Virus record (IMG/VR): IMGVR_UViG_3300024232_000001
Location: 1 to 59,383 of that record
Length of the DNA stretch: 59,383 bases
DNA from: a virus
Strand: one strand, 5' to 3'
The notes under the pieces were generated by a model that did no database searches, had not been told where the DNA came from, and worked only from the letters and a program-made list of their open reading frames with translations. The position numbers were made by a program, and so were the translations under genes. The first letter of the stretch is position 1. Each line of letters opens with the position of its first letter. Positions 1-59,383 of this stretch are shown piece by piece.

Positions 1-127
1 GCGCGTCGACAGGGTTATGGCTCAGCTATCGAATCACTGCGTGCTGAGTACGCCAAATGGAAAGAATTGGGGACGCGCAAGATGTGGCTCTCGGAAGCCG
101 CCGACTGGCTTGAGAAAAATAGCCTTT
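1..127. repeat. Terminal direct repeat, copy 1 (identical to 59257..59383); indicates a circularly closed or terminally redundant contig
   Basis: Read directly: bases 1-127 recur base-for-base at 59257-59383; an ORF reads through the junction. Confidence 0.95.
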
Positions 128-129
128 AA
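1..129 (+). CDS. 3' end of the wrap-around ORF that starts at 59137 (hypothetical protein)
   Basis: Frame 1 is open from base 1 to TAA 127-129 and is the duplicate of 59257..59383. Confidence 0.6.
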   Translation, partial: ARRQGYGSAIESLRAEYAKWKELGTRKMWLSEAADWLEKNSL

Positions 130-144
130 CGGAGCTTAACAGAG

Positions 145-330
145 ATGGGCGACACTTTTGATATTGGCCCGGATGATATCGCCAGATATGTGCGCCAGAG
201 GTCAACAGGAGAGGTGGGGATGATCGTCCGGGACCCTGGCAATGGGTGGCTGCACCCATCTCAGAAGTATGAATGGGAAGCGTCCAGAGACGATTTTGAG
301 TACGTCACCATCCGGCCTGGCCGCCATTAA
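145..330 (+). CDS. hypothetical protein (61 aa)
   Basis: ORF track; preceded by TTAA-N6-TTAACAGAG element. Confidence 0.5.
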   Translation: MGDTFDIGPDDIARYVRQRSTGEVGMIVRDPGNGWLHPSQKYEWEASRDDFEYVTIRPGRH

Positions 331-351
331 TCAATTTTAGAGGAGATTACC

Positions 352-564
352 GTGGATTTAGAATTGCCCGATGCTGCCTTGGTAGCGGACGAGGTATTTG
401 ACGCGGGCCTAGATGCTGTGATGTTGGAGCCGAAGATTGCTCACATCCGCGCCAAGCTTACCGAACGCGAAATCCGTATGTTGACAGCGGTGATTGTCAC
501 GGCGACAGCAACCATAGCAACTCGCCAACTGGTCGCCGCACTATTCGCTTCTAAGTCAAGTTAA
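352..564 (+). CDS. hypothetical protein (70 aa), hydrophobic C-terminus
   Basis: GTG start 5 nt after TTAGAGGAGA; ORF track. Confidence 0.55.
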   Translation: MDLELPDAALVADEVFDAGLDAVMLEPKIAHIRAKLTEREIRMLTAVIVTATATIATRQLVAALFASKSS

Positions 565-577
565 AGGAGATCGTTCG

Positions 578-751
578 ATGTCAGATGCACAGTTGATCAT
601 GGAACTGAAAAGCCTTCGATACGCAATTGAGCGTCGTGCTCCAGTGCGGGGGTTATTCATGGTCGGGCTCATCGAGGGCATGGTTAGCGCCGTCGCGTAT
701 TTGCCGTGGATCGGCATCTTCTATCTGATGTACCGATATTTTCACTCTTAA
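578..751 (+). CDS. small membrane protein (57 aa)
   Basis: ATG 7 nt after TTAAAGGAGA; translated by hand, hydrophobic stretch LFMVGLIEGMVSAVAYLPWIGIFYL; too short for the ORF track. Confidence 0.5.
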   Translation: MSDAQLIMELKSLRYAIERRAPVRGLFMVGLIEGMVSAVAYLPWIGIFYLMYRYFHS

Positions 752-777
752 ACCGCGTTAAAGGAGAAAATGAAGTA

Positions 778-954
778 ATGAACATTTCGCAAGACGAGTT
801 CTCCGCCCTTTTCGCAATCCGAGAGGCCGCGTTACAGCTATCGGAGAGCATGGTGAACGCTGAAGCGTCGGGTGCCGACTTCGATGCTGTGGATAAGGAA
901 TGGCAATTCTTAACCGTCGCGCTTGAGCGGTATCGCGAAGCACGCCACCGTTAA
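778..954 (+). CDS. hypothetical protein (58 aa)
   Basis: In-frame ATG of ORF 706..954, downstream of TTAAAGGAGA (762-767). Confidence 0.5.
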   Translation: MNISQDEFSALFAIREAALQLSESMVNAEASGADFDAVDKEWQFLTVALERYREARHR

Positions 955-977
955 AGTCGATTAAAGGAGATCGAAAA

Positions 978-1577
978 ATGCCTACTGGATATACGAGCGA
1001 CGTTCGATCCGGCAAGATCACCGAGTTTCCTGACTTCGCGCTCCAATGCGCGCGGGCGTTCGGGGCGCTGATCGTAATGCGTGACGAGCCACACGACAAA
1101 CCTATCCCGAAGGCTTTTGAGCCTGAGACAAGCTACTACGATGAGCAGATTTCAAGGTCACAGGCGACCATCGCCGACCTTGGTTCTCTCTCGGACGCGG
1201 ACTGTGAGCGCCGCGCATTGGCGGCTCACGCCGATGCGGTAGAGGCGGTGCGTGCGCGTATTCACGAGCGCGAGGAGGATCGTGATCGGTACCAAGCAAT
1301 GGTAGCCAAGGTCGAGGCGTGGACCCCACCGACAGACGACCATGAAGAGATGAAAAACTTCATGCTTCAGCAGCTAAACGAATCCATCCGTTTCGACTGC
1401 ACCCCGTACGCTGACCTCGACAAAGAACCTGCGCTCCAATCTGGCCGGGAATGGCGCGAGGCTATGCTGGCTCAAGCCGCCCGCGACCTGTCCTATGGGT
1501 TAGAGCATCGGCAGCAAGAGATCGAGCGCACGAACAAGCGCAACCAGTGGCTGACCGATTTGCGCAATAGCCTTTAA
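978..1577 (+). CDS. hypothetical protein (199 aa)
   Basis: ORF track; TTAAAGGAGA 7 nt upstream. Confidence 0.7.
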   Translation: MPTGYTSDVRSGKITEFPDFALQCARAFGALIVMRDEPHDKPIPKAFEPETSYYDEQISRSQATIADLGSLSDADCERRALAAHADAVEAVRARIHEREEDRDRYQAMVAKVEAWTPPTDDHEEMKNFMLQQLNESIRFDCTPYADLDKEPALQSGREWREAMLAQAARDLSYGLEHRQQEIERTNKRNQWLTDLRNSL

Positions 1578-1599
1578 TGTCTCTTAAAGGAGAAACGCA

Positions 1600-1974
1600 A
1601 TGTCTGAAACACGCGAGTTCCCGACCGCTGTCATTGCCTCGATATCGACCGGCGTTTTGATGTGCGATTTCGGCGCCATGCACGAGGCCGCGGAATACCT
1701 CATGGGACACCCCATCTGGACGCACCATTTCGCCAACAAAGACCTGTGGCGCGATATGAAGCGGGCAATCACCAACCAGTGTCCCGGCATTCCTACCGAG
1801 ATCGAGGGCGTAACCAAGGACAACTATCTTCAGAAGGTCGCCGATCTGGTGGCAGAGGTCGGCCCTGTCCAGACGATCCGAAAAGGTGATGGCGTGACGG
1901 CGATGCTCCCGACTGACGGCATCCCGGATCACCTGAAGGAGAAGGCTATTATGATCGGCGTGGATCGCTGTTAA
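1600..1974 (+). CDS. hypothetical protein (124 aa)
   Basis: ORF track; TTAAAGGAGA upstream. Confidence 0.7.
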   Translation: MSETREFPTAVIASISTGVLMCDFGAMHEAAEYLMGHPIWTHHFANKDLWRDMKRAITNQCPGIPTEIEGVTKDNYLQKVADLVAEVGPVQTIRKGDGVTAMLPTDGIPDHLKEKAIMIGVDRC

Positions 1975-1996
1975 ATATCCTTAGAGGAGAGTTGTA

Positions 1997-2179
1997 ATGG
2001 CCTACAAAGAGAATACGGAAATCGGCGAGATTGCCATTCGGTTGATCCGTGAGCTGCGGGCGAAGGATGCCCTAGAGGCATACCAGATGATCGAGGTTCT
2101 GCACATCGCCACCGGGATAGCTAATCTTGAGATTCAGCGCGAAACCCGTGAGGCCGCAAAGCCCGTTAAAATAACCTAA
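1997..2179 (+). CDS. hypothetical protein (60 aa)
   Basis: ORF track; TTAGAGGAGA upstream. Confidence 0.6.
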   Translation: MAYKENTEIGEIAIRLIRELRAKDALEAYQMIEVLHIATGIANLEIQRETREAAKPVKIT

Positions 2180-2190
2180 AGGAGATTGCC

Positions 2191-2460
2191 TTGACCAACC
2201 AGCCCGAGAAGCCGCACTTCGATCGCATCATGCGTGTCGAGCGTGAGCGGTTAGAACGCGTCGATGATCTGAAGGCGCTGTGGGCCAGCGCCAAGGATGC
2301 GCTCGACAAGGACGCGCTGAAGGATTTGAAGGTCGCCGTGAGGCGTGCCCTAGCCGATCCTGACAAGCTCGCCGAGACCCGCGCGAGAGAGGACCGCGCT
2401 GACGCCTTGCTGGCGTCCATCGGACCGCTCGGTGAAGCTGCTGTGCGGGCTGCGCAATGA
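2191..2460 (+). CDS. hypothetical protein (89 aa), charged helical
   Basis: TTG start 5 nt after CTAAAGGAGA. Confidence 0.6.
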   Translation: MTNQPEKPHFDRIMRVERERLERVDDLKALWASAKDALDKDALKDLKVAVRRALADPDKLAETRAREDRADALLASIGPLGEAAVRAAQ

Positions 2461-2816
2461 TACAACCGCGCCGCATGGATCGGCCCCAGGTCGGTTATTG
2501 GCGCATGAGATTGACGCGCGGTGGTCCTTTCGTGGGTGCGTGCATCAAGTGGGTCCAGACAACATATGAGCCAGGAGAGCCAAATAACCTGATGGAGCGC
2601 TCGCCGTTCATGGTCGCACTGATCAGCGATGAGGTCGTGTCGATCGACCGAGTATGGCTGAGCCGCGGAGAACCGATATCGGAAGCAGAATACCGCTACC
2701 TATGCGCCTCAGTGGACTACGCAATGAAGCACGATCCTGGCGCACCTGAAGCAGACCCGACGAAACGAATTGATTTAGCGACGGCACAGCCCGTCTATCG
2801 GAGGAGACAAGCGTGA
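2457..2816 (+). CDS. hypothetical protein (119 aa)
   Basis: ATGA overlap with the upstream stop; ORF track. Confidence 0.6.
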   Translation: MIQPRRMDRPQVGYWRMRLTRGGPFVGACIKWVQTTYEPGEPNNLMERSPFMVALISDEVVSIDRVWLSRGEPISEAEYRYLCASVDYAMKHDPGAPEADPTKRIDLATAQPVYRRRQA

Positions 2817-3664
2817 GCGAGCGGAGGCTTGATATTGGCGGGAATAATCCACCGCCAGACCTGAAGATCGGCGAGGCGTTACGTGAGCAACTGACCGACG
2901 AGAATCGTGCGCTGATGAAGCGCCGCGACGAACTGATGGCGATGGCTGATGATTTCGATGCCGATTACCCGACCGTGGACGACGACGATGCGAGCGGCAT
3001 TCTTGCTGGCATCATCACCCAAATTACCAAGTCGAGCAAAGCCGCCGATCAGACGCGCGAAGCCGTCAAGGCTCCATACCTTGAGGGTGGACGAATCGTT
3101 GACGGCTTCTTCAATGGCGGCATCAAGACGCCGCTGGACAAGCGCGCGGCGGCTCTAAACACAAAGCAGACCGCCTATCAGCGCGCCAAAGCAGATCGCA
3201 TTCGACGTGAGGCGGAAGAGGCGGCTCGGAAGGCGCGCGAGGAAGAAGATGCGCGGCGCCGGGAGGCTGAGAAGGCCGAGCGTGAACGGCTTGCTGCTGA
3301 GCGTGCCGCACGGAAGGCCCGCGATGATGCGGACGCCTCGGAACTGGCACGGCTCCGCGCTGCCGATGCTGAGCGTCGCGCTGAGGAAGCCCGACAGGCC
3401 GAAGAACGCGCCCGCATTGAGCGACAGGAACAGGCGAGGATTGCGGCGTCATCCGCCGCTGATCGAAGCCGGGTACGGGGTGATTATGCAGTGTCGAGCC
3501 TCAGAACCACATGGTCATTCGAGGTCTTGGACATCGCAAAGGTTCCTCCTGAGTTTCTTCAGGTCAATCAGCCGCTAGTCAACGCCGCAATCCGTGGACA
3601 GAACGGACGGCGCGACATTCCTGGCCTTCATATTTTCGCGGTCGAGACCGCACAGAATAGGTGA
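2813..3664 (+). CDS. hypothetical protein (283 aa) with long R/E/A coiled-coil core
   Basis: GTGA overlap with the upstream gene; central ARKAREEEDARRREAEKAERERLAAERAARK low-complexity helix. Confidence 0.7.
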   Translation: MSERRLDIGGNNPPPDLKIGEALREQLTDENRALMKRRDELMAMADDFDADYPTVDDDDASGILAGIITQITKSSKAADQTREAVKAPYLEGGRIVDGFFNGGIKTPLDKRAAALNTKQTAYQRAKADRIRREAEEAARKAREEEDARRREAEKAERERLAAERAARKARDDADASELARLRAADAERRAEEARQAEERARIERQEQARIAASSAADRSRVRGDYAVSSLRTTWSFEVLDIAKVPPEFLQVNQPLVNAAIRGQNGRRDIPGLHIFAVETAQNR

Positions 3665-3667
3665 TCT

Positions 3668-4894
3668 ATGCCGGATAACCAGCAAGTCGCTACACGCCAG
3701 CCTTCACCCTTCGAGGTCGAGTTGGCGTCCTATGAGCCACAATTCGCTGCCGCCCTGCCGGGCCATATCCCGGTCGAACGCTTCAAGCGCACCGTCATCA
3801 CGGCGCTGAATGCGCAGCCTGATCTTATCAAAGCCGATCGCCGTTCGCTGTTCACGGCGTGCGTGCGTGCTGCCCAAGACGGCCTGTTCCCCGATGGCAG
3901 GGAAGCCGCGCTGGTCGTGTTCAATTCCAAGAACAAGAAGACTGGGGAATGGAACAAGCTCGTTCAGTACCTACCGATGGTCGGCGGCTTGATCAAGAGG
4001 ATGCGCAACAGCGGCGAACTTGCTGCGATTTCAGCCTACGTCGTGTTCTCGAATGACAACTTCGATTATGAGCTTGGCGACAATCCGAGCATCACGCACA
4101 AGCCGTGCATGGGCGATAGGGGGCAGCCGATCGGTATCTATGCCGTAGCCAAGCTGACTAACGGGGAAACCCTACGCGAGGTCATGTCGGTAAGTGAGGT
4201 CGAGAAGGTTAGGGCCATCAGTCGGGCGAAGGACGATGGTCCGTGGACCATCTGGTGGGAGGAAATGGCTAGGAAGACAGTCATTCGTAGACTGTCTAAG
4301 CGTCTTCCCGGCTCATCGGATATCGACGATATGCTGCGCCGGGAAGAGGAACAGTATAGACACTCTGAACCTTCAGTGCCCACTCGTCGCCCAACGCGGG
4401 AGATGTTTCGGGAGACACCGCTCATGGTCACGGATGTTCCTGATGAGAAGGACGATGCTCCGCATGATCCTGAAACGGGCGAAGTGCCCGAGGATGGGTT
4501 TGGGCTGAAACCTCTGTGCAACGTTCCATTGGTTGAGGCGGGCAACGCGAAATGTGAAGAAGGGCTTGCCGCTCTTGAGGAATGGTGGAAAGGACTCACG
4601 CCATCAGAACGCGGGGAGCTTGGCGCGAAGGGAAGAAGTGCAGGACCGCATTTGGAGGGCTGGAAAGTGCGAGCCAAAGCCGCTGATGAGCGTGGTGGCC
4701 CAGCGACGGAAGAGAGCCTGTCTGAGACCATCACCGCGGCCTTAGAGGCTGCTAAGGCGCCCGAAGACGTGGATGCTCTGGTTGCCGAGTATGCGGTTGC
4801 GCTGAACGAAATCCCGCACGAGGAGTGGCTACCGCTACAGGCTGCGATCGACGCACGGCGCGCTATGTTGGCGGGAGAACCGGTTCATGGCTAG
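3668..4894 (+). CDS. recT: RecT-family single-strand annealing recombinase with acidic C-terminal extension
   Basis: Residues 40-215 (SLFTACVRAAQDGLFPDGREAALV..., YLPMVGGLIKR, IYAVAKLTNGE, WWEEMARKTVIRRLSKRLP) match the RecT/Bet-type pattern as I remember it. Confidence 0.85.
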   Translation: MPDNQQVATRQPSPFEVELASYEPQFAAALPGHIPVERFKRTVITALNAQPDLIKADRRSLFTACVRAAQDGLFPDGREAALVVFNSKNKKTGEWNKLVQYLPMVGGLIKRMRNSGELAAISAYVVFSNDNFDYELGDNPSITHKPCMGDRGQPIGIYAVAKLTNGETLREVMSVSEVEKVRAISRAKDDGPWTIWWEEMARKTVIRRLSKRLPGSSDIDDMLRREEEQYRHSEPSVPTRRPTREMFRETPLMVTDVPDEKDDAPHDPETGEVPEDGFGLKPLCNVPLVEAGNAKCEEGLAALEEWWKGLTPSERGELGAKGRSAGPHLEGWKVRAKAADERGGPATEESLSETITAALEAAKAPEDVDALVAEYAVALNEIPHEEWLPLQAAIDARRAMLAGEPVHG

Positions 4895-5201
4895 GCAGCG
4901 CCGCTGTAAGTACGTCAATTGCCGGCGCACGCTGCGGCAGTACGCTGGCGAGGCTGAGGATGCGTTCATTGCCCGCACCACTTGCGACGATGCCTGCGCA
5001 GAGCAATGCAAGCGCGTCATCCGGTGGTCGTACGAGCCGAAGGACAAGGACTGGACGCGCGAGCGGGAGCAATGGCCAGAAGGCGTGCGCTTCGATAGCC
5101 TGTCGCTGGGCAGCGTGTACGGTCGGATTGCGCGCCCCGAGACGCACCGACCGTATGGCACGAGCGCGAGTTGGGCTGTCGGCGGAGGAAGCGATGTCTG
5201 A
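4887..5201 (+). CDS. hypothetical Cys-rich protein (104 aa)
   Basis: ORF track; overlaps the recT stop by 8 nt; CKYVNC...CDDACAEQC. Confidence 0.5.
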   Translation: MARQRRCKYVNCRRTLRQYAGEAEDAFIARTTCDDACAEQCKRVIRWSYEPKDKDWTREREQWPEGVRFDSLSLGSVYGRIARPETHRPYGTSASWAVGGGSDV

Positions 5202-5463
5202 GATGGTCGAGCGTGCTGCGCTAGCGGTTGCTCTGACGCGAGCGAAATACGGATGGCGATTGCCGGGTGATCGAGGCGGCAGGAAAGCAACTGCGCTTGA
5301 TTGCGAGATAGCCAAGGCGGCGATCGAGGCCACGCGCGAGCCTACCGAGGAGATGATTGAGGCGGCAGTCACCACCGACGCGGCAGAGCCGATCCATTTT
5401 GGTGCCTACGAAGCGACAGCAATGTGGCGTGCGATGATTGGCGCCGCTGTTAAGAATGCTTAA
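5194..5463 (+). CDS. hypothetical protein (89 aa)
   Basis: ATG at 5194 after GGAGGAAGCG, overlaps the upstream stop (ATGTCTGA); C-terminal part of ORF 4825..5463. Confidence 0.55.
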   Translation: MSEMVERAALAVALTRAKYGWRLPGDRGGRKATALDCEIAKAAIEATREPTEEMIEAAVTTDAAEPIHFGAYEATAMWRAMIGAAVKNA

Positions 5464-5475
5464 CGGAGATTGTAG

Positions 5476-5763
5476 ATGCATACGCGCACGATCCAAGTCC
5501 GAGAAGGCGATAACGTCGGCCCCATTGATTGGTCTCATCCGACCGCCAAGGATATGCCGTTGGAGTGGCGCGAAGCTGAGAAAGACCCCGATGGGTTCAC
5601 CTATAACGGGCGCACGATCATCCAAATCTGTATGTATGACGGCTGGCCATACTGGAAGCCAACGCCCGCCGTTAACTTCATAGGTCCGCTGAAAAGCGGA
5701 GAATGGAACTTCTTCGACAGCTATGGCGCTTCTCCAAACAGCGTCGAGCGGAAACGCTCCTAA
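5476..5763 (+). CDS. hypothetical protein (95 aa)
   Basis: ORF track; TTAACGGAGA upstream. Confidence 0.65.
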   Translation: MHTRTIQVREGDNVGPIDWSHPTAKDMPLEWREAEKDPDGFTYNGRTIIQICMYDGWPYWKPTPAVNFIGPLKSGEWNFFDSYGASPNSVERKRS

Positions 5764-5786
5764 ACTACGTTAACGGAGATTTAGTT

Positions 5787-6035
5787 GTGAACGAGGCTGA
5801 AAGCCAGATTTTGAATTGTCTGATCGATGCGGGCGACGACTTCGGCTATTTGTCGTTCGCGGACATCTCCAGCCGCACGGGTCTCGAACGCAAGATCGTA
5901 CGAAGAGCTTGCCGGGCATTGGCACGCAAAGGACTTGCAGCCTATGGTCGCGGCTTATTCAACGACGATGGAGAAGTCGCCGGCAGTGGATATACCGCTA
6001 CACGGCAGGCACGGTCCACCGTTAGTCATCATTAA
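5787..6035 (+). CDS. small winged-helix-like DNA-binding protein (82 aa)
   Basis: GTG 7 nt after TTAACGGAGA; SFADISSRTGLERKIVRRACRALARKGL resembles a wHTH recognition region. Confidence 0.5.
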   Translation: MNEAESQILNCLIDAGDDFGYLSFADISSRTGLERKIVRRACRALARKGLAAYGRGLFNDDGEVAGSGYTATRQARSTVSHH

Positions 6036-6047
6036 AGGAGAAGACGT

Positions 6048-6332
6048 ATGAGCCGTTACCCATCCGAAGGCGTTGCGAGATTTGACCAGCAATTTCGCGA
6101 GACAGAGGGAGGGCGCAATGAACGACTGCGCGAGACACGATTTAAGCGGAATATCGAATCGTTTCAGAGGTTGATCGCTGATCTTGCTTCCGAGGCTCTG
6201 GCTGATGAAGGGCCTGACTGGTCGCAAGAGGGATTGGACAAGCTCCGTGTCCGCGTCGCCAACGCCATCCCACCGGATATGTTGCCAGAGTGCTTCGCTC
6301 AATGGCGTGACCCGCCCGTCGTTCGCTCTTAA
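6048..6332 (+). CDS. hypothetical protein (94 aa)
   Basis: ORF track; TTAAAGGAGA upstream. Confidence 0.6.
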   Translation: MSRYPSEGVARFDQQFRETEGGRNERLRETRFKRNIESFQRLIADLASEALADEGPDWSQEGLDKLRVRVANAIPPDMLPECFAQWRDPPVVRS

Positions 6333-6390
6333 CGGCTATTAACGGATGAAAGATTCCTCGCCGCCTGGATTAAGCGCGGCATCACCAGAA

Positions 6391-6440
6391 GATAGGGGCG
6401 GTCCTGGGGGGATGTCGGATCGCCGGCTAACGCCCCTATC
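6391..6440 (+). other. Perfect 10-bp stem / 30-nt loop hairpin in a 123-nt non-coding gap of the early operon
   Basis: GATAGGGGCG (6391-6400) pairs with CGCCCCTATC (6431-6440); no U-tract follows. Confidence 0.5.
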
Positions 6441-6455
6441 GCCGGGAGAAACAGG

Positions 6456-6680
6456 ATGGCGACTAGGGCGGGATTCATGGTTGTTGACGGCAGGGTTCGT
6501 GGACACACGCAGCGTCACGACGGTAGTGAGTCGTTCTTTGAACTTGGGGAATTGTATCCCATGACCGAAGAGGCAGTATGCCGGCTTCTCTCACGTGCTT
6601 TTTCAGCAGGTGTTGCGTACCGCGCTAGAGACGTTTGGGCCGCATTGGCTGAGCATACCAATGAGATTGTGAACTATTAG
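6456..6680 (+). CDS. hypothetical protein (74 aa)
   Basis: ORF track; GGGAGAAACAGG before the ATG. Confidence 0.5.
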   Translation: MATRAGFMVVDGRVRGHTQRHDGSESFFELGELYPMTEEAVCRLLSRAFSAGVAYRARDVWAALAEHTNEIVNY

Positions 6681-6711
6681 TCCTTTATTTATCTTTAACG
6701 GAGATTGCCAA

Positions 6712-6945
6712 ATGAGTTCCCCTCAATGCGTATCCTGCCGCTGGTGGAACGGCGATAGGACATATGCCGCCGAAGCGTATGGAGAAAAAGATAAGCACGG
6801 CAAATGTTACCATATCGTCCCATCGCCTGCGCTTCCTGATGACTGGCCAGTTCGGCTCTATCCCGCAGGCATCAATGCATGGGTAGAGACCCGATATGAT
6901 TTTGCCTGTCGCGATTGGGAATCCTTTGCGAAGAAATCCTCTTAA
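6712..6945 (+). CDS. hypothetical Cys-containing protein (77 aa)
   Basis: ORF track; TTAACGGAGA upstream. Confidence 0.6.
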   Translation: MSSPQCVSCRWWNGDRTYAAEAYGEKDKHGKCYHIVPSPALPDDWPVRLYPAGINAWVETRYDFACRDWESFAKKSS

Positions 6946-6967
6946 ATTATCTTAAAGGAGATCGGGA

Positions 6968-7183
6968 ATGGGTTCTCATCTGCTACCCTGCCCGTGTTGT
7001 GGCGGCAGGGCTGTGTTCGGAGAGATCACCGACGATAGCGATTCCAACTTCGGCGGACATTTTATCACCTGTTCAGCGTGTGTGATAACGACGGATCTTC
7101 GATTTGCGTGCGGTGATGATCCGCTTCCGCTGTTGGCCGAACAATGGAACCGACGCGCGCCAATCACCTTGAATATAGATTAA
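6968..7183 (+). CDS. lar: Lar-family restriction-alleviation-like zinc-ribbon protein (71 aa)
   Basis: CPCCGG...ITCSAC two-CxxC layout and the tail LLAEQWNRRAP resemble Lar-family proteins; sits directly upstream of a DNA methyltransferase. Confidence 0.55.
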   Translation: MGSHLLPCPCCGGRAVFGEITDDSDSNFGGHFITCSACVITTDLRFACGDDPLPLLAEQWNRRAPITLNID

Positions 7184-7195
7184 CGGAGATTTAAG

Positions 7196-8311
7196 TTGAC
7201 CGTCCGCGTGATCCACGGCGACTGCCGCTCTGCCCTGGCCGACCTGCCAAGCGAGAGCGTGCATTGCTGCGTGACCAGCCCGCCGTACTACGGGCTGCGG
7301 GACTACGGCGTTGAGGGGCAGATCGGGCTTGAGGAAACGCCGGATGCCTACGTGGCCGAGATGGTCGCGGTGTTCCGCGAGGTCCGCCGCGTGTTACGCC
7401 CGGACGGGACGCTCTGGCTAAACATCGGAGACAGCTACGCCGGCAGCGGCAAGGGCAGCAACCCCGAAGCCGGAAAGCAGGCGACCAACAAAGGCTCACA
7501 GTCTGTCGGCGTCCTGTACGGGAAGACGGGAGAGACTGCGCGGCAGGCTGCTGTGACCAACGTCACACGCAAGACGTTCCGCGCTGGCAATCCCGAGAAG
7601 AACGGCGGCGCATCAAACCGGGACGGCATCGGAGCCGTAGGGGGCATCAAGGCCAAAGACCTGATCGGGATTCCGTGGATGCTGGCCTTTGCCCTCCGCG
7701 CCGATGGCTGGTGGCTACGCCAGGACATCATCTGGTCGAAGCCTAATCCCATGCCCGAGAGCGTCACTGACCGCTGCACCAAGGCGCACGAGTACCTGTT
7801 CATGCTCAGCAAGGGCACGAGGTACTACTACGATGCTGAGGCCATAGCAGAGCCGGCCATCTACTCGGGGCTTGCCAACCAAGACGCTAGCGGCTTCAAA
7901 AGCCCCACGTCATTCAACGGGAAGCACAAAGAAGGCTACCGGACCTCAGACAAGCAACGCGGTCACGGCCGACGCCACGCCGGCTTCAATGATCGGTGGG
8001 ACGCAATGACACGCGAGGAACAGTGCTCTGGCACGCGCAACAAGCGGTCGGTTTGGGAAGTGGCGACACAGCCGTTCCCTGACGCGCACTTCGCCACATT
8101 CCCGCCGTCGCTGATCGAGCCGTGCATCCTAGCCGGTTGCCCGAAGGGCGGAACAGTGCTCGACCCGTTCGGCGGCGCGGGAACAACTGGCTTGGTTGCT
8201 GATCGGCTAGAGCGCAGTGCCGTCCTGATCGAACTCAATCCGCAGTATGCCACGATGGCGCGCAACCGCATCTTCGACGACGCGCCGCTGTTCGCTGACG
8301 TGGCAGACTGA
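7196..8311 (+). CDS. DNA methyltransferase, beta-class N4-C/N6-A family (motif IV SPPY before motif I)
   Basis: VTSPPYYGLRDY near the N-terminus and VLDPFGGAGTTG near the C-terminus; TTG start after TTAACGGAGA. Confidence 0.9.
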   Translation: MTVRVIHGDCRSALADLPSESVHCCVTSPPYYGLRDYGVEGQIGLEETPDAYVAEMVAVFREVRRVLRPDGTLWLNIGDSYAGSGKGSNPEAGKQATNKGSQSVGVLYGKTGETARQAAVTNVTRKTFRAGNPEKNGGASNRDGIGAVGGIKAKDLIGIPWMLAFALRADGWWLRQDIIWSKPNPMPESVTDRCTKAHEYLFMLSKGTRYYYDAEAIAEPAIYSGLANQDASGFKSPTSFNGKHKEGYRTSDKQRGHGRRHAGFNDRWDAMTREEQCSGTRNKRSVWEVATQPFPDAHFATFPPSLIEPCILAGCPKGGTVLDPFGGAGTTGLVADRLERSAVLIELNPQYATMARNRIFDDAPLFADVAD

Positions 8312-8343
8312 ATCGCTGTTAAATCGGTTTAGAGGAGATCGCC

Positions 8344-8430
8344 GTGTGCGCTATGGTCATCGGGACTCTGAGCGGTATAGCGCTCGGCATGTTTGGCGTG
8401 TGGATTTTCGAGAGGTTATTCGGTGCCTGA
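8344..8430 (+). CDS. 28-aa hydrophobic peptide
   Basis: GTG 5 nt after TTAGAGGAGA; VCAMVIGTLSGIALGMFGVWIFERLFGA. Confidence 0.4.
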   Translation: MCAMVIGTLSGIALGMFGVWIFERLFGA

Positions 8431-8524
8431 CGAGCCATTCAGCGACGGCACCGGGCGCTGGGCCGCAATCGCTATCCTCGTCGCCGTCGCCGCCGTTCTC
8501 GCGATCATCTGGATAGGGAATTGA
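8423..8524 (+). CDS. 33-aa single-TM peptide
   Basis: GTG overlapping the upstream stop (GTGCCTGA); WAAIAILVAVAAVLAIIW. Confidence 0.4.
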   Translation: MPDEPFSDGTGRWAAIAILVAVAAVLAIIWIGN

Positions 8525-8526
8525 CC

Positions 8527-8811
8527 ATGAAGACCCGCAAATGCCCCTACATGCCGAGTTACCCGAACTGCACCTGCGATATGCCGGAACACACATGTGT
8601 GATGCTGCGGACGCCGTGGAATGCAGCGGGGTTGGTAACAGCCGCGGATCGGTATGGGCTGACCGGCGAGGACCGGCTAGCCGATGTCCTCTCAGGGAAA
8701 GACAACAGCCATGAAGCCACTAGAACACGAAACGCTGCCCTCGTACTGGGAGGGGCGTCTGCATACGAGAGAAGCCGAGGAAGGCCCGTTCGACCGGCAG
8801 GTGGCCGCTGA
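8527..8811 (+). CDS. hypothetical Cys-rich protein (94 aa); 3' third looks out of frame
   Basis: ATG at 8527; CPYMPSYPNCTCDMPEHTC; overlaps the next ORF by about 100 nt. Confidence 0.4.
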   Translation: MKTRKCPYMPSYPNCTCDMPEHTCVMLRTPWNAAGLVTAADRYGLTGEDRLADVLSGKDNSHEATRTRNAALVLGGASAYERSRGRPVRPAGGR

Positions 8812-8914
8812 ATATCAGGCCATCATCGCAGGGCTGAGAGCGAAGAAGCCTCTAGTCGCCATCCCCGAATACAAGGCGGTCAGCGAGCGCGTCGTCCAGT
8901 GGGCGAAGCGTTAA
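8711..8914 (+). CDS. hypothetical protein (67 aa)
   Basis: In-frame ATG of ORF 8684..8914; protein-like composition from MKPLEHETLPSYWEG. Confidence 0.45.
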   Translation: MKPLEHETLPSYWEGRLHTREAEEGPFDRQVAAEYQAIIAGLRAKKPLVAIPEYKAVSERVVQWAKR

Positions 8915-9066
8915 TGCAGCAGCTTGCTCATGTCGCTGAACAGGATGCTCGCGATCCAGAATGCGATGGCTAGCCAGCCCCAGCGGACACGCGGCAGGTC
9001 GGGAACCTGAGCCGCTGCAACGCAGGCGAAGACGAAGGCAAAAACGAGAAGGATCGTGCCCAGCAT
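8911..9066 (-). CDS. small membrane protein (51 aa)
   Basis: ATG after GGAGGCTTTGAA; two hydrophobic segments; its stop shares the TTAA at 8911-8914 with the convergent + gene. Confidence 0.45.
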   Translation of the reverse strand: MLGTILLVFAFVFACVAAAQVPDLPRVRWGWLAIAFWIASILFSDMSKLLH

Positions 9067-9067
9067 T

Positions 9068-9232
9068 TCAAAGCCTCCCTAGCAACAGCAGCACGACCAA
9101 GATGATCAGGATCACGCCGACGATGCCGATCCCTCCATGCCCAAAGCCGTAGCCATATCCCCAAGGGGCGACGCTGCCACCTAGACCGCCAAAGAGCAGC
9201 AGAACCACGAGGATGAGTAGAACTAGGCCCAT
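9068..9232 (-). CDS. DUF3309-like small membrane protein (54 aa)
   Basis: MGLVLLILVVLLLFGG...GYGYGFGHGGIGIVGVILIILVVLLLLGRL matches the DUF3309 layout from memory. Confidence 0.6.
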   Translation of the reverse strand: MGLVLLILVVLLLFGGLGGSVAPWGYGYGFGHGGIGIVGVILIILVVLLLLGRL

Positions 9233-9245
9233 AGGGAATTAACGC

Positions 9246-9596
9246 CTAGCGCGCGATATCGTTCAGATGCGCGACCCGGCGTTTCGTGTCTCGCACGATC
9301 GACAGCGCATCGGTACGGAGCGGATAGATCATATCCCGAGTGGCGAGTTTGATAGCGACAAGGTTCTCCGCAATCTGCCGACTGGTCTCGTCGATCTTCG
9401 GATGGCTGAAGTCCGCCCAGCCTACCGTGGCGTCCAGCAGCGAGTGAGCGGCGCCCTCAAAGTCCCGCTCGATCAGCCACTCAATCGCCGTCACCCATCC
9501 GCGCCGGAACTCGACGGCAACGGACTGATAGTCGTCCAACGGAGGCAGCGTAGTTAGCGCCACCTCCAAGCGCTCACGGGCGGTTGCGGGAGGCAC
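9246..9596 (-). CDS. hypothetical protein (116 aa)
   Basis: ORF track. Confidence 0.6.
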   Translation of the reverse strand: MPPATARERLEVALTTLPPLDDYQSVAVEFRRGWVTAIEWLIERDFEGAAHSLLDATVGWADFSHPKIDETSRQIAENLVAIKLATRDMIYPLRTDALSIVRDTKRRVAHLNDIAR

Positions 9597-9600
9597 GGTG

Positions 9601-9924
9601 CTATGCCTTCGGCACGACAGCCTTGATGTCGCCAGCCAGCTTATTCAGCCATGCGATCGTGCTCGGATCGGCGGCGGCCTTAGCGACCATGCCGCTTACG
9701 GCAGTGGCTCCCGAGCAGCTAGCGTTCGCGAACATGAGGATGGCCCCGACTTGGGGCACGACGGAGAACGGGGCCGCGAGAGCCGCAGCCGCGTTGACCG
9801 CGCCACACGCCTGATTCACAGCCGCGGCAACCTGCGTCGTGTCAGTCTGTACCGTAGCGAGCTGCGCCGGGTCACACGCTGCGAGCGAGAGGAACGCAGC
9901 CGGGATGAGAAATCGCTTCATCAC
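9601..9924 (-). CDS. lipoprotein (lipobox LAAC), candidate outer-membrane spanin
   Basis: MMKRFLIPAAFLSLAAC signal/lipobox; overlaps the upstream coiled-coil ORF; start may be 9921 (TGATG junction). Confidence 0.6.
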   Translation of the reverse strand: MMKRFLIPAAFLSLAACDPAQLATVQTDTTQVAAAVNQACGAVNAAAALAAPFSVVPQVGAILMFANASCSGATAVSGMVAKAAADPSTIAWLNKLAGDIKAVVPKA

Positions 9925-10190
9925 GGAGCCGCAGCCGTCATCGCTTCGACCGAAGCCCGATTCGAGTTGATCGTTTCGACAACGGGGTCAAGGTCGCTCT
10001 GAAGAACGAAGGGCGGCGGGCTCGCCAGCTTCGCCTGAAGAGCCTGGATGGCGGTGGTCTCGGCAGCGACGGCGGCCTGAACGGCGGCTAGATCGGCCAT
10101 ATTCTGTTTCTCCTGTCGTTCGAGTTGTTCGATGCGATCGATAAGCAGGTGGTTGATCTGGATGAGGAGGGCGATATCGGGGTGCTGCAT
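9921..10190 (-). CDS. coiled-coil protein (89 aa), possible spanin partner
   Basis: ORF track; heptad-like LIDRIEQLERQEKQNMADLAAVQAAVAAE. Confidence 0.5.
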   Translation of the reverse strand: MQHPDIALLIQINHLLIDRIEQLERQEKQNMADLAAVQAAVAAETTAIQALQAKLASPPPFVLQSDLDPVVETINSNRASVEAMTAAAP

Positions 10191-10540
10191 CAGGAAGCCC
10201 TAGCCGCTAATGCCTTGGCCTCATCCGAAGGTTCTGTCGGCTCAGGTGATACAGTCGGCGTGCTGGTCGCCAGTGCGGCCCCAAGAGCCGCGTTCGTGGC
10301 GTCTTTCTTCTGCGACGAGTTGCTGCTGCCAAGCCAGAAGCCGGCGGCGACCATCGCCAATGCCTTCACGGTCTCCTTGAGGTCAGCCGTTCCTTCGGGC
10401 GCGGGTACTAGGAGGCAGATAAAGAATAAGGCGAAGATACAAACCGTGACGAAGAGCGATCCGTAGCCGCTGAAACGCTTTGCCCATGTATCAGGATCGG
10501 ACGCAGCAACGATCGCAGCCGCAGCGGGTGTATCAGCCAT
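10190..10540 (-). CDS. two-TM membrane protein, holin candidate (116 aa)
   Basis: Hydrophobic segments LFVTVCIFALFFICLLV and ALAMVAAGFWLG; adjacent to the endolysin gene. Confidence 0.5.
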   Translation of the reverse strand: MADTPAAAAIVAASDPDTWAKRFSGYGSLFVTVCIFALFFICLLVPAPEGTADLKETVKALAMVAAGFWLGSSNSSQKKDATNAALGAALATSTPTVSPEPTEPSDEAKALAARAS

Positions 10541-10578
10541 CGCTCGCGTTTTACGCCAATCTCTCTACCGTATCAATA

Positions 10579-11388
10579 TCAAAGCGTGGCTTGCCATGCT
10601 TGGAACGCGGCTTCAGTGCCATCCCCCCAGTCCCCGTCAATTGGACCCTTGTAGAAGCCCCTATCCTTGAACGCCTGCTGCAACATGCGGATCGCGGAGA
10701 GGATCGCGTCGTCGTTCGGTTGCATCGGGGACGGCAAAGGCTCAGGCTCGATCACTGGCGGAATAACAGGCGGCGCAGGCTGCGGCGATCCCATTTGGGC
10801 AAACTCGCCGCTGGCCATGAATTTATCGAACCACGCTTGTTTCGTGGCCGCTATGTCCGGCGTGTTGTTCCCAACCGCACGCAGCATCGCATCGAAACCC
10901 CCGCCGTGATAGCGGTCCACGATGTACGCGACACAGATCGCCATGCCTATGCTCGGATCGGTAATGCCGAGATCGGGATTGTCCATGATCTCAGGATGGC
11001 CTGATTTGGTCGCGTATCGCTGGTAGTTGCCCCGGCCCGTGATCTGAATGGCGTATCGACCCCGGAACTTGTAGCCGTCGCCCGGCTGCGTATTGCCGAG
11101 ACCGCGCCCGACATTGGTCAGACTGCCGTAGACGTGCTCGAAAAATATCTTGTCGTCAGCCTTGATCTCATCCAGTTCGGCATCGCTCAAGCCTGACACC
11201 CGGCTCCCGAACACCTGCCTGATCCGGTCGTTGGACGTATGGGCATAGCCCATCTCCACATACCCGAGCATGTTGCTTTCGCCCATCGCGATTGCGGCCA
11301 TGCCGGCGCGCGTCTCGGGGTCCGTGACGCCTTGCGCGTCGAGCGCCGCCCGAAGAGCATTTGCATATACGGGATTCGGATCAGCCAT
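10579..11388 (-). CDS. endolysin: GH19-type muramidase/chitinase-like domain plus C-terminal peptidoglycan-binding domain
   Basis: YKFRGRYAIQITGRGNYQRY (GH19-like) and MLQQAFKDRGFYKGPIDGDWGDGTEAAFQAWQ (PG_binding_1-like). Confidence 0.85.
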   Translation of the reverse strand: MADPNPVYANALRAALDAQGVTDPETRAGMAAIAMGESNMLGYVEMGYAHTSNDRIRQVFGSRVSGLSDAELDEIKADDKIFFEHVYGSLTNVGRGLGNTQPGDGYKFRGRYAIQITGRGNYQRYATKSGHPEIMDNPDLGITDPSIGMAICVAYIVDRYHGGGFDAMLRAVGNNTPDIAATKQAWFDKFMASGEFAQMGSPQPAPPVIPPVIEPEPLPSPMQPNDDAILSAIRMLQQAFKDRGFYKGPIDGDWGDGTEAAFQAWQATL

Positions 11389-11638
11389 TAGTTCTCCCCA
11401 ATCTCGCCTCTAGCTCTCCTGTCGTCGGGCGCGTCGCCTCCAGCACCTTGATGCGATCCTCCAGCCGATCATCGTCGCGGCGCATCTGGGCTTCTACCGC
11501 GTCAATCCGGTTGGATACCGACTCCTTGTATTCCTCGTGCTGGCGAACCGTGAGGGAACTATCCAGTGCCCGCGAGAGCGCCGCCCACCCGGCTACAGCC
11601 ACCGCGCCAACCGCGGCGATGGTCGTCCACCAGTCCAC
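11381..11638 (-). CDS. N-terminal TM plus coiled-coil protein (85 aa), lysis-associated
   Basis: WWTTIAAVGAVAVAGWAAL then a charged helix. Confidence 0.55.
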   Translation of the reverse strand: MDWWTTIAAVGAVAVAGWAALSRALDSSLTVRQHEEYKESVSNRIDAVEAQMRRDDDRLEDRIKVLEATRPTTGELEARLGRTNG

Positions 11639-11642
11639 GGCA

Positions 11643-12053
11643 CTAGGATAACCCTAGCTTGTGCGAAAATATAGCGTACAACGCGCCTACGAGGGCCACG
11701 ACGATCGCGGCCAGCGCAGAGATCGACATCAGCATCATCTGCTTGCCGAGCGCCGTCACACGGCCATGCAGGGCGTCGGCCTGTTTGTTCATTGCCCCGC
11801 GCAACCCGTCAATCGCGTCCTGATTTTCGCAGTGCCGATTTTCGTTGATAGTGCGACCTTCGCGGAGCATCGCCTCAACGCGCTGGTTATGCTCAATACA
11901 GTTCTGTTGGTGGCTGCGCCCCTCTGTGCGGGCCTCAACAGCTATGTCACGAGTCTCACGCACCTCGCGTTGCAACTCCCGGTAGGCTCCCCCGGTGAAA
12001 ATCATCAGGGAATTACCGTTTGTAGCACACGGGGCGAGATGCATGTGTGACAA
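11643..12053 (-). CDS. C-terminally anchored membrane protein (about 130 aa); start uncertain (12053 TTG, 12044 ATG)
   Basis: ORF track; C-terminal MMLMSISALAAIVVALVGALYAIF. Confidence 0.5.
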   Translation of the reverse strand: MSHMHLAPCATNGNSLMIFTGGAYRELQREVRETRDIAVEARTEGRSHQQNCIEHNQRVEAMLREGRTINENRHCENQDAIDGLRGAMNKQADALHGRVTALGKQMMLMSISALAAIVVALVGALYAIFSHKLGLS

Positions 12054-12061
12054 AGGTCACA
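12046..12061. promoter_or_regulatory. Perfect TGTGA-N6-TCACA palindrome overlapping the first start codon of the lysis block
   Basis: TGTGACAAAGGTCACA read directly; matches the CRP-family half-site layout. Confidence 0.35.
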
Positions 12062-12119
12062 GGGTCCAGCAACCATAGGGCGAATTGTAGACAACGGGTG
12101 CGCGCACGTCTACGACTGG

Positions 12120-12323
12120 TTAACGTTTCGGAACGATCTTAATCGCATGAGGTCCGAAAGTTTTCGAGCAAGCGGTGCCGGTCTTGTCCTTGTAAGAGAC
12201 AATGCCAGCCACGGTATCGGCGGCGACCAGCTCGCCTTCAATGGCGTCAGCGTAGTCGTCCAGGCGGATGACCTTAAACCTAGCCGCCTCGACGCCGGAA
12301 ACCTGAGTTTCACCCACACCCAT
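12120..12323 (-). CDS. hypothetical protein (67 aa)
   Basis: ORF track; AAGGGAGGA before the ATG. Confidence 0.55.
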   Translation of the reverse strand: MGVGETQVSGVEAARFKVIRLDDYADAIEGELVAADTVAGIVSYKDKTGTACSKTFGPHAIKIVPKR

Positions 12324-12332
12324 TCCTCCCTT

Positions 12333-12527
12333 TTAGACCGTCGTGTACCACGGGCGGCTGTCTTCCGGCAGCTCTTCGAGATAGCGCCACCTTTCGCGGC
12401 CATGCGTCAACCAATGTTCTGTGCGTTCGATAAGCGAGCCACACCGCTCGCACCGCAGCATGTACCGGCAATCGTTGCGGAATACGCCGCACCATCTATG
12501 AATGCCCAGCCAGCACCGCAGAAACAC
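12333..12527 (-). CDS. small zinc-ribbon-like protein (64 aa)
   Basis: GTG after CTAA-N6-TTAAGGGAGA; CW..HRWCG...CERCG. Confidence 0.55.
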   Translation of the reverse strand: MFLRCWLGIHRWCGVFRNDCRYMLRCERCGSLIERTEHWLTHGRERWRYLEELPEDSRPWYTTV

Positions 12528-12555
12528 CCGGTTCTCCCTTAATAACGCTTAGAGG

Positions 12556-14331
12556 CTAGCATGTCGGCGCGTTGGACTGGAACAATTCGCCAGTCGTCGC
12601 GTCGATACAGACGGCATTCTTGCCTCCAGACGAGGTGGTCGAAGACAGAGAATGCGACAGAACATGCCCCCCGAAGACCGCGGCGCCGCCACTCGTGTTG
12701 TAGTGTATGGCCTTGGCTGCGCCGCCTCCGAATAGATAGGCATCGATCACCCCATAGTCATCGGCGGCGTCGTACCCCATCATCGTGTATTTATTGGTCG
12801 AGGCTGGATCGATAGCAACGATGCCTCCCGGCAATGTACCATCTACCCCGCTAGCTGCCGTCGTAGACTTCACCACAAGAGCGTTATTGATCTCTTGTCC
12901 GACGCTCCCTGTCACAGTCGTGCTGAAGGCCGGGGCCGCCCCCTCCGGCGTGATGAACGTGTTGCTGAACGATGAGGTCGTATTGCCAGCAGCTAGCCGT
13001 TTTGAGCGAAGACCGTTCTGAAAAAAGAAGTTGTTGGTCGATGATCCACCTGTCGCCAGAAAGTTGTAGTAGGCACTCACAGACGATCCCGCGTCTATGA
13101 AGGCCGTCGAAAACAGATTCCCAAAGCATCCGTCGAGAATGTAGCCGTAGACATAGGTATCCATCTCGAACAGATTGCCGGTGAACACGTTAGATGTATT
13201 ACCGGAACCCCCGGCATTGCTGGCATCACACTGAACTACTGCGGTCCCGTTGTTATGGACGAACGAATTGTTCTGTACCACGATAGCGTTGGCGTATGTC
13301 TGTAACACGGCCAGCGAGTTGAGGCCGGAAAATACGCTGTTCTCGACGGTTGAGGCATATCCTTGGAACGCACCGGTAATCGTGCTCCCTGTTGAAGCCG
13401 ACATGCCGCCGAAGACGATCGCATTCTCCCCGCCACTACCGTCTCCAAGAAACGTGTCGTGATCGATCGTGACGGTCGTGTTGGTGGTATAGATGAACGG
13501 CGCGCTACATTTCAGCGTGAGAGCGCCGTTGTTATAGGTGCCGTTGCTGACTCCGGATGTCTTGAAGGTGATCGTTGAGCCAGACGCCGCGGTGAGTCGG
13601 TAATTGCCGTTTAGGGCACTCGTGGTTGAGCCTGAGACAACATACTGTGCGCCGACATAGAATCCGCATGTTGGCGGTGCTGCGAAGGTCGCTACAGCCA
13701 CGTTCCCTGTGACGACAATGTTAGTCAGGGTGCCCTCGGTAACGCTTACCGAAACCGGCGACCCTCCGTCCGTGATCGTCAGACCATCGATCCGAAGTGC
13801 GCCCAAACCGAGAGAAGTGATCTTCCCGCCATTGTTGCCGTTGTACCGTAGGTCAAGCGTGGCGGCAGTGTACTGGGGCGTTCCGGTTCGCCCATCGTAT
13901 TCCCAAACGACGCCGCCGCCACCGCATGTCGTCAATCGGATATCGGTCTGCCGAGGCAGCGGCGATCCGCTGTCATTCGGCATCAAAATCTGTGAGTTGA
14001 GGAGGTATTTCTTACCTGGGGGGAAACAGAGTGTTCCGCCGCCTGCGGTGTTGAGAGCGGCAATCGCGTCGTTTACCTTCTGAGAGTCGTCCGTCGAATC
14101 GTCGCCTACCGCTCCCCAGACGCCAGCCGAGTACATTATCCCTTGGAAGCTGGGAGCCTTGTTGCAGTTGACCGTCGCCCCTGCCGTGGGATAGTCGGCA
14201 ATCGCCCCTGCCGTGGCGCAGGTTCCAACAATGCTCGATCCAGCTAGTCCGATTGGACCGACCGGAACTTGGGCAATTGCGGGCAGTGTGAAGAGTGCGC
14301 CGAGAACGACAGCGAAAGCGTATCGCCACAT
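12556..14331 (-). CDS. tailspike / receptor-binding protein with right-handed beta-helix (pectate-lyase-like) domain; signal-peptide-like N-terminus
   Basis: GDDSTDDSQKVNDAIAALNTAGGGTLCFPPGKKY (Pectate_lyase_3-like); N-terminus MWRYAFAVVLGALFTLPAIAQVP. Confidence 0.75.
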   Translation of the reverse strand: MWRYAFAVVLGALFTLPAIAQVPVGPIGLAGSSIVGTCATAGAIADYPTAGATVNCNKAPSFQGIMYSAGVWGAVGDDSTDDSQKVNDAIAALNTAGGGTLCFPPGKKYLLNSQILMPNDSGSPLPRQTDIRLTTCGGGGVVWEYDGRTGTPQYTAATLDLRYNGNNGGKITSLGLGALRIDGLTITDGGSPVSVSVTEGTLTNIVVTGNVAVATFAAPPTCGFYVGAQYVVSGSTTSALNGNYRLTAASGSTITFKTSGVSNGTYNNGALTLKCSAPFIYTTNTTVTIDHDTFLGDGSGGENAIVFGGMSASTGSTITGAFQGYASTVENSVFSGLNSLAVLQTYANAIVVQNNSFVHNNGTAVVQCDASNAGGSGNTSNVFTGNLFEMDTYVYGYILDGCFGNLFSTAFIDAGSSVSAYYNFLATGGSSTNNFFFQNGLRSKRLAAGNTTSSFSNTFITPEGAAPAFSTTVTGSVGQEINNALVVKSTTAASGVDGTLPGGIVAIDPASTNKYTMMGYDAADDYGVIDAYLFGGGAAKAIHYNTSGGAAVFGGHVLSHSLSSTTSSGGKNAVCIDATTGELFQSNAPTC

Positions 14332-15479
14332 CAGCGTTGATCACACCCCGGCGTTGCGCGGCATGCGGCCTTCCAGCGTGTTACCTCTGACGCTTGATCT
14401 GCCAATTGACGTTCTACCCGATCTAAGCGATCGGCGATGCGCTTGATTTCAAGCGTGTTCAGCGGGACGATGCCGGCCCAATCAACCGAATTTGGCCTTC
14501 CCTCGGTATCGCGGCTGACAAGTTGAGGAAGGACAGTCGCGACCTGCTCAGCAGCGAAGCCATAGAGCAACCTGTCGTCTCCGCCCCCGTAACCTTTGTT
14601 GTAGCGGTAGGAGATAGGCTCCAACTTCAGCAGCGCATCGCCAAGATCAGCAGTTAACGGCGACACGTCATGCTTGAATCGAAGACTCGACGTTCCCAGG
14701 CAGATACCGGCTGTCCCGCTCCCGGCGTACAAGGCATGAGAGGTCGTGTCTTCGCATACCGTGGCGTCCGTGTGGGTGGCATCTGAGCTGATTTTAGGAA
14801 GCGCCACCAACCCGGTGCCCCCGGCAATGGTCAGGGCGCTGGAATAGGCGTTCTGAGTCGTGCCACTGCCACTAGCTGCCGCAACCTGGAAAGCGTAACC
14901 CCCCGAAATACCGGAGCCTGTTCCCGCGCTGTCCTGCAATGTCCACAGAGCGCCCGCGCCGTTGTTGGTCCCGGCGACAACACTTTGCGTTTGAAGCGTC
15001 TGCGCCACGGGCGTCGCAAGATCAGTATCGCCTAGACGCCAAACAGCAGCACCGGGCGCAGTCAAGATCGAGTTTCCATTCAGGCGCAACCCGTTGCCGG
15101 TCGATGCGGTCATCTGCATGCCGCTATTGTTGAGATAAACGCCGCCTGTGCTGCCATTGGCAGAGGGGACCAACTGAACGGTTGATGTTCCGCCGGTTGT
15201 ATAGACACTAACCGTATTCGAGGTATTGATATCTAATGCTTTTATCGTGTTTGTGGCCAACCCCACAGTGTTGGCCGCCGGGAGGTATAGACCATTGACG
15301 GGCACCGTTGACCCGTTCGGGATGAATGCTGGCGCCGTGATCGCACCCGTAACCGTTCCGCCCCCCGATGACAAGAACGCACCACCAATCGGCCCGATGG
15401 GAACCTGGGCAGATGCTGCCAGCGACATGCCGACCACGGCGGCAATCGTCAATCCCCTATAAGGCCAATTAACAGACAT
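14331..15479 (-). CDS. tail fibre with C-terminal S74-type intramolecular chaperone domain; signal-peptide-like N-terminus
   Basis: SSLRFKHDVSPL...LKLEPISYRYNK...LLYGFAAEQVATVLPQLV; ATG 15479 follows GAGGTG; alternative start 15500. Confidence 0.8.
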   Translation of the reverse strand: MSVNWPYRGLTIAAVVGMSLAASAQVPIGPIGGAFLSSGGGTVTGAITAPAFIPNGSTVPVNGLYLPAANTVGLATNTIKALDINTSNTVSVYTTGGTSTVQLVPSANGSTGGVYLNNSGMQMTASTGNGLRLNGNSILTAPGAAVWRLGDTDLATPVAQTLQTQSVVAGTNNGAGALWTLQDSAGTGSGISGGYAFQVAAASGSGTTQNAYSSALTIAGGTGLVALPKISSDATHTDATVCEDTTSHALYAGSGTAGICLGTSSLRFKHDVSPLTADLGDALLKLEPISYRYNKGYGGGDDRLLYGFAAEQVATVLPQLVSRDTEGRPNSVDWAGIVPLNTLEIKRIADRLDRVERQLADQASEVTRWKAACRATPGCDQR

Positions 15480-15487
15480 CTTACACC

Positions 15488-15892
15488 TCAGTTGGGGCAT
15501 GCGAAGGCCGTGATGACGGAAGAGCCACTCGCGATGATCCGAACAGCGCCTTGCGGTACGAACCCGAAGCTAGCCGCGTTGAAGAACCCGTACTGTCCAT
15601 TCACCACGACATTCCCGGCTGCCGTCAATGATGCCGTATTACCTTGAAGATTAAGAGCGAAGACACACGATGCGGTGAGGCACTGAACAAACAGCCCAGT
15701 CCGTGGGAAACCCGTGATCGTCGTTGCGCCGATCAACTGCGCGTCAGACGAAAACGTGCCGGATACATCCTTGTAGGTAGTGCAAAACGGAGGAACCTGC
15801 GCGGCGACCGGCTCCGCCATCAACAGCAGCATCCAAAGAACTGACGCACTTACTAGCTTGACCATGCGTGCCAGCGGAATAGTTCGATTCAT
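15488..15892 (-). CDS. hypothetical fibre-module protein (134 aa) with signal-peptide-like N-terminus
   Basis: ORF track; LWMLLLMAEPVAAQVP. Confidence 0.6.
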   Translation of the reverse strand: MNRTIPLARMVKLVSASVLWMLLLMAEPVAAQVPPFCTTYKDVSGTFSSDAQLIGATTITGFPRTGLFVQCLTASCVFALNLQGNTASLTAAGNVVVNGQYGFFNAASFGFVPQGAVRIIASGSSVITAFACPN

Positions 15893-15902
15893 CTGCGTCT
15901 CC

Positions 15903-17822
15903 CTAAGCCGCCGGATAGACGAGTACGAAATTGAGATTTGTATTGCTCACGTCAGAGTTCTTGCGCGCAACACCTTGCGAAGACTGAAATCTCGCAGTTG
16001 ATGAACCCTTCACGGTGACGATCGTGGTAGCGATACCGGACGTGTTGATTACGATAGCAGCCACCACCGCATAGTCCTGATTCGGAACCGCTACAGGGAG
16101 TGAAATCAACGTATTCGTCCCGTCCGCTGTGACAGGATACGTGATCTGTCCGTGCGCAAAAACCATATTGCCGATCTTGGTATAGCGACAGGCCGTTGTA
16201 AGTGACAGGCTCGCCCCCGACTGATCGGTAGGTGTCCATGTTGCCGGTGCCGTCGTATCGGAGAGAGCCGTTGATGCCAACTGTCCAACCGTGAGCGCGG
16301 CACCTGCGCTGGCCTGCTGAACTACCTGGCTTGTTCCGCCCGTCGCCGAGAAATCAGTCGTGCCGGCAGGCAACGTCAGCGTATTCGACCCGGCAGCAGC
16401 AGGAACCTTAACCGTCACGGTCCCGCTGGACGATCCTTCAAGGATCAGCGCCGTCCCGAGTTTGAGCGAGACATTTCCCGAGCTATCGACCCGGACTCGC
16501 TCAACATTTGTCCCACTCGAATTTGCCGTGAAGATCGAGACGCGACCGGGGACAACGCCACTGCTTACGGCGGCATCAGCCGCTCCAACCACAGAACCGC
16601 CAGTCTGGAAAGCCGCGCCATCCGATCCGGTGAACAGTGCGACGCCGAGGGAATCGCCGGATTGAACCGCCGTCTGAGTACCAACGCTCGCACCACGCGA
16701 TTTCCTGAAATTGACGCGCGCACCTGACGTATCCGCGCTGTACTGATCGCTTAGGATGCCGCGTGGGCTCGCGGAACTCGTGGTCACAACGTCTAGTGCC
16801 GCCGCAGGTGCGGTCGTTCCAATCCCGAGGAAATGGTTCGTCGCATCCCAGAAGTGGTTGGCGTTGTCCTGGCTGTAGACGCCACTTGCTCCAGCGTAGA
16901 CGACGCTGCCGGCGGTGAACGTGCTTGCCCCGGTGCCGCCTCGCGCTACAGCGAGCGTGCCGGACGAGATGTTGCTGGCGTTCGTGGTATCCGTCGTTGC
17001 CGAAGCGGCCAAGCCGGTAAGGTCACTCGCGGCGAGCTGACCGACTGTAAAGATGCCGCCGGAACTCGTCTGCTTGACGACCTGAGATGTACCGCCCGTG
17101 CTGCTGAAGTCTACGGTTCCCGCAGGAAAGGTGATCGTACCTGATGCCGCGCCCGCAGGCTTCCATGTCTGAGCGCCGGACACACCGCCAGCGATGACGA
17201 TGTTTCCGCCGTGCGATCCTGCCGCGCCAACATCGACCGTCACGCTCCCTGATGCCGCAGTCAGATTGATGGTCGAACCGCGAACCGTGACGCTATCGCC
17301 AGATGGGGAGCCATTCGAGGTCGAGCGCAGAGTCAGCGTCGAGTTGGTTGCCGTTCCGCCTGTAACGGTAGGAACTGTAATCCCCGTGAAAGCGAGCGAA
17401 CCGGACGAGTTGGCGAGAAGCTGGAAATTGGTCCCGTCAAAGGCAACAAGCACTACGCTGCCGCTGACGATCTCCCCACCCGTTAGAGCAGCCGCACCTT
17501 GAAGGATGGAGGTCGCGCCCAAGCCATCGACATTGAGCGTGGTCGCGCTGGTGTTCGTGGCTCCCGCGATGAAACAGAATTTGTCGCCCTGGACGTAGGC
17601 AGCGTGTGAAACGGTATGCGTCAGCGTCTGCGCATTCGCCGAACCACCACTTGTGATCGTCGGTCCTTCTTCCTGCCAGAGGCGCTTGATCGCGCCCATC
17701 ATCATCCGCGCGGCATCGTCAACCTGCGCAGGATTCATCCCCTCCGGCCAGCCGTTCGGAGGCGTGGAGGAATTTGATGCGTCCGTGGGCGACCATGTAG
17801 ATTGGTTAATGTCGTTAGCCAC
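15903..17822 (-). CDS. tail fibre protein (639 aa)
   Basis: N-terminus STWSPTDASNSSTPPNGWPEGMNPAQVDDAARMMMGAIK is fibre-like; T/S/G/A-rich repeats. Confidence 0.75.
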   Translation of the reverse strand: MANDINQSTWSPTDASNSSTPPNGWPEGMNPAQVDDAARMMMGAIKRLWQEEGPTITSGGSANAQTLTHTVSHAAYVQGDKFCFIAGATNTSATTLNVDGLGATSILQGAAALTGGEIVSGSVVLVAFDGTNFQLLANSSGSLAFTGITVPTVTGGTATNSTLTLRSTSNGSPSGDSVTVRGSTINLTAASGSVTVDVGAAGSHGGNIVIAGGVSGAQTWKPAGAASGTITFPAGTVDFSSTGGTSQVVKQTSSGGIFTVGQLAASDLTGLAASATTDTTNASNISSGTLAVARGGTGASTFTAGSVVYAGASGVYSQDNANHFWDATNHFLGIGTTAPAAALDVVTTSSASPRGILSDQYSADTSGARVNFRKSRGASVGTQTAVQSGDSLGVALFTGSDGAAFQTGGSVVGAADAAVSSGVVPGRVSIFTANSSGTNVERVRVDSSGNVSLKLGTALILEGSSSGTVTVKVPAAAGSNTLTLPAGTTDFSATGGTSQVVQQASAGAALTVGQLASTALSDTTAPATWTPTDQSGASLSLTTACRYTKIGNMVFAHGQITYPVTADGTNTLISLPVAVPNQDYAVVAAIVINTSGIATTIVTVKGSSTARFQSSQGVARKNSDVSNTNLNFVLVYPAA

Positions 17823-17898
17823 GCGATGCGCCCCCTAGCAACGCGAATGTGGACCGCCTATTTATCACGGCATCGATGGAAGCTGGAAAGTTTCTAAG

Positions 17899-18147
17899 AT
17901 GATCTGGGCAGACCGCGCGGCGATAGGATGGGCATGCATCGTCCTGATTATCAGCACTCTCGCGGTTCTGGGACCGTTTGGTATTCCTCCCGGCCTCGCA
18001 GTTGCCTGTGCCATCGCTATTCTGATCTTCGGTATGTGGGGATTTCTGCGATTGCTCGATTTCGTTTGCGGAGGGCCAGCCTATCGACGGCAGATCGAAA
18101 GACGAGATCGATATCGGCGCGAAGGATACTGCATCGGATTTCGATGA
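17899..18147 (+). CDS. opposite-strand membrane protein (82 aa, 2-3 TM), moron candidate
   Basis: ORF track; hydrophobic segments; lies in a 427-nt gap of the late operon. Confidence 0.45.
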   Translation: MIWADRAAIGWACIVLIISTLAVLGPFGIPPGLAVACAIAILIFGMWGFLRLLDFVCGGPAYRRQIERRDRYRREGYCIGFR

Positions 18148-18368
18148 ACTGGTATCTAGCCGCGCTGGCATTCGTCTACGCACTGACAACTCAGTGGTCA
18201 TTAAATACGATATTCCTCCTCGGCGTTGCATTGTGGCTTGGACGCGTTCTTACTGTTGCGGCTGAGACGGTTGAGCGAAGGCATTCGAGAACGGCTGGAT
18301 ATAGGGAAGAATCCGCGGATCAATCCGCGCTCCCTGTTGCAGTCCACTCAAGGCACGCTGCGCCGTAG
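18144..18368 (+). CDS. second opposite-strand membrane ORF (74 aa); 3' end overlaps the 18250..20289 gene
   Basis: ATGA overlap with 17899..18147; MNWYLAALAFVYALTTQWSLNTIFLLGVALWLG. Confidence 0.3.
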   Translation: MNWYLAALAFVYALTTQWSLNTIFLLGVALWLGRVLTVAAETVERRHSRTAGYREESADQSALPVAVHSRHAAP

Positions 18369-20289
18369 ACATTCCACCGGATACTGCTGGGTTAGCTGAA
18401 ACAGAATAGAGAGCGCGCGCCACTTGCGGCGACATCAGTGCTTTGGAGAGACCATATCCCCCCATTATGCCTCCAAGGGACTCAAGCGGGTGGCTCGTCA
18501 GATCAAAAAAATGCTCAGCCAGCAACCCGGCCATGCCGGCACCAATGGCGTGCGACCCGCTGCCTGACGGATTGGCGAACTTAGCCACCTGCTTCTGAGC
18601 GTCTGAAACTTGCGCGAGCGCATCCAACGATTCCCGATGCGAACCCGGCACATTGGCCCCAAAAAGCGTGTCCTTGGCACTTGGCGAGAGCTTGTTCCAA
18701 TTCGTGACGAACGAAGCAGCCGAGAAATCGGGGCTTCCGGGCAAAACGCTCTGTTGTCCCGGCTGTGGCTGCCCCATCTTGCGCAGGATCGCTGCTCCGA
18801 CATTGCTCCACTCATCAGGTGGCAACGACCGCTGAAGCGATTGAAGCAAGCCAGCGTCGGCACTTCCTGTGTCGCTAGCGGCTCGATTGACCGCAGCGAA
18901 GGTCTGCTCGGGCGACCCTTTCACCAACCCTTCAAGCTTGTCTATCCGATCGATGCCAGTGGAATAATACTGGTTCGCCCGCTTGAAAGCTTGAGCGGTC
19001 TGCGGGCCTGCCGCGTTGGCAGCACCCTCCAAATCCTGCGAAATTCCGCCATAGACGCGCTTCAGGTCCGCGCGGGGAATATCATTGACAAGACCGCCAT
19101 CACCGAGCATGCGACCGATCGTCGAACGCAATTCGTTCAATTCACCAAGCGTCAGGCTCCCACCTGTCTGTATCTTCTGCGCCGCCTGCATCAGGATCGG
19201 ATTACCCTGCGCATCAACCACACTTGAATAGACTGCGGGAATGTTCTGCTCGCCGGGAGCAAGTGTGCCGAAGAACGACTGGAGACGCGGGTTCGTGATC
19301 TGCGCACCGAGCTGAGGCGATGTAGGAAACCGGTCTAGCGGCCCCTTCAGCGCGTCGAGCGTGTTGTTGATGGGAACCTGCTGCATCGGATCAACCGACT
19401 GCCAGAAGCGATCATAGAGGGCCGCAGCCTTATCCTTGAAGCTGCTCGCCCTAGTGGGGGCAGCGATGATCTGCGATTGGGTCATTCCCGCTGGAGCGGG
19501 GGCGTTCGCAAAGTTACTGATGCCCGACTGAATTACATCTCCAGCCTGCGCTGCCGGCGCTTCAGCGGTGATTGCCGGCCCCATCTGGGTAGCAAGACGA
19601 TCGGCTGCATTGCCAGTATCCTGAACCGCTTCCTGTGCGGCGTGCGCAACGGGACCGCCGAAGAAGGGAAGCTTGCTCACGATATTTGCCGTGAGGCGCG
19701 ACCCGATGCCTTGCCCCACTGCGGGCATGCTCGGCGTCACATCCAACTTCTCAAACGCCTGCATCAATTGCTGGCTTGGAGACAATGCCTGTGTCGCGCC
19801 GGACGCAACGGCAGGAATGCCCGTTTCAGGAATCGCATAAGACAGCATGCGCCCCAGAGCGGGAGCCGCAGTCTCAGCCATTGCTGGATTGCGTTCATAG
19901 ACGGCATATTGCCCTGTGCCGGGATCGCGCAACGCCACTTGTGTCTGCTGATTACGCGGAACACCAACTTCACTGAAGAAGGATTGCTCTTCGGGAGCCG
20001 CTAGTTGGTAGTTACCAGCCACATGCGGCGACGTGCCCTGCATCCCCGCAGTCATCGCATCGATGACGTTCTGCCCCATAGAGGTGACGGGCGAAACCTC
20101 GCGCGGCGCAGAACCAGCGGGCGCGAGTGTATCGCCGCGCGGTGGTTCTTGGGCTTTTGAGATCGCGCTTAGAACGTCATCGAAACGAGATGGCGGTTGC
20201 GTCATCGTCGCGGGCGCATTCGGATCAGGCGGTTGCTGCTGTTGCAGAACCTGATTCAGCATATCCAACGCACCCGAAAAATCGGTCAT
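18250..20289 (-). CDS. large virion (internal/ejection) protein (679 aa)
   Basis: ORF track; position between the fibre gene and the transglycosylase protein. Confidence 0.7.
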   Translation of the reverse strand: MTDFSGALDMLNQVLQQQQPPDPNAPATMTQPPSRFDDVLSAISKAQEPPRGDTLAPAGSAPREVSPVTSMGQNVIDAMTAGMQGTSPHVAGNYQLAAPEEQSFFSEVGVPRNQQTQVALRDPGTGQYAVYERNPAMAETAAPALGRMLSYAIPETGIPAVASGATQALSPSQQLMQAFEKLDVTPSMPAVGQGIGSRLTANIVSKLPFFGGPVAHAAQEAVQDTGNAADRLATQMGPAITAEAPAAQAGDVIQSGISNFANAPAPAGMTQSQIIAAPTRASSFKDKAAALYDRFWQSVDPMQQVPINNTLDALKGPLDRFPTSPQLGAQITNPRLQSFFGTLAPGEQNIPAVYSSVVDAQGNPILMQAAQKIQTGGSLTLGELNELRSTIGRMLGDGGLVNDIPRADLKRVYGGISQDLEGAANAAGPQTAQAFKRANQYYSTGIDRIDKLEGLVKGSPEQTFAAVNRAASDTGSADAGLLQSLQRSLPPDEWSNVGAAILRKMGQPQPGQQSVLPGSPDFSAASFVTNWNKLSPSAKDTLFGANVPGSHRESLDALAQVSDAQKQVAKFANPSGSGSHAIGAGMAGLLAEHFFDLTSHPLESLGGIMGGYGLSKALMSPQVARALYSVSANPAVSGGMSTAQRALSGLQQGARIDPRILPYIQPFSNAFAQPSQPQQ

Positions 20290-22670
20290 TGCAGATACCT
20301 ATCCAGACCGCTCTTCTGGATGAACTGGATTTGCTGTTGAAGATGCTGTAGTTCAGCCTGCCCCGAGTTCGTGCCTCCCACCTGATTGAACAGCATCTGA
20401 CGATCTTGCGGAGCCATTCGAGCCACGACGAAGGCATAGGGACTAACCTGCCCCTGCCAATTCGTCTCAAATCCGGTCACATCGCCAGGACCACGACTAC
20501 CCTGCCGTTGTTCCCACAGATTTTGCGCCTGAGACTTGGCAATCTTATAATCGTTTAGCCCTTGAAACTCGTTCAATACTCGCTGCAATCCCTGCGGCGA
20601 CATCTCAGGGTTCGGCAACGCATTGGCGATCAGTTTGAACTCCTGTACCGCAGCGCGCGGCGATGTGTCTCTGACGGCCTGCCGCGTCAGAAATCCCATA
20701 TTCTTATTGAACGACTCGTAGCTAGCCACGGAATCGGCGACAGCATCGCCTCCAGGCAGGAGACGGATTAGTGCCTTTGCATCCTGCACATGGTCCGCGA
20801 AGGGACCAGTGTAGAAGTTAGGAGCGGCTAGTTGCATCGTCCGCAAGGTCGCTTGCTGTGCCTGCGCACCGGAAGCGTCATTGATATTCTGCTGGCGTTG
20901 CTTCTGCTCCTCTTCGCCTTGAAATTTTCCAGACGCTTCGGCAACGGCTACGGCACCTGGCGATGCTTTCACCACTCCCGGAACTGGCGTGACTGTCGCG
21001 CCCTGCGGCGTCAGTTGCGTATAGACCTGAGAGGTGGAGAGATCAGGATTGATCTGATCGCGCGGGATCGGCGCAGTCGTGTACTGACCTGTTGGGTTGC
21101 CCTGAGCATCGACCTGTGGCAATGCGCTACCGGGACGCTGTGGTTCATAGGGGAACTTGGCACGCGCCGTTGCTGCGGCGGCTGGCCCGACGAACGGAAA
21201 TTTCGCTGCTTCGGTAGCCGCAGTCGTTGGCCCTACATACGGCAACTTGGCTGCTTCGGTAGCGCCCGTCGTCGCTCCCGCAACAGCCGCTTTGTAGCGT
21301 GGATCGTTATAGAGATAGGTCTGAAGCGGAGGCGCAACGTTCGGCAGTCCTGCCGCCGTCATCATCGCACCGAGTACGGCCACGTTGCGCGGATTGATCG
21401 CACCACCAGTTCCATAGCCGCCCATCGCAGGGTTCGGAGGCGCGACGCCCGGAACATTGCCTTGCGCCAATCGAGCGCGTGCCTGTGCATTGAACTGATC
21501 GATCGGCGATGCGGCTCCTGCTGGCGTGGCTTGGGCCAATTGCTGCCCAGGCGCGCCGGTAACAGGAGGGGTCGCAAGCGGCTGTCCCGTATCCTGATTG
21601 ACGAGTTGAGCGTTCGGACCATTGCCCGAAAGCCCGACGCGAGGAGGCAACCCTTGAGGCGTTGTTGGTGGCTGCTGTGTGCCTGCGACTTGCGGCGCTG
21701 TAGGCGCATACGGCGCGCCCTGATTGCCCATCATCGCGCCAGTGAAGTCAGGCACCGGGGGCAGGCTGGAGTCGGCTTCTTGCCCCGTTGCCGCACCACT
21801 GTCAGGCGAGTATTTGGCGAGATTCGCCTGATAGGACTTCATCGCCTTACCGATCGTCGGCCACTGCCCGCCAAGTGCCGACGCCACATCCTGCGTACGT
21901 CCTTCGTGGAGGTCATCTAGAAGCGGACGCCCAGTCTTGTCCTGATAGGTCTGCTGAGCCAACGTCCATGCCGCCTGATCCTGACTGACGGGAGAGAAAT
22001 CCTGCAATCCCTTCTCTTGAGCAATCGGATTGAACGTACTACTCAGAAACTGGTAGCGCCCCGCTGCGTCGCTAGTCTGACCCTTGTAAGGGCCGCTAGT
22101 GATTGGAACCTTCACCTGTGGATGCGCGCTGAAGTCGTCAAACGTTGCGCCGGGGCCACCGTCATAGCGGATGTTGTATGCTCCGCTCGACTCAGGACCG
22201 GCAATGCTGTCAAGCAATGCGCGCGCCTCGCGCGGGAGCGTCGCGTCCGCCGTAATGCTGGAAACGGCTGGTTCTGATCCTGAACTCGGCGTTGCACCAG
22301 TATCCGCGGGCGGCTCAACCCCGGTGGTATCTGTCGGCGCACCGCCGCCTTGACCGTTCAGCATCTGCTGAAACATGGAATTGATCTGCGGATAGATCGC
22401 CTGTTCCTGCTTTAGCTTCGCAACCTGCGCGTTGAAAAGCTGAGCCTGCTGCTTCCGAAGCTCTGCCTCGCTCTGAACGTTTTGCTGATTGGAAAACGCG
22501 GTCATCAACGCCGCGGGGTCAACATACGGAGGACGCGGCGCCTGAATGCCGGGGAAGGACGAGACGTTCTGCTGCGCCTTCGGAACAGGCGCAATCGTAG
22601 GACCGCCGACGAGCGGAATGCCGCCGATGCCAAGGCCGGGCAGAAGCTGGCTGAACATCGAAGCGCCCAT
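20286..22670 (-). CDS. internal virion protein with lambda-R-type (GH104) lytic transglycosylase domain
   Basis: IAGPESSGAYN...AGRYQFLSSTF...KGLQDFSPVSQDQAAW parallels lambda R (AGRYQLLS...LGLKDFSPKSQD); start 22670 (TGATG junction) or 22685. Confidence 0.8.
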   Translation of the reverse strand: MGASMFSQLLPGLGIGGIPLVGGPTIAPVPKAQQNVSSFPGIQAPRPPYVDPAALMTAFSNQQNVQSEAELRKQQAQLFNAQVAKLKQEQAIYPQINSMFQQMLNGQGGGAPTDTTGVEPPADTGATPSSGSEPAVSSITADATLPREARALLDSIAGPESSGAYNIRYDGGPGATFDDFSAHPQVKVPITSGPYKGQTSDAAGRYQFLSSTFNPIAQEKGLQDFSPVSQDQAAWTLAQQTYQDKTGRPLLDDLHEGRTQDVASALGGQWPTIGKAMKSYQANLAKYSPDSGAATGQEADSSLPPVPDFTGAMMGNQGAPYAPTAPQVAGTQQPPTTPQGLPPRVGLSGNGPNAQLVNQDTGQPLATPPVTGAPGQQLAQATPAGAASPIDQFNAQARARLAQGNVPGVAPPNPAMGGYGTGGAINPRNVAVLGAMMTAAGLPNVAPPLQTYLYNDPRYKAAVAGATTGATEAAKLPYVGPTTAATEAAKFPFVGPAAAATARAKFPYEPQRPGSALPQVDAQGNPTGQYTTAPIPRDQINPDLSTSQVYTQLTPQGATVTPVPGVVKASPGAVAVAEASGKFQGEEEQKQRQQNINDASGAQAQQATLRTMQLAAPNFYTGPFADHVQDAKALIRLLPGGDAVADSVASYESFNKNMGFLTRQAVRDTSPRAAVQEFKLIANALPNPEMSPQGLQRVLNEFQGLNDYKIAKSQAQNLWEQRQGSRGPGDVTGFETNWQGQVSPYAFVVARMAPQDRQMLFNQVGGTNSGQAELQHLQQQIQFIQKSGLDRYLQ

Positions 22671-23284
22671 CAGGCGTTCCCCCATGAGGCGACCGCAACG
22701 CCATAATAGCGCAAGGAACTGTCCGCGCTATGCCAGATCAGGCCGCGCAGGCATTCCGGCGTCTCGTCGATGATCTGGGCCAGCGTCTCGCGATGTTCCA
22801 AATCCTTGATGGCATGCTCTCGGATGAACTTCGTGCTCTGTGCCCCGTGTAGTTCCTCAAGCGCATCGACCGTATCGAGCGGAATCGGATCGCTCTCTAG
22901 CGACGCCATGTATCCTAAGAGCGATGCCGGGTGTCGGTGCTTCAGTAGGTAGTATTGCGTACCGACAAGGGCCATCGCCAGCGGATCAGGCAACGGTGTT
23001 GGCGAGATACCGGCTCCGTGCATGTCGCTAATCAGCCACGAAAGGTGCCCCGTTTCCTCCTCAAGATGCTCCTCCATGTAGCCTTCAAGGCGAGCGATGA
23101 AGGCATCTCGCGGCTTCCGGGCCGTCTCGACCAGCGCCTCTTTCAGCAACCGCTCGCTCGCAACTACCAGATCGTGCAGAAACAGCATATTGGCAGCAAA
23201 AATCTGAGGTGATGCCAAATCGGTGCGCAAGAACGTAGATCGTGCGCTTCGCACCATCGCCGCGATGTTCTCGGAGAACTGCAT
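22670..23284 (-). CDS. heme-oxygenase-like (HO-fold) putative diiron protein (204 aa)
   Basis: All-helical; EEHLEEETGH (ExxH) and EHAIKDLEH (HxxxDxxH) resemble HDO/PF14518 ligand motifs. Confidence 0.55.
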   Translation of the reverse strand: MQFSENIAAMVRSARSTFLRTDLASPQIFAANMLFLHDLVVASERLLKEALVETARKPRDAFIARLEGYMEEHLEEETGHLSWLISDMHGAGISPTPLPDPLAMALVGTQYYLLKHRHPASLLGYMASLESDPIPLDTVDALEELHGAQSTKFIREHAIKDLEHRETLAQIIDETPECLRGLIWHSADSSLRYYGVAVASWGNA

Positions 23285-25062
23285 CAGAACGCCGCCAAAG
23301 CAGAGACCGCACCAGGGATCGCGCTCGCCGCCGAGATGCCACTTGCCACTGTGCCGAGCAGGTTCGTGGTCGGATTGGTAAAGTACGGCGACTGCGTGAC
23401 CGACGTTCCGCCATAGTTGCCGCTCGTCAGGCCCGCATACTGCTGGAGCATCTGATAGGGCAGCGTCTGATAGTAGTTATAGCGGTTCACCGCGTCGTTC
23501 AGTTCGGCCTGCTGCTGCTGCTGGAGGAGCTGCTGCGATGCGAACGCCTGCTGCGGCCCGACATACTGAGAATTGATCAGCGACGGTGTATTGGCCATCG
23601 CCGTTTCCATCGTGCCAAGGCCCGTGTTGTAGATCGAACCGAGGCTCGACGCTGCCTGCTGCTGAGCTGTGCCGCCCTGAATGGCTTGCGACCCGAGAGT
23701 TCCGGCGGCTTGCTGCTGCAACCCTGCGCCGCCAAGCTGAAGCTGACCGGCCTGATTGGCGAGATTGCCCTGCAACTGCGCACCGGTCAAATATTGGTTG
23801 CTCAGTGCCTGCGCGGCTTGCTGTTCGGCTGTCGCTCCCGAGATCAGTTGCTGACCCAGCGTCGACGCCGCGCCCTGCTGCACACCAGCGCCACCAAGCG
23901 CGAGATTGCCGGCAGCATTCGCCGCGGTGCTTTGCAGCCCCGCACCCGACAAAATCTGATTGCCGAGATTCGCCGCCGCCTGCGCCTGAGCCTGTCCTCC
24001 GCTGATCGCTTGAGAACCAAGTGTCGACGCGGCTCCTTGCTGAAGCCCCGCGCCCTGCAGGTACTGACCTCCCAACGCTTGCGCGCCCGCGAGTTGGTTC
24101 TGCAACTGCGCCTGATAATTCTGATATTCTAGCGGGGCCAACGCCGAACTGACACCCTGCGCTGTCGCATAGGCGGCTTCAGGGCTGGAGAGTGTACCGC
24201 TATTGATGAACTGCGATTCGATCTGCGGCACTACCTGAGCCATTACGGCTTGTGCGGTCGGATCAGTCGCTGGATTAGCGGCGGCAACATTCTGCCCGGA
24301 GGCGAAGTAGTTCAGTCCAGCCGTTCCCGGATTAGCCGCGCCACCGAGATTCGTTCCCGATTGAGCCGCGAGTGTCCCCGTGCCGAGATTGCCCGTTCCA
24401 TAGTTCGTATTAGACAACGAGTTGAGCGGTGCAAATGCGGAGTTCATCGCGCCGCCTGGATTGACGGCAGCAATGTTGTTGAGCGTCCCAACCTGCGGAT
24501 TGACGACGGAGGGATTGGTCGCCTGACTATAGAGCGTCCCTGCGGCAGGGTTGGACGCGCCGTAGTTCGTGCTCGTCAGCAGATCGAGTGCGTTCGAGGC
24601 GGGATTGATCGCTCCGCCCTGGTTCGTCCCCGCAAGATTGGTCAGCGTCTGAGCGGTAGACGATGCTGGAGCCGCACCGTAAGCCTGCGACTGAAGTGCA
24701 GCCTCGCCAGGATTGGCACCAACCCCAAAGTTCGTGTTCGACAACCCCTGAAGCTGAGCCTCATAAGGGTTGTGAGTAAGGTAGTGTCCGCTCAGCAGCG
24801 TGTTCTGAAAGTTGCCTGCCGACTGTTGAAGCGGATCAGGCGCAAGTCCCATCTGCGTCGTCTGCGCGATGGCCTGATTCTGCGCGTCCGTGAACGGCTG
24901 AACCGTCGAGGTCGGATAGTATTGCGGCCCGTTCCCCGCGAGCGACGAGTTGTAAAGGTTCTGCGCCTGCGAGAAAACGTCGGTCAGGTACGGCTGCTGT
25001 CCCGACCAAGGCGCGCTGCTTTGGGTAGTCGTGGCCGTCGATTGCGTCGGCGTCTTGCTCAT
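23284..25062 (-). CDS. Q/A/G/N-rich virion protein (592 aa) with three tandem ~54-aa repeats
   Basis: Repeats GAGLQQGAASTLGSQAISGG.A..QAA..L.NQ.L. + GA.LQ...AN.AG.L.LG read three times. Confidence 0.7.
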   Translation of the reverse strand: MSKTPTQSTATTTQSSAPWSGQQPYLTDVFSQAQNLYNSSLAGNGPQYYPTSTVQPFTDAQNQAIAQTTQMGLAPDPLQQSAGNFQNTLLSGHYLTHNPYEAQLQGLSNTNFGVGANPGEAALQSQAYGAAPASSTAQTLTNLAGTNQGGAINPASNALDLLTSTNYGASNPAAGTLYSQATNPSVVNPQVGTLNNIAAVNPGGAMNSAFAPLNSLSNTNYGTGNLGTGTLAAQSGTNLGGAANPGTAGLNYFASGQNVAAANPATDPTAQAVMAQVVPQIESQFINSGTLSSPEAAYATAQGVSSALAPLEYQNYQAQLQNQLAGAQALGGQYLQGAGLQQGAASTLGSQAISGGQAQAQAAANLGNQILSGAGLQSTAANAAGNLALGGAGVQQGAASTLGQQLISGATAEQQAAQALSNQYLTGAQLQGNLANQAGQLQLGGAGLQQQAAGTLGSQAIQGGTAQQQAASSLGSIYNTGLGTMETAMANTPSLINSQYVGPQQAFASQQLLQQQQQAELNDAVNRYNYYQTLPYQMLQQYAGLTSGNYGGTSVTQSPYFTNPTTNLLGTVASGISAASAIPGAVSALAAF

Positions 25063-25505
25063 TCCGCAGCCATCCGTTCCAGAGGCTTGATCAGATCGAC
25101 ACCGATCTCGCGATAGCCGCCAACTCGCGCAAATCCCCGTCTGCCGCCCGCGCCCATGATGTCGCAGCCATGCGCTACCGCATACGCTTCGGTTTCATCG
25201 CGAAACTCGGCAGACCACGCTTTCATGTTACGACCGCCAATCAGCCACACTCGGCATTCCTTCAACCGCGGGTATTGGATGATCTCCGTCACCATCGCGG
25301 CTTCGACTTCGTGCCTCTTATTGTCCCAACTGATCCAGAGCTGCGCTTTCCCATCCAACAGCAGTGGCAGCACGTCACTCGTCAGAAACCGGCGGAAACT
25401 CTCCCTCCGCAGGGCTTGCTCAAGGTGCGGTTCCGCTTGCGACCATAGGAACGCAAGGTGCTCTATCGGAACCGCGCAGATGCGCTTAGTAGTTTGACTG
25501 GCCAC
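25059..25505 (-). CDS. hypothetical virion-module protein (148 aa)
   Basis: ORF track; ATGA overlap with the downstream gene. Confidence 0.65.
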   Translation of the reverse strand: MASQTTKRICAVPIEHLAFLWSQAEPHLEQALRRESFRRFLTSDVLPLLLDGKAQLWISWDNKRHEVEAAMVTEIIQYPRLKECRVWLIGGRNMKAWSAEFRDETEAYAVAHGCDIMGAGGRRGFARVGGYREIGVDLIKPLERMAAE

Positions 25506-25980
25506 CGAAGATGCTGCTCAGCCAACTGAGGGGATTGCCGCCACCCGTTCCTGTCGTCCCCGCCGGCATATATCCCGGCATCAGGCTGCTCGGGAGCGGT
25601 TGCCCCGCCATGCCCGGACCAATCGGCGCGTTATACATATTCGGCGCGGTCTGCCCTGGCGCATAGGGTGCCGGCAAAGCAGCGGGAGTCGCGGGCGCAG
25701 GAAGTTTCATGCTCGCCAGCGGGTTCTGTGCGGCGGGAGCCGTCATCTGCGCCTGTGTCGGAGGAGGAAGCGGCTGCAATGGCATGCCACCCGGATGCTG
25801 CATCGGGGCGGGCAACCCAGGCGCGCCAGCAGGCGGCATGCCACGTCCGCCACCCTGCATGCTCATCAGCAGGGCCAGTGCCATCGGATTGAGACCCGGC
25901 GACGTAAAGGCCGAAGGACTTGCCCCGCCCATTCCCGGCGCACCGCCGCCATACCCTCCACCGAACATTCCACCTGCCAT
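25486..25980 (-). CDS. P/G/A/M-rich low-complexity protein (164 aa)
   Basis: ORF track. Confidence 0.5.
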   Translation of the reverse strand: MAGGMFGGGYGGGAPGMGGASPSAFTSPGLNPMALALLMSMQGGGRGMPPAGAPGLPAPMQHPGGMPLQPLPPPTQAQMTAPAAQNPLASMKLPAPATPAALPAPYAPGQTAPNMYNAPIGPGMAGQPLPSSLMPGYMPAGTTGTGGGNPLSWLSSIFGGQSNY

Positions 25981-25990
25981 TGTCTTGTCC

Positions 25991-26320
25991 TCACCCGATA
26001 ATCAGAAGATTGAAGGTGCAATCCGTCTCTGCCGTACTCAGATGCGTCAGCACCGCTTGTCCACTTTTCTGTGAACTCGCATACAAACTCCCGGCAATCG
26101 CCGCCGCGTTGTGGCTCGTCGGGCAGAACGCCAGTGCCGAATAGAAGCCGATGCGAGCGTCGATGATCGTGGTCGTGGTCGCACCTGTCGCAAGCGTGAT
26201 CGGCAGGACCGTATTCAACCGCCCCGCCAGTATGTTGTTCACGACGGTCGCGACCCGCTTCACCCATTGCGGGACATCGCTGCCAAACAGCGGCGCGGGG
26301 ATATAGCCGGGATTTGCCAT
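25991..26320 (-). CDS. hypothetical protein (109 aa)
   Basis: ATG 26320 shares the TAATG junction with the upstream stop. Confidence 0.55.
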   Translation of the reverse strand: MANPGYIPAPLFGSDVPQWVKRVATVVNNILAGRLNTVLPITLATGATTTTIIDARIGFYSALAFCPTSHNAAAIAGSLYASSQKSGQAVLTHLSTAETDCTFNLLIIG

Positions 26321-27849
26321 TACCGAACCGTCCCCTGCGGCACGGCGTCGAGTTCGATGCCCGCGATATGGGTCCAGGTGTCCCCAAGAACGGTCGTGGT
26401 TGAAGCGCGGAGATAGCGTCCCGATGTGCGAACCGGACAATTCCCAAGACCGTTCAAGGCAACCGCTGCCGTGCTCGTCACCGTGTCTTGGATGCGCTCA
26501 CGATGGCCAATCGACACAGACGGCGTGCCGCCATCGACCAAAGGTCGCGTATTCCTGATGAGCGCGCGCCGCCCCGGAAACGGCTGCATCTCGCTGGTAT
26601 CGATCTGCGCGGCCATATTCGAGCCGGTGAAGTAGTTCAGCTTGTGGCTGTTATCGAACAAGCCGTACTGGAGCGCGCCGCCCTGCCAAATCGGGCTGTC
26701 GAGTGAGGCCGGTAGCGTATTCAGCGTGAAGCCAAGGACGGTAAAAAGTTGATCGAGCGTGTAGCCAATTCCGAGCATCCGGCACAGCGTCTCACTGGTG
26801 ATCTCGCACAGAGACCATTTGGCGAGGTCAATGTGATAACTCAACAGACGGTTCGGCACGCCACCAACCGAACCTTGACCGGGATAGACCCACGAGACGA
26901 TCTTGCGCACAGGGTCAGTCGCGCCAACCATGCGCAGGACATTGCCCGGATCGAGGTCAGTCAGAACCGTTCGGTCAACCTTGTTGAAGCCGATATTCGT
27001 TGCGGTAGAACCATCGAACCCGACAAACCCATCGTCTGTGAAGTAGTAGACCGAGCCACCAAAGATCGTCGGGCTTTCGGGAGATGGCGTGCCGCGGAGT
27101 CCCTGCGCCGGCAGGATCGAGAAAACTTCCGGCGGACCCGCATACATGATGTTTTTGACACCGTAGCGCTGAATTACGATCGCATCTGCCGATACTAGAC
27201 CGGATCGGAGCGCCTGGACCGCACCATCGCTACCTAGAAGATCAACTGCGCCAGATTGCACCTGCGCCGCCGTCGTGCCGCCCGGCGTCGGCCAACTCGT
27301 CGCGTCACCTGCGCCTGACCACCAAAGCCGCTGCTCCTTCGCACCGTTGGAGCCGTCTACGGTATTGCCGAGCATGACAAAGGCGTTCTTGACGACGGCG
27401 ATGTGCTTGGCCTTCGGCGCATTAGTCGATAGTGCCGAAAAGTTCGTGTCGCTGATCAGGTTGAATGTCTGAACCGCATCCGTGTAATTCGTCGCGATGC
27501 AGGAACCATTGAAATACTCGAACTCCCACCAGCCGTCCGAGCCAAGCGTATATGCGCCGCCCGATGTACGCGAGACATCTGCCCAACTGTTGCTGCCGGA
27601 AACCAGACGGTAGAGTTTGGTCGCATCCCCTGCGACGAGCGTGACCGCTAGGCTGCTGTCCACGAAAGCCGCCGCGCCTTGGCACCGCGCATTGAGCGCG
27701 CCCGAGTACGGCATTGGCGTCTTCACCGCGCCATAGCTGGTAGTCGTCAGTGGAACGACATTAGTGATAGTCGCAGACCCGCTGGCGGGGTAGTCCGGGG
27801 CGTCCGGCAACCACTCGTCTATCGGCAGGATGATCGGAGGCGTCGGCAT
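26320..27849 (-). CDS. tail (nozzle / tubular-B-like) protein (509 aa)
   Basis: In-frame ATG 27849 just after the upstream stop; position downstream of the adaptor-like gene. Confidence 0.6.
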   Translation of the reverse strand: MPTPPIILPIDEWLPDAPDYPASGSATITNVVPLTTTSYGAVKTPMPYSGALNARCQGAAAFVDSSLAVTLVAGDATKLYRLVSGSNSWADVSRTSGGAYTLGSDGWWEFEYFNGSCIATNYTDAVQTFNLISDTNFSALSTNAPKAKHIAVVKNAFVMLGNTVDGSNGAKEQRLWWSGAGDATSWPTPGGTTAAQVQSGAVDLLGSDGAVQALRSGLVSADAIVIQRYGVKNIMYAGPPEVFSILPAQGLRGTPSPESPTIFGGSVYYFTDDGFVGFDGSTATNIGFNKVDRTVLTDLDPGNVLRMVGATDPVRKIVSWVYPGQGSVGGVPNRLLSYHIDLAKWSLCEITSETLCRMLGIGYTLDQLFTVLGFTLNTLPASLDSPIWQGGALQYGLFDNSHKLNYFTGSNMAAQIDTSEMQPFPGRRALIRNTRPLVDGGTPSVSIGHRERIQDTVTSTAAVALNGLGNCPVRTSGRYLRASTTTVLGDTWTHIAGIELDAVPQGTVR

Positions 27850-27853
27850 GGCA

Positions 27854-28603
27854 TCACACCAAATGAGGAAGCAGCGCGGCAAGAGCCGCTGCGAGCGCAA
27901 GGCTAAAATATGTGGGCCTGATGCGCCCCTTAGCAGTCCGCCGCCCCGTCTCAGCATTGAGCGCCATCAGATAGCCGCGCGACTGTGGCAACGATGGATC
28001 GCCGTAAATCGCAATCTTGCATTCTGTCGCGAGATCAGGATCGTGCAGCACCTCCTGAGCCAGTATGAGTTTCGCCGTCGAACGGATCAGATCGAATGCG
28101 TCCTCTGTCCAGTAGTTCGCATCATCCGCGCTCTGGAGGGACGCCCCCCGAGCGACACCCGAGATGGTAATCGGATACGCGCCATCCGGGATGGGATAGA
28201 ACCGCAGTGTCTCGGCAAAATAGGCATAGTCGGTCGGATTGGCCGTCGTCTGAGGATTGACCGATATGTCCTCCACGTATTCCCAAGTCCGCGCCCGTAG
28301 GTAGTAGCGCTGATTGCTGATCTTAACCCTAAGTTTCTTGATCTCAGCCAGTGTGGCGAGCGGCGCATAGTCTGCGGACGTATAGAACTCTTGCCCAGCG
28401 ACGACGGTGAAGGCGTCCTGCGTGTAGACCTGATTGAAATAGAACTGCTCGCGCTCCCACATCGCCACCGCTGACTGGATCGCGTTCTGGATCGGCGACG
28501 CAGTGATACCGCTGTCAGAGAGCGGCGACAGCAAGTCCTGACGATCGCCGAGTTCATCGGCAATCTGCTTCTGCAAACCGATATAATCGGATGCAATGGT
28601 CAT
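27854..28603 (-). CDS. head-to-tail adaptor / tubular-A-like protein (249 aa)
   Basis: ORF track; called from position only. Confidence 0.55.
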   Translation of the reverse strand: MTIASDYIGLQKQIADELGDRQDLLSPLSDSGITASPIQNAIQSAVAMWEREQFYFNQVYTQDAFTVVAGQEFYTSADYAPLATLAEIKKLRVKISNQRYYLRARTWEYVEDISVNPQTTANPTDYAYFAETLRFYPIPDGAYPITISGVARGASLQSADDANYWTEDAFDLIRSTAKLILAQEVLHDPDLATECKIAIYGDPSLPQSRGYLMALNAETGRRTAKGRIRPTYFSLALAAALAALLPHLV

Positions 28604-28629
28604 CTGACTGTCGCCGCTCTAACGCAGGT

Positions 28630-28929
28630 TTACTCCTGATCGTAGATGCTCATGCCTTTCGGCGTGGCACTCGAACCCACCTGATCGGAATAGGCGTCAC
28701 GACTCATGCCGGTATAGCGTCGCGCCGCCGCACCGGGGCCATTCGCCGGCACATCCAGTTCGCCTGCGCCGGCACGTTCCCCTGCGCCAGTGCGCGCATT
28801 GCGGCTGAACGGCGAGCCGTGACTGTTCACGTTCGACATGCGGGCCGAATAGTTGTGCTCAGCCGCTTCGCTGCCGCCGCGGGGCGACGGGCCGGGACGC
28901 GGCTGGCGGGAACCACGATTCTTTGCCAT
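28630..28929 (-). CDS. disordered basic protein (99 aa)
   Basis: ORF track; AAGGAGTAACGAG before the ATG. Confidence 0.5.
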   Translation of the reverse strand: MAKNRGSRQPRPGPSPRGGSEAAEHNYSARMSNVNSHGSPFSRNARTGAGERAGAGELDVPANGPGAAARRYTGMSRDAYSDQVGSSATPKGMSIYDQE

Positions 28930-28956
28930 CTCGTTACTCCTTCTGCCTGTCCGTGA

Positions 28957-29556
28957 TCAGCCGCCGGACGGGGCGCGGCAAATGTACTGCACGACATTGC
29001 TACTCGTGCTGGTCTGCGTCAGCGTGATAGCAGCGGTGGAAGTCACATAGCTCTGGCTCGCAAGCGGGGTCGCGATCCAGGCAACGACGCAAAACGGCGT
29101 GCTCGTATAGGCGACATTGAACGTGATGACACAGCCGGTCGCGCTGGTGCCCATCGTGACGATGCCAGCTTCGTCCGTTCCCGTGATCGCTGGCGTGCCA
29201 CCACCACAGGAAGTCAGGGCCGGCGCAGTAGCCTGTGCCGTTGCAACATGAGTAGGCGTACCAGCTGAATTGCCGAAGGTGACAAGCGTTCCCTTCAGGT
29301 TGGTAGCGCCGCTCAGATTTGAAGTGCCGGTCGCCGAGAGTGTCGAAAACGCCCCAGTCGATGCCGTGTTGGCTCCGATTGGAGTTCCATCGATACAACC
29401 TCCCGTGATGCTGACCTGGTCCTTAGTCTGAACAGACAGGAGGGGTGCAGTCGATGGCAGAGCACTTGCGCCAGTCGCTACCGTGCAAGCCGCGAAAGCA
29501 CCGTGCCCAATGACCGCAAAACATGCCGCCACGAGAAGCGTGTTGAGATTCTTCAT
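28957..29556 (-). CDS. T/S/A/G-rich protein (199 aa) with signal-peptide-like N-terminus
   Basis: MKNLNTLLVAACFAVIGHGAFAAC; ATGA-coupled to the upstream oxygenase gene. Confidence 0.65.
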   Translation of the reverse strand: MKNLNTLLVAACFAVIGHGAFAACTVATGASALPSTAPLLSVQTKDQVSITGGCIDGTPIGANTASTGAFSTLSATGTSNLSGATNLKGTLVTFGNSAGTPTHVATAQATAPALTSCGGGTPAITGTDEAGIVTMGTSATGCVITFNVAYTSTPFCVVAWIATPLASQSYVTSTAAITLTQTSTSSNVVQYICRAPSGG

Positions 29557-30245
29557 TCGGCGGCATCCTCAATCGTCAGTTCCTGCTCGACAGGGGTCGC
29601 GAAAATGTTCAGCAACAGCGCGTTGCGGACCATGCCACATCCGCTCGCCAGAACGCCGTGGAAACTCTTGTCAGTGCGCGCGAACGCGAAACAGGTGTTC
29701 GGCATGAATGGCGCGGTCCACAGCGGCGAGAACCCGTCCATCTCCTTCAGCCAGGACAGGCCGTCATGCGAGAACTCAGGATCGCGATGTTGAAAGATTG
29801 TGGTCCCAAACTCCCTCATCCGATCGTCGCTCGGCAGGTAGAACAGGAACGACAGAAACTTGTTGGGCACGTCGGTATGCGGCGACAGATGATATTCGGG
29901 ATCGTCGCGCACCAGCCGGATATCAAAACCAACCTTCAGATCGATCGGACCGAACCGCTCATCGCGCACCATGCTGAACCTGTTATAGAGCGCTGCGACG
30001 TATTCGCCACTGCCCATCCAGGCGCATAGCTCAGCCCAAAAGCCGCCTAGCGCCACCGGCTCAAGCAAGCGGCGATGCGGATAGGCGCGCTCGCCATAGG
30101 CATCGTCGAGCGGCAGGTTCCGCAGCATCTCGGCATAGAAATCCGCTGGGAAGACGTTCCGGACGTACATGTGCCGATATGGCGCCTGAATCAGAGGCGC
30201 ACGCAACAACCGCATCAACGACTGTTCAGCGGCGGAAGATGACAT
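29553..30245 (-). CDS. 2OG-Fe(II)-oxygenase-like protein (230 aa)
   Basis: HTD (HxD) in YHLSPHTDVPNKF and distal KSFHGV; in-frame ATG 30245. Confidence 0.5.
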   Translation of the reverse strand: MSSSAAEQSLMRLLRAPLIQAPYRHMYVRNVFPADFYAEMLRNLPLDDAYGERAYPHRRLLEPVALGGFWAELCAWMGSGEYVAALYNRFSMVRDERFGPIDLKVGFDIRLVRDDPEYHLSPHTDVPNKFLSFLFYLPSDDRMREFGTTIFQHRDPEFSHDGLSWLKEMDGFSPLWTAPFMPNTCFAFARTDKSFHGVLASGCGMVRNALLLNIFATPVEQELTIEDAAE

Positions 30246-30957
30246 TGCCGATGCCCTTGAACGCGCCCTCCGTACGGCGTGCCTTGTCAGCCTGTGCGGC
30301 GTTCCAGCGAAAGCCCATGTCCTCCATACGACCGACAAGCGACTGATGATCGCCGCGCCCAGTATCGATCTCGATCAGAACGCTGCGGACCTTGGCGAGA
30401 CAGCCCATCGCGCCCGCGATCACGCGATGCTCCAAGCCATCCACATCGATCTTGACCACATCGGGTTGAGGGATCACCTCCTTTTCGACCAGCATGTCCA
30501 AGCGTACCGCGCAGGAGCCTTGAACAAAGCTGGGGCGCATTTCGGTGCCTTTGTACGTCACCGCATCGCCGTAGGTGTGGCACGATCCACCAGCCGCGAA
30601 GTTGCTGAGGAATAGAGGCCCGAAGCTGTTTTCATCCGACAGTGCGAACGGGAACGCCATCACGTCGGTTCGATTGATCAGCGCGTTCTGGCACAGCAGG
30701 GCAAAATTCTGACTCTCAGGCTCGAATGCGAACACCCGCGCCCCTGCCGTTTTCGCGGCCCAGATCGAGTACATCCCGACGTTGGCGCCGACATCCACGA
30801 ACACGTCGCCCGGATCGAGTTCAGCAAGCCATTCGATCGTATCGGGCTCCTTGGTGAACAGCGTCTGTACCCGCCATACGCAGGACTCGTTCGGCGTCGC
30901 ATAGAGAATGCGCCCCGTCGCGTGCTCAACCTTGGAGACGATGATTTCCTGCTTCAT
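30226..30957 (-). CDS. FkbM-family SAM-dependent methyltransferase
   Basis: VFVDVGANVGMYSIWAAK...ARVFAFEPESQNF. Confidence 0.8.
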   Translation of the reverse strand: MKQEIIVSKVEHATGRILYATPNESCVWRVQTLFTKEPDTIEWLAELDPGDVFVDVGANVGMYSIWAAKTAGARVFAFEPESQNFALLCQNALINRTDVMAFPFALSDENSFGPLFLSNFAAGGSCHTYGDAVTYKGTEMRPSFVQGSCAVRLDMLVEKEVIPQPDVVKIDVDGLEHRVIAGAMGCLAKVRSVLIEIDTGRGDHQSLVGRMEDMGFRWNAAQADKARRTEGAFKGIGNVIFRR

Positions 30958-31380
30958 AGCGGCGGCAATCCACGGCGACGTTTTTGGTAATTCTGCAAGC
31001 CTAAGCTTATTTTCGCTCGCGTCTCAGATGACCGTTTGCTCCCGCGATGGGCCGCCGCAATCTTCGCGATCGTTTCAGGTGCAAGCGGTCTTCCCATTTT
31101 AGCGATAGAAATCTTCCTTCTAGTTTCTTCGGATTTCGGCCTTCCAAGCGTAAGGAGTCGAATCCGCTCTAAATTTTCTGGGCTAGAAGCCCATTCAGAC
31201 CTCACCATTAGACAGCACGTCCTTTATCCAACGATGCCGAGGAATATAGACGCGCCCTCTCGTCACATCGTTGATGTGCGACCTAAGACGATAAGAAAGC
31301 GTGCCGGTAGTCTTGCCGACGTATTTCAGTTCGTCGGTTCTCGGATCGAGAAGACCGTATATTTGAACGAGATCGCTCAT
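30954..31380 (-). pseudogene. Degenerate GIY-YIG / NUMOD3 homing-endonuclease remnant split over two frames (31195..31380 and 30954..31208)
   Basis: IYGLLDPRTDELKYVGKT...RLRSH (GIY-YIG first half) stops at 31195; the other frame carries three NUMOD3-like SEETRRKIS / PETIAKIAAAHRG / SETRAKIS motifs; second half of the catalytic domain is missing. Confidence 0.6.
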
Positions 31381-32087
31381 GCCGCTGATTTATCCATCAT
31401 TTCTGCTACAGCGGCGGCGGAACGCTTAAGTGTCAAGCGATCGTAGACAGCAGAAGCGTGGACCGAATTGCCCATAAGTTCCTTCCATGGGACGGACGAG
31501 AATGCTTTTACTGCTTCAACCCTCCACTCCTCGCCAAACTCGCTGTCCTGGGTCTCTGGGAACGCGGGAATGCCCTGAGTGAAATGAACGAGTTTGGCAT
31601 CCGGACGGGGAGCATCATATCCGACCAGATGGTTCCACTCGGAAGGGAGTGCGCCAACCTGTTCGGGGTGGGCCCATTCCATTTTCAGAAGGCCACCGCC
31701 AGTTTTGACGTGTTCTGGCGTCAAGGTTTCGCATTTCTCGCAGTTAAACAGCATCACGCTGGCCCACTCGAAGGCCATGTCATTCTTGACGACCATGACA
31801 CTGTATTTTTTGTCAACGAGAGCGAACAATTCCGCGATATCTGCTCTCAGCATGATATCGATATCGAGAAAAAGCGCCCAATCCTTATACCCCATCAGAT
31901 GAGGGACCAGAAAGCGGCTGAAAGTGAACGGCGTCAGTCCAACACGGCGCAGAGGGAGCGTGGGCAGCACAAGCGGCGTGATGGAAACAGGCTTCGTCGC
32001 GCGCTCCAAGATCGAATGCGACAGCACATGGTACGAAACCGGTTGCCGATGGTCATATCCGATGAAAATGCGAAGCGTTTCAGTCAT
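31377..32087 (-). CDS. GT-A-type glycosyltransferase (GT8-like, DxD)
   Basis: RIFIGYD...ALFLDIDIMLRADIAELF; ATGA coupling at both ends. Confidence 0.6.
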   Translation of the reverse strand: MTETLRIFIGYDHRQPVSYHVLSHSILERATKPVSITPLVLPTLPLRRVGLTPFTFSRFLVPHLMGYKDWALFLDIDIMLRADIAELFALVDKKYSVMVVKNDMAFEWASVMLFNCEKCETLTPEHVKTGGGLLKMEWAHPEQVGALPSEWNHLVGYDAPRPDAKLVHFTQGIPAFPETQDSEFGEEWRVEAVKAFSSVPWKELMGNSVHASAVYDRLTLKRSAAAVAEMMDKSAA

Positions 32088-32599
32088 TTTGCTACCGCTG
32101 TGCATTGGAAAGTCGGACCGTAGTCGTGAAACTCGTGGAGCGTCCACCGATCCCAGATGCGCTCTAGCCACCACCGCGCCGGCTTAACGATCAGATGCGC
32201 ATTGCGGCCATCCGCGAGTGTCTTCATGGCTGGATGCGTACCAATCACCAGAAAGATGCCCTTCTGGGTCAGGAAGTGCAGATCATCCAGCACAGCTTCA
32301 AGGCATTCCGGCTCGATATGCTCCAGCACGTCTCCGCAGACCACGACATCGGCAGGCGCAGGGCGATCGGTCTTTCCGTCTACCGCAGGATCATACTCGA
32401 CGACCCGATAGGGCGCGCCGCAAGGGAAGGACGCCACCAATGTTCCCTTGCCAGCTCCATAATCAAGGATCGATTCAGCCCTCACGATATCGGCAAAGCT
32501 CAAAACGCCGGGTGCCCAGACCTTGCCGGAAGTGCCGAACGTTGGATTGCGACGGTGCAGCTCGCGGGTAAGCGCGATATATTCCTCGCTGATCAGCAT
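32084..32599 (-). CDS. class I SAM-dependent methyltransferase (171 aa)
   Basis: ILDYGAGKGTLV (motif I) and VVVCGDVLEHI. Confidence 0.75.
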   Translation of the reverse strand: MLISEEYIALTRELHRRNPTFGTSGKVWAPGVLSFADIVRAESILDYGAGKGTLVASFPCGAPYRVVEYDPAVDGKTDRPAPADVVVCGDVLEHIEPECLEAVLDDLHFLTQKGIFLVIGTHPAMKTLADGRNAHLIVKPARWWLERIWDRWTLHEFHDYGPTFQCTAVAK

Positions 32600-33999
32600 G
32601 CCGCGTCCGCGTACTCGCGGCCCCAATGCTTCAGTTTCTCGGCGATCTCCTCAATCACGCCAGACCACTCGCCATCCTTGTGCTGGCGAAACAAGCGAGC
32701 ACTTCCATACCACGGCAGCGTCGTTCCTTTAAGTTGGAACCGCCATGACGGCCTACTCGGGACAAGGACCCAGTTGGGAACGCCCAAAGCGCTAGCCAGA
32801 TCGTGCGCCGTGGTTGTAACCGTAATCAGTAGATCGAGGCTGGAGACGAACGACGCCGTACGGTCGTAGTCGAAGCACTCGACCCAGCCGGGATAGTGCG
32901 CGATGTGAATGCCGGTCTTTTCCTCAAGCTCGCACACCTCGCGGGCGGCATTGTCGGTGTACTGGAGCGAGAACCACTCGGCATCAGGGCGCGAGCGTAG
33001 GATCGGTACCAGCGCATCGATCGGCAGACTGCGCAGATCGGTACGAGTGCGTTTCACGCCGCCCGTCCAGGACAGACCGATGCGCAAGCGATGACCGCCG
33101 CCATCAGCGAACGGCGCGGCCTTCAGATAGGCGCGACCATCGCCCCACTCTGCGTCCGTATTGCGGAAGAACCGCGGCAGATCGGCAACACAGATCGAGG
33201 CGTCCGCGCCGCAGTCGTCCAGCCAATCGACTTGGCTGATGTGCTTGCGCGTCCCATACACCTCAATTTCCGGGAAGGACCGCTGGAATAGCGCCGGGAG
33301 CCGCGGATGACAGTCGAAGATCACTTTCTTGGAGATTCGGATAATGTCCGGCAGGCAATTGGCGTTGAAAATCTCGTCGCCGATGCCCTGGTCGCCGTAC
33401 ACGATCACCGTCTTTCCCGGCGAACCATCCCAATCGGGCACATCGATGTAGCTGCGTTTTTTGCGGTCCCCGTTGGCATAGGTCGCCATCCAACCTTCCC
33501 AGCCCTCGCGCCACAGCCCCAGTTCAAGGCACGCCATGCCGCGCTGCGCCTTGGTCTGATAGTTATTCGGGTCGAGCGCGAGAGCCTTGTCGCACCATTC
33601 GAGAGCCGGGGTGGGATCGCCTTCATTGATGTGAAGGCTGGCAAGATTCGTCATGATCTTGCAGCGTTCTTTGGGCAGCGTCTCGCTCTTCAGCGCCGCC
33701 AGCCAAGCGATCTGGGCAAGATCATTCTGACGTTCGTGCTTGTGCGCGCCACCCAGATTTAACAACGCTTCCGGGAAAGGTTTGCCCTCTCTCGTTTCCC
33801 GAGAATCGATCGCCGCCGAGGTGATAACCGCACCGACCCCGTTCATGCCGCGCTCTATGAACAGACCGCCAAGCAGGAACAGGGCTTCGGTGTGGTAGAA
33901 ATCGCCGTTGAGGATTTCCGCCAACTTGTCCATAGCCCCCGTGCCATCGCCTTTGACGATGAGCGCGCGGGCCTCTTCAATTGGGGAAAGCGACGCCAA
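32593..33999 (-). CDS. TPR-repeat protein fused to a GT-B (GT9/heptosyltransferase-like) glycosyltransferase domain
   Basis: N-terminal TPR-like helices; VIVYGDQGIGDEIFNANCLPDII and C-terminal GT9-like region; TTG start after TAAGGAGA. Confidence 0.75.
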   Translation of the reverse strand: MASLSPIEEARALIVKGDGTGAMDKLAEILNGDFYHTEALFLLGGLFIERGMNGVGAVITSAAIDSRETREGKPFPEALLNLGGAHKHERQNDLAQIAWLAALKSETLPKERCKIMTNLASLHINEGDPTPALEWCDKALALDPNNYQTKAQRGMACLELGLWREGWEGWMATYANGDRKKRSYIDVPDWDGSPGKTVIVYGDQGIGDEIFNANCLPDIIRISKKVIFDCHPRLPALFQRSFPEIEVYGTRKHISQVDWLDDCGADASICVADLPRFFRNTDAEWGDGRAYLKAAPFADGGGHRLRIGLSWTGGVKRTRTDLRSLPIDALVPILRSRPDAEWFSLQYTDNAAREVCELEEKTGIHIAHYPGWVECFDYDRTASFVSSLDLLITVTTTAHDLASALGVPNWVLVPSRPSWRFQLKGTTLPWYGSARLFRQHKDGEWSGVIEEIAEKLKHWGREYADAAC

Positions 34000-34010
34000 C
34001 GGCGATCTCC

Positions 34011-34454
34011 TTACGTCCCGTCAGTGCGGTAGACGAGGTTCCGCAGATTGATAATCAGGGACGTGGTGGCCGTGCCGCTCTCGACCTTGGCGCAGAGGAT
34101 CGCGTAGCGATTCGGATCGAGGTCGGACACGGAGATCGTCGGCGGGAGGCCAAGCACGTTGCCGCGGTTGACCGTCGAGATCGCCCCGGATGCGATGAGG
34201 CACGACAGGTTCGCCCCGCCGCCGGCAGCGATGCCGCTGGCGAAGCCGAAGCTGACGCCCTGCGCCGTGCCGCCCGTGGTGTGGTCTTCCTCGATGCTCA
34301 CGATCGTTGCCCCGTTCGGAACCTTCGCCAGGAAGATCACATCGCCGTTGCTCGATGCCGTCGAACCCATGTTGATCGAGCACGAAATCGAGTTGTTCCC
34401 GATCTGCACCGCCTTGGGCGTATTCAGGAAGAGGGTGCTGGTATAGGTTGCCAT
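34011..34454 (-). CDS. hypothetical head-associated protein (147 aa)
   Basis: ORF track; TAAGGGAGA directly after the capsid gene stop. Confidence 0.65.
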   Translation of the reverse strand: MATYTSTLFLNTPKAVQIGNNSISCSINMGSTASSNGDVIFLAKVPNGATIVSIEEDHTTGGTAQGVSFGFASGIAAGGGANLSCLIASGAISTVNRGNVLGLPPTISVSDLDPNRYAILCAKVESGTATTSLIINLRNLVYRTDGT

Positions 34455-34467
34455 CGTCTGCTCTCCC

Positions 34468-35562
34468 TTAGTGCGATGCAGCGTAGCAGGAGGTAACGAT
34501 GGTGGCGAAGTCGGTAGAGTTGAACACCGCCTTCTTCAGCCCCCAGATCATCCCCGCGCTCACGCCAAGTTCGTTTTCGTAGTCGAACAACTCCTCAACC
34601 CAGGTGAACCGCTCAGGCCCGTTGTCGCGACCATAGGCACACATCGCAGCCTGCGCGCCGGCCAGCACCGCTCGCCGGACGTTGGCAACCTGCGAAGTCG
34701 AGGTGTTCGTGTCCACACCCGGCGTCACGCGAACATCCGAGTGCAGCACGGTGCCGTTGTAGACGCCGAGACTACCGTCAAAGATCGGGTTGTCGGCGAT
34801 CTCGCCGCCGGTCATCGCCGCCTTCTGGATGTCGAGGAACTGACCCGTGGTGGTCGAGGTCCGCATGTCGGTGACTTGGTACGGGTGCATGAAGTAGACC
34901 CAATACGGCTTGCCACCCACCATCACCGGGCGAATAGCCGGCGAAAGCGTCCGCGCCCGCTCAACCGCCTTGTCGATCAAGGTCAGCGTGAACGTCGAGG
35001 TCGTGGTGATCGAGGTATCGCCCGTCGAGCCGTCCGACCGCAGGATGTGGTTGCTGTCGGGAGCCGTCACGGCCTGCAACCCGGTGTAACGGCTATCCGC
35101 GCCACCGATGATCGCGCCATTCACACCTAACGTCGGGGAGAACGCGCAAATCTGGTTGAAGAAGCCGAGATCGATACGGTCAGTCCACCAATCGCGCAGG
35201 CCGCTAAGCGCCTCGTCCCGGATCGAGAACGGGATACGCTGCTGCGACATGCGGCCAGCCGAGCGAACCGCGTGGCGAAGCTGATTGATCACGATCGAAT
35301 CGCTGTAAGTCGTCAGCGACTCTTCGTTGCCCTCCAAGGTGCCGTCGCCGATGACGCCAGCCCCGGAAAGCTGCATGCGCAGACCGTAGGTGATCTTGTC
35401 GCCCGGCCCCTTGCTGGTCTCGTCCTTGACCTGGATCAAAGACGCCGAAGTCGCGCCCATGAACTTGCTGGCCCAGGTATTTTTGAGTACCTCAACTGCA
35501 AGTCGTTTCGACCACAACTTGACCGCGAGTGCGTCATTTGTGCCATAACTTGTGGTTGCCAT
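34468..35562 (-). CDS. major capsid protein (N4-gp56-like family)
   Basis: LAVKLWSKRLAVEVLKNTWASKFMG...GDKITYGLRMQLSGAGVIGDGTLEGNEE matches the family N-terminus as recalled; follows the scaffold gene. Confidence 0.85.
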   Translation of the reverse strand: MATTSYGTNDALAVKLWSKRLAVEVLKNTWASKFMGATSASLIQVKDETSKGPGDKITYGLRMQLSGAGVIGDGTLEGNEESLTTYSDSIVINQLRHAVRSAGRMSQQRIPFSIRDEALSGLRDWWTDRIDLGFFNQICAFSPTLGVNGAIIGGADSRYTGLQAVTAPDSNHILRSDGSTGDTSITTTSTFTLTLIDKAVERARTLSPAIRPVMVGGKPYWVYFMHPYQVTDMRTSTTTGQFLDIQKAAMTGGEIADNPIFDGSLGVYNGTVLHSDVRVTPGVDTNTSTSQVANVRRAVLAGAQAAMCAYGRDNGPERFTWVEELFDYENELGVSAGMIWGLKKAVFNSTDFATIVTSCYAASH

Positions 35563-35792
35563 CTGTATCTCCTAATTCGCCGTGGAGTTGCGCCGGTTTT
35601 GCCGGCGCTTAGTTCTCTCCACTATCGCTAGGAGCGGGCGTAACCGCAGTATCGTCTACGGTGACGGCAGCGAACTACGAGGCCGAATGGCGCTTCGGCA
35701 GGCGAAAGCCCAAAGTGGCTGGCTAAGCCGTATTCAACTAGCCCCGAGCTAGCCTTCCCTGCGCATTTACCACATCTATGATAAGCGCGCAA

Positions 35793-36764
35793 TCACGCGC
35801 CAAGCAAAGCGCGACCTTCCTCCGTCTCCATCATTTTGGAAAATTCGGAGTCGGGCATTTCGAGCAAACGTTGCGCGGTCATCGGCGCAGGACCGGAACC
35901 GCGCGCTCCACTGAGGCCGCGAGCCTGCTGCTGCCCGGCAGCGACCTGAGCCAAACGGTCGCCCGGAGTTTGCTGCTGCGTACCATTCCCGGCTCCATTG
36001 CCATTGGGAGTCGGCAGCGTGTAGCCACGGCCCTTCGCTACCTGATAGACAAGCGCGGCAGGATCACGTCCGTTCTGCATCGCCATCGCGGCCATGCCGA
36101 GCGCTTCCTGAGTAATCAGAGCCTGTCGCTGCACCGGATCGGTCCAGCCTTGCGCCTCAAGCTCGTTGTCCCGCTGCTTGCGCAGGAACGTCACGGCCTG
36201 ATCGTAATCGGGATTGTCTGCCCGGAACGCATGCTCGCGGACCATCGCGTGTTGCTGAAGCATCTGGATTTGCGCTGCCTGCTGCTGTTGCTGCTGGGTC
36301 AGTTGCCCCTGATTTTGCAGATTGGCGAGCTGCTGGCGAACCTGCTCGATCGAACCCGTGATGTGTCCAACCGGATCAGTATTCAGGTCGGGAATCTGCG
36401 GCGTCTGATCCTGTGCAGGCTGCTGCTGCGGGCCAAGACGCTGAAGGATGATGTTGGTGCGCTCTTCCAGCACTTGCCGAGCGCGGCGCTCTTCGGCAAC
36501 CGTCGCCTCAAGAGCCTTCCGGCGCTCGCGCTCTTCATGGAGCGCGCCAAGCGGAACCATACGGTTCGGCTTTTGCCCGGCAGGCGCATCAGGATCGTCT
36601 GCGGGAGCGTCATCGGCAGCAATCGTCGTATCTGCTTGCGGTGCTGGCGCAGGCGTATCATCAGGCGCGGCATCCTCCGCCCGCATCTGATCCATCAGAG
36701 CCTGATCTTCGGTAGACAGATCGCTCTGCACGCCGTCCGTCGCTGCCCGTGCCGTCCTAGCCAT
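35793..36764 (-). CDS. scaffolding protein (323 aa)
   Basis: Acidic/Q-rich helical protein between the portal and capsid genes. Confidence 0.6.
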   Translation of the reverse strand: MARTARAATDGVQSDLSTEDQALMDQMRAEDAAPDDTPAPAPQADTTIAADDAPADDPDAPAGQKPNRMVPLGALHEERERRKALEATVAEERRARQVLEERTNIILQRLGPQQQPAQDQTPQIPDLNTDPVGHITGSIEQVRQQLANLQNQGQLTQQQQQQAAQIQMLQQHAMVREHAFRADNPDYDQAVTFLRKQRDNELEAQGWTDPVQRQALITQEALGMAAMAMQNGRDPAALVYQVAKGRGYTLPTPNGNGAGNGTQQQTPGDRLAQVAAGQQQARGLSGARGSGPAPMTAQRLLEMPDSEFSKMMETEEGRALLGA

Positions 36765-36794
36765 AATATCCCCGTTCAGTCGTTACGAATTGCC

Positions 36795-38978
36795 CTAAGC
36801 CGCGGCCTGCTGAGGTTGGTTCTGCCCGTTCACGATCCTGTCAAGCATATCCAGCACGGCGAGCATGTCGTTCGTCTGCGTGCTGGCGTGATCGATGCCG
36901 ACGCGAGCCAGATTGGCAAGCGCCCCAGCCCGTAGCGACTCGATCTGCGCCCGTGCCTTCTCGCCATCGATCGCCTGACTATGGGCCTGCTGCTGAGCCT
37001 GCATCTGCGCGCGCTGCAACTCGGTCTGCATCGACTGCTGCTGCACCTGATTGTCGAAGTTCTGCGCCTGAATCTCCGCCGCGTGCTGCTGCGCGCTGTT
37101 CTGCGTCTGCGCGTCGAGATTGCGTGCCCGCGCCGCCTCCGACTGCGCTCGCGCCATATCGAGTTGCGCCCTGGCCTGCAATGCCGGATTGCCCTGACCG
37201 CCGGGCGGCTGCGACTGCATGATCTGGCTGATCGTCTCGGTCAACGTCGTCGGTAGCGGCGAGTATTTCAGGAACTCGACGTAAATCTGCGGCGGAATCT
37301 GGATGCGCGTTAGCATCGGCATCATCTGGACAAGAACCGCCCAGGTCTTCTCCTTCAGGTTCGGCGAAGTCGGCGTATCGTCAACCACCACGTCGTATTC
37401 GACCACGCCCGGCTGATGGAGCAGCGGGATGTACTGCGCCTGATCCTGCCCCTCGATCTTGATGAGGCGACCGTCGCTGAGGAAATTGACGATATACCAG
37501 AGCATCAAGCGGCCCTGCTCCTTGCGGTAGCGCCGCAGGGAGTCGAAAAGACCTGCCAGCACCGTCATGCCGGCCTGCTTGCGCATGTGCTCAAGGATGC
37601 CCGGCTGCTCCTTCTCCACCATGCCGAGAAGTTCAAGGTTGATGCCCGTGCAGTCCCGCAGCGACTGAATGGCGAACTGAAGTAGGTCCGGGAGCGTCTG
37701 CGGCACCTGATTCTGCGGGCGCGGCATGATCTTGCCGCCTGAAATCGCCCCCGGCTGCGCCCAGACGATGGCGCTCGGATCGGCCCAGTTGTCCTCCGCA
37801 TCATCCGCGTCCTCGAAAGCCGTGCGCTCGGCGATGATGCCGCCTTTTGCGCCGCTGTTGAGGATATGCAGCGATTGCGACAGCCACTTGTTCGCCCATT
37901 TCTGCGGGTCGATCATCGCCCGGACGATGCCGTACCACGTTCCCTTATTGCGGTCGCGATCTCCCGTGATGAATTTCCAGGTGAAGCCACCTTTGGCTGG
38001 CCCTTCCCACTGATCGAGCACCTTCTTGCCAAGAAGGGCACGCCAGTATTTGCGGGTACGCTGCGGCACGGCCTGCGGCGGCTGACGCCCCATCGCCTGA
38101 AGCCGCTCGATCAGCAGTCGGTACGTCGCATCGTTCAGCGAGGTCTCATCGCCCGTGAACGGATCAATCAGCCGCCATGTCTTCTCGTATTCCCACCACT
38201 GGACCTCGACGACGCGGAACAGAATGGCGGTCTTATCCACGCGCCCGGATTGATCGTTGCGGTAGAACGGAGCCTGCTGGGCATTGTGCGGGTCTGAGGT
38301 CAGCGAGGCCGTGTCTTCGGCCCATCCGGCATGCACCTCGTCCAATGCGATGCCGGGGAACATCTCCTCGACTTCACTGAGCGGCAAATCCTTGACCCGG
38401 AAGGCAAAGCGCGAGTCGCCGTAGTTCTTCCTGGTCGATTGCGGGTCAAGGTAGAACTCCAGCGGATCGGCACGGACGATGTTCAGTGCGCCATCCGGGT
38501 CTTCATCGTATTTGAGGATCGTGTCAGTTACGCCGACGCCGCAGACGGCGCAGTCGGCGAACGCCTGCGACTCCTCGTCCTCGGCGTCGCACTCGTCACG
38601 TATCCACTTCGCCGCGCCGGTCAGGACATCGTTGACCGCGGCATTCCCGAGCTGCCTCGGGATGAACCGCACTTCCTGGCGGTTCGCGACTTCCAGCCCG
38701 GTCACGATCTTGACCATCGGCTGCACGCGGTTGAACGTGATGATGGGGCGCAACTGCTCCCTCAGCGCCGCCGTGTCCTCCGCATTCCACTGCGTGCCCG
38801 CCACGAAGTCGAAACACTCGCGCGCCTCGATCCGCCATGTATGGCTGTGATCCCGAGCCTGACGATACCATTGCTGTAGGCGTTCAAATACGTCGTCAGC
38901 GGTGGCCGGCCCAGCCTGCCCAACGGGAGGAAGAATCCGATAATCGGTATCAGCCGGAAGTTGGTTGGCATCCGACAT
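36795..38978 (-). CDS. portal protein (727 aa) with Q-rich C-terminal helical extension
   Basis: [30 protein letters not shown] portal N-terminal motif; size; position. Confidence 0.85.
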
Positions 38979-38979
38979 C

Positions 38980-39285
38980 TCAGGCTACGGCTTCCTCCAC
39001 TGCACGCTCGATCTGTAGGGCAAGCAGGCCATTTCCGCTCTGCCGCAGGATGCTCGCCGCATCGTTCGCCACGTCAGCCGGGATCAGCCAGCCTTCCCAA
39101 AGCAACCGCCCGTCGCCGCGGTCGCGGAATTTGTAGCAGGCGGCAAAATCATAGCCTGCGGCAGCGAACGCCTGACGCTTGCGGCCATCTTCGACGCGCT
39201 CCGCCGTCAAAGGAACGTCAAAACGATCCGATGTCGCCTCTAGCGTCTCGTCTGCGCCGACTTCGATGAACCCGATCTCAGCCAT
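38980..39285 (-). CDS. hypothetical protein (101 aa)
   Basis: ORF track; ATGGCTGA overlap with the upstream gene. Confidence 0.55.
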
Positions 39286-39628
39286 AGCGTTCCCACAAGC
39301 CTCGCGAGCCGGTTCCTAGAAGCGTTCTAGGTTCCATATTCGGCGGACAGCCCTCCAGCCACCAATCCTTCTTCGCCGCCTTATACTGTTCGGCGATCTG
39401 GTCGATCTCGTCAAGCAGGTGGGCATGCTCGAACGATGCAGGCAGGTCGAAACGGCTCTGCACGTTGCATCCGTTCCCCACAGTCGGAGAAACGATGGCT
39501 CCGACCTTGACCACCATGAACTTACGGCGTGGGTGAACCTGGATATCGTAAATCTTCACGCCCGGCTCTGCGTCAAGGCGCTTCAGGATGGCGTTTTTGA
39601 TCAGAGGCTCGTCGTCGTAGGTCAGCAT
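39278..39628 (-). CDS. hypothetical protein (116 aa)
   Basis: ORF track; TGATG junction. Confidence 0.55.
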   Translation of the reverse strand: MLTYDDEPLIKNAILKRLDAEPGVKIYDIQVHPRRKFMVVKVGAIVSPTVGNGCNVQSRFDLPASFEHAHLLDEIDQIAEQYKAAKKDWWLEGCPPNMEPRTLLGTGSRGLWERYG

Positions 39629-40092
39629 CAGGCACGCTTTTCAAGATCGATGATCGTAGGGATTCTGGCTGAACAAACTGGACCGTAAACACTGTTCCCA
39701 CCGCATTTGAGAGCCAATTCGATAGCTTCGACTGCACTTTTCCCAGCAGCCATCGCGCCCATGACAAATTCCCAATGCGAACCGATGGCCGCAAAGGGTT
39801 CAGTGATCGGATACCGCCGAAATTTCCAGTCCCAACGCCACACGCGGCACTGAGGGTCGAGTTCTAGCGCATCGAAATCCTCGTCCTTTTCTACCGGAGG
39901 CTTCTGCTCCTGATTGAAACCGGCATCCATCCATTCCTGGACGGCATTGATCGTGGCGTAATCGCCAGCAGCACCGATGATTGCGCCAGAGCGGAGATGC
40001 TGAAGCTTTTCCACCGGCTTGAAGCAGAAGCCGCCCCACCACGAGCCGGAATCGGCTGCAATCACTCCATCTTTGCAGGCAATGACCGTCAT
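39628..40092 (-). CDS. Ntn-hydrolase / HslV-proteasome-like protein (154 aa)
   Basis: Met-Thr start: MTVIACKDGVIAADSG...GAIIGAAGD; in-frame ATG 40092 at a TGATG junction. Confidence 0.5.
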   Translation of the reverse strand: MTVIACKDGVIAADSGSWWGGFCFKPVEKLQHLRSGAIIGAAGDYATINAVQEWMDAGFNQEQKPPVEKDEDFDALELDPQCRVWRWDWKFRRYPITEPFAAIGSHWEFVMGAMAAGKSAVEAIELALKCGGNSVYGPVCSARIPTIIDLEKRA

Positions 40093-40304
40093 CAGGTGCC
40101 GAAGCCTCGTTCTTCCAGAGGAATTTCCGCGCTCATGCCCTCGGCATATGCCGCTTTCATCAGCAAGGGAATCTTGTTGAAGATCGTCGCGTTGCCCTCC
40201 AGCCCTTCGATATGCCCACTGGCATAAATGACGATCTCCTTGCCGTTCGGCTTGTTGTCGTCGCCGTACCATGTGATGCGGAAAGCTTCGCGCGTGTAGT
40301 CCAT
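40092..40304 (-). CDS. hypothetical protein (70 aa)
   Basis: ORF track; TGATG junctions at both ends. Confidence 0.5.
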   Translation of the reverse strand: MDYTREAFRITWYGDDNKPNGKEIVIYASGHIEGLEGNATIFNKIPLLMKAAYAEGMSAEIPLEERGFGT

Positions 40305-40588
40305 CAGAGCATCTGCCCCCGCGAACCGCGCTGCTGGCGCCGCTGGCGAGGAACGCGCGTCGGCTGAGTGACCGGAAAGGGCTGAAGCGGCTGATCCGGC
40401 ACCTTGGGAGGAGGCGTAGGCTCAACAGGAACCGCTGCCTGATATGCCTCGATCACCTTATCCATCAGATCGTCAAATGAAACTGCGTTGAACCGCTGCG
40501 ACTTGAAGCGCCAGCCGTGGCCGGCCTCCATCTCGACCGTCCAGCGTTCTGCGCCAGTCTGCTCGATTTCGATGCGGCAAAGGCCCAT
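40304..40588 (-). CDS. hypothetical protein (94 aa)
   Basis: ORF track; TGATG junctions. Confidence 0.5.
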   Translation of the reverse strand: MGLCRIEIEQTGAERWTVEMEAGHGWRFKSQRFNAVSFDDLMDKVIEAYQAAVPVEPTPPPKVPDQPLQPFPVTQPTRVPRQRRQQRGSRGQML

Positions 40589-41001
40589 CAGCCGTTTCCT
40601 CGCGACGCATCTCGGATGGCACGCATTACCCGTTCGTTCTCGGCATCGGAAATCATGCGCTTGCCATCCTCATCGATGTTCCCCGGCATCGGTGGTCCAT
40701 AAGACCACTCCTCGCGCTTGAAAACCAAATCGGGGAAGCGGTCGCGCTGGTCGAGATCGGCACATATCGCCGGCTCGACCTCAATGCGAACCCACTCTCC
40801 ATCGATCTCGACGGTACATCCATCATATAAGCCGCGAATACGCGCCTCATGGTCGCTGAAGACGACACGTCCGGTGCGGCGGTATTCTTCGTCGATGCGG
40901 CGCTTGAAAACATCGGCATTGATCTGCTCAATGAGTTTGGCCTGACTCTCCGTCACAATTGGCGTACAGGTTTCCCCGCCAAACGGTGCTGCCGAAACCA
41001 T
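40588..41001 (-). CDS. hypothetical protein (137 aa)
   Basis: In-frame ATG 41001, 2 nt after the upstream stop. Confidence 0.5.
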   Translation of the reverse strand: MVSAAPFGGETCTPIVTESQAKLIEQINADVFKRRIDEEYRRTGRVVFSDHEARIRGLYDGCTVEIDGEWVRIEVEPAICADLDQRDRFPDLVFKREEWSYGPPMPGNIDEDGKRMISDAENERVMRAIRDASRGNG

Positions 41002-41002
41002 C

Positions 41003-41215
41003 CTACTTCCCCGTCCAAGAACGCGACTTGCCGGTGCGCTGCTTCGAGTTGTTGCCGGCGCGGTGGACGACGGAACGGCGCAGCAGCTTCGTGCCCGTAT
41101 CCGCCTTGTTGAAGTCGATGGCCACTGTGACGGGGATACCCACCTTCTTCGCAAAGGCGGGATTATGAGCCGCCGCAGCCATGGTCCTTGCCTGCTTCAT
41201 CGTCGAACTCGGCAT
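41003..41215 (-). CDS. hypothetical basic protein (70 aa)
   Basis: ATG 41215 at a TGATG junction. Confidence 0.5.
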   Translation of the reverse strand: MPSSTMKQARTMAAAAHNPAFAKKVGIPVTVAIDFNKADTGTKLLRRSVVHRAGNNSKQRTGKSRSWTGK

Positions 41216-41409
41216 CACGAAACTCCCAAAGCAGCCAGCGCCGCCACGATATCCGTCTTCTGCGCGTTCAGCCCATCGATCACGCCTTGCAGCCGCGACG
41301 CCTGCGCGCTCGCTGAGTCCAGCATCTCCTGATTGTTCGCGATCTCGCTGTTCAGGTCAGCAAGCGCGCCTTGAAGGACGGAGACGGACTGGGTGAAGGA
41401 TGCTGCCAT
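41215..41409 (-). CDS. hypothetical coiled-coil protein (64 aa)
   Basis: ORF track; TGATG junctions. Confidence 0.5.
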   Translation of the reverse strand: MAASFTQSVSVLQGALADLNSEIANNQEMLDSASAQASRLQGVIDGLNAQKTDIVAALAALGVS

Positions 41410-41645
41410 CAGAGAATGCCACGGCGACGGAACATTGCTGCGTCATGCTCCAGTTGCGCGCTCTTATCCCGATAGCTGAATTTCTCCAATCGCTGCCGAG
41501 TCCAATGCTCGATCTGAGAATATGTAAGCCACCACGCCCAAGCCGCCCGCATGTCCACGCTGTCCTGCTGATCCCGGTTGAGACCAGCCAAGCCGCGCCG
41601 CAACGTCCACGGCGCATTCAGGACGCGGGAGATTTCAGGCGTCAT
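41409..41645 (-). CDS. hypothetical protein (78 aa)
   Basis: ORF track; TGATG junctions. Confidence 0.5.
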   Translation of the reverse strand: MTPEISRVLNAPWTLRRGLAGLNRDQQDSVDMRAAWAWWLTYSQIEHWTRQRLEKFSYRDKSAQLEHDAAMFRRRGIL

Positions 41646-41950
41646 CAGCAGCCCTTGAACTCTGCAGTGCCGCCGGACACGACGGTCACGGCATCCGCAG
41701 CACTACTCGTCCCGCCAGAGGACGAGACCGCCGACGAACCAGAGGTCACGACCGGAGGCGGTACGGGACGCGGAATCGCGGGCGCGACCGGCGCGACCAC
41801 ATACGGCTTCCCGGCCTTGTGCGCCGTCAACTCAGCCTTCAGTGCCGTCGCCTTGGCCGTGTCCTTCTTCTCTTCAGCCGCAGCGATGGCGGCCTTCAGG
41901 GCCGCGTGCTTGATCTGCCGCTCTTCGCGGGGGAGAATGATCGCTGGCAT
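41645..41950 (-). CDS. hypothetical protein (101 aa), A/P/S-rich
   Basis: In-frame ATG 41950 at a TGATG junction. Confidence 0.5.
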   Translation of the reverse strand: MPAIILPREERQIKHAALKAAIAAAEEKKDTAKATALKAELTAHKAGKPYVVAPVAPAIPRPVPPPVVTSGSSAVSSSGGTSSAADAVTVVSGGTAEFKGC

Positions 41951-42264
41951 CACTTCTGTCCTTTCGATAAGTCCACAATCATCGCCTTCGAGTCCCAGCC
42001 AAATGTCGCTTTGGGAGGGCGGGGCGGTGGAAGAGGAGGAGGAGGAGGCGGGGGCGAGAGGGAGAACGAACTTGGGCTTATGATCCCTAGAACGATAATC
42101 CAGACGATTACCGCGCACAGCAGCCCGATCATTCCCCACATGAAGATCGTGAACCAGATGGGTATCTCGCAACCGCCTTGCTCAGCGCAAGCATCGGCAA
42201 TCGCAGCCAGTCCGGCACCGATATTGCCGCTGTTTCCCATCGTGTAGCCGAGAAGGAAGCCCAA
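41950..42264 (-). CDS. membrane protein with poly-proline tract (104 aa)
   Basis: IPIWFTIFMWGMIGLLCAVIVWIIVLGII then SPPPPPPPLPPPRPP. Confidence 0.5.
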   Translation of the reverse strand: MGFLLGYTMGNSGNIGAGLAAIADACAEQGGCEIPIWFTIFMWGMIGLLCAVIVWIIVLGIISPSSFSLSPPPPPPPLPPPRPPKATFGWDSKAMIVDLSKGQK

Positions 42265-42265
42265 G

Positions 42266-42436
42266 CTATTTGTTCCTCAGCTTGTTGAGAATCGCGCCCG
42301 CCACGCGCTTGCCCGCAGCGGCTGAACCGTACTTGCGTCCCGCTGACTTCGCGATCGAGGCGAACTGCTTGCCGGGTTTGCCGAGGTCTTTCCCGGCAGC
42401 GCCGGCCTTCGCCGAGTACGTCCTAGTCCGCGCCAT
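42266..42436 (-). CDS. small basic protein (56 aa)
   Basis: In-frame ATG 42436. Confidence 0.45.
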   Translation of the reverse strand: MARTRTYSAKAGAAGKDLGKPGKQFASIAKSAGRKYGSAAAGKRVAGAILNKLRNK

Positions 42437-42602
42437 CGCCCGTTTCCTTCTGTTCATCAGCAAGGAATGCGTAGAAGTCGTTCGCATACTTGAGCGCCGC
42501 TCCTCCGCTGCCGTTTGACGCTTTGACCGCAAGATCAAGCGCCGAGAGCCGCATCATTCGCTCTTGCTCCGTCATTTCAGCTAATCTATTCGGCGCGGCC
42601 AT
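42423..42602 (-). CDS. hypothetical protein (59 aa)
   Basis: In-frame ATG 42602 at a TGATG junction. Confidence 0.45.
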   Translation of the reverse strand: MAAPNRLAEMTEQERMMRLSALDLAVKASNGSGGAALKYANDFYAFLADEQKETGDGAD

Positions 42603-42877
42603 CAGCCACTCCTCGCAATGTCTCGGGTTGCGGAAAGATAATCGGGTTCTGAGCGCGGCGGGATGCGATTGAAGACATGCGCCGGGCGGTCGCCCTTGCC
42701 GGCGACCCAGATTCCTTCCGGCCATTGCGTGCCATCGAAGAACCGCTCAGCCTCTTCGCGCTCTGCTTCCCATGCCTTATTGGCGGCAATCGCGCGCTCG
42801 TTATAGCCGCGGAACAGTTCGGCCAACTTCTCCTCGGTCAGCCGAGTCCCCGTAGGAATCTTTCCGATCTCGATCAT
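42602..42877 (-). CDS. portal N-terminus-like fragment (91 aa)
   Basis: WEAEREEAERFFDGTQWPEG...DRPAHVFNRIPP parallels the portal [20 protein letters not shown]...[12 protein letters not shown]; ATG after GAGGCGAAGGC. Confidence 0.5.
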   Translation of the reverse strand: MIEIGKIPTGTRLTEEKLAELFRGYNERAIAANKAWEAEREEAERFFDGTQWPEGIWVAGKGDRPAHVFNRIPPRSEPDYLSATRDIARSG

Positions 42878-42920
42878 GCCTTCGCCTCGAACAGCGTCCC
42901 ACCGTACCCGCACGGTCCAG

Positions 42921-43076
42921 TCAGCCGCGCCTCCTGACGTTAGGGTAGCGCACATCGGCGCTTCCCGCCAAGAAGTTCGGGACATCTTCCGCGCTGCGTA
43001 CATGATGGCACTCGCCCAGATACGAGGTCAGCAGGTTGCACCACTTGCAGTCCTGGCACGCGACGATCTCAGCCAT
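42921..43076 (-). CDS. Cys-rich peptide (51 aa)
   Basis: Hand-translated MAEIVACQDCKWCNLLTSYLGECHH...; ATGGCTGA overlap with the upstream gene. Confidence 0.4.
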   Translation of the reverse strand: MAEIVACQDCKWCNLLTSYLGECHHVRSAEDVPNFLAGSADVRYPNVRRRG

Positions 43077-43275
43077 CACGCCTCGGACTCAGTAGCGGGT
43101 TCTTTTTTCGCCGTTGGTCGGATGTGATCTTATCCTCATGGATTACAAAACCACGCAGCATCACTACACGTCCAAACCCTCCCGGAAGCTCCGCGCCATG
43201 CGGCAGACCAGTGATCGGATCGCGCCAGTTGCGCTCGATCTCCCGCCAGTCCTCTTCCGTCATGCGGCCAGCCAC
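43069..43275 (-). CDS. hypothetical protein (68 aa)
   Basis: ORF track; overlaps the terL 3' end by 16 nt. Confidence 0.5.
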   Translation of the reverse strand: MAGRMTEEDWREIERNWRDPITGLPHGAELPGGFGRVVMLRGFVIHEDKITSDQRRKKNPLLSPRRDG

Positions 43276-44699
43276 GTCCGGTCCCCCCTCCGCCTGCGAC
43301 GCCTGCGGCTACCCTCGCCGCCATAGCGGCTATTCTCATTGTGCCGGATATAAGGGCGAGCCATAACGGCGTACCTCAGCTCATCGACCGCGTGGTCCTC
43401 GCCCGAACTTAGAACATCTTCGGGTCTGCGCTCGTCATGCTGCACCGCCGGCAGCGTCCTGATCATAGCGTCGCACGTATCGAAGAAATACAGCATCGGC
43501 TCCTCTTCCCCCAAGAGCCGATCCCGCACCTGATCCCACCCCGCGATCCGCGAATTGTCCGCCTCGATGAAATCCACCCCGCACACCGCCATCCGCTCCG
43601 CAATGCTCGGCCCCCCATCCCACTTCCAGCACGCCGGGTCCGCCACCCGAAACGAAATCGACTGCTTCCCCTCCCGCGACTTGATCCCCTCCGCAACCTG
43701 CTCCGCCGTCAGCTTCAGCCCAACGTTCGGCGCACTCGCCCCATACCACTCCTGATACCGGATCAGCGCCCCCGCCGGGAACCACTTCCCATCCTTCAGC
43801 CGCGTCCCGTCGCTCACCGCATACAGCCCATAACTGAACGGGCGCGCACTCCCCCAATCAAAACTTCCGAACCGCATCCACCACCCCGGGATCGCAAACG
43901 GCTCTATCACATGCCGCTTCCGGTCAAACGCCTCGAAAAATGCCCCCGCCACAACATCCCAATCCCCGTCCTCCATCGCGCGCACGAGAGCCTCGTTGCC
44001 CAATCCTCGGAGCTTCGCCCGATACGACGGATCATCCTCCTGCATGCTCGGATTGTCCTCAAGCTTGGCCGGGATGAACTGCCGCACCATCCCGCCTTCA
44101 CCATCCGACATCGGACGCAACTCCATCGGCCTAACATTGTCGATGAACGTCGCCTTGACCCAGAGGTGGCCGATATTCCCCGGATTGCTCGCGCACAATA
44201 TCCGCGGAAACTTGCCACGGTACTGCTCAGGCACCGTGATCCCAACCATCCGCGTCCGACCCCGCAGGAACCGGTACACAACCTCCGAGAAGTGCGTCAG
44301 CTCGTCGATCAGCAGCACATGTATCTCCGCCCCCTGGTACTTGTACCGATCCCCATCATCCTTACAGTGGCACAGATATATCCGGCTCCCGTTCCAGAAC
44401 CGTATCTCTTCCTCAACAATCTTGATAAACCCAGCCTGCTCCCATCCCGCCAGCAGCGCCCGAAAACCCTTCGGTCCCTCCATGTGGTTCTTAATCAAAT
44501 CCGGGAAAAGACGCCGAAACACATAGACCTGAAGGCCTGCAATCTGCGTACACCACAGTATAGCCGCAGCCCGCATAAGAAAAGACTTCCCACCCCCAGC
44601 CGCGCCGCCATATAAAATCTCAGTCGCGTCCGACAATAACGCCGCACCCTGCCGAGGATGCAGGTTCAACGGGATGTTGACTACTTGCTGTGTACTCAC
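43260..44699 (-). CDS. terL: terminase large subunit
   Basis: LYGGAAGGGKS (Walker A), VLLIDELTHF (Walker B), C-terminal nuclease-like region; GTG start. Confidence 0.9.
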   Translation of the reverse strand: MSTQQVVNIPLNLHPRQGAALLSDATEILYGGAAGGGKSFLMRAAAILWCTQIAGLQVYVFRRLFPDLIKNHMEGPKGFRALLAGWEQAGFIKIVEEEIRFWNGSRIYLCHCKDDGDRYKYQGAEIHVLLIDELTHFSEVVYRFLRGRTRMVGITVPEQYRGKFPRILCASNPGNIGHLWVKATFIDNVRPMELRPMSDGEGGMVRQFIPAKLEDNPSMQEDDPSYRAKLRGLGNEALVRAMEDGDWDVVAGAFFEAFDRKRHVIEPFAIPGWWMRFGSFDWGSARPFSYGLYAVSDGTRLKDGKWFPAGALIRYQEWYGASAPNVGLKLTAEQVAEGIKSREGKQSISFRVADPACWKWDGGPSIAERMAVCGVDFIEADNSRIAGWDQVRDRLLGEEEPMLYFFDTCDAMIRTLPAVQHDERRPEDVLSSGEDHAVDELRYAVMARPYIRHNENSRYGGEGSRRRRRRRGDRTWLAA

Positions 44700-44910
44700 G
44701 GAATGGACGCAAATACTTGGGAATGGTGGAAATTATAAAATTTCGCTATTTTTTCAGAGGGAAAGCGGAACGTCCCTAGCCATCCCTTTGAAACAGGCCG
44801 CCCGTCAAGGAGGGCACCGGGGGGTCCGATTTGGCTCGGGATCGAGCCGCCGCGCATAAGATCGGTCTTTAATTGCAATGGCTTAGCCGAGGCGAACCCT
44901 CCTGGCATGG

Positions 44911-45105
44911 CTAGGCCCATCGTGCCGCACCGCGCTCGCTGGCTGCAGCTCTATGCCAGAGCCTGCACCAATCAACGCGGCGAACCATGCCATCTACCAG
45001 CGCGCAGGCAGACGGCGCACGGAAGTGATCGCACTGGCCGCAGTGATGCGGACCTTGTGCCGGGTGCTCGAACGCGACGGAGGCTTTGGTGCTCTTGTCA
45101 GCCAT
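44911..45105 (-). CDS. small Cys-containing protein (64 aa)
   Basis: ORF track; ATGGCTGA overlap with the upstream ORF. Confidence 0.4.
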   Translation of the reverse strand: MADKSTKASVAFEHPAQGPHHCGQCDHFRAPSACALVDGMVRRVDWCRLWHRAAASERGAARWA

Positions 45106-45280
45106 TACCGCACCGCAGCAAATCAGACGCTAGGATTTGCGCCGACCTACCATATGTTGATTGTGCGTTGCGGCATACTGCGGAAATTGGCCTAAGCCAT
45201 TGATATTGCTTGCGCGCTAATGTCGCAGAACGGTGATTATGGAAAATGTCTGCGCTATTCGCCATTGTGCAACGCGGCAT
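45098..45280 (-). CDS. hypothetical protein (60 aa)
   Basis: ORF track; TAATG junction with the terS stop. Confidence 0.35.
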   Translation of the reverse strand: MPRCTMANSADIFHNHRSATLARKQYQWLRPISAVCRNAQSTYGRSAQILASDLLRCGNG

Positions 45281-45756
45281 TAGACCGACGCCTTGCGAGA
45301 CCGCTTGCGTTTGCCTTCGAGCTGCTTCGGTGCCTGTTCGATCACCAATGGCTCAGCCTTTGCCGCGCCGATCACGACGCTAACCGCCGGCATCAGCGGC
45401 ACGCCGTCCTTGCCGCTCACCTCGTATTCCTGGCGGTCGCGGTAGTCCTCTCGCGAGTGGTTCTTCAGAGCAAACATGGTCATCGTAGCGGCCCCGCCGG
45501 ACCCGCCTTCATCGACGACGCGCTGGGCTCTTTCCTCCCATCGCATAGCGCAAGCAGCCTTGGCTCGCGATGCCGCTACGGAAAACTCCGGGTACGTGTC
45601 CATCCATTCTGAGATGGTGTCCCGTGCTACTCCGATCTTTCCGGCGAACCCTGTCAGGCTGAAGCCTTGTCGGCAGAAGGCGACAACCTCGTCGCAATAT
45701 TCCGGTCTGTAGAGGCTTGGTCTGCCGGGAGGGCGGCGCACGGCGACATCGGACAT
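45280..45756 (-). CDS. terS: terminase small subunit (158 aa)
   Basis: GRPSLYRPEYCDEVVAFCRQGFSLTGFAGKIGVARDTISEWMDTYPEFSVA, an HTH-type TerS N-terminus; upstream of terL; in-frame ATG 45756. Confidence 0.7.
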   Translation of the reverse strand: MSDVAVRRPPGRPSLYRPEYCDEVVAFCRQGFSLTGFAGKIGVARDTISEWMDTYPEFSVAASRAKAACAMRWEERAQRVVDEGGSGGAATMTMFALKNHSREDYRDRQEYEVSGKDGVPLMPAVSVVIGAAKAEPLVIEQAPKQLEGKRKRSRKASV

Positions 45757-45862
45757 GGATTTGCTAATGGCGCGATTTGGGTCGGTTGTCAAGCCGTGGC
45801 TTGTAGGCGGGCCAATCAGAGAAATATTCCTTACCGAACTTCGGCGATAGGATCGAGCGAGG

Positions 45863-45882
45863 GGCCGCTTCGGCGGCCTTTT
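45863..45882 (+). terminator. Intrinsic-terminator-like hairpin oriented for the + strand (antisense to the late operon)
   Basis: GGCCGC-TTCG-GCGGCC followed by TTTT. Confidence 0.4.
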
Positions 45883-45894
45883 GCTGGGCGCTAT

Positions 45895-46077
45895 AGTGGC
45901 GTTATATACAAGCGGGAATAGTGGCGAGTGGCGCATAGTGGCGCATGTTTCTATATTCGCGTAGCGCACACACATATAGGGAAAAATGCGGAAAACAGCG
46001 CCACTATGCGCCACTGTCAGGCTAAGTGATTGATTTGCATCAGGTGCGAGTGGCGCATGGGCCACTGATGCGCCACT
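45895..46077. repeat. Array of at least 8 copies of AGTGGCG(CAT) in both orientations around an AT-rich core; candidate replication origin (iterons) or pac/regulatory site
   Basis: Forward copies at 45895, 45920, 45927, 45937, 46049; reverse copies at 45999, 46006, (46061), 46068; an 18-bp inverted repeat 45927-45944 / 45998-46015 flanks a 53-bp AT-rich spacer. Confidence 0.8.
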
Positions 46078-47554
46078 ATTCCGGTCCCGTATGGGCGAAC
46101 TCAGGCTTGATTGCGACGCCCTTGCGATACCGTTTTCCGGCCGTTCCCTTGTATGCGGTGATGTCCTTTTCGTCCAATTTCTCGCCGAAGGTTTTGCCCG
46201 TAACCGCTGTCTCGCCATTATCCGCGCACCATTGCTTGTAGGCTGTGAACAGCTCACCGAAGGGCGCGGTATAGTTGGCGTGGAGGTCGCAGCGATCGGC
46301 GAGAAATCCGATGAGCAAATCCTGCGCTTCGCGATATGCGTTGGTTGCGGCTTGAACGGCCTCTGGCATCATCAGACCGATCTCTTGCCACTCGATACAG
46401 CCGCGCACGATTGACGCAAGGATGCCGGGTTGTTCGGTTACGAGCGTTTCTTTGAGGCGATCATCTTTGACTGGATCGCCTAACTCGGCTTTCTCCGGGT
46501 CCAGGAATGTCACCGCGAACGGCAGAAGGCGGATGCGGCGCCAAATGCCGTTGTCGGTACCGCGAATGCGGGGCTTGTGATTGGTGGCAAGCCATAACTT
46601 GAACTTGGGCAGAAACTCGAAAAACTCATGATGCAGGTAGCGAGCCGCCATGCGATCTCCGCCCGTCGCCTGCTTAACCAGCCCTTCGGCGAGGCGCCGT
46701 TCCTGGTCGGTCTCGACGACAGATACGAGGCGGGCGCCAGCTAGGCGGGCGATATCGTTGGACATGCCCCCGCCTTTGTCCTTCATCGCAAAGGTCTCGG
46801 ACGGGCACTGGCGGGTGTAGTCGGCAAGGATCGAGGCCACGGTTTCGAGCAGGACCGATTTTCCGTTTGATCCGCATCCGTGAAGGATGAAAATCACATG
46901 TTCGCGCGTGATGCCGGTCAGCGAATATCCGAGTGCGCGCTGGGTAAAGCGCACGAGATCATCGTCGCCGGCAAAAATCTCTGACATGAAACGATCCCAG
47001 GTGGGGCAGAGCGCGTCCGGTTCGTAGGGAACAGGGGACAACTTGGTTATCAGATCGGCTTGACGATGCGAGCGAATCGAGCCGGTTCTCAGATCGATCG
47101 TGCCGTTGGCGCAATTGAACAGCCACGGGTCGGTATCAAGATCGTCGGAGGTGATGGCGAGGTGCGGTGCAGCCTGCTCCATCATCCCCTTGAGGCGCGT
47201 CGAGTAACCTGACGATATCGCCCATTTGGCGCGGTTCTCAGCAGCCTTCTTGTCGGCCAGCGATGCTATCTCGGCAAAGATCGCTTTGGCTGTCTGTTGA
47301 GCAAACCGCTTGACCGCAACATCGCCGCTATCGATCGCCCATCGCTTGCCGTCCCACACATGCCAGCCGACGTTGACGACATATACCAGCAGGTGCCCGA
47401 AGCGATCGATGAGCCGCTTCGCATTGCCGATGTCGTTCTGTTCGTAGGCGCAGAGCTGCGCGTCTAAATCCTGGCCGTTGCGGTGCTGCTGGTATCTGAC
47501 CGCCGAAGGGTCGGTTACGGACTTTGGCGAAGATCGAGGGGCAATGCCGATCAT
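46076..47554 (-). CDS. P4-family phage/plasmid primase C-terminal domain / D5-like SF3 helicase
   Basis: DTDPWLFNCANGTIDLRTG...HVIFILHGCGSNGKSVLLE (Walker A)...RLVSVVETDQ. Confidence 0.85.
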   Translation of the reverse strand: MIGIAPRSSPKSVTDPSAVRYQQHRNGQDLDAQLCAYEQNDIGNAKRLIDRFGHLLVYVVNVGWHVWDGKRWAIDSGDVAVKRFAQQTAKAIFAEIASLADKKAAENRAKWAISSGYSTRLKGMMEQAAPHLAITSDDLDTDPWLFNCANGTIDLRTGSIRSHRQADLITKLSPVPYEPDALCPTWDRFMSEIFAGDDDLVRFTQRALGYSLTGITREHVIFILHGCGSNGKSVLLETVASILADYTRQCPSETFAMKDKGGGMSNDIARLAGARLVSVVETDQERRLAEGLVKQATGGDRMAARYLHHEFFEFLPKFKLWLATNHKPRIRGTDNGIWRRIRLLPFAVTFLDPEKAELGDPVKDDRLKETLVTEQPGILASIVRGCIEWQEIGLMMPEAVQAATNAYREAQDLLIGFLADRCDLHANYTAPFGELFTAYKQWCADNGETAVTGKTFGEKLDEKDITAYKGTAGKRYRKGVAIKPEFAHTGPE

Positions 47555-48126
47555 GTCTCGATCCCCCAGTCAGGCACGCTGCAATGGGGATGACTATCCC
47601 GATATGCGCAGAGGGCTTTATCGCGGTCGCTGAGCGGAATGTTTTCTCGTCGATAGATCGGCGGTCTAGCTGCTAGCGTCGCCGCATCCGATTTGACAAA
47701 TGCACCGCTCGCCCAGCCATACATCGGGCAAGCGTATCGCGCCAACCACGCCGGGTCACGGTACATCTGCCGGATAACCTCGCCGATCGATCGCCAATTA
47801 GACGTATGCAGATCGAGCAACTGAACGTCGGTTAGCTCAGGGACGCGAGGAGCCGTGCGCTTGTGCGACGATGCCGGGATAGGTCCGCCGAGGAATGCAG
47901 TAGCCTCTTTCCAGGTCATCTTGCGCATGATGCGCAGCCAGTCGATGGAGTCGCCCGTGACTTTGCAGCTATGGCAGAAGTAACGCCATTTAGGCCCGGT
48001 ATCCCAGACGTGAAAGCTGGGCGTCTTCTCTCCGTGGAACGGGCACTTTCCAGCGTAGCGCGAGCCGCCGATGCGGCGCATTTGCACGCCGTCCTGGCGG
48101 ATTAGGTCCACGAGATTAGGCGTCAC
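47551..48126 (-). CDS. CHC2 zinc-finger (DnaG-type) protein without a recognisable Toprim domain
   Basis: YAGKCPFHGEKTPSFHVWDTGPKWRYFCHSCKVTGDSIDW; GTG 48126 after GGGGGGAGC; the ORF extends to 48255. Confidence 0.7.
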   Translation of the reverse strand: MTPNLVDLIRQDGVQMRRIGGSRYAGKCPFHGEKTPSFHVWDTGPKWRYFCHSCKVTGDSIDWLRIMRKMTWKEATAFLGGPIPASSHKRTAPRVPELTDVQLLDLHTSNWRSIGEVIRQMYRDPAWLARYACPMYGWASGAFVKSDAATLAARPPIYRRENIPLSDRDKALCAYRDSHPHCSVPDWGIET

Positions 48127-48335
48127 GCGCGCTCCCCCCAAATGGAAATCCTGGGCGCGGGGCTCGAAACCCTGACGTGACCGGGAGGGGTCGATCGGAA
48201 GCGGGACAATTTGGGCAGCTACCCCCAAACGCGATCCCCGCGCCCATTCACTCAATCATGCGCTTCAGCCTGCCGTGCGTCAACCGCCGGCGTGTGATCT
48301 GGGTCACAGATAAAATCGCCGCCGCCTCGCATTTT

Positions 48336-48382
48336 CCTGTTGACGGCGGGATTGCGCGGGATTACGGTACGACATCAACAGG
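48336..48382 (+). promoter_or_regulatory. Early promoter copy 1: TTGACG -35 (48340-45) bracketed by the inverted repeat CCTGTTGA / TCAACAGG
   Basis: CATTTTCCTGTTGACGGCG...GGGAT...CATCAACAGGAGA, a paralogue of 49351..49412. Confidence 0.5.
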
Positions 48383-48391
48383 AGATCACAG

Positions 48392-48646
48392 ATGACCGAC
48401 CTCACCGCCAAACAGACCGCCGCCCTCGAAGCCATTTACAGCGCGGCTCCTCGACTGGCAGATCGGCCCTACGAGATGGTGCGGTCGCTGGAAGAGAACG
48501 GGTTCATCAGCGTGCGGCTCGGCGATGTGGGCGAAGACTGGACGAAGCCCGCAGAGCGCCGCGCCCTCCGCAAGGCATTCACCATTGCCGAGAAATCCGG
48601 CTTCAAGGTGTTCCACACCGACAAGGGCGTTGGGCTGGAGTTTTAG
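48392..48646 (+). CDS. hypothetical protein (84 aa)
   Basis: ORF track; AGGAGA 6 nt upstream. Confidence 0.6.
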   Translation: MTDLTAKQTAALEAIYSAAPRLADRPYEMVRSLEENGFISVRLGDVGEDWTKPAERRALRKAFTIAEKSGFKVFHTDKGVGLEF

Positions 48647-48683
48647 GAACTGCCGTTAATCTCGCCTAGAGGAGATTCAGACC

Positions 48684-48935
48684 ATGACCGCGACAGCCTT
48701 TACCTTGAATGAGCATCGGCATCTGATGGGCCTGGAACACAAGTACGTCATGCGCGCGTCTACCTCGCGCGTTGTTGGCGGCGAAGTGGATACCCTGCTG
48801 GGTCTGACGAAGCGCGGCCTTGTTGAGGCTCTCCCCGACCCCAAGTTTCCCGGCACGGTGGATATTTTCATCACGAGCGCGGGCCGCGAGGCACTGGCAG
48901 GCGATATCATTTATCGCGAAAGCGATAGCCTTTAA
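48684..48935 (+). CDS. hypothetical protein (83 aa)
   Basis: ORF track; CTAGAGGAGA upstream. Confidence 0.6.
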   Translation: MTATAFTLNEHRHLMGLEHKYVMRASTSRVVGGEVDTLLGLTKRGLVEALPDPKFPGTVDIFITSAGREALAGDIIYRESDSL

Positions 48936-48956
48936 TCATAGTTAAGGGAGAGGAAA

Positions 48957-49130
48957 ATGATCGAGCCTGATGCGCGTCCGCAAAGGTGCACACCCGTCGC
49001 CCAATGGAAGCCAACCTGCGCATGGCGGATGCAGAGCGGCGTCCGCACCGAGGAGGTTCCCGGTTGGCTTATGGGCGATGACAAATTCCGCGCTGGCCAT
49101 TGGGATGAGATCGGAGCGAAGGTCGCCTGA
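48957..49130 (+). CDS. hypothetical protein (57 aa)
   Basis: ATG after TTAAGGGAGAGG; hand-translated; TGATG junction with the next gene. Confidence 0.45.
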   Translation: MIEPDARPQRCTPVAQWKPTCAWRMQSGVRTEEVPGWLMGDDKFRAGHWDEIGAKVA

Positions 49131-49345
49131 TGCCTGCGAAATTCATCCCATACACCGGCCCCACTGCGCCGGAATACAGCTATCAGGTCGCAGTGCGCTT
49201 CACCCTGGATGCCGTGAAGCGTATGGACCATTGGCGCAGCTTGCAGGACGACTTTACGACGCGCGCCGAGCTTGTGCGCCAAGCGGTCGATGAGTTCCTC
49301 GCGCGCCAGAAGGTCCAGATTCCTCACGAAGGAAAAGTTTCGTAA
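49130..49345 (+). CDS. ribbon-helix-helix (CopG/Arc-like) DNA-binding protein
   Basis: YQVAVRFTLDAVKRMD (strand plus helix A) and TRAELVRQAVDEFLARQ (helix B). Confidence 0.6.
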   Translation: MPAKFIPYTGPTAPEYSYQVAVRFTLDAVKRMDHWRSLQDDFTTRAELVRQAVDEFLARQKVQIPHEGKVS

Positions 49346-49356
49346 GGCATCACTTT

Positions 49357-49388
49357 CCTGTTGACGCCGCATCCCGTTGGGATATGAT
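49357..49388 (+). promoter_or_regulatory. Early promoter copy 2: TTGACG (49361-66) - 16 nt - TATGAT (49383-88)
   Basis: CACTTTCCTGTTGACGCCG...GGGATATGAT read directly. Confidence 0.55.
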
Positions 49389-49412
49389 GGCCCATCAGCA
49401 AGGAGACACGAG

Positions 49413-49619
49413 ATGACCGATCACTTGGACGCGCTCAACACCCGACTCGCACATGAACGGGATCGATTGGCGAACGCCAAGACGGCACGCGAGCGCGCCC
49501 TGCGGTCGGTCTGGGTTGCTGGCAACGAACGCGAGATCGCTAGCGAACGCAAGTTCCTCGGCCTCGCTGAAATCGATGCGATGAGCGACGACGAATTGCT
49601 TGCAGAGCTCAGAGGATAG
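49413..49619 (+). CDS. hypothetical protein (68 aa)
   Basis: In-frame ATG after AAGGAGA. Confidence 0.55.
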   Translation: MTDHLDALNTRLAHERDRLANAKTARERALRSVWVAGNEREIASERKFLGLAEIDAMSDDELLAELRG

Positions 49620-49623
49620 AGCG

Positions 49624-49845
49624 ATGTGCGATTGTGTTCACCGCATAAACGCCGGTCTCGCCAAGAGCGAGTTCCCGAATACGATGGTCGAATATCCTCT
49701 GTTCGGTGAGCCGGTCACATTCGTCCTGACGTGCAAGCGCGAGGAAAAGGTCCGACAGAAGCCCAAACGTGTGTTTGCAACCTACTGTCCGTTCTGCGGC
49801 GTAAAATATTCCAAACCGGAAGCTATGCCCTTTAATCCGTCTTAA
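49624..49845 (+). CDS. small zinc-ribbon-like protein (73 aa)
   Basis: In-frame ATG 49624; MCDC...CPFCG. Confidence 0.55.
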   Translation: MCDCVHRINAGLAKSEFPNTMVEYPLFGEPVTFVLTCKREEKVRQKPKRVFATYCPFCGVKYSKPEAMPFNPS

Positions 49846-49857
49846 GGGAGATTTGAA

Positions 49858-50058
49858 ATGTCGCTGATCGCCGCAAATCAGACTGTTTCCCGAGGCGTCT
49901 ACGGCATGGCAATCCGTAACGGGACCACGGCGACAGATGAATTTCTGGTCGCGCAGACAGAGCGGATTGCAACTCCGATTCGATCACCGCCCGCATGTCA
50001 CCAAGTCGCCGCGCGAAATGGCCGCGCGCATAGTGAGGGCATGACATGCCGGAAATAG
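49858..50058 (+). CDS. hypothetical protein (66 aa)
   Basis: ORF track; TTAAGGGAGA upstream. Confidence 0.45.
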   Translation: MSLIAANQTVSRGVYGMAIRNGTTATDEFLVAQTERIATPIRSPPACHQVAARNGRAHSEGMTCRK

Positions 50059-50246
50059 AGGCCGTACAGCATACGATGGCTGAGGTCATCGCCGAGATCG
50101 AGACCCTGATAGGTGACGCGAAGGTAGAGCTTCGCGAAGCGTTGGCAGACGATCAGAACAGCTATGGATCGGGATACGAGGCCGGGTTCCTAGACGCTTG
50201 CCGACAAATCTACAATTTCATCTTTGACGCCGAGGTGGCGCCATGA
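50046..50246 (+). CDS. hypothetical acidic protein (66 aa)
   Basis: ORF track. Confidence 0.5.
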   Translation: MPEIEAVQHTMAEVIAEIETLIGDAKVELREALADDQNSYGSGYEAGFLDACRQIYNFIFDAEVAP

Positions 50247-50554
50247 CGAAATCCGCCGCAGATAAAATTGCCGCAGAACTGGCCACTGAACGCCTACGGC
50301 AAATCAGAGACGAAGGATGGTCCGCTGACCATGATGACGAACATGGCCGAGGCGTGCTTCCCAAAGCGGCAATGAGCTATTGTCAGTCAGCCTCGGTCGG
50401 CCTGATAGATACGAGTATTTTAGCAGGCAAGCCCCCCACCTATTGGCCGTGGGACGCGAAGTGGTGGAAACCAAAGACGGCGCGGCGTGACTTGGTTCGC
50501 GCTGGCGCGCTCATTATCGCCGAGATTGAGCGGCTAGATCGGGAAACCCCTTAA
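50243..50554 (+). CDS. hypothetical protein (103 aa), conserved-looking EGW..DHDDEH...WPW..KWWKP pattern
   Basis: ORF track; ATGA coupling; function not assignable by eye. Confidence 0.6.
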   Translation: MTKSAADKIAAELATERLRQIRDEGWSADHDDEHGRGVLPKAAMSYCQSASVGLIDTSILAGKPPTYWPWDAKWWKPKTARRDLVRAGALIIAEIERLDRETP

Positions 50555-50576
50555 GGCAGATTAAAGGAGTTTTGAA

Positions 50577-50897
50577 ATGCCGTTCGACGGAACTAATCTT
50601 GACGAAACGACCAAAACGTTGATCGAGGCTCGTCGCATCCTAATCGATTATGGTTGGTGCGTTGGGAATCTAGTGCAGAACGATGGGCGCCATTGCGCAA
50701 TGGGAGCCATCAATGCCGCGATGGGTCATCATGTAAACGCGGCAGGCCCTGCCTATGGTAGCGAGGCGGAGAAACGCCTTTTGAAGGTGCTCCCCCAAAA
50801 ATGGCTCGGTCAGTGCATTCCATCCTTCAACAACGCTCAGGATACGGTAGAGCCTGTGATTGCGCTATTTGACCGCGCCATCGCAAACAGCCCTTAA
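50577..50897 (+). CDS. hypothetical protein (106 aa)
   Basis: ORF track; YGWCVGNLVQNDGRHCAMGAINAA. Confidence 0.6.
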   Translation: MPFDGTNLDETTKTLIEARRILIDYGWCVGNLVQNDGRHCAMGAINAAMGHHVNAAGPAYGSEAEKRLLKVLPQKWLGQCIPSFNNAQDTVEPVIALFDRAIANSP

Positions 50898-50917
50898 GCA
50901 GATTTAACGGCGATTCG

Positions 50918-51046
50918 ATGGCCCTCAAATTCTGGCAGATCGTCAGCACGCTGTCACGGCCTCTGGCCTATCGTGGATGGTCTGCCCTCTATTGGTACGC
51001 GATCGGCCAGCGGAATGCCCGAGGCGATTTCGGGTTTCCCTGTTAG
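50918..51046 (+). CDS. possible 42-aa peptide
   Basis: ATG after TTAA-N6-TTAACGGCGA; weak SD. Confidence 0.3.
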   Translation: MALKFWQIVSTLSRPLAYRGWSALYWYAIGQRNARGDFGFPC

Positions 51047-51067
51047 GTCTTGTTAACGGAGAGAGAC

Positions 51068-51244
51068 GTGACGAGAGATGAACTCAAAACATTGCGCGCC
51101 AGGACCGCTGATAGGCCGGTGCAGGAGTTGCTGGACGTGTTCGATGCGGCGGTCTCGTGGGTCAACGATTGGGATGACACCAAACCAGGGCAGCATACGA
51201 TCGAGCGGCAGCTCTTCGATCTCGTCAAAAGCACGCAGCCTTAA
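51068..51244 (+). CDS. hypothetical protein (58 aa)
   Basis: GTG 5 nt after TTAACGGAGA. Confidence 0.5.
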   Translation: MTRDELKTLRARTADRPVQELLDVFDAAVSWVNDWDDTKPGQHTIERQLFDLVKSTQP

Positions 51245-51258
51245 CGGAGGATCGAACG

Positions 51259-51336
51259 ATGCAGATGTACCACCAAGGACGCTGGTTCTGGGTCGAGCGT
51301 TTCACCGGTCGAGGCTGGTCGTTCTGGTCGTGGTGA
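51259..51336 (+). CDS. possible 25-aa Trp-rich peptide
   Basis: ATG after TTAACGGAGG; MQMYHQGRWFWVERFTGRGWSFWSW. Confidence 0.25.
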   Translation: MQMYHQGRWFWVERFTGRGWSFWSW

Positions 51337-51368
51337 TCGCCTTTATCTGACATTAAAGGAGGAATGAA

Positions 51369-51713
51369 ATGTGTGTGATGTCCGTGATCGGCGACCATTA
51401 TGGACGCAAATGGGACCGAGATTTTGATGTCTATAAGCGGCGCCCATTCGTGCTGACGCCAATCCCCATGCCGGCGCCATTCCCAGCGATTACTCGCGAG
51501 GAGTTTGACGCCTTGAGGCAAGAGGTTTTGGAGATGAAGCGCCTTCTTCAGAACGCGAAGGAGATCGATGAAACGACGGGTCAGGCCCCGTGCGATGACG
51601 CTGAGAAGATGGCGCTGCTGCGGAAGATCGCTGAGGCTGTCGGCATCAGTATGTATGGACGATGTGCTCGGTCAGAAGACCCTATAAATACCGTTAAAGG
51701 AGATCGCCCGTGA
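51369..51713 (+). CDS. hypothetical protein (114 aa)
   Basis: ORF track; TTAAAGGAGG upstream. Confidence 0.6.
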   Translation: MCVMSVIGDHYGRKWDRDFDVYKRRPFVLTPIPMPAPFPAITREEFDALRQEVLEMKRLLQNAKEIDETTGQAPCDDAEKMALLRKIAEAVGISMYGRCARSEDPINTVKGDRP

Positions 51714-52081
51714 TCAAGTGTTTCTTTGTTGAGGCTGACAGCAAAGGAAATTTCCTTCGGAACATGGACGGTTGGAAGCCTATCAGCGAGTTGCCGCCCG
51801 GCGGTATGTATTTCGCCGACTGGTATGCCCGCAAAGGCCCAGATGGGCACCATCTGATCGTCAAAACGCCGGGCGGCCTGTGGCACGTTGACGGGCGCGC
51901 CGCGAATTGCACGCGCCCCGAGGATGACACGCATCGTTGCTGGGTACGCCACGGCGTTCCGCCCGATGTGACGGTTGACAAAAACGGCGACACCTGCGGC
52001 TGCGGCTGCTCCATTAGGCAGGGGCCGGGATATTCGGCCTTTCACGGTTTCCTACGCAATGGAGTGCTGGAGCCGTGTTGA
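51710..52081 (+). CDS. hypothetical Cys/His-rich protein (123 aa)
   Basis: GTGA coupling; HRCWVRHG...CGCGCSI...FHGFLRNG. Confidence 0.6.
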   Translation: MIKCFFVEADSKGNFLRNMDGWKPISELPPGGMYFADWYARKGPDGHHLIVKTPGGLWHVDGRAANCTRPEDDTHRCWVRHGVPPDVTVDKNGDTCGCGCSIRQGPGYSAFHGFLRNGVLEPC

Positions 52082-52114
52082 TCGCTGTTAATTGTTTTAG
52101 AGGAGATCGAAACG

Positions 52115-52414
52115 ATGGCAGATACGACCGCATGGTTAGTCGAGCGGGCGGACCCCGATCATCCCGGGTGCGTTTTACCCAACCATTTTCTAGGCTATCG
52201 AGGAAACTACCCCGCCGGACCTAATCCCGCAGGGTACTTCGTGTGGGTAGAGCAAGCCGGCTATGCGCTGCGGTTCTCGCGCAAAGAGGACGCGGAAAAG
52301 TTCATCATCGCGTTCGAGAATATGAACGAACAGCGCGTGCATTCACTAACCCTACCGGGTCTAAGAACGGGAGAACGGCGCGCCATTGCTGTAGAGCATC
52401 GGTGGAGCTATTAG
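52115..52414 (+). CDS. hypothetical protein (99 aa)
   Basis: ORF track; TTAGAGGAGA upstream. Confidence 0.6.
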   Translation: MADTTAWLVERADPDHPGCVLPNHFLGYRGNYPAGPNPAGYFVWVEQAGYALRFSRKEDAEKFIIAFENMNEQRVHSLTLPGLRTGERRAIAVEHRWSY

Positions 52415-52445
52415 CTATTAATTGTTTTTAGAGGAGAACAGAGAA

Positions 52446-52706
52446 GTGGGAACGAAGAACAATCCGGGCAAGTTTGATTGCTACGCCAATGCTGGCGATG
52501 ATGAGCCTATGTTCATCCTTCTGGGCCGCGATCCACATGGGCATGCCGCTGTGCGCAAGTGGGCGGATGACCGCGAAGCCATGATCTACGCCGGGATGAA
52601 ACCAGAGACAGATATTCACATGGTTAAAGAGGCCCGCGATTGCGCCGCTGCGATGGAGCAGTACGCAATCGCGTGGCAGGCAAAGAAGCGGGGCGACACC
52701 CCTTAA
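52446..52706 (+). CDS. hypothetical protein (86 aa)
   Basis: GTG 8 nt after TTAGAGGAGA. Confidence 0.6.
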   Translation: MGTKNNPGKFDCYANAGDDEPMFILLGRDPHGHAAVRKWADDREAMIYAGMKPETDIHMVKEARDCAAAMEQYAIAWQAKKRGDTP

Positions 52707-52727
52707 TGTTGTTAGAGGAGAATGCCG

Positions 52728-52907
52728 TTGAGCAATCGGAAGACGGAATGGAACCCGGCACTCCAGCAGCAGCGCTACAAGGATGCGCTGGCTGAGTGGT
52801 GCCGAGAACTTCTTCGGATGCACGATCGTGGAGGCCCAACCGGCGAAGCGCCGTGGGAGATTCTGCGTGAACGCCTAGAAATCTATGATCGCTACCGAAG
52901 CCGTTAA
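52728..52907 (+). CDS. hypothetical protein (59 aa)
   Basis: TTG 6 nt after TTAGAGGAGA (ATG 52722 abuts the SD). Confidence 0.5.
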   Translation: MSNRKTEWNPALQQQRYKDALAEWCRELLRMHDRGGPTGEAPWEILRERLEIYDRYRSR

Positions 52908-52930
52908 TATGTATTAGGAGAGGTCCGGCT

Positions 52931-53473
52931 GTGCCGCAGTTCCGTCATCCGATCCTGAGAGATCGCCCCGCTGCGCTTGTGCGGGATGAGCACGGGGAGT
53001 TCTGGCGCTTTCACATGGGCGACGGAAACTTTCTGCTGCTCGATGTCCTTGATCGGCCGGCGGTCCAGGACCACCGTTGGATGGTGCTCAAAGCACATAG
53101 CGGTCTCCGGTACATCGGACGTAGCGGGAACATCCTGCTACATCGCGTACTCTTGGAGGCTCCGAAGGGCATCACCGTCGACCATATCGATGGAAGCGGC
53201 CTGAACAACCGCCGGCACAATCTCTGCCTCGCTACTTATGCGGAGAATTGTTCACGGCGCCCAGCCCGCAGCGGAAACGGCAAAAGCGGGTTGCGGGGTG
53301 TCCATCTGACTCCTGAGGGGCGATGGACTGCCATCATCTGCATAAAATACAAGCTGCAATATCTCGGTTCGTTTGACGATCCCGAGGAAGCTGCGCGAGT
53401 GTGGGATGCAGCGGCGGTTGCCGCGCGAGGCAAATTCACCTACCTGAATTTCCCGAACGAACACCGCCCTTAA
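52931..53473 (+). CDS. HNH endonuclease with AP2 DNA-binding domain (homing-endonuclease-like)
   Basis: ITVDHIDGSGLNNRRHNL (HNH_3-like) and GLRGVHLTPEGRWTAII...YLGSFDDPEEAARVWDAAA (AP2-like). Confidence 0.8.
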   Translation: MPQFRHPILRDRPAALVRDEHGEFWRFHMGDGNFLLLDVLDRPAVQDHRWMVLKAHSGLRYIGRSGNILLHRVLLEAPKGITVDHIDGSGLNNRRHNLCLATYAENCSRRPARSGNGKSGLRGVHLTPEGRWTAIICIKYKLQYLGSFDDPEEAARVWDAAAVAARGKFTYLNFPNEHRP

Positions 53474-53497
53474 CAGCACTTAAAGGAGAACAATACA

Positions 53498-53752
53498 ATG
53501 ACTGAGCGTACTGAACACGTTTTTGATGGACAACCTGACGAGCGGCAGGCGGGTGACATTCAGCCATCTAGATTCCGTCCGCGCTACCGGGCACTGACCG
53601 GCGAAGAGAAAGCGCTGCATGATGCGATCAAAGGCAAAGCCGATGAACTGTTGGCGCTTTTCGAGGAAGTGAAGCCAGGGCGGTATCGAAGCCTCGGCGT
53701 CACTGCCCTAGAGGAAGCGGTCATGTGGACAGTTAAGGAATTGACCGCATGA
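53498..53752 (+). CDS. small protein resembling the N4 gp49 / Sf6 gp66 (Acb2/Tad1-hairpin) family
   Basis: YRALTGEEKALHDAIKGKADELLALFEE...RYRSLGVTALEEAVMWTVKELTA fits the family pattern as I remember it. Confidence 0.45.
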   Translation: MTERTEHVFDGQPDERQAGDIQPSRFRPRYRALTGEEKALHDAIKGKADELLALFEEVKPGRYRSLGVTALEEAVMWTVKELTA

Positions 53753-54141
53753 GCGACAGCAACCCTATTGTTGGGCATAAGACCTTCATTGAAGACACAG
53801 GCGGCTTTAGACATGAGCCAATCCGAAAAGATGAGGCAGACGCCTTGTGGGCAGCCTGCGAGGCTGAGCAAGAAGAACGCGTCAAACGATTGCCAGACGA
53901 ACCATCAGCGATTAAGGCGCTCTTTGAGGCGTGGCTGCGGCTGAAGGAATTGGGCTGGTGCGAAGCGATTTACTGCCCGAAAGACGGTACACCGTTTCAG
54001 ATAATCGAGGCTGGTTCGACAGGTATTTTCGACGCCTATTTTCAGGGCGAATGGCCGGATGGTTACATCATTTCGTCTGACAAACACGACAGCTATGTGA
54101 GCCGCCCCGGCGGGCCAATCCTCTTCCGAAAATCCCCTTAA
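53749..54141 (+). CDS. hypothetical protein (130 aa)
   Basis: ORF track; ATGA coupling. Confidence 0.6.
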   Translation: MSDSNPIVGHKTFIEDTGGFRHEPIRKDEADALWAACEAEQEERVKRLPDEPSAIKALFEAWLRLKELGWCEAIYCPKDGTPFQIIEAGSTGIFDAYFQGEWPDGYIISSDKHDSYVSRPGGPILFRKSP

Positions 54142-54162
54142 GCCTTTTTAACGGAGAACTAG

Positions 54163-54393
54163 ATGGCTTCCATGTCATGCGAAATTGGCTGCATGTATTA
54201 CGGTCTGATCCGCGATCTCGTCGGAGAGATGAAGTTTGAGGGACAGAACATCGAGCATTGGGAAGGGCGCGGCTGGATATCACGGCGGTTCGTCTTTCGC
54301 GGCGATCCCGCTCCAATCCAGCGGCTCGCGAGAACGCTAGAGCAAATCGACAAACACAATCGCGCACTTGATGCCGCTCAAAAGACCTCTTAA
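54163..54393 (+). CDS. hypothetical protein (76 aa)
   Basis: ORF track; TTAACGGAGA upstream. Confidence 0.55.
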   Translation: MASMSCEIGCMYYGLIRDLVGEMKFEGQNIEHWEGRGWISRRFVFRGDPAPIQRLARTLEQIDKHNRALDAAQKTS

Positions 54394-54416
54394 GTTTGCT
54401 TAAAAGGAGAATGAAA

Positions 54417-55227
54417 TTGAAGCCGCTTTGCATCTACCACGGAAATTGTCAAGACGGATTTGGCTCGGCGTGGGCTGTTAGGCATGCGCTCGGGGATGGC
54501 GTCGAGCGGCCTGTCCTTGAGGAAATGGCGGCGACGGCACGTTCTATCGTGATCCTTGATCACCACAAGAGCGCAGAGGCTGATCTTGCCGGATTCAAGA
54601 TCGAGCTATGCGGCTCCGCAAAGTTCTGCTGGTCTGACGTTCCTGGCATGCTGGAGGATTATCGGGAACTGCGGATGACGCCGATTATCGACATGGAGCG
54701 TTCTGGGGCAGGCATGTCGTGGGATTGTTTCAATCCAAACAAGCCTCGCCCTGCACTGATCAACCATATCGAGGATCGCGATCTCTGGCGCTTTGCCCTC
54801 AAGGGGACGCGCGAGATCGCCGCCGCGCTGTTCTCTCACCCGTATGACTTCAATCTGTGGAATAGGTTCATGTTTGAGAACGGTCGCCTTGATGAACTGG
54901 TGATCGAGGGCCGAGAGCGATCGAACGCAAACACCACCAGGACATCGCCAATCTATAGGTGGCGAAGTGATGCCGGTCGCCTGCCTGCCGTTCACTATGA
55001 CGAGCGACGCCGGGCACAAGATGGCCGTCGATTGCGGTACGGGCGTCGCTGCCTGCTATTGGGATACGCCAGAGGGGCGCGTCTTCTCGCTACGATCAAC
55101 CGATGATGGTCCCGACGTATCGGAAATCGCCAAACTATACGGCGGCGGAGGTCACGCGCACGCTGCCGGATTTCGCGTTCCGCACGGCTGGGAAGGCGAT
55201 TCAAATCCCCCCTTTAAAGGACATTAA
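54417..55227 (+). pseudogene. DHH/DHHA1 phosphoesterase (NrnA/RecJ-like), disrupted by two frameshifts near 54915 and 54955 and apparently missing an N-terminal segment
   Basis: IYHGNCQDGFGSAW and ILDHHKS in frame A; AIERKHHQDIANL in frame A+2 (54917-54955); ...LYGGGGHAHAAGF (DHHA1) in frame A+1 (54967..55227). Confidence 0.65.
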
Positions 55228-55230
55228 GGG

Positions 55231-55260
55231 TTGACAGTCTAGTGCCGTTCTAGATAGAAT
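55231..55260 (+). promoter_or_regulatory. Strong sigma70-type promoter TTGACA - 18 nt - TAGAAT with internal TCTAG...TCTAGA repeat
   Basis: Read directly; predicted start near 55267. Confidence 0.55.
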
Positions 55261-55266
55261 TCATAT

Positions 55267-55344
55267 GCCTTCAACTCGGGGAGAGCCAGCGAGCGGAAGC
55301 CCTAACAGTCTGGAGGCGGGTTCGAGCCCCGTCGCGAGGCACCA
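55267..55344 (+). other. 78-nt tRNA-like element (canonical T-arm, ACCA 3' end, D-arm-like hairpin) - probable attP core / tRNA 3' fragment or tRNA-derived RNA
   Basis: GCGGG-TTCGAGC-CCCGT T-arm at 55316-55332; 5' GCCTT pairs with GAGGC before ACCA; the anticodon arm does not fold. Confidence 0.35.
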
Positions 55345-55362
55345 TTTTCAACAGGAGCATTC

Positions 55363-56346
55363 ATGCCGACTCCGCGTAAGGGCGAAACCCGAGAAGAGAT
55401 GAACGAGCGGCTGCGTGCTAGGAAATTGCCAAGGGCTGCTGCGCCGTCAGAGCCGACTATCGACCCGTCATCCGTTGACCTAGACCGGGGTCGCTGGGCG
55501 CCGACAACCCGCGTTGTGTACGACATCAACTGGCGCGACTTCACGGCGTTCTGCGCGGCCCGTAATGCCGTTGCGCTGCCCGCTGAGCCACAGACGGTTG
55601 CCGACTACCTGTCGGCACGCGCTGAGACGCATTCCACGTCTGCCGTGAGCCAACGCCTCGCCGCTGTCAAGGCTGTGCATGAGCTGTACGGACACACGAT
55701 CAAGATCAAGGGCACCGCTGTTGCGGACGCCTGGGCTGATATCCGCCGCCGTAAGGGTCTAGCGAAGACTCCCAAAGCCGCCTTGGCGCTCAAAGAGATC
55801 AAGCGCATCGTTCACGGCATTCCTAGCGACAAGCTGCTCCACCGCGCCGTTATGCTTGTCGGTTTCGCCAGCGCCATGCGCCGTAGCGAACTGGCCGCGC
55901 TGAACCGCGAGGATGTGGAACTCAGCCCCGAGGGAATGTCGATCACGATCCGTCGCAGCAAGACCGACAAGTCTGGCAAGGGCGAGACGATCGCGATGGT
56001 GCGGACTGGTTCCGAGTTCTGCCCCGTCACGGCGCTGGAGCAATACCTTGAGGATGCCCAGATTACCGAGGGCGCGTTATTTCTGAACTCGCGCGGGCAC
56101 CGGATCGCCGCTCGGGACATTGCTGACCAGATCGTGAAGCGGTGGGCTAAGGCTGCGGGGTTCGACCCTCGCTCGGTTGGAGCGCACTCGCTACGGCGGG
56201 GCTGCATCACCTCCATGTTCCGCAACGGGAGCGACCTGAAGTCAATCATGCAGCATTCGCGGCACCGCACCGTCGATATTGCAATGGGGTATGTCGAGGC
56301 TCAGAGGGCCATGCAGAATCCCGCTGTTGCGAAGCTCGGGTTATGA
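55363..56346 (+). CDS. int: tyrosine recombinase / integrase
   Basis: SAMRRSEL...GAHSLRRGCITSM...HSRHRTVDIAMGYV (R..H-x-x-R..Y layout). Confidence 0.9.
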   Translation: MPTPRKGETREEMNERLRARKLPRAAAPSEPTIDPSSVDLDRGRWAPTTRVVYDINWRDFTAFCAARNAVALPAEPQTVADYLSARAETHSTSAVSQRLAAVKAVHELYGHTIKIKGTAVADAWADIRRRKGLAKTPKAALALKEIKRIVHGIPSDKLLHRAVMLVGFASAMRRSELAALNREDVELSPEGMSITIRRSKTDKSGKGETIAMVRTGSEFCPVTALEQYLEDAQITEGALFLNSRGHRIAARDIADQIVKRWAKAAGFDPRSVGAHSLRRGCITSMFRNGSDLKSIMQHSRHRTVDIAMGYVEAQRAMQNPAVAKLGL

Positions 56347-56546
56347 AAGCAACAGCTTGCACTCGACGCTTGCCATTTGGCGAGCATCGCACGATGGCTC
56401 AGGTGATCGAGACGGAGCAGCTTCAGCGGGATTTTGAATTGATGCCGGAAGCGTGGAGAAGCGCCAAGGCTACTCGGCTTCACTCGCTAATGAGCCGCGC
56501 AGTTATGCCTTGGCTGCATGAACCTGAACCTCCGAGCGTCGCATGA
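56343..56546 (+). CDS. hypothetical protein (67 aa; may start at ATG 56394)
   Basis: ATGA overlap with the int stop. Confidence 0.4.
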   Translation: MKATACTRRLPFGEHRTMAQVIETEQLQRDFELMPEAWRSAKATRLHSLMSRAVMPWLHEPEPPSVA

Positions 56547-56767
56547 AAACTCCCAGGTTTGAGTACAATGGCCGATGGTGGTTCGCCATGCGCGTGAGGG
56601 GTAAGACCGGACCTGCGCGCTTGGTTGTCGCACCCGTTGGGGGGTCCGATCGTGGCACACCCTCCCCCAGCGAGTGCAAAGAGGCTCGGAAGTTCTATGA
56701 GAAGACACACAGCATCGGCCAGTCCAAGCGCCTCCTAGCCGCAGGCAGAGCGTTCCTGGCCCCGTGA
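56543..56767 (+). CDS. hypothetical protein (74 aa)
   Basis: ORF track; ATGA coupling. Confidence 0.5.
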   Translation: MKTPRFEYNGRWWFAMRVRGKTGPARLVVAPVGGSDRGTPSPSECKEARKFYEKTHSIGQSKRLLAAGRAFLAP

Positions 56768-57114
56768 TCTCGTTCACCTGTACGCCGCCGCCATCGACCA
56801 ACCAACTGTTCGCCAATGTCCCCGGCAAGGGTCGGGTCCGCACCGCCAAGTACGATAGCTGGTCACAGACGGCAGGTTGGGAGATCAAGGCACAGATCGG
56901 CGGACAGACGCTGCCCGGCCAGTTCATCCTCTACATCTGGCTTCCGCCCGGCCCCGACCTAGACAACTGCTGCAAGGCTATAGCCGACCTCTTGGGGCCG
57001 AAGAAGCACGGTCTAGGCGTCACCGTGGATGACAAGCACATGCGGGAGCTGCACGTCTACCGCGCGCCCCACGAGGAGAAGTGCCGCGTCAGGATCGAGG
57101 ATGTTAGCCGTTAA
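56764..57114 (+). CDS. rusA: RusA-family Holliday junction resolvase
   Basis: PPPSTNQLF...RVRTAKYDSW...PDLDNCCKAIADLL pattern; GTGA coupling. Confidence 0.7.
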   Translation: MISFTCTPPPSTNQLFANVPGKGRVRTAKYDSWSQTAGWEIKAQIGGQTLPGQFILYIWLPPGPDLDNCCKAIADLLGPKKHGLGVTVDDKHMRELHVYRAPHEEKCRVRIEDVSR

Positions 57115-57130
57115 TCACGATTAAGAGCAA

Positions 57131-57367
57131 TCAGTGTTTGGTAGCACGAAACATCGCCACGTACTCCTGCGCTAGATTGCGCGATGCTGCGTCGCTCGGC
57201 ATAACCTGATGATCTATGGCCGCATTGCGCCATCCATGCCAGTACGATCGCCCGCGATTCAGCCCCGGCTCAGGATCATCCGGTCGCCATTCTCGATAGC
57301 CAGCCACGATCTCATCATCGTCCAGCGTGGCGAGATCGAGCAAGGTAGCCACAGGAACAAAGTTCAA
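57131..57367 (-). CDS. hypothetical protein (78 aa)
   Basis: TTG after TTAA-N6-TTAACGGAGA on the minus strand. Confidence 0.6.
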   Translation of the reverse strand: MNFVPVATLLDLATLDDDEIVAGYREWRPDDPEPGLNRGRSYWHGWRNAAIDHQVMPSDAASRNLAQEYVAMFRATKH

Positions 57368-57389
57368 AACGGCTCTCCGTTAAGCGCAA

Positions 57390-57605
57390 TTAACGGAGAT
57401 TGATGCCACGTTGGGCGGCGATATCGATCAAGTCCCAAACGTAGTCCGGGATGTACTCAGAAATCCATTCTTTGTAGTGAGGATCGTCGAACTCACAGGA
57501 GAGCGCCGCACGGATACCCTGCGCTTCTCGCGATGGCTGCACCTTCAGCCAAATCGGCTTGATCAACGCGGCCATGTGTTCGTCGGTCGGCGGCAGCATG
57601 CTCAA
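57390..57605 (-). CDS. hypothetical protein (71 aa)
   Basis: ATG after TTAA-N6-CTAGAGGAGA. Confidence 0.55.
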   Translation of the reverse strand: MSMLPPTDEHMAALIKPIWLKVQPSREAQGIRAALSCEFDDPHYKEWISEYIPDYVWDLIDIAAQRGINLR

Positions 57606-57611
57606 TCTCCT

Positions 57612-57797
57612 CTAGAGCGCCTTAACGGCTGTTCTGCGGTCAATCTCCCGGTCAAGCGAGATGAGGCGATCCATGAACGGATCGTTGCTGTATTGACCGG
57701 AGAACCCCGGAGGGGGCATAGGCTGAAGGTTCTGGGACTGAGCGATCATATCTTGGCGCAACGTCTTCAACTGTTCCAGCGTCATTCCTTCGTACAT
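57612..57797 (-). CDS. hypothetical protein (61 aa)
   Basis: ATG after TTAA-N6-TTAGAGGAGA. Confidence 0.55.
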   Translation of the reverse strand: MYEGMTLEQLKTLRQDMIAQSQNLQPMPPPGFSGQYSNDPFMDRLISLDREIDRRTAVKAL

Positions 57798-57832
57798 CGG
57801 AAATCTCCTCTAAATTCTATTAAGAGTGACAC

Positions 57833-57933
57833 TTGCGCCTGTGGTCCCAAACCGAAACTAGCCGTATCGAACGGCAATGGCTCCCGGCCGGTCAGCCCGC
57901 ATTCCTCGCTCGCCCAGGGGACCACAGGCGCAA
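57833..57933. repeat. Perfect 16-bp inverted repeat (TTGCGCCTGTGGTCCC / GGGACCACAGGCGCAA) enclosing 69 nt with nested stems; candidate structured RNA or protein-binding palindrome
   Basis: Arms 57833-57848 and 57918-57933 read directly; inner GCCGT-ATCGA-ACGGC hairpin. Confidence 0.8.
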
Positions 57934-57942
57934 ATATCTCCT

Positions 57943-58164
57943 CTAACTCCCAATAGAGGCGGTATCGTCCGCCCCATTGAAGAAATCTGCCGGCACCAGC
58001 GGGATCGCTGCGAGCTTGGCAGCGTCTAGCACCGCCTGCTGGTGCTGTGCTGGTATCCTGCCGACTTCCTTCCAGGACTGTACGGTGCGCGTGGGTCGAT
58101 CCAGGATGCGGGCCAACTTAGGCACGCCTCCGAACCGTTCGATGATCCGGGCTGCTGTATTCAT
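57943..58164 (-). CDS. Cro/YdaS-like HTH transcriptional regulator (73 aa)
   Basis: FGGVPKLARILDRPTRTVQSWKEVGRIP; first gene of the leftward operon at the divergent control region. Confidence 0.65.
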   Translation of the reverse strand: MNTAARIIERFGGVPKLARILDRPTRTVQSWKEVGRIPAQHQQAVLDAAKLAAIPLVPADFFNGADDTASIGS

Positions 58165-58197
58165 AGGGCGCGACGGTAGCCGAAAGAAAAGTGCAGG

Positions 58198-58218
58198 GCA
58201 AGCGATTTTCCCGCTTGC
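58198..58218. promoter_or_regulatory. Operator-like palindrome GCAAGCG-N7-CGCTTGC in the divergent control region
   Basis: Read directly between the divergent starts at 58164 and 58240. Confidence 0.45.
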
Positions 58219-58239
58219 GCGATAAATTCGCCTGTGCCA

Positions 58240-58527
58240 ATGTCTCGCTACGAACGACGGAGCGAGCTGATGACATCGCCCTATTTAGACAGACCGCTGC
58301 GCAGCCTAGAGACGTTTGCTAACGAGCTGCGGCGTGAAGCGGAGCGCAATCACCGGCAGGCCGGCATCCTTGAGCGCGAGGCACAGCGCTACCGGCTACG
58401 GGCGGCGGATGCGGAGCGGCAGTTGGAAGCCGTCCGCGCCCAGATCGAAGCGGCAACGCCGGTAGTGGTGGAGTTTCCCAACCCAGCAGAGCCGATCGAC
58501 TATCTCCGCTTCGGAATAGAGGTGTGA
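58240..58527 (+). CDS. coiled-coil protein (95 aa), first gene of the rightward early operon
   Basis: ATG 58240 (GTG 58234 also possible); ORF track. Confidence 0.55.
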   Translation: MSRYERRSELMTSPYLDRPLRSLETFANELRREAERNHRQAGILEREAQRYRLRAADAERQLEAVRAQIEAATPVVVEFPNPAEPIDYLRFGIEV

Positions 58528-58555
58528 TGCAGGCCGCTCGGTTTGGAGACGATCG

Positions 58556-58732
58556 ATGATCCCGCGTGGCCGTGTCGCGGTCGAGTTCCGCGAGCAGGAG
58601 GTCGAGGTCGATTACGAGATAGACGGCGAGGTGATCTGGCATTTCGTCGAGCCGGCGCTCAATCAGAAGAAGCTGACGCTCAACGAGGAGGAGCGGATCA
58701 CGGACGCCTGCTGGGAGGATCAGTGGATATGA
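58556..58732 (+). CDS. hypothetical acidic protein (58 aa)
   Basis: ATG after GGAGACGATCG; hand-translated. Confidence 0.45.
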   Translation: MIPRGRVAVEFREQEVEVDYEIDGEVIWHFVEPALNQKKLTLNEEERITDACWEDQWI

Positions 58733-58839
58733 GCGAACACGACGATCTGGCCTGCGCTCGCGGCATCATCAACGGGATAGCGATCGAGATTTTCGCGGGC
58801 GTCGTGCTGGCACTGACCTTCTATCTGTTCTGGGTGTGA
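58729..58839 (+). CDS. 36-aa single-TM peptide
   Basis: ATGA coupling; GIAIEIFAGVVLALTFYLFWV. Confidence 0.35.
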   Translation: MSEHDDLACARGIINGIAIEIFAGVVLALTFYLFWV

Positions 58840-58840
58840 G

Positions 58841-58948
58841 ATGTGCACGATCGCCAGCGGAGATTGGGTTGTGATCGCGATCGTCATCGGCTTTGTGGCC
58901 GTCCGCATCACTCGCATCATAACGAACAACTGGAAGAGCATGAGCTAG
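58841..58948 (+). CDS. 35-aa single-TM peptide
   Basis: ATG 2 nt after the upstream stop; WVVIAIVIGFVAV. Confidence 0.35.
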   Translation: MCTIASGDWVVIAIVIGFVAVRITRIITNNWKSMS

Positions 58949-58971
58949 CCCCTTAAGAGGATTTAACAGAT

Positions 58972-59124
58972 ATGCAAGTCTTTTGGGTTTCGTTCTTTGC
59001 GGGGATTCTTGGTGGAACCATCGCTAACATCATCTCGACCAGAATCGGCTGTTCGTTCTGGGAGAGGGCGGTGGTAACGATAGGAACGCCCGCGGTTCTG
59101 ACAATGATCCACTACCTCCCTTAA
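58972..59124 (+). CDS. 50-aa membrane peptide
   Basis: ATG after TTAA-N6-TTAACAGAT; MQVFWVSFFAGILGGTIANII. Confidence 0.4.
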   Translation: MQVFWVSFFAGILGGTIANIISTRIGCSFWERAVVTIGTPAVLTMIHYLP

Positions 59125-59136
59125 GGAGCATTAAAG

Positions 59137-59383
59137 GTGATTGACCCGACTGTTCAGAGAGATGCGGATAATCTGCTCGATGTAGTGGATCGCTGCTTCT
59201 CCCGCAATCACGATGAGGCGACGGCCCAGCGCGAAACCGTCGCGGCTCTTCTGGCGGCGCGTCGACAGGGTTATGGCTCAGCTATCGAATCACTGCGTGC
59301 TGAGTACGCCAAATGGAAAGAATTGGGGACGCGCAAGATGTGGCTCTCGGAAGCCGCCGACTGGCTTGAGAAAAATAGCCTTT
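59137..59383 (+). CDS. hypothetical protein (82 aa), runs through the contig junction and ends at 129
   Basis: GTG after TTAAGGAGCATTAAAG; the frame is continuous with 1..129. Confidence 0.6.
   Translation, partial: MIDPTVQRDADNLLDVVDRCFSRNHDEATAQRETVAALLAARRQGYGSAIESLRAEYAKWKELGTRKMWLSEAADWLEKNSL
59257..59383. repeat. Terminal direct repeat, copy 2 (identical to 1..127)
   Basis: Read directly. Confidence 0.95.

Follow-up and report, generated by a model that had tools for sequence, protein, structure and literature searches.

A bipartite sequence element, YTAR-N6-YTAR-NGGAGA, characterizes three transcription units of accessory genes (about 20 kb) in the 59,383-nt viral sequence analysed here (the window), and the six bases between its two boxes are specific to the position of each junction and kept between related phages. 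We consider it plausible, if somewhat short of an even chance, that the element is a stop/restart adaptor for translation and that it also anchors recombination, slot by slot, when cassettes are exchanged.

Against a shuffled-sequence control of the window, the full motif gave 24 exact matches where 0.02 were expected, and YTARNGGAGA gave 31 where 0.73 were expected. Within the accessory arms, TTAA-Nk-TTAA occurs 19 times at N6, once at N7 and at no other k from 0 to 15, and YTAR-N6-YTAR occurs 33 times, compared with 0–4 at other spacings. The layout that the initial annotation reported in front of genes is thus real, and stronger than it was described. The window consensus is ATCnCCnTTAA-N6-TTAAnGGAGAt; among the window sites, conditioned on the two boxes only, positions beyond the boxes are also fixed (C at −13, Y at −12, R at +5 and G at +6, each 32/32). 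Across lineages, T-A-R is the only invariant part of both boxes, and the first base of the box depends on the genome (T, C, G or A). In class I junctions a GGAG(A) Shine–Dalgarno sequence is fused to the second box; in class II junctions it lies inside N6.

The element had been called genome-wide, but all copies except one (12533–12552) are confined to 48.6–59.3 kb and 0.1–8.4 kb, which form one contiguous arm because of a 127-nt terminal repeat in the window. Nearly all gene junctions of this arm carry the paired stops. In a gene-anchored count, with no conditioning on boxes, TAR-N7-TAR lies at most 49 nt upstream of 28 of the 56 arm genes, with one-base or N5 variants in front of a further 5; the other arm genes overlap the upstream gene or stand first in an operon. 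None of the 44 genes of the minus-strand replication/structural block has TAR-N7-TAR upstream (random windows, 2.7%). The position of the element is the end of an upstream open reading frame (ORF): the operon-first genes at 48392 and 58270 have no copy in front, and copies follow last genes or precede long gaps (57111, 55214 and 6329).

The first junction, at 126–147 on the plus strand, is class II (TTAA-cggagc-TTAA-cagag-ATG), and its N6 is also found in a relative, L256. Class I junctions on the same strand lie at 327–346 (N6 tcaatt, common to L256, L260 and L262), 551–570 (gtcaag), 748–767 (accgcg), 951–970 (agtcga), 1574–1593 (tgtctc), 1971–1990 (atatcc), 2166–2185 (aataac, proximal box CTAA), 5450–5469 (gaatgc), 5760–5779 (actacg), 6022–6041 (tcatca), 6942–6961 (attatc) and 8319–8338 (atcggt, following a methylase stop); at 551, 5450 and 6022 the upstream stop is the proximal TAA. 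The last of these junctions had been assigned to a start near 8344; the junction stands, and GTG at 8346 is the more likely start. Also on the plus strand are an orphan copy at a gene end (6329–6342, N6 cggcta, degenerate Shine–Dalgarno GGATG) and two junctions with degenerate distal boxes, TTAT at 6685–6704 (N6 ttatct) and TGAA at 7170–7189 (tataga). The sole copy in the minus-strand block, at 12533–12552 on that strand, adjoins small accessory ORFs.

From 48.6 kb onwards, plus-strand class I junctions occur at 48656–48675 (tctcgc), 48932–48951 (tcatag), 49832–49851 (tccgtc), 50551–50570 (ggcaga, Shine–Dalgarno GGAGT), 51043–51062 (gtcttg, distal box TTAG), 51684–51703 (ataccg, distal box ATAA), 52418–52437 (ttgttt), 53470–53489 (cagcac) and 54138–54157 (gccttt). 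Variants on this strand comprise a junction with a weak Shine–Dalgarno GGCGA before a 42-codon ORF not called as a gene (50894–50913), a lone box fused to a Shine–Dalgarno sequence, TTAACGGAGG, before a 25-codon micro-ORF (51241–51250), a junction with the degenerate distal box TTAT (51343–51362, N6 ctgaca), TTAA-tatgta-TTAG fused to GAGAGG (52904–52923) and TTAA-gtttgc-TTAA-AAGGAGA (54390–54410). Both five-base spacers noted initially are genuine, TTAA-ttgtt-TTAGAGGAGA at 52088–52106 and TTAA-tgttg-TTAGAGGAGA at 52703–52721, all on the plus strand; the first had been placed one base off, at 52089, and its spacer is nearly that of the neighbouring junction at 52418. An orphan copy at a gene end (55214–55227, plus strand, N6 aggaca) lies 3 nt 5′ of the −35 box of the int promoter, an arrangement that recurs in L256, L261 and phage 2, and another, at 57111–57124 (N6 tcacga/tcgtga), is common to two convergent gene ends. 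The leftward operon, on the minus strand, has class I junctions at 57374–57393 (ttgcgc, a perfect palindrome with 10-nt arms), 57606–57625 (ggcgct) and 57804–57823 (tagaat), and a further minus-strand junction follows the Cro-like gene (57937–57956, degenerate distal box CTAT, no called gene next). Two more class II junctions, on the plus strand, are TTAA-gaggat-TTAA-cagat-ATG at 58953–58974 and TTAA-ggagca-TTAA-ag-GTG at 59121–59139; at these and at 126, NGGAGA is missing after box 2.

One of the boxes is the actual upstream stop at about 85% of junctions; the counts are about 23–26 of 32 in the window and 21 of 26 in phage 2. Intergenic gap lengths peak at 11–15 nt and 21–26 nt. TAA makes up 52% of stops in the arms versus 16% in the other block, in which TGA accounts for 64%, and some copies have a triple box that closes all three frames. 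The interpretation in the initial annotation is partly supported. Among the roles put forward there, a two-frame stop trap before re-initiation fits best, given the T-A-R invariance, the use of boxes as stops and the triple boxes; a translational enhancer of the T7 gene-10/epsilon type is not supported, as the likeness to TTAACTTTA is at chance level and the geometry is different. Counting against a stop/restart reading are the strict N6, given that spacings of 4, 7 or 13 nt could separate frames equally well, and the complete avoidance in the boxes of TGA, the commonest stop of the genome.

Selection on the box pair at the nucleotide level, beyond a stop and a Shine–Dalgarno sequence, had also been proposed, and the evidence agrees. 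The spacing is strict, and the boxes are kept where neither is the upstream stop (junctions whose distal box is not that stop are indeed present), where no gene follows, as at the three confirmed orphan copies, and where the Shine–Dalgarno sequence shifts into N6. The element is also conserved in five other phages.

We compared the window with five metagenomic relatives that have the same junction architecture. N6 varies among the junctions of one genome and is the same at the matching junction of related phages. Between the window and L256, 107 of 108 N6 bases match at 18 syntenic junctions, with their order preserved, whereas identity outside −13 to +9 is about 0.28, which is the random level, and the proteins flanking these junctions show no homology. 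A blastn comparison between unrelated genes matches only the junctions (24–49 bp). Collinear N6 hexamers in common with the window number 7 for L260 and 6–7 for L262, and L260 and L262 have 9 in common; fewer than 0.6 are expected by chance. Identity at the four-fold sites of int is only 68%, so that neutral retention of N6 has a P of about 4 × 10^-17. Mosaic breakpoints coincide with element edges: L210 has homology blocks of 99% and 89% with both edges exactly at element edges, the 99% block starting at the orphan copy at 6329 and an L210 block stopping past the GGAGA of the junction at 6685. The gene for a DUF7736 protein occupies another slot in L210. The restriction to accessory arms, the slot specificity of what had been taken for a free spacer and the coincidence with mosaic breakpoints were all overlooked in the initial annotation.

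As an adaptor and anchor, the element would form the boundary of each exchangeable cassette in the accessory-gene array of a temperate phage. At the mRNA level, its TAA/TAG pair, lying in two different frames because the stops are spaced exactly 10 nt apart, would end any incoming ORF, and GGAG(A), fused to the second stop (class I) or between the stops (class II), would restart translation 11–26 nt downstream. Such a coupling device would allow the serial expression of promoterless small genes, whatever their origin. At the DNA level, the 14-nt core (box, N6, box) is the sole sequence common to unrelated cassettes, and to related phages at the matching position; it may be the crossover point for cassette exchange, as an active mediator rather than a mere survivor of recombination. 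Genes would be replaced there most likely by short-homology recombination through phage annealing proteins, with the phage's own RecT or ERF, plus an exonuclease and RusA, as the candidate machinery. N6 differences within a genome would limit ectopic deletion, and N6 identity at corresponding junctions of relatives would keep exchange in register. No phage protein family that tracks the motif was found in the available sequence, which counts in favour of this reading. The constancy of the dyad flanks and the genome-specific box style count against this reading and hint at a trans-acting binder. An anchor of 14–20 bp is also short for known RecT/Red-type recombination, and selection that conserved N6 because it keeps cassettes exchangeable would be second-order. 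Known junction elements of this sort are SAS, PeSL and pdif.

The last of these underlies the main rival, a rather unlikely one in our estimation, in which the junctions are dif/pdif-like site-specific recombination sites. A tyrosine recombinase, either the Xer-like integrase of the phage or host XerCD, would be bound by the arms, which are palindromic in their inner part (CYnTTAA / TTAAnRG) and reach about 11 nt; N6 would be the central crossover region, in which partner sites must match, and exchange would occur solely between junctions with the same address, with stops and Shine–Dalgarno sequences overlaid on the arms. In dif/pdif sites, laid out as 11-6-11, the inner arms are palindromic and the outer arms and 6-bp centre vary (PMC6449649); the window consensus fits this geometry, and the 6-nt spacing is strict. 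Covariation between the arms of a single site is absent, which makes each half-site independent of the other. Phages agree in N6, and the degenerate arm positions −11, −12 and +4 follow the flanking cassette, the pattern expected if exchange took place at the borders of a central region; arm style is genome-specific where N6 is slot-specific. Avoidance of TGA would be expected if the arms were read as sequence rather than codons, copies stand at module ends without a downstream gene, and it was through its Xer-like integrase that each locus with the motif was recovered. However, the motif is missing from three phages whose integrases belong to this family (50–55% identity), the integrase apparently has its own tRNA-type attP (55319–55345), and a protein family confined to phages with the motif was not found. 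By inspection, of the 11 positions of the XerD consensus TTATGTTAAAT the right arm fits only about 6, and L260 and L262, with boxes GTAA/CTAA...CTAA/TTAG, show a decayed palindrome. The sites are all directly oriented, whereas pdif sites alternate, and the slots between which the DUF7736 cassette moved differ in N6.

It is improbable that the element is instead an operator-like site of a dimeric DNA-binding regulator, or the target of a sequence-specific RNA-binding translational repressor, through which a host- or phage-encoded factor would silence the accessory arms in the manner of stoperators or repress many genes. The dyad symmetry and fixed spacing of the core suit such a site, as do the limitation to three transcription units, the copy beside the int −35 box in four phages and a box style particular to each genome; L5 stoperators, cited in PMC3203893 as sitting in short intergenic spaces, offer a precedent. 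Regulation leaves unexplained, however, why a slot-specific N6 is kept between phages while both neighbouring genes change. The likely switch operator beside the Cro-like gene, GCAAGCG-N7-CGCTTGC, is dissimilar, the palindrome is gone in L260 and L262, and a search for a co-occurring regulator family found none.

We give very little credence to an RNA hairpin in which the left arm pairs with the Shine–Dalgarno-bearing right arm, either masking it until the upstream ribosome opens the structure or forming an RNase processing site. The arms are complementary in the consensus and the upstream stop falls inside the putative 5′ arm, but this reading is already disfavoured by folding, pairing and covariation tests: mean minimum free energy z-scores are −0.35 (32 window sites) and −0.52 (26 phage-2 sites), pairs −11:+4 and −14:+7 are at or below chance pairing, and no pair covaries within sites. 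Arm complementarity is also gone in L260 and L262, and Rfam returned no match. Least credible, with a probability close to negligible, are CtrA-type boxes through which the host cell-cycle regulator would act on phage genes: the boxes are TTAA dyads, GapR-domain genes in the relatives hint at an alphaproteobacterial host and CtrA-type control is reported in phages of Alphaproteobacteria (PMC9437464), but the known box is TTAA-N7-TTAA, against an almost exclusive N6 here, the sites lie between co-directional ORFs rather than in promoter gaps, and the relatives have GTAA, ATAA and CTAA boxes. Tests of a sigma-70 promoter or a terminator as the identity of the element gave no support.

For the arms of these phages, the comparison of sequences suggests that the junctions are built-in docking points for the swapping of gene cassettes.

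The element consists of two YTAR-type boxes, distal and proximal, separated by six nucleotides (N6) and combined with a Shine–Dalgarno sequence. We found 24 exact copies of YTAR-N6-YTAR-NGGAGA in the window, where dinucleotide shuffles give an expectation of 0.02, and 31 copies of the proximal half alone (YTARNGGAGA; 0.73 expected). Spacing is strict. In the arms, the accessory-gene stretches at 48.6–59.3 kb and 0.1–8.4 kb that carry nearly all copies, TTAA-Nk-TTAA, examined over k = 0–15, occurs 19 times with k = 6, once with k = 7 and otherwise never; the degenerate YTAR pair occurs 33 times at N6 and 0–4 times at other spacings. The paired boxes are thus enriched over shuffled controls, and the observation in the initial annotation is real. 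Its description of the element as genome-wide has to be narrowed, as copies are confined to three transcription units (48.4–57.1 kb, plus strand; 58.2–57.1 kb, minus strand; and 58.3 kb to 8.9 kb across the origin, plus strand), and the 39-kb minus-strand block has one, at 12533–12552. Using independent computational gene calls from the source contig (ENA ERZ27256721; Logan SRR7686991) and no conditioning on boxes, we found TAR-N7-TAR ≤49 nt upstream of 28 of the 56 arm genes. One-base or N5 variants precede five more, and the rest either begin within the upstream gene or stand first in their operons. The pattern is upstream of none of the 44 ORFs of the long minus-strand block and occurs in 2.7% of random windows. 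Across this phage group there are about 40 copies per genome, of one architecture throughout.

The window is a circular metagenomic assembly with an exact direct terminal repeat of 127 nt (1–127 and 59257–59383) and a unit of 59,256 bp, in which the two motif-rich ends form one contiguous arm. The phage is temperate and encodes an integrase, RecT and an exonuclease, a methylase, an HNH nuclease, a RusA-like resolvase and a Cro-like HTH protein. An Acb2/Tad1-like protein (53498–53752, hairpin domain PF24729) is encoded inside the cassette array, and the arrays probably carry anti-defence genes. The minus-strand block carries structural genes and a P4-type primase: 46076–47554 (minus strand), considered as a terminase, has a 492-aa product of the P4/D5 primase type with 40% identity to the phi105 primase, so the block that is otherwise free of the element also holds replication genes. 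The integrase gene, int, has a strong promoter at 55231–55260 (TTGACA-18-TAGAAT), the spacer of which contains a TCTAG-N7-CTAGA palindrome (55237–55255) that may be a repressor site. Between this promoter and the int start codon lies a tRNA 3′-end-like sequence, GGGTTCGAGCCCCGTCGCGAGGCACCA (55319–55345), probably the attP core, at which ARAGORN reports no complete tRNA. A 21-nt inverted repeat (57828–57848 and 57918–57938; 90% complementary, arms 69 nt apart) follows the Cro-like gene, and a palindrome unlike the junction element, GCAAGCG-N7-CGCTTGC (~58195–58215), lies in the divergent region between that gene and the rightward operon and is a candidate switch operator. The window and its twin contig L121 (99.8% identical) differ at 20 positions, all of them within 133 bp of a minus-strand gene outside the arms (10690–10822), which looks like a local recombination event or a hypervariable patch.

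Conservation runs on upstream when sites are anchored on the proximal box. Among window sites conditioned on the two boxes only, C at −13, Y at −12, R at +5 and G at +6 are each present in 32 of 32, resulting in a 20-bp dyad, CYnTTAA-N6-TTAAnRG, with weaker ATC/GAT outside. Class I copies have one base after the second box and then the Shine–Dalgarno sequence GGAGA; class II copies (126, 58953 and 59121), which are frequent in the relative L260, have the Shine–Dalgarno sequence within N6 and the start codon 2–5 nt past the second box. As first proposed, the distal box is often, not always, the stop codon of the upstream ORF (~16–19 of 32 window junctions; the proximal box in ~7 and an earlier stop in ~4). 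The corresponding counts in phage 2, a metagenomic relative, are 8, 13 and 3. Because the upstream ORF usually ends inside the element, intergenic gaps bunch at 11–15 nt and 21–26 nt. The orphan copies of the initial annotation are also real: the element stands behind last genes, or behind genes that precede a long gap, and no gene comes next (57111, 55214 and 6329), and the operon-first genes 48392 and 58270 have none in front. The element therefore tracks the ORF end, or junction, and not starts as such. TGA is the default stop of the window genome, yet there are no TGA boxes. Systematic third-frame closure was not significant (16/32 against 37% expected). A 25-codon micro-ORF at 51259–51336, uncalled by the source pipeline, lies behind a single box fused to a Shine–Dalgarno sequence (51241–51250). 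Inside recT there is also a junction-like palindrome, CCTTAGaggctgCTAAGG (4740–4757), which is translated in frame into sense codons and probably arose by chance.

Searched at the nucleotide level, GenBank phages gave no relative, just a methylase fragment. Relatives were found through pattern scans and integrase homologues, and all are metagenomic fragments of 1.5–30 kb. The same architecture occurs in five other metagenomic phages, so related phages keep the paired boxes at the N6 spacing and not the Shine–Dalgarno sequence alone, which bears out the initial suggestion. A 15-base pattern scan of viral contigs gave mostly AT-rich chance matches, but uncovered phage 2 (IMGVR_UViG_3300037845_000036), which has 26 copies of TTAA-N6-TTAA and none at other spacings, the consensus CCGTTAA-N6-TTAA(A)GG and a variable distance to the start codon. 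L256, with an integrase 94% identical to that of the window, has ~20 copies; L260, L261 and L262 (integrases 45–57% identical) share the architecture, and L210 is a 1.5-kb fragment with the element. Other contigs lack it: L257–L259, with integrases of the same family, and L120 and L123–L125, which were found through a 199-aa protein. The latter show that the element does not simply reflect how similar phages or hosts build ribosome-binding sites in general. No protein family was both present in all element-bearing loci and absent from element-less relatives within the ~10–30 kb available per relative; the only family in all element-bearing loci was the integrase, which element-less relatives also have. 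Two scans of genome contigs found no prophage, and GapR-domain genes hint at an alphaproteobacterial host.

In the relatives, TAR-N7-TAR precedes 54–79% of array genes, compared with 4–6% of random windows. Box style is uniform within a genome and differs between genomes (TTAA..TTAA/TTAG in the window and L256, CTAA..TTAG in L260, cTGTAA/GTAG..CTAA in L262), which points either to concerted evolution of the element's arms or to a co-evolving binding factor. The boxes of L260 and L262 (CTAA, ATAA or GTAA(G), then TTAG or CTAA) retain only T-A-R as invariant and form a weaker palindrome, and some of their junctions have three boxes at a 10-nt phase, providing stops in all three frames. Phage 2 (contigs L179, L018 and L035) has several tandem DUF6197-like paralogues (MPLDGT.../MPFDG...) with a junction element before each; the window has one homologue (50577–50897).

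The N6, which is slot-specific, is not a free spacer. Eighteen window junctions pair with junctions of L256 in conserved order, and their N6 sequences are identical at 107 of 108 bases. Per-position identity is ~1.0 over −13 to +9 and falls to ~0.28, the random level, from −14 upstream and from +10 downstream; the degenerate arm positions are less conserved than the N6 (0.33 at −11, 0.67 at −12 and 0.61 at +4). Between the junctions there is no DNA similarity, with blastn matches limited to the junctions themselves (24–49 bp), and almost no protein similarity; syntenic neighbour proteins gave no blastp match even at E ≤10. The homologous genes are well diverged: four-fold sites of int are only 68% identical, so neutral retention of the N6 has P ~4e-17. 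Collinear hexamers in more distant phages include gaggat, ggagca, tcaatt, accgcg, agtcga and atatcc, and the window shares seven with L260 and six to seven with L262, which share nine with each other (<0.6 expected by chance). Targeted literature searches gave no match for a conserved, slot-specific hexamer whose neighbouring genes on either side have turned over completely, and we know of no earlier description.

Mosaic breakpoints coincide with the element. L210 contains one block 99% identical to window 6329–6704 and another 89% identical to window 1584–1957, both with edges exactly at element edges, and its DUF7736 gene is relocated to another slot. At two places in the window, neighbouring junctions with one gene between them have almost identical N6 sequences (52088–52106 and 52418–52437, ttgtt/ttgttt; 6685–6704 and 6942–6961, ttatct/attatc), and look like a junction duplicated by cassette insertion.

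These data fit an element that is the junction unit of a cassette array, with two layers of function. At the level of translation, the two-frame stops would end any arriving ORF and the Shine–Dalgarno sequence would restart the next one, a reading that fits the T-A-R invariance, the position at ORF ends, the class II layout, the triple-box copies and the fact that either box can be the real stop. At the level of recombination, the box-N6-box core may act as the crossover point: the common architecture would permit occasional ectopic moves, and the slot-specific N6 would hold exchange between phages in register and curb deletions inside a genome. Among the array genes are those for exonucleases, RusA and an annealing protein, RecT or ERF. 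This combination of stop/restart adaptor and recombination anchor does not account for the strict 6-nt length, the absence of TGA boxes, the dyad flanks or the genome-specific arms.

Because these four features are otherwise unexplained, we consider dif/pdif-like sites for site-specific recombination to be a serious rival. The pdif sites and dif modules of Acinetobacter plasmids (PMC6449649, PMC13141974) are likewise numerous short sites with two arms and a 6-bp centre that flank small accessory modules, and pdif modules are shuffled between replicons. The window consensus has the same 28-bp 11-6-11 layout (PMC6449649): its inner arms are palindromic and its 6-bp centre varies. The integrases are Xer-like, and Int matches the XerA/C/D models at ~E 1e-20, far below the model cut-offs. 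However, the layout is weaker in L260 and L262, in which the palindrome decays, integrase relatives exist without the element, and the integrase seems to have a separate tRNA-type attP. The arms also fit the Xer consensus poorly: the XerD-arm consensus TTATGTTAAAT and the XerC arm ...CATAA are absent, TTAAAGGAGAT agrees at ~6 of 11 positions by inspection, and only the inner TAA|N6|TTA is common to both. Unlike pdif sites, the junctions lie in direct, not alternating, orientation and the right arm doubles as a Shine–Dalgarno sequence; a recombinase role is a candidate here, and the search of ~10–30 kb per relative yielded no element-specific protein family to fill it. We think it rather unlikely that this temperate-phage group has a dedicated, address-coded system of cassette exchange, in which dif-like slot sites are double-coded as stops and ribosome-binding sites, a Xer-type recombinase acts on them and the N6 is the matching address. 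If it does, a phage or host Xer-type recombinase would read the arms, the 6-bp centres would have to match between partners, and phages could trade unrelated genes, anti-defence genes among them, strictly in register and without deletions; the two-frame stops and ribosome-binding site would let any incoming gene be expressed at once.

Other readings fare worse. An integron is excluded by an IntI-type integrase score (TIGR02249) of 38 bits against a cut-off of 265, and an attC site by its 57–141-bp imperfect palindrome, compared with 20–28 nt here, where the RYYYAAC ... GTTRRRY core sites do not occur in that order; the likeness to attC is in placement only, at the 3′ end of each promoterless ORF. 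An RNA hairpin was rejected, as mean MFE z-scores are −0.35 (window) and −0.52 (phage 2), −11:+4 and −14:+7 pair at or below chance, and there is no within-site covariation. The epsilon enhancer of T7 gene 10 lies upstream of the Shine–Dalgarno sequence and is complementary to 16S rRNA; the suggested resemblance to that leader did not hold up, with no exact copy of TTAACTTTA and three one-mismatch copies against 2.0 expected. Rfam families and tRNAs gave no match. The CtrA box, a TTAA-N7-TTAA dyad (PMC9437464), requires a spacing at which there is one copy, compared with 19 at N6.

The element appears to work most like three known systems, among them pdif modules and the SAS/ESAS repeats of Cluster K mycobacteriophages (Pope et al. 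2011, PMC3203893), but belongs to none: each has a defining test, of sequence or of composition, that the element fails. It has in common with SAS/ESAS, the function of which remained unproven as of 2025 (PMC12699233), a short repeated sequence with a Shine–Dalgarno core directly upstream of start codons, in a single orientation; both keep to the non-structural half of the genome of a temperate siphophage. In both, the upstream stop sometimes falls inside the repeat, conservation extends beside genes of different families, and the inverted repeats lack compensatory changes. However, the 13-nt SAS consensus GGGATAGGAGCCC (≤2 mismatches, 3–7 nt upstream of starts) occurs three times against 1.3 expected, never at gene starts. 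Stop boxes paired at a constant 10-nt phase are missing from SAS, which also has no described slot-specific conserved spacer or breakpoint role, and the ESAS spacer varies from 4 to 13 bp.

The PeSL regulatory cassettes of T4-type phages (Arbiol et al. 2010, PMC2839356; PMC4122927) also recur between genes, each spanning the interval from the upstream stop codon to the Shine–Dalgarno sequence and start codon of the next gene. They cluster in hyperplastic regions rich in small ORFans and, like the element, bound insertions, deletions and replacements between related phages, with PeSL recombination shuffling modules. They consist of σ70 promoters and terminator stem-loops of ~50–70 bp, whereas the element spans 20–28 nt, would work at the level of translation and carries a position-specific hexamer without a stable stem. 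A σ70 promoter/terminator cassette is ruled out, as promoter-like sites number six and seven against 3.7 and 4.4 expected, with none at junctions, and terminator-like sites are below expectation. PMC3203893 cites the stoperators of Cluster A mycobacteriophages (L5 gp71), which similarly number ~30, follow the direction of transcription and lie in the short gaps between genes of a temperate phage. In that account they are repressor-bound asymmetric 13-mers over both genome arms, with no link given to stop codons or Shine–Dalgarno sequences; the 13-mer GGTGGMTGTCAAG occurs twice in the window (2.4 expected).

Our findings may throw light on the mycobacteriophage SAS/ESAS repeats. The element suggests a compact design rule for the serial expression of arbitrary small genes, two- or three-frame stops followed by a Shine–Dalgarno sequence, which could serve synthetic operons, and offers a sequence handle for fast-turnover accessory and anti-defence cassettes in metagenomes.

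Phage mosaicism has been disputed for decades, with conserved boundary linkers set against random illegitimate joins filtered by selection. In the modular theory of Susskind and Botstein, short conserved linkers at boundaries allow non-homologous modules to exchange in register; such linkers have, to our knowledge, rarely been found, and mosaicism is usually put down to illegitimate recombination followed by selection. In this phage group, the linkers are explicit, repeated and of one shared architecture, with a position-specific hexamer that stays constant while the neighbouring genes are unrelated, and blocks of homology end there. The question of mosaicism thereby becomes testable: one can measure directly where the crossovers fall, what the N6 does and whether RecT/ERF or a Xer-type recombinase is needed.

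Follow-up and report, generated by a model that had tools for sequence, protein, structure and literature searches.

Predicted cleavable signal peptides on fibre-like proteins of the receptor-binding module of a temperate phage

Introduction

The classical tailspikes of P22, HK620 and Sf6, the K1F endosialidase and the T5 protein pb1 are built on a beta-helix or on a triple-helix fibre with an S74 chaperone. They lack a signal peptide, bind the particle through an N-terminal domain and are assembled in the cytoplasm. Their genes lie after those of the ejection proteins and before the lysis genes, and swapped bodies follow a conserved N-terminal module. Next to its receptor-binding gene, T5 also encodes Llp, a small exported lipoprotein which binds the outer-membrane protein receptor and is thought to shield progeny and to block superinfection. 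A precedent for exported S74 fibres is provided by the mosaic adhesive trimeric (MAT) fibres of Bdellovibrio bacteriovorus (PMC10769870). These combine a Sec signal peptide and a phage-like trimeric fibre with a C-terminal S74 chaperone/autoprotease bearing a motif of the S-x-x-x-K type, fold outside the cytoplasm, have swappable tips, and are displayed from chromosomal genes on the surface of the predatory bacterium. WceF of Pantoea stewartii is a precedent for an exported tailspike fold (PMC7949094); like RbmB of Vibrio, it joins a tailspike-type right-handed beta-helix to an export signal and acts on the exopolysaccharide (EPS) of its own producer. WceF itself is exported in the folded state through a Tat signal, and its gene belongs to a bacterial EPS cluster. 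Finally, signal-peptide proteins of Porphyromonas gingivalis phages, whose function is unassigned, obey the Bacteroidetes Q-rule, their signal peptidase I sites exposing Gln (PMC10367356, PMC5837995). Our search of the literature on tailed phages yielded no description of exported fibre proteins, in agreement with the premise of the original prediction that such proteins are not expected.

Here we describe a module of this kind in IMG/VR record IMGVR_UViG_3300024232_000001, a stretch of 59,383 nt (hereafter, the window) from a temperate phage with an integrase (55363-56346). Three adjacent genes, g134, g382 and g591, and a distant one, g199, encode the proteins of interest. The module resembles the classical systems in its folds, in its position between ejection and lysis genes, and in its swapped bodies behind a conserved N-terminal module, but it carries leaders; leaderless relatives of g382 and g591 (P0007, P0113, P0121) keep the classical architecture and lack a cysteine pair described below. 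g382 shares the domain plan of the MAT fibres, and the window class would share their swappable tips and folding outside the cytoplasm, whereas its genes are phage-borne, hardly occur in bacterial genomes and adjoin the lysis genes in a late operon. The likeness of g591 to WceF and RbmB is at the fold level; g591 differs in its Sec-type leader without RR motif, its 10 cysteines and its phage origin. Like Llp, the module consists of putatively exported phage proteins encoded next to a receptor-binding gene, but Llp is not fibre-like, and receptor masking by the window module is hypothetical. The P. gingivalis phage proteins likewise are phage-encoded and have Gln-exposing sites, but there Gln follows a host-phylum rule (Q-values of ~71% in Bacteroidetes), whereas the window class spans contigs of 40-67% GC.

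Results

The 95 non-overlapping ORFs of the window were ranked with a crude, home-made signal-peptide score, which combines n-h-c architecture with the -3/-1 rule and differs from SignalP. A score of at least 4.5 was reached by exactly four of them, g591 (12556-14331), g382 (14331-15479), g134 (15488-15892) and g199 (28957-29556), all on the minus strand. These are the four ORFs for which signal-like N-termini had been proposed, and the N-termini are as quoted there. The predicted signal peptide of g591 (14272-14331; residues 1-20, MWRYAFAVVLGALFTLPAIA) consists of MWR, the hydrophobic stretch YAFAVVLGALFTL and PAIA, followed by Q. That of g382 (15408-15479; residues 1-24, MSVNWPYRGLTIAAVVGMSLAASA) consists of MSVNWPYR, GLTIAAVVGMSLA and ASA, followed by Q. 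In g134 (15800-15892; residues 1-31) the parts are MNRTIPLARMVK, LVSASVLWMLLLMA and EPVAA, with QVPPFC next, and in g199 they are MK, NLNTLLVAACFAVIG and HGAFA, giving a leader of 22 aa with the predicted cut before Ala. None of the four leaders contains a twin-arginine motif. The start of g382 at MSVNW (15479) was preferred over a longer ORF from 15500 because a GAGGTG Shine-Dalgarno sequence lies 5 nt upstream and the g134 stop 8 nt before. GGGAGA lies upstream of the g134 start, and the stop of g382 and the start of g591 overlap in the sequence TGATG.

An A-x-A end followed by QVP had been claimed for all three adjacent proteins. This was confirmed for g591 and g382; in g134 the site is V-A-A, which still obeys the -3/-1 rule, and QVP sits in the motif of another family (VPP.C), so that the match is partly coincidental. 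The junction, comprising the cleavage site and the first mature residues, reads AQVPVGPIG in g591 (14248-14274, minus strand) and AQVPIGPIG in g382 (15384-15410, minus strand). Six of the nine codons of this AQVP[V/I]GPIG peptide differ synonymously, and the peptide was therefore conserved without recent gene conversion. Elsewhere, QVP was read in just 3 of 162 homologues with Gln at +1, and the junction common to the window proteins thus exceeds chance. It belongs to a conserved leader cassette, W.Y...A.A/Q.P...IG (the slash marks the cleavage site), which is joined to swapped bodies. Its conserved parts are the n-region with the aromatic W.Y and the ~eight residues that open the mature protein (Q.P...IG); the h-region is the least conserved, and conservation picks up again exactly at the predicted cleavage site. 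The earlier suggestion that this hydrophobic segment acts as an adaptor-docking peptide was rejected as stated, because this stretch is the least conserved part. A weaker form could hold, in which the cassette is carried by alternative proteins and W.Y and Q.P...IG dock after cleavage.

We then considered the individual proteins. For g591, the label "beta-helix tailspike" is based on a Pfam match (PF12708) that stays below threshold, with 25.6 bits for a cut-off of 27, and on the predicted fold and its structural matches. PHROG 7458 ("tail spike") is matched with an E value of 7e-6. AF2 predicts a beta-helix core at 13093-14136 (minus strand; residues 66-413, pLDDT mostly 70-90) and leaves residues 1-61 below 50, the N-terminus having no packed position. 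Foldseek matched this model to GH110, PfbA and the RbmB lyase (9ozl) as well as to the AP22, K1-lyase, HK620 and Sf6 tailspikes (E values of 3e-7 to 2e-3); the helix thus resembles secreted glycanases, lyases and adhesins besides tailspikes. Leaders are also present on the g591 homologues P0002, P0004, P0006, P0008 and P0009. These data suggest that g591 is an exported right-handed beta-helix protein, either tailspike-like or polysaccharide-depolymerase-like.

The S74 label of g382 proved correct, with Peptidase_S74 (PF13884) scoring 33.4 bits, above the cut-off of 22. The S-x-x-x-K motif (SLRFK, 14673-14687) lies within the S74 chaperone/autoprotease domain (14517-14690, minus strand). Ahead of this domain stands an invariant Cys242/Cys260 pair, found in 76 of 77 leader-bearing members and in none of 3 anchor-type members. 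Most of the 124 homologues of g382 carry leaders, and homology to leaderless fibres begins at residue 44. We infer that g382 is an exported trimeric-fibre protein with a C-terminal intramolecular chaperone of the Peptidase_S74 type.

The small g134 protein comprises a leader of 31 aa and a beta-sandwich of ~100 aa with four invariant cysteines. Its AF2 model (mean pLDDT 60) shows a helix at residues 7-24 followed by beta strands and had no significant match in a structure search against the PDB. All seven homologues have a leader, whose h-region is not conserved, and C37, C71, C76 and C132 are invariant. The gene keeps its position in L045, L046, L047, L095, L096 and L097, and g134 thus appears as a conserved companion of the putatively exported module. 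Directly upstream lies g639 (15903-17822, minus strand), a tail fibre without signal peptide. It has a hydrophilic, leaderless N-terminus (MANDINQSTWSPTDASNSSTPPNGWPEGMNPAQVDDAAR), 2 cysteines in 639 aa, and 59% identity over its first 140 aa to the fibre preceding the g134 homologue in L047; it is presumably the virion fibre. The fourth protein, g199, is encoded in a separate accessory island between the head and tail genes. Behind its leader come a short fibre-like segment and, at the C-terminus, a conserved "tip" domain with four cysteines (28960-29259). This domain has 1348 cluster representatives, with leaders in 120 of the best 150, and occurs at 45 IMG/VR loci versus 1 genome locus; many tip-domain proteins are just 124-180 aa long.

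Across the three families, ~75-90% of the homologues have an n-h-c leader, although its core sequence is not conserved. The leader is kept in ~93 of 130 protein homologues, in nearly all 25 IMG/VR S74 loci and in 38-40 of 45 IMG/VR tip loci, while the sequence of the h-region drifts throughout. Most leaders end in small-x-small followed by Gln, which occupies +1 in 63/82 and 75/120 leader-bearing members. Since this frequency (63-77%) was observed on contigs of 40-67% GC, including L029, which carries GapR, DUF1376 and MT-A70, genes that we take to be typical of phages of alphaproteobacteria, Gln appears to be characteristic of the protein class itself. The mature parts showed a strong bias towards even numbers of cysteines (even:odd ratios of 79:3, 114:6 and 7:0 for the S74, tip and g134 families, respectively). 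This bias was absent from leaderless S74 relatives (19:15) and persisted when the non-homologous variable parts alone were counted (57:1 and 78:7, p ~1e-16). In the window, the mature parts contain 10 cysteines in g591 and 4, 4 and 6 in the other three proteins; g679, g799 and the ejection protein have none. The families are found on viral contigs. They are almost missing from two large collections, one of 185,579 bacterial and archaeal genomes, which gave 0 and 1 loci, and one of 50,697 genomes of phage isolates.

Within the module, genes are separated by 8-10 nt or overlap, GC dips at 12-16 kb, and no promoter or terminator signal stood above background in a scan that used an E. coli-type consensus only. 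Directly downstream lies a lysis cassette (9601-12053, minus strand) with membrane proteins, an endolysin (10579-11388) and an o-spanin-like lipoprotein (9601-9924), which marks a diderm host and gives a release route for periplasmic proteins. Five relatives repeat parts of the module in the same order with different bodies, and bodies are swapped between near-identical strains. The full layout of leaderless fibre, g134, two leader-bearing proteins and lysis genes is found in L045/L046 and L047; L096/L097 show the end of a leaderless fibre, g134 and one leader-bearing protein before these short contigs end, and in L095 the gene upstream of g134 is itself leader-bearing. Leader-bearing genes cluster, and their genome positions vary; in other phages they lie inside head and packaging operons. 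One run of eight between terminase and portal includes a GH26 glycanase and has the look of a secreted set, not of virion components.

Discussion

The family-wide retention of n-h-c leaders, the drift of the h-region, Gln at +1 and the even-cysteine bias give strong, if indirect, support to cleavable Sec-type signal peptides on proteins of the receptor-binding module, and we regard export of g134, g382, g591 and g199 as very probable. That all four are exported, disulfide-bonded accessory proteins which act free and not bound to the virion is, taken as a whole, an evenly balanced proposition. Among the alternatives offered originally, secreted proteins that are not virion parts are the most economical reading.

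According to this reading, the module would be translated late, on a transcript shared with the virion fibre g639, and its products would cross the inner membrane unfolded. Signal peptidase I would cut before Gln (before Ala in g199), possibly leaving pyroglutamate, and the proteins would fold with disulfide bonds in the oxidising periplasm, where g382 would trimerise with its C-terminal S74 chaperone, which would then cut itself off. Exported and folded in the periplasm, the module proteins would thus not be assembled onto particles in the cytoplasm, and the particle would keep the leaderless g639 as its own fibre. A small periplasmic complex is probably formed by g134 and the first mature residues (Q.P...IG). 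At cell burst, the adjoining downstream cassette of holin, endolysin and spanin would release free, durable accessory proteins, of which g382 and g199 would bind glycans and g591 would cleave them. Their target would be the host surface polysaccharide, from the periplasm first and then from outside the cell. They may clear matrix or capsule, or destroy or mask the receptor on debris and neighbouring cells.

Several observations weigh against a free mode of action. Export is needless for a protein that has to be free only after lysis, and oxidative folding is a presumed reason for it; the genes sit at the place in the late operon where podoviruses have their receptor-binding proteins, translationally coupled to the fibre gene; and Sec targeting alone does not explain the conservation of W.Y and Q.P...IG. 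It is possible, though on balance unlikely, that the leader-bearing fibres are the true receptor-binding proteins, matured in the periplasm by disulfide formation and S74-aided trimerisation and docking on finished particles at holin opening or lysis through the mature N-terminus (Q.P...IG, elsewhere an ADTKISAL-type domain), possibly with g134 as adaptor. A conserved post-cleavage peptide on swapped bodies is a pattern typical of fibre anchor modules, and the small partner g134 is conserved. The proposal that the proteins are added after export or lysis gains some support from L010_445, L005_529, P0079 and P0275, in which the leader is directly followed by the canonical N-terminal domain of leaderless fibres, and from the L010/L094 phage, in which the stretch reaching from the capsid gene through the rest of the late operon yielded only leader-bearing fibre-like proteins, although the L010 genome was read only in part. 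That N-terminal motif occurs in Flavobacterium phage proteins annotated as structural or minor tail, an annotation which is the sole source of its presumed role. Late attachment outside the cytoplasm is chemically feasible, since spikeless P22 particles take up tailspikes in vitro, but we know of no tailed phage that attaches exported fibres there. Mixing time and dilution at lysis would also make attachment inefficient, and the window phage already possesses a leaderless fibre in g639. In other phages, leader-bearing genes occupy non-fibre positions; they include one for a GH26 enzyme and many for proteins of just 124-180 aa.

Modification of the envelope or superinfection exclusion on the lysogen side, with low, moron-like expression of the module from the prophage, appears improbable. 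The periplasmic beta-helix enzyme and lectin-like fibres would then trim or mask nascent polysaccharide, and related phages could not adsorb. The phage is temperate, T5 Llp, encoded next to a receptor-binding gene, offers an analogue, and the module has the classic moron site between tail fibre and lysis genes, the GC dip and the swapping of bodies between near-identical strains. WceF is a second analogue, as a periplasmic enzyme of tailspike fold that trims EPS (PMC7949094). However, the E. coli-type consensus scan gave no separate promoter or terminator, the genes are coupled to the late operon, homologues in other phages lie inside head and packaging operons, and the near-absence of the families from bacterial and archaeal genomes is unexpected for lysogen genes. 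Very improbable is an uncleaved signal-anchor or SAR tether that would keep the proteins at the inner membrane, facing the periplasm, until depolarisation at lysis, as in SAR endolysins. Gly, Ala and Ser abound in the h-region of g382 (GLTIAAVVGMSLAASA), and some short tip-domain homologues are hydrophobic at the N-terminus without a clear cleavage site, but most members have the canonical small-x-small followed by Gln, the h-regions of g591 and g134 are strongly hydrophobic, and conservation resumes exactly where cleavage is predicted. Hardly credible is an absence of export, with the hydrophobic N-terminus as a docking helix buried in the tail and an accidental likeness to a signal peptide. 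An N-terminal module common to alternative fibre-like proteins is real, but no part of it is less conserved than the hydrophobic stretch, the n-h-c plan recurs with unrelated h-regions on hundreds of bodies that are themselves unrelated, the even-cysteine bias is confined to leader-bearing members, and AF2 leaves the g591 N-terminus unpacked.

The four leader-bearing, fibre-like or tailspike-like proteins described here belong to a class of phage fibre proteins that is large, has apparently not been described before and seems to fold outside the cytoplasm. Fibre proteins of this kind would contradict the usual view of how the parts of tailed phages are assembled.

Signal-peptide-like leaders of four window proteins

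Translation of the window confirmed the four open reading frames (ORFs) and the N-termini quoted in the original prediction, namely, g591 (12556-14331), g382 (14331-15479), g134 (15488-15892) and g199 (28957-29556), all on the minus strand. Each leader comprises a short basic n-region, 13 to 15 uncharged hydrophobic residues and a small-x-small site, and all four thus have the makeup of a Sec/signal peptidase I signal peptide (positively charged n-region, h-region of about 10 to 15 residues, c-region with small residues at -3 and -1). An A-x-A site before QVP had been claimed for three of them and is indeed present in g591 (A-I-A) and g382 (A-S-A), but g134 has V-A-A at the same place; the -3/-1 site of g199 is A-F-A. 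Leaders were called with a home-made heuristic score rather than a trained predictor, and this score picked exactly g591, g382, g134 and g199 from the 95 nonoverlapping ORFs of the window. The g382 ATG (MSVNW) lies 8 nt beyond the g134 stop and is preceded at 5 nt by GAGGTG, the g134 start has GGGAGA upstream, and the g591 start overlaps the g382 stop. In AlphaFold2 (AF2) models of modest quality (mean pLDDT of 58 and 60), the g134 leader formed a lone helix (residues 7 to 24), and residues 1 to 61 of g591 were without packed structure.

Two other kinds of signal were considered. A search for the twin-arginine motif (S/T-R-R-x-F-L-K) found no RR in any of the four n-regions, which argues against a Tat signal peptide. 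The g199 junction, GAFA-AC, can be read as a lipobox-like F-A-A-C; however, the first Cys of the g199 homologues P0146, P0159 and P0235 lies at +2 or +3 after an A-x-A site, and the six mature Cys of g199 fit cleavage by signal peptidase I. The lipoprotein reading was set aside.

Leader retention, cleavage sites and cysteine counts in homologues

We then considered the homologues of g382 (n = 124; the S74 family) and g591 (n = 10). A leader was scored in 93 of 130 of these sequences, and the leaderless remainder were mostly 5'-truncated or had a miscalled start. Leaders were present in nearly all of the 25 IMG/VR loci of the S74 family and in all g134 relatives. The tip family, defined by the C-terminal four-cysteine domain of g199, has 1,348 representatives at 50% identity; 120 of the best 150 of these 1,348 carried a leader, as did 38 to 40 of 45 IMG/VR loci. 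Across the S74, g134 and tip families, the hydrophobic core kept its character and not its sequence. The alternative that the hydrophobic stretch is a conserved helix docking the proteins to an adaptor was thus ruled out by this drift, by the cleavage sites and cysteine bias described below and by the AF2 leader models.

One leader-bearing contig, L029, encodes GapR, DUF1376 and MT-A70, markers that we take to be typical of phages of alphaproteobacteria. Gln occupied position +1 in 63 of 82 leader-bearing S74-family members and in 75 of 120 from the tip family. The Bacteroidetes "Q-value", about 71% (PMC5837995), is equally high, yet the frequency seen here was on contigs of 40 to 67% GC. Given this GC range and the L029 markers, a Bacteroidetes host was dropped as the cause, and the +1 Gln seems characteristic of this class of proteins. 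Such a residue would allow a pyroglutamate cap.

An even-number cysteine bias is an accepted signature of disulfide-bonded exported proteins. Mature parts of leader-bearing members had even counts in 79/82 (S74), 114/120 (tip) and 7/7 (g134 family) cases; leaderless S74 relatives were divided into 19 even and 15 odd. Since shared domains could inflate the bias, the recount was limited to the variable, nonhomologous parts, where even-to-odd ratios of 57:1 and 78:7 were obtained (p ~1e-16). An invariant pair, Cys242/Cys260, just before the S74 cleavage site, was found in 76 of 77 leader-bearing members and was absent from three members having a classical fiber N-terminus. In the window itself, the mature parts of g591, g382, g134 and g199 contain 10, 4, 4 and 6 Cys, respectively, and three large internal virion proteins contain none. 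The claim that these N-termini are Sec signals of the cleavable type thus receives indirect backing from family-wide retention, +1 Gln, even cysteine counts and the AF2 models. Taken together, leader retention, cleavage site, cysteine counts and modeled structure make it very likely, as judged from sequence, that the four proteins are exported via signal peptides.

Predicted folds of the leader-bearing proteins

The assignment of g382 as an S74-chaperone fiber held: it matched PF13884 (Peptidase_S74) above the gathering score (33.4 bits against a cutoff of 22; profile positions 1 to 57 of 58) and has the S-x-x-x-K motif at the start of the domain (GTS-SLRFK, residues 263 to 269), conserved family-wide as SSARYK. 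Homology to ordinary leaderless phage fibers begins at residue 44, 20 residues past the cleavage site, and the PDB entry 8jov matched the S74 region only. From its sequence, g382 is predicted to be a fiber ending in a Peptidase_S74 chaperone. With homology to ordinary fibers starting so soon after the cleavage site, g382 departs from the Bdellovibrio MAT fiber family as published.

The "beta-helix tailspike" label of g591 was upheld in its first half. Strands ran along residues 66 to 413 of the AF2 model, with pLDDT mostly 70 to 90, and all 38 Foldseek matches in the PDB at E<=1e-3 were beta-helix glycanases, lyases, adhesins or tailspikes, including GH110 enzymes, the adhesin PfbA, the RbmB lyase and the AP22, K1-lyase, HK620 and Sf6 tailspikes; TM-scores were low because the termini were poorly modeled. 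The models thus predict that g591 contains a right-handed beta-helix. As to the second half, PHROG 7458 ("tail spike") matched with an E value of 7e-6, but PF12708 scored below its cutoff (25.6 bits against 27; residues 73 to 116 only), and no particle-binding N-terminal domain without an export signal was found in g591, the helix being preceded by the leader and about 45 low-confidence residues. In one relative, P0007, a g591-type body stands behind a classical "ADTKISALT" fiber N-terminus.

The g134 model is a beta-sandwich of about 100 amino acids (aa) with four invariant cysteines. Neither PDB sequence search nor Foldseek gave a recognizable relative of g134; its best Foldseek E value, 0.007 (cupins and an Ena pilus subunit), came from a low-confidence model and is too weak as evidence. 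g199 consists of a leader, a short fiber-like stretch and the widespread tip domain. PDB sequence searches with g134, the tip domain and the canonical N-terminal motif gave no match.

Genomic setting in the window phage

The window phage is podovirus-like and temperate; its genome measures about 60 kb and has a GC content of 59%. All of the late genes are on the minus strand and run as follows: primase; the small and the large terminase; the portal (36795-38978); the major capsid protein (34468-35562); an accessory island; tail adaptor and nozzle proteins (26320-28603); ejection/internal proteins (18250-25062); g639, a leaderless fiber of 639 aa (15903-17822); and then g134, g382, g591 and the lysis cassette (9601-12053). 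Genes for lifestyle and replication encode a tyrosine integrase (55363-56346), an exonuclease and RecT pair (2813-4894), a DNA methyltransferase (7196-8311) and, near the head genes, an HslV-family peptidase (39628-40425). The second accessory island (28957-33999, minus strand), between head and tail genes, includes g199 together with genes for a TPR protein with 10 cysteines (32593-33999), a methyltransferase (30226-30957) and a 261-aa protein (29553-30338), all on the minus strand. GC content falls to 0.564 at 30 to 32 kb and likewise dips at 12 to 14 kb, across the exported module. By eye, a stretch of about 45 aa, LTLPAGT.DFS.TGGTSQVV.Q.S.G...TVGQLA, occurs twice within the g639 translation.

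The lysis cassette is complete and adjoins the exported module downstream. On the minus strand, it encodes three small membrane proteins (11643-12053, 11381-11638 and 10190-10540), and an endolysin with a GH19-like and a peptidoglycan-binding domain (10579-11388). An 89-aa ORF (9921-10190), together with a protein that has a lipobox (MMKRFLIPAAFLSLAAC, 9601-9924), resembles an i-spanin/o-spanin pair. Because of the lipobox protein, the host is expected to be a diderm with the usual Sec and lipoprotein pathways.

Among isolates, the closest capsid protein is that of Rhizobium phage RHph_Y1_10 (54% identity), and the capsids of Bcep22-like and Stx phages are remoter. Leader-bearing fibers were sought in RHph_Y1_10, and none was found. 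This phage has an S74-annotated protein just upstream of its injection proteins (L031, 37432-38370), and contig L047 encodes a 477-aa protein with a Peptidase_S74 domain (2326-3759) that is a relative of the window protein g592 (23284-25062), the N-terminus of which matches a PHROG "DNA ejection protein". The S74 module therefore appears also to serve internal virion proteins in this lineage.

A leader cassette on exchanged bodies

In phages sharing g134, parts of the window layout recur in unchanged order, with the g639 N-terminus, endolysin and holin also in common where present. L045/L046 and L047 have the full layout (leaderless fiber, g134, two leader-bearing proteins, lysis cassette), and on the short contigs L096/L097, a leaderless fiber end and g134 precede the first part of one leader-bearing protein. 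L095 differs in that a leader is also present on the protein encoded upstream of g134; downstream of g134 come one leader-bearing protein and a small membrane protein. These g134 relatives all came from protein search; none was found in IMG/VR and JGI metagenome contigs. With g639 as the query, matches were N-terminal only, and positional homologues reached via the internal protein g679 (L032-L037) had only g679 and g799, another internal virion protein, in common with the window, in a different layout.

From phage to phage, the leader-bearing proteins have unrelated bodies. The protein after g134, as well as g591 of the window, carries the cassette M..W.Y(R) - variable h-region - A.A|Q.P...(I/V)G, with W5, Y7, A24, Q25, P27 and G32 invariant. 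Contigs L096/L097 represent near-identical strains of the window phage (g134 94% identical, same g639 end) and have another h-region and body behind the same MSVNWPYR...AQVPxGPxGG. AQVP(V/I)GPIG is common to g591 and g382 with synonymous differences in 6 of 9 codons, which opposes recent duplication as its origin, and QVP at +1 was found elsewhere in 3 of 162 cases. The shared QVP junction of the original prediction is therefore real; conservation falls on the aromatics of the n-region and on the first mature residues, and not on the h-region. The same cassette on swapped bodies, the synonymous codon differences and the rarity of QVP all argue that the junction is under selection, and this conservation exceeds what Sec targeting alone explains. 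The conserved first mature residues are an obvious candidate for a docking peptide for g134 or another partner. The W.Y of the n-region is kept across phages (NWPYR, NWDYR, KWPYA, MWRYA; window 14248-14331 and 15384-15479; L045, L047, L095, L096 and L097) while the hydrophobic core drifts; such an aromatic motif is unusual for a signal peptide.

Distribution among other phages

In IMG/VR, the S74 family was represented by 25 loci and the tip family by 45; their contigs ranged from 4 to 91 kb, with many between 40 and 90 kb, and the carrier phages of both were otherwise unrelated to the window phage. Among 185,579 bacterial and archaeal genomes (one per species), 0 and 1 loci were found, respectively, in scans with short degenerate patterns that can miss relatives. 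The sole locus, a g199-type tip domain in a Caulobacteraceae MAG (L048, DATAYM010000070.1, 6178-6447), is a weak pointer to alphaproteobacterial hosts. With so few loci, the host is only loosely indicated by the capsid relatives, this MAG and the spanin lipoprotein. Neither large family was found in 50,697 isolate phage genomes, in which g382 matched by its S74 end only; megablast with 10 to 23 kb and tblastn with g591, g134 and g199 against isolate phages gave nothing useful.

As judged from simple ORF calls, the position of the leader-bearing genes in late operons varied. L002 has them ahead of the lysis genes, L003 behind the capsid gene, L029 upstream of the terminase and L006 between the head and the tail genes; in L030, they stand between the small terminase and a 496-aa ORF taken to be the large terminase by position and size alone. 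They cluster, with runs of two to five being common. In L017 (5041-14805), a contig unrelated to the window, eight leader-bearing proteins, including an S74 fiber (775 aa) and a GH26 glycanase (671 aa), stand in a row between large terminase and portal. In a 65-kb podovirus-like contig, read in part (L010, 5322-13319; L094, 1-10000), leaders are present on every fiber-like protein that follows the internal virion proteins: 676 aa (PHROG tail-fiber match), about 350 aa, 445 aa (S74) and 872 aa. In the part read, no leaderless fiber was seen from the capsid gene to the end of the late operon. An ORF in another frame at about 7360 is GH25-type lysozyme-like by eye.

Discussion

T5 Llp is a precedent for an exported phage protein encoded beside a receptor-binding gene. 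To our knowledge, the accepted view is that assembly of tailed-phage particles takes place wholly in the cytoplasm, and fiber and tailspike annotation assumes so. Exported S74 fibers are already known from Bdellovibrio (PMC10769870), and an exported tailspike fold is known from WceF (PMC7949094). Phages of P. gingivalis encode signal-peptide proteins exposing Gln (PMC10367356), and a survey of prophage CAZymes, from which tail fibers were excluded, reported signal peptides in 5% (PMC13507307). We found no description in the literature of Sec-signal fiber or tailspike modules in tailed-phage late operons.

The genes of the exported module overlap or are closely spaced, and on the minus strand of 12556-17822, no promoter or terminator signal rose above shuffled background in a scan with the E. 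coli sigma-70 consensus. In the mechanism that we propose, g134, g382 and g591 would be synthesized late on the fiber transcript, exported by Sec and, as their sequences suggest, cleaved by signal peptidase I. They would then be oxidized in the periplasm, where g382, by analogy, would trimerize via its S74 domain; the Bdellovibrio MAT fibers show that S74-type trimerization works outside the cytoplasm (PMC10769870). The adjoining lysis cassette would release them.

As to their function, we give an even chance to free action, in which the proteins would bind and cut the surface polysaccharide of the host, at first from the periplasm and later on the outside of the cell. We favor such a role because the window phage has its own leaderless fiber, because the genes occupy nonfiber positions in other phages, because GH26, a classical secreted-enzyme family, and many very small members occur in the same clusters, and because bacteria export tailspike-fold enzymes that trim their own EPS (WceF, PMC7949094; RbmB). 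A role on the prophage side, in surface conversion or exclusion, would suit the temperate lifestyle and the moron-like site, but it fits poorly with the near absence from bacterial genomes and the coupling to late genes, and we regard it as improbable.

That the proteins are true receptor-binding proteins, joined to particles after export, is the main rival reading, which we consider less likely than free action. Their genes occupy the receptor-binding slot, the N-terminal module is conserved in an anchor-like way, and so is the small partner. Moreover, L010, L005, P0079 and P0275 have a leader followed directly by the N-terminal domain that begins leaderless fibers, a motif also found in Flavobacterium phage proteins annotated as structural or minor tail, and the late operon of L010/L094 was without a leaderless fiber in the part read. 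Against this stand the leaderless fiber of the window phage and the nonfiber positions that led us to favor free action. In its fullest form, widespread uncultivated tailed phages would make receptor-binding proteins in the periplasm, with Sec-exported, disulfide-locked, pyroglutamate-capped fibers that join particles complete in all other respects only once the holin has breached the inner membrane, docked by the post-cleavage peptide or a canonical fiber N-domain plus g134; we consider this doubtful.

Three large families of fiber or tailspike type, encoded in the late operons of many unrelated phages, all uncultivated, thus combine export signals with a cysteine pattern that is the mark of oxidative folding. 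Either way, pipelines that label these genes "tail fiber" and derive host range from them may misread them, and recombinant production will probably need periplasmic expression. If the proteins act free, they amount to a dedicated and durable set, released by phages, for binding and cutting glycans, which would bear on host-range prediction, depolymerase mining and phage movement through soil biofilms. If they are virion parts, the finding would be categorically new, as one step of virion assembly would occur outside the cytoplasm.

Follow-up and report, generated by a model that had tools for sequence, protein, structure and literature searches.

A glycosyltransferase and glycan-tailoring cassette between the capsid and adaptor genes of a temperate phage, with a possible role in capsid glycosylation

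We found a compact set of glycosyltransferase and glycan-tailoring genes between the major capsid protein (MCP) gene and the head-to-tail adaptor gene of a phage in IMG/VR (record IMGVR_UViG_3300024232_000001, positions 1 to 59,383; this 59,383-nucleotide stretch is hereafter the window). Our best explanation, which we hold with modest confidence, is that this cassette encodes a late-expressed pathway for protein O-glycosylation and glycan tailoring that acts on the capsid surface. The phage's own head proteins would be the most likely to be sugar-coated, because relatives of the cassette adjoin genes for flagellin, pilin, and the capsids of other phages. The phage is temperate and podovirus-like, and an alphaproteobacterial host is plausible, as there are relatives among Rhizobium and Paracoccus phages and a Reyranella prophage.

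All of the genes concerned lie on the minus strand. In the direction of transcription they begin with the MCP gene (34468..35562; PF13252 Phage_capsid_3, 6.6e-79; phrog_334, 2e-89), a gene for a 147-aa protein, p147 (34011..34454), and a gene for a fusion of a TPR and a GT-B domain, TPR-GT (32593..33999). A class I SAM methyltransferase of the Methyltransf_23 family (MT23; 32084..32599) and a GT8-like GT-A glycosyltransferase (31377..32087) are the other core members of the cassette, and these are followed by a decayed homing endonuclease (30954..31380) and three accessory genes, which encode an FkbM-family methyltransferase (30226..30957), an Fe(II)/2-oxoglutarate (2OG)-dependent oxygenase (29553..30245), and, more rarely among relatives, a T/S/A/G-rich protein of 199 aa (28957..29556). 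The adaptor gene (27854..28603; phrog_19385, 1e-19) marks the downstream edge of the island and has 57% identity to a gene of another locus, L001, that bears PF24175 SU10_adaptor. The preliminary description of this region had listed the island ORFs correctly, as all were present at their coordinates on the minus strand with no internal stops, and the ATGA and ATGCTGA overlaps that it claimed were confirmed. TPR-GT and the methyltransferase overlap by 7 nt (ATGCTGA), while ATGA overlaps join the methyltransferase to GT-A, GT-A to the GIY-YIG fragment, NUMOD3 to FkbM, and the oxygenase to the T/S-rich protein; FkbM and the oxygenase overlap by 20 nt. The gaps between MCP and p147 (13 nt) and between p147 and TPR-GT (11 nt) each contain a GGAG-type ribosome-binding site. 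Independent gene calling on the public contig gave identical products of 147, 468, 171, and 236 aa, and a consensus scan of the island gave no more internal promoters or terminators than expected. That description had missed the integrase, the Sec-type N-terminus of the T/S-rich protein, and a 99-aa basic ORF before the adaptor gene (28630..28929), which is preceded by a GGAG ribosome-binding site, is probably disordered, and has homologs in the corresponding place in L086, L089, and L090.

The reading of the 32593..33999 product as a TPR plus GT-B fusion was supported by an AF2 model (pLDDT 93), a TPR_2 match (8e-7), and Foldseek. The TPR domain (aa 1-176, 33472..33999; TPR_2 and TPR_1), the presumed acceptor-recognition module, forms ten helices at aa 6-176 and has consensus-TPR matches in PDB, and the catalytic GT-B domain occupies aa 178-468 (32593..33468). 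SPINDLY (SPY), OGT, and XcOGT were the best solved structures for the whole model (Foldseek E 5e-11 to 1e-7, probability 1.0), and FlmG has been described with the same plan, in agreement with the earlier suggestion that this is the architecture of protein O-glycosyltransferases. The label GT9-like held at the family level, with PF01075 detected in 12 of 22 divergent homologs (best E 3.4e-6), but the window protein itself had no significant match. Viral models annotated "Glycosyl transferase family 9" also matched structurally (target TM 0.71-0.79). A QG.GD motif is invariant over 22 homologs with 28-53% identity, suggesting that the enzyme is likely active. The family of the GT-B domain has 33,503 representatives. 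No membrane segments were found in any of the five island enzymes.

The methyltransferase matched Methyltransf_23 (PF13489) at about 1.3e-7 to 1.5e-7 and phrog_24759 at 1e-21. GT-A has a DID motif and matched phrog_28018 (4e-28) and Glyco_transf_8 (PF01501; 3.8e-5), the latter at 23.8 bits, just below the cut-off of 24.3; the GC content of its gene is 0.536, below the rest of the phage. The proposed GIY-YIG remnant was found as a GIY-YIG fragment (31195-31380; E 0.014) and, in another frame, a NUMOD3 ORF (30954-31208; 4.9e-9), and three-frame translation showed that a frameshift has occurred and that the catalytic domain has lost its second half (GC 0.50-0.51). The FkbM call was equally sound (TIGR01444, 1.4e-25; PF05050, 7.6e-13). 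The neighboring protein, previously called 2OG-Fe(II)-oxygenase-like, had no match in a Pfam search, but it is a true oxygenase: its H123-x-D125...H196...R207 motif is invariant, and its AF2 model (pLDDT 93) has a DSBH fold with Foldseek matches to PolD and PasI (E 2e-10), Tpa1/OGFOD1, SnoN, PHD2, and P4H. Betaproteobacterial loci contain the same FkbM-oxygenase pair, again overlapping and in this order.

The family profile of p147 identifies it as a capsid cement (decoration) protein. Almost the whole profile aligned to PDB 7eel_H, "Cement (decoration) proteins" (E 0.0018), with further matches to 8h89_J and 7dou_4, and 12 of 26 family members matched phrog_8455, "virion structural protein". 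The "W-type" p147 subfamily occurred in all 63 of 63 loci with the cassette between MCP and adaptor, and cassette-free relatives with equally similar MCPs had another p147 subtype (25) or no p147 (29), a correlation without phylogenetic independence because linked genes are co-inherited. The Ser/Thr content and length of the capsid proteins were alike in relatives with and without the cassette, which counts against a capsid target. Combined Ser and Thr make up 19% of the MCP, 18% of the nozzle, and 28% of the T/S-rich protein. The latter has a Sec-type signal-like segment at its N-terminus (maximum Kyte-Doolittle hydropathy 1.98 at aa 8-26), and a putative tail fiber of Roseobacter phage CRP-1 shares 63% identity with it over its residues 48-92. 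Its only homologs were in L208 and in L092, where the gene lies directly upstream of TPR-GT.

Using TPR-GT as the seed, we compared gene order across 80 IMG/VR loci (34-65% identity), counting within the evaluable subsets. The core of TPR-GT, Methyltransf_23 enzyme, and GT8-like GT-A keeps its capsid-adaptor placement in most of these viral contigs, down to 34% identity. The MCP gene lay <=3 kb upstream of TPR-GT in 40 of 46 evaluable loci, MT23 or GT-A was found downstream in 47 of 59 (MT23 in 38, GT-A in 46, and both in 37), and MCP and adaptor or nozzle genes flanked the cassette in 20 of 24. There is also a second capsid lineage, represented by four loci in which the cassette is again preceded, at 0.85-1.6 kb, by an MCP gene, here of the unrelated SU10_MCP family, and followed by the adaptor. 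The cassette is nevertheless accessory, as 53 of 66 close capsid relatives lack it. About 20% of these relatives carry a TPR-GT, and 471 relatives of the enzyme were found in IMG/VR, so the earlier view that such an island would be unusual in phages of this kind was not upheld. The MCP-adaptor junction is also a hot spot for cargo, with homing endonucleases in this phage and its relatives, and because of this and the frequent absence of the cassette, its position alone is weak evidence.

Cellular relatives provide a second line of evidence. Flagellin, FliD, or FliS genes were present <=6 kb from the TPR-GT homolog in 16 of 74 cellular loci, and type IV pilin genes <=10 kb away in nine; informative neighbors were absent in about 45 of the 74. 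Homologs of GT-A, MT23, FkbM, and the 2OG oxygenase are frequent company of these enzymes. Together, the capsid synteny in two lineages and the flagellin, FliD, FliS, and pilin neighbors strengthen the putative link between TPR-GT and a protein polymer.

In the capsid-directed pathway that we propose, for which we infer the acceptor, donor sugar, step order, late expression, and biological benefit, the island would be co-transcribed with the head genes and its enzymes would modify surface-exposed capsid proteins in the cytoplasm. In the 468-aa enzyme, the TPR domain would bind the acceptor, for which p147 is the leading candidate and the MCP an alternative, and the GT9-like GT-B domain would add the first sugar to Ser/Thr. 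The GT8-like GT-A may then lengthen the glycan and the Methyltransf_23 enzyme methylate it. Here the oxygenase and the FkbM methyltransferase would tailor the glycan further, plausibly by hydroxylation and then O-methylation, and the outcome would be a head with a methylated or oxidized glycan coat.

As the phage is temperate and its T/S-rich protein appears to be secreted, host-directed or exported targets are also possible. The cassette could glycosylate flagellin, type IV pilin, the T/S-rich protein itself, or the LPS core, altering the lysogen surface, for example by receptor masking that leads to superinfection exclusion. We give this a minor but real chance. An integrase is present, a 525-kb Reyranella scaffold carries a related cassette (L006) within a segment the size of a prophage, and non-phage TPR-GT relatives adjoin flagellin, FliD, FliS, and pilin genes; pilus glycosylation is also cited in the literature as a phage defense. 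The GT9 and GT8 families are classically associated with the LPS core, which, like the temperate lifestyle, counts against a capsid target, as does the T/S-rich protein, which is retained within the L092 cassette and might be an acceptor by analogy with the cytoplasmic glycosylation of exported adhesins. However, the cassette is embedded by stop/start overlaps in the head-adaptor operon, about 20 kb from the integrase, and no promoter of its own was predicted. Its exact position is kept in two capsid lineages, to 34% identity, an unexpected pattern for a lysogenic-conversion moron. Because just two other loci carry it, the T/S-rich protein cannot be a conserved acceptor, and to our knowledge LPS heptosyltransferases do not have TPR domains.

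The same enzymes might instead act on fibers, tailspikes, or the nozzle, making the head-proximal position incidental. The 45-aa segment that the T/S-rich protein shares with a putative tail fiber, the Ser/Thr content of the nozzle, and the fact that mycobacteriophage glycosylation affects both capsid and tail tube would fit such targets, but we consider them improbable, since TPR-GT is consistently found by the MCP and cement genes and away from fiber genes (at 12.5-17.8 kb in the window) and the cement-protein subtype tracks the cassette. It is more doubtful still, to the point of being very improbable, that the junction holds assorted morons and a dead homing endonuclease with no single pathway. 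Homing endonucleases at the junction in this phage and its relatives, the lower GC of GT-A and the GIY/NUMOD3 remnant, and the occurrence of FkbM and 2OG genes near the portal in other phages would suit unrelated cargo, but TPR-GT, MT23, and GT-A recur together not only in the viral loci (37/59) but also in bacterial flagellar and pilin loci, the overlapping FkbM-2OG pair lies beside TPR-GT homologs in bacteria, and single-chain TPR+GT9+FkbM fusion proteins exist.

Among characterized enzymes, the GT41 proteins OGT, SPINDLY, and XcOGT resemble TPR-GT in placing a TPR superhelix ahead of a GT-B catalytic domain, and they modify Ser/Thr residues in folded proteins. In contrast, our model aligns to them with TM-scores of only about 0.35 and high rmsd, and TPR-GT lacks a PF13844 (GT41) sequence match, its catalytic domain being GT9-like by family. 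Likeness to the GT9 enzymes WaaC/WaaF is seen in the PF01075 matches of its homologs and in WaaF being the sole PDB sequence match of the TPR-GT profile (E 0.38), with GD and C-terminal D...H.A.AL motifs that align; structural matches are also seen to viral models annotated as GT9, RfaF, and Aah/TibC, but TibC was not retrieved by the profile at E up to 10. Canonical GT9 enzymes differ in lacking TPR domains and in using the lipid A-core as substrate, but TibC/AAH demonstrate that cytoplasmic O-glycosylation of proteins can be carried out by a GT9-like fold.

The proposed capsid coating may be considered a variant of a kind already known from mycobacteriophage virion glycosylation and FlmG/OGT-type enzymes. 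According to the accounts in PMC12619734 and PMC11256854 of Freeman et al. 2023, mycobacteriophages encode glycosyltransferases that modify their own capsid and tail-tube subunits, and we know of no other established precedent for the capsid coating proposed here. Those phages are siphoviruses of actinobacterial hosts with glycans on the C-termini of both subunits, whereas capsid glycosylation in the present phage is a prediction, and these two accounts do not describe a TPR-GT9 fusion, a cement-protein link, or methyltransferase/oxygenase tailoring. FlmG, the flagellin O-glycosyltransferase of Caulobacter and Brevundimonas, binds flagellin through its TPR domain while its GT-B domain sets donor specificity (PMC7591256; bioRxiv 10.1101/2022.03.25.485807). 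No TPR-GT match was named FlmG, and the phage ORFs scanned included no nonulosonic-acid genes, a further difference from FlmG. FlmG is also longer (596 aa versus 468 aa) and resides in a flagellar locus rather than a phage head module, but the two-domain plan of TPR plus GT-B, as FlmG is described, is the same, and cellular relatives of our TPR-GT likewise occur in flagellin/FliD/FliS loci.

The lead enzyme of the island, a 468-aa protein encoded at 32593-33999 (TPR-GT), had been described as a fusion of TPR repeats to a GT-B glycosyltransferase. Sequence searches with this protein recovered TPR repeats only, and its sequence matches in the PDB were confined to designed TPR proteins, with nothing on the catalytic half. 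An AlphaFold2 model built on 42 homologues (pLDDT 93.1, pTM 0.88) has ten TPR-type helices (aa 6-176) followed by two Rossmann-like lobes, and the strand-helix alternation by which we assessed the GT-B fold was found in these lobes at aa 197-460. The best PDB matches of the model are Arabidopsis SPINDLY, bacterial and human OGT, and XcOGT, with E values of 5e-11 to 1e-7, probability 1.0 and TM-scores of only about 0.35. The model and the matches to SPINDLY and OGT confirm the TPR plus GT-B architecture, and no membrane segment was predicted in the protein.

The same enzyme had also been called GT9-like, and this assignment stood at the level of the family. Of 22 divergent homologues, 12 matched PF01075 (GT9; E up to 1, best 3.4e-6), which is also a precomputed match for many cellular relatives; the window protein itself has no match to it. 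A QG.GD motif is invariant across the family and aligns with the GD motif of WaaF. When a profile of the C-terminal domain was compared with the PDB, WaaF alone was returned at a non-significant E value of 0.38, with both characteristic motifs aligned, and viral models annotated as GT9, RfaF and Aah/TibC match the domain structurally (target TM 0.71-0.79). We consider the catalytic domain to be probably GT9-like at the level of the sequence family; GT9 enzymes use ADP-heptose as donor and lipid A-core as acceptor, and the fusion to TPR repeats would argue against a lipid acceptor here. A TPR superhelix N-terminal to a GT-B domain is common to TPR-GT and the GT41 enzymes OGT and SPINDLY, but PF13844 was matched neither by the window protein nor by any of the 22 homologues (its sole carrier was a distant cellular match, P0198), and TPR-GT is therefore placed outside GT41. 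The GT-domain family is large, with 33,503 representatives at E values up to 1e-3. Its top-scoring members include many giant proteins (1,000-3,100 aa) in which the domain occurs two to seven times, an uncharacterised class of multi-GT9-like proteins.

Among the partner enzymes, the family assignments of the Methyltransf_23 enzyme (MT23, 32084-32599) and the FkbM methyltransferase (30226-30957) are secure by profile comparison, the latter matching TIGR01444 at 1.4e-25 (90.4 bits against a cut-off of 37.7) and PF05050 with 49.4 bits (cut-off 22.7). Two protein matches, P0208 (1142 aa) and P0226 (1157 aa), carry TPR repeats, Glyco_transf_9 (PF01075) and FkbM (PF05050) in a single chain, which is domain-fusion evidence that the glycosyltransferase and the FkbM methyltransferase work together. 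The GT-A enzyme (31377-32087) has a DID motif and appears to be GT8-like, falling marginally below the Pfam cut-off for PF01501 (23.8 bits against 24.3); the GT8 matches of two divergent homologues are likewise sub-threshold. Pfam, NCBIfam and PHROGs gave no match for the 2OG ORF (29553-30245), the 147-aa ORF p147 (34011-34454) or the T/S-rich protein (28957-29556), and no Pfam model was found for the 2OG ORF or any of its 40 homologues. The earlier description of this ORF as 2OG-like was nonetheless borne out. An H123-x-D125...H196...R207 motif is invariant in 31 sequences, and a confident model (pLDDT 93.2) places the facial triad and the 2OG-binding Arg on a double-stranded beta-helix. The best structural matches are PolD and PasI, oxygenases that act on high-carbon sugar nucleosides, followed by the prolyl hydroxylases Tpa1, OGFOD1, PHD2 and P4H and the sugar epimerase SnoN. 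The invariant motif and these matches indicate a real Fe(II)/2OG oxygenase, whose substrate could be either a sugar or a protein. The pieces at 30954-31380 are indeed a decayed GIY-YIG homing endonuclease, of which an N-terminal GIY-YIG piece (61 aa) and a NUMOD3 piece (84 aa) survive in separate frames, without the second catalytic half.

All of the ORFs named in the preliminary description proved intact at their coordinates when checked against the sequence, with identical products in the public gene call for the same contig, and the ATGCTGA and ATGA overlaps reported between them are present together with a 20-nt overlap. The island (28957-34454) lies within a podovirus-type morphogenesis operon carried on the minus strand, which comprises the large terminase (43260-44699), portal (36795-38978, phrog_156), a scaffold-like protein (35793-36764), the major capsid protein (MCP; 34468-35562, PF13252 at 6.6e-79), the island itself, an adaptor (27854-28603, 57% identity to a gene with PF24175 SU10_adaptor) and a nozzle-like virion protein (about 26320-27846). 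The glycosyltransferase genes are thus placed inside the virion structural operon, as in phage virion-glycosylation cassettes of the mycobacteriophage type. The base composition of the island is that of the rest of the phage except for GT-A (GC 0.536) and the endonuclease remnant (GC 0.50-0.51), and a scan restricted to sigma-70 consensus sites found no excess of internal promoters or terminators over shuffled expectation. Elsewhere in the operon, GC skew is strongly negative in the terminase region at 43001-45000 (-0.31, -0.18), well beyond its range in the remainder of the genome. Between terminase and portal lies a 133-aa ORF (42602-43003, minus strand) that could be a paralogue of the portal or a fragment from its N-terminus, as residues 56-116 of the ORF share 29% identity with aa 26-87 of the phage's own portal (pairwise E 8e-4) and the ORF matches phrog_156 at E 7e-4.

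The first 127 nt of the window are repeated exactly at its end (1-127 = 59257-59383) in a manner resembling an assembly overlap, and the window is therefore a circular genome assembled in full, 59,256 bp in length. A tyrosine-integrase-like gene on the plus strand (55363-56346, phrog_216 at 1e-24) implies that the phage is temperate, and a RecT-like recombination gene (3668-4894) and an exonuclease (2813-3664) are also encoded. Relatives of the portal were found in only five GenBank phages, at 25-42% identity: phages of Rhizobium, Paracoccus, Microcystis and Acidovorax and one uncultured phage. The alphaproteobacterial host proposed previously is a plausible candidate from these relatives. A nucleotide search of 50,697 phage records returned only three weak matches, all to the capsid gene, and hence no close relative in culture.

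At least 285 close homologues of TPR-GT were recovered, and 471 matches in IMG/VR. Among the best 80 viral loci (34-65% TPR-GT identity), a capsid gene lies on the same strand no more than 3 kb upstream in 40 of 46 evaluable loci, and TPR-GT sits between the capsid and adaptor/nozzle genes in 20 of 24. Either MT23 or GT-A is encoded downstream in 47 of 59 loci, and both in 37 of these 59. The synteny counts define TPR-GT, MT23 and GT-A as the conserved core of the cassette. The FkbM, 2OG and T/S-rich proteins are extras of the window phage, and in other phages 2OG and FkbM are found near the portal. A protein search of phage records identified one full-length homologue, in MW202512.1, the only GenBank phage with one, and its layout is the same: capsid, small head proteins, “tetratricopeptide repeat”, endonuclease, FkbM and “galT-like”. 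The cassette is an accessory module. When loci were seeded by capsid (at least 56% identity), TPR-GT was present in 13 of 66 evaluable cases, and in the other 53 the capsid gene leads directly to the adaptor; the cultured Rhizobium phage RHph_Y1_10 is also without the module. In a related 64-kb phage contig (L092), two tandem paralogous 108-aa ORFs (11393-12047) lie between TPR-GT and MT23; they are A/G/T-rich and probably beta-rich, and may be additional capsid-surface proteins.

Next to the capsid gene, p147 is a predicted capsid cement protein: its family profile matches 7eel_H, “Cement (decoration) proteins”, over nearly its full length (E 0.0018), with weaker matches to the virion or cement proteins 8h89_J and 7dou_4, and 12 of 26 family members match phrog_8455, “virion structural protein”. 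A W-type form of p147 occurs in all 63 loci with the cassette at the MCP-adaptor junction; of the cassette-free loci, 25 have a different, N-type form, and in 29 no homologue was detected. The form of the cement protein thus co-varies with the cassette, but adjacent genes co-inherit and the association is suggestive rather than decisive. The MCPs of cassette-bearing phages are neither richer in Ser/Thr nor longer than those of cassette-free phages (p 0.27), and the Ser/Thr content of the cement protein is slightly higher with the cassette (0.209 vs 0.185, p 0.009, by a statistic that ignores phylogeny). The T/S-rich protein (28% Ser+Thr) has homologues at two other loci only. Its N-terminus is hydrophobic and Sec-type, and its aa 48-92, a 45-aa stretch, correspond to a putative tail-fibre motif of a roseophage. 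Both it and one close homologue (L092, 9365-9979) have a signal-peptide-like start ending in A-A-C or S-A-C, which suggests a protein that is exported and possibly lipidated, though encoded within the head-gene module.

Of 506 cellular TPR-GT matches, we examined the best 80. Six of these loci are phage-like with the same capsid family. Four further loci have an unrelated SU10_MCP capsid gene 0.85-1.6 kb upstream and an SU10 adaptor downstream of TPR-GT, which makes a second, independent link to capsid genes. Flagellin, FliD or FliS is encoded within 6 kb in 16 of the 74 loci without Phage_capsid_3-type markers, where we estimate a chance expectation below one; these come from Planctomycetota, Acidobacteriota, Alphaproteobacteria and Gammaproteobacteria, and at one of them (L042) TPR-GT, FliS, FliD and two flagellins are consecutive. 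At nine betaproteobacterial loci, type IV pilin genes are found at a distance of 1.4-10 kb. The flagellin- and pilin-linked relatives often have homologues of GT-A, MT23 and an overlapping FkbM-2OG pair in the same loci, and this company indicates that the complete enzyme set of the window is found again, as one unit, next to genes for large-polymer subunits. FlmG shares with TPR-GT, going by its description, the plan of a soluble TPR N-domain and a GT-B C-domain, but its gene is in a flagellin locus, whereas the window gene lies between capsid genes and only cellular relatives (the 16 of 74) are flagellar. The 120 best matches to a flagellin-adjacent relative are all named “tetratricopeptide repeat protein” and none FlmG. 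In several betaproteobacterial MAG loci (L013, L015, L028, L024, L011 and others), multiple paralogues of TPR-GT are clustered with homologues of GT-A and MT23 and with an FkbM-2OG pair that overlaps and is divergent. Such clusters hint that pilin may be glycosylated in the cytoplasm by a system based on TPR-GT, of which we found no description in the literature searched.

FlmG, OGT and SPINDLY choose their acceptors via TPR repeats, and we propose that the window enzyme is functionally alike. Its TPR domain would recognise a capsid surface protein, with the cement protein as first choice and the capsid protein as second, and the GT9-like domain would add the first sugar. GT-A would then extend the glycan, MT23 would methylate it, and the FkbM and 2OG pair would tailor it further, possibly by hydroxylation and then O-methylation. 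All of the cassette enzymes are predicted to be cytoplasmic, which fits both the site of capsid assembly and the mode of action of OGT and FlmG (PMC7591256; bioRxiv 10.1101/2022.03.25.485807). The conserved gene module is well supported, and the candidate acceptor is unproven. The broader reading, to which we give slightly less than an even chance, is that the large, barely characterised TPR-GT9-like family is specialised for glycosylating subunits of large protein polymers (flagellin, type IV pilin and capsids), and that podophages of at least two capsid lineages have acquired it as a full set of three to five enzymes, with which they give the cement protein or capsid a coat of methylated or oxidised glycan.

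Because the phage is temperate and the closest cellular settings are flagella and pili, a possible alternative is that the cassette acts on appendages of the host, on the secreted T/S-rich protein or on LPS. Its location deep in a late operon, lacking a promoter of its own, speaks against this alternative, as do a position kept across two capsid lineages and the rarity of the T/S-rich gene. We consider it less likely that tail proteins are the acceptors or that the junction is a mere hot spot for cargo. We also considered hypermodification of DNA and rejected it, because fusion to TPR repeats, location within the head module and the association of relatives with flagellin and pilin all favour a protein acceptor; the ORFs scanned included no hydroxymethylase-type gene.

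Glycosylation of the virion by the phage's own enzymes has so far been established only for mycobacteriophages (PMC12619734, PMC11256854), to which the window cassette would be functionally similar. In the literature searched, neither this cassette nor any capsid glycosylation in phages with Gram-negative hosts is described. If the proposal is true, virion glycosylation would be widespread among environmental phages of Gram-negative bacteria rather than a peculiarity of mycobacteriophages. Should the cassette coat the capsid, virions shielded by glycans would be commonplace (TPR-GT has 471 IMG/VR relatives and is carried by about one fifth of close capsid relatives), with effects on virion stability, adsorption, recognition by immune or defence systems, and the interpretation of cryo-EM density. 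The huge family of “TPR repeat proteins” (the 33,503 representatives) would also gain a function, and a cytoplasmic route of pilin and flagellin glycosylation would be indicated in Betaproteobacteria, Planctomycetes and Acidobacteria. An experimentally accessible relative probably exists as a prophage in the cultured strain Reyranella sp. CPCC 100927, where a 525-kb scaffold carries a related arrangement of capsid, cement protein, TPR-GT, MT23 and GT-A (NZ_VOHA01000004.1, 366771-388129).
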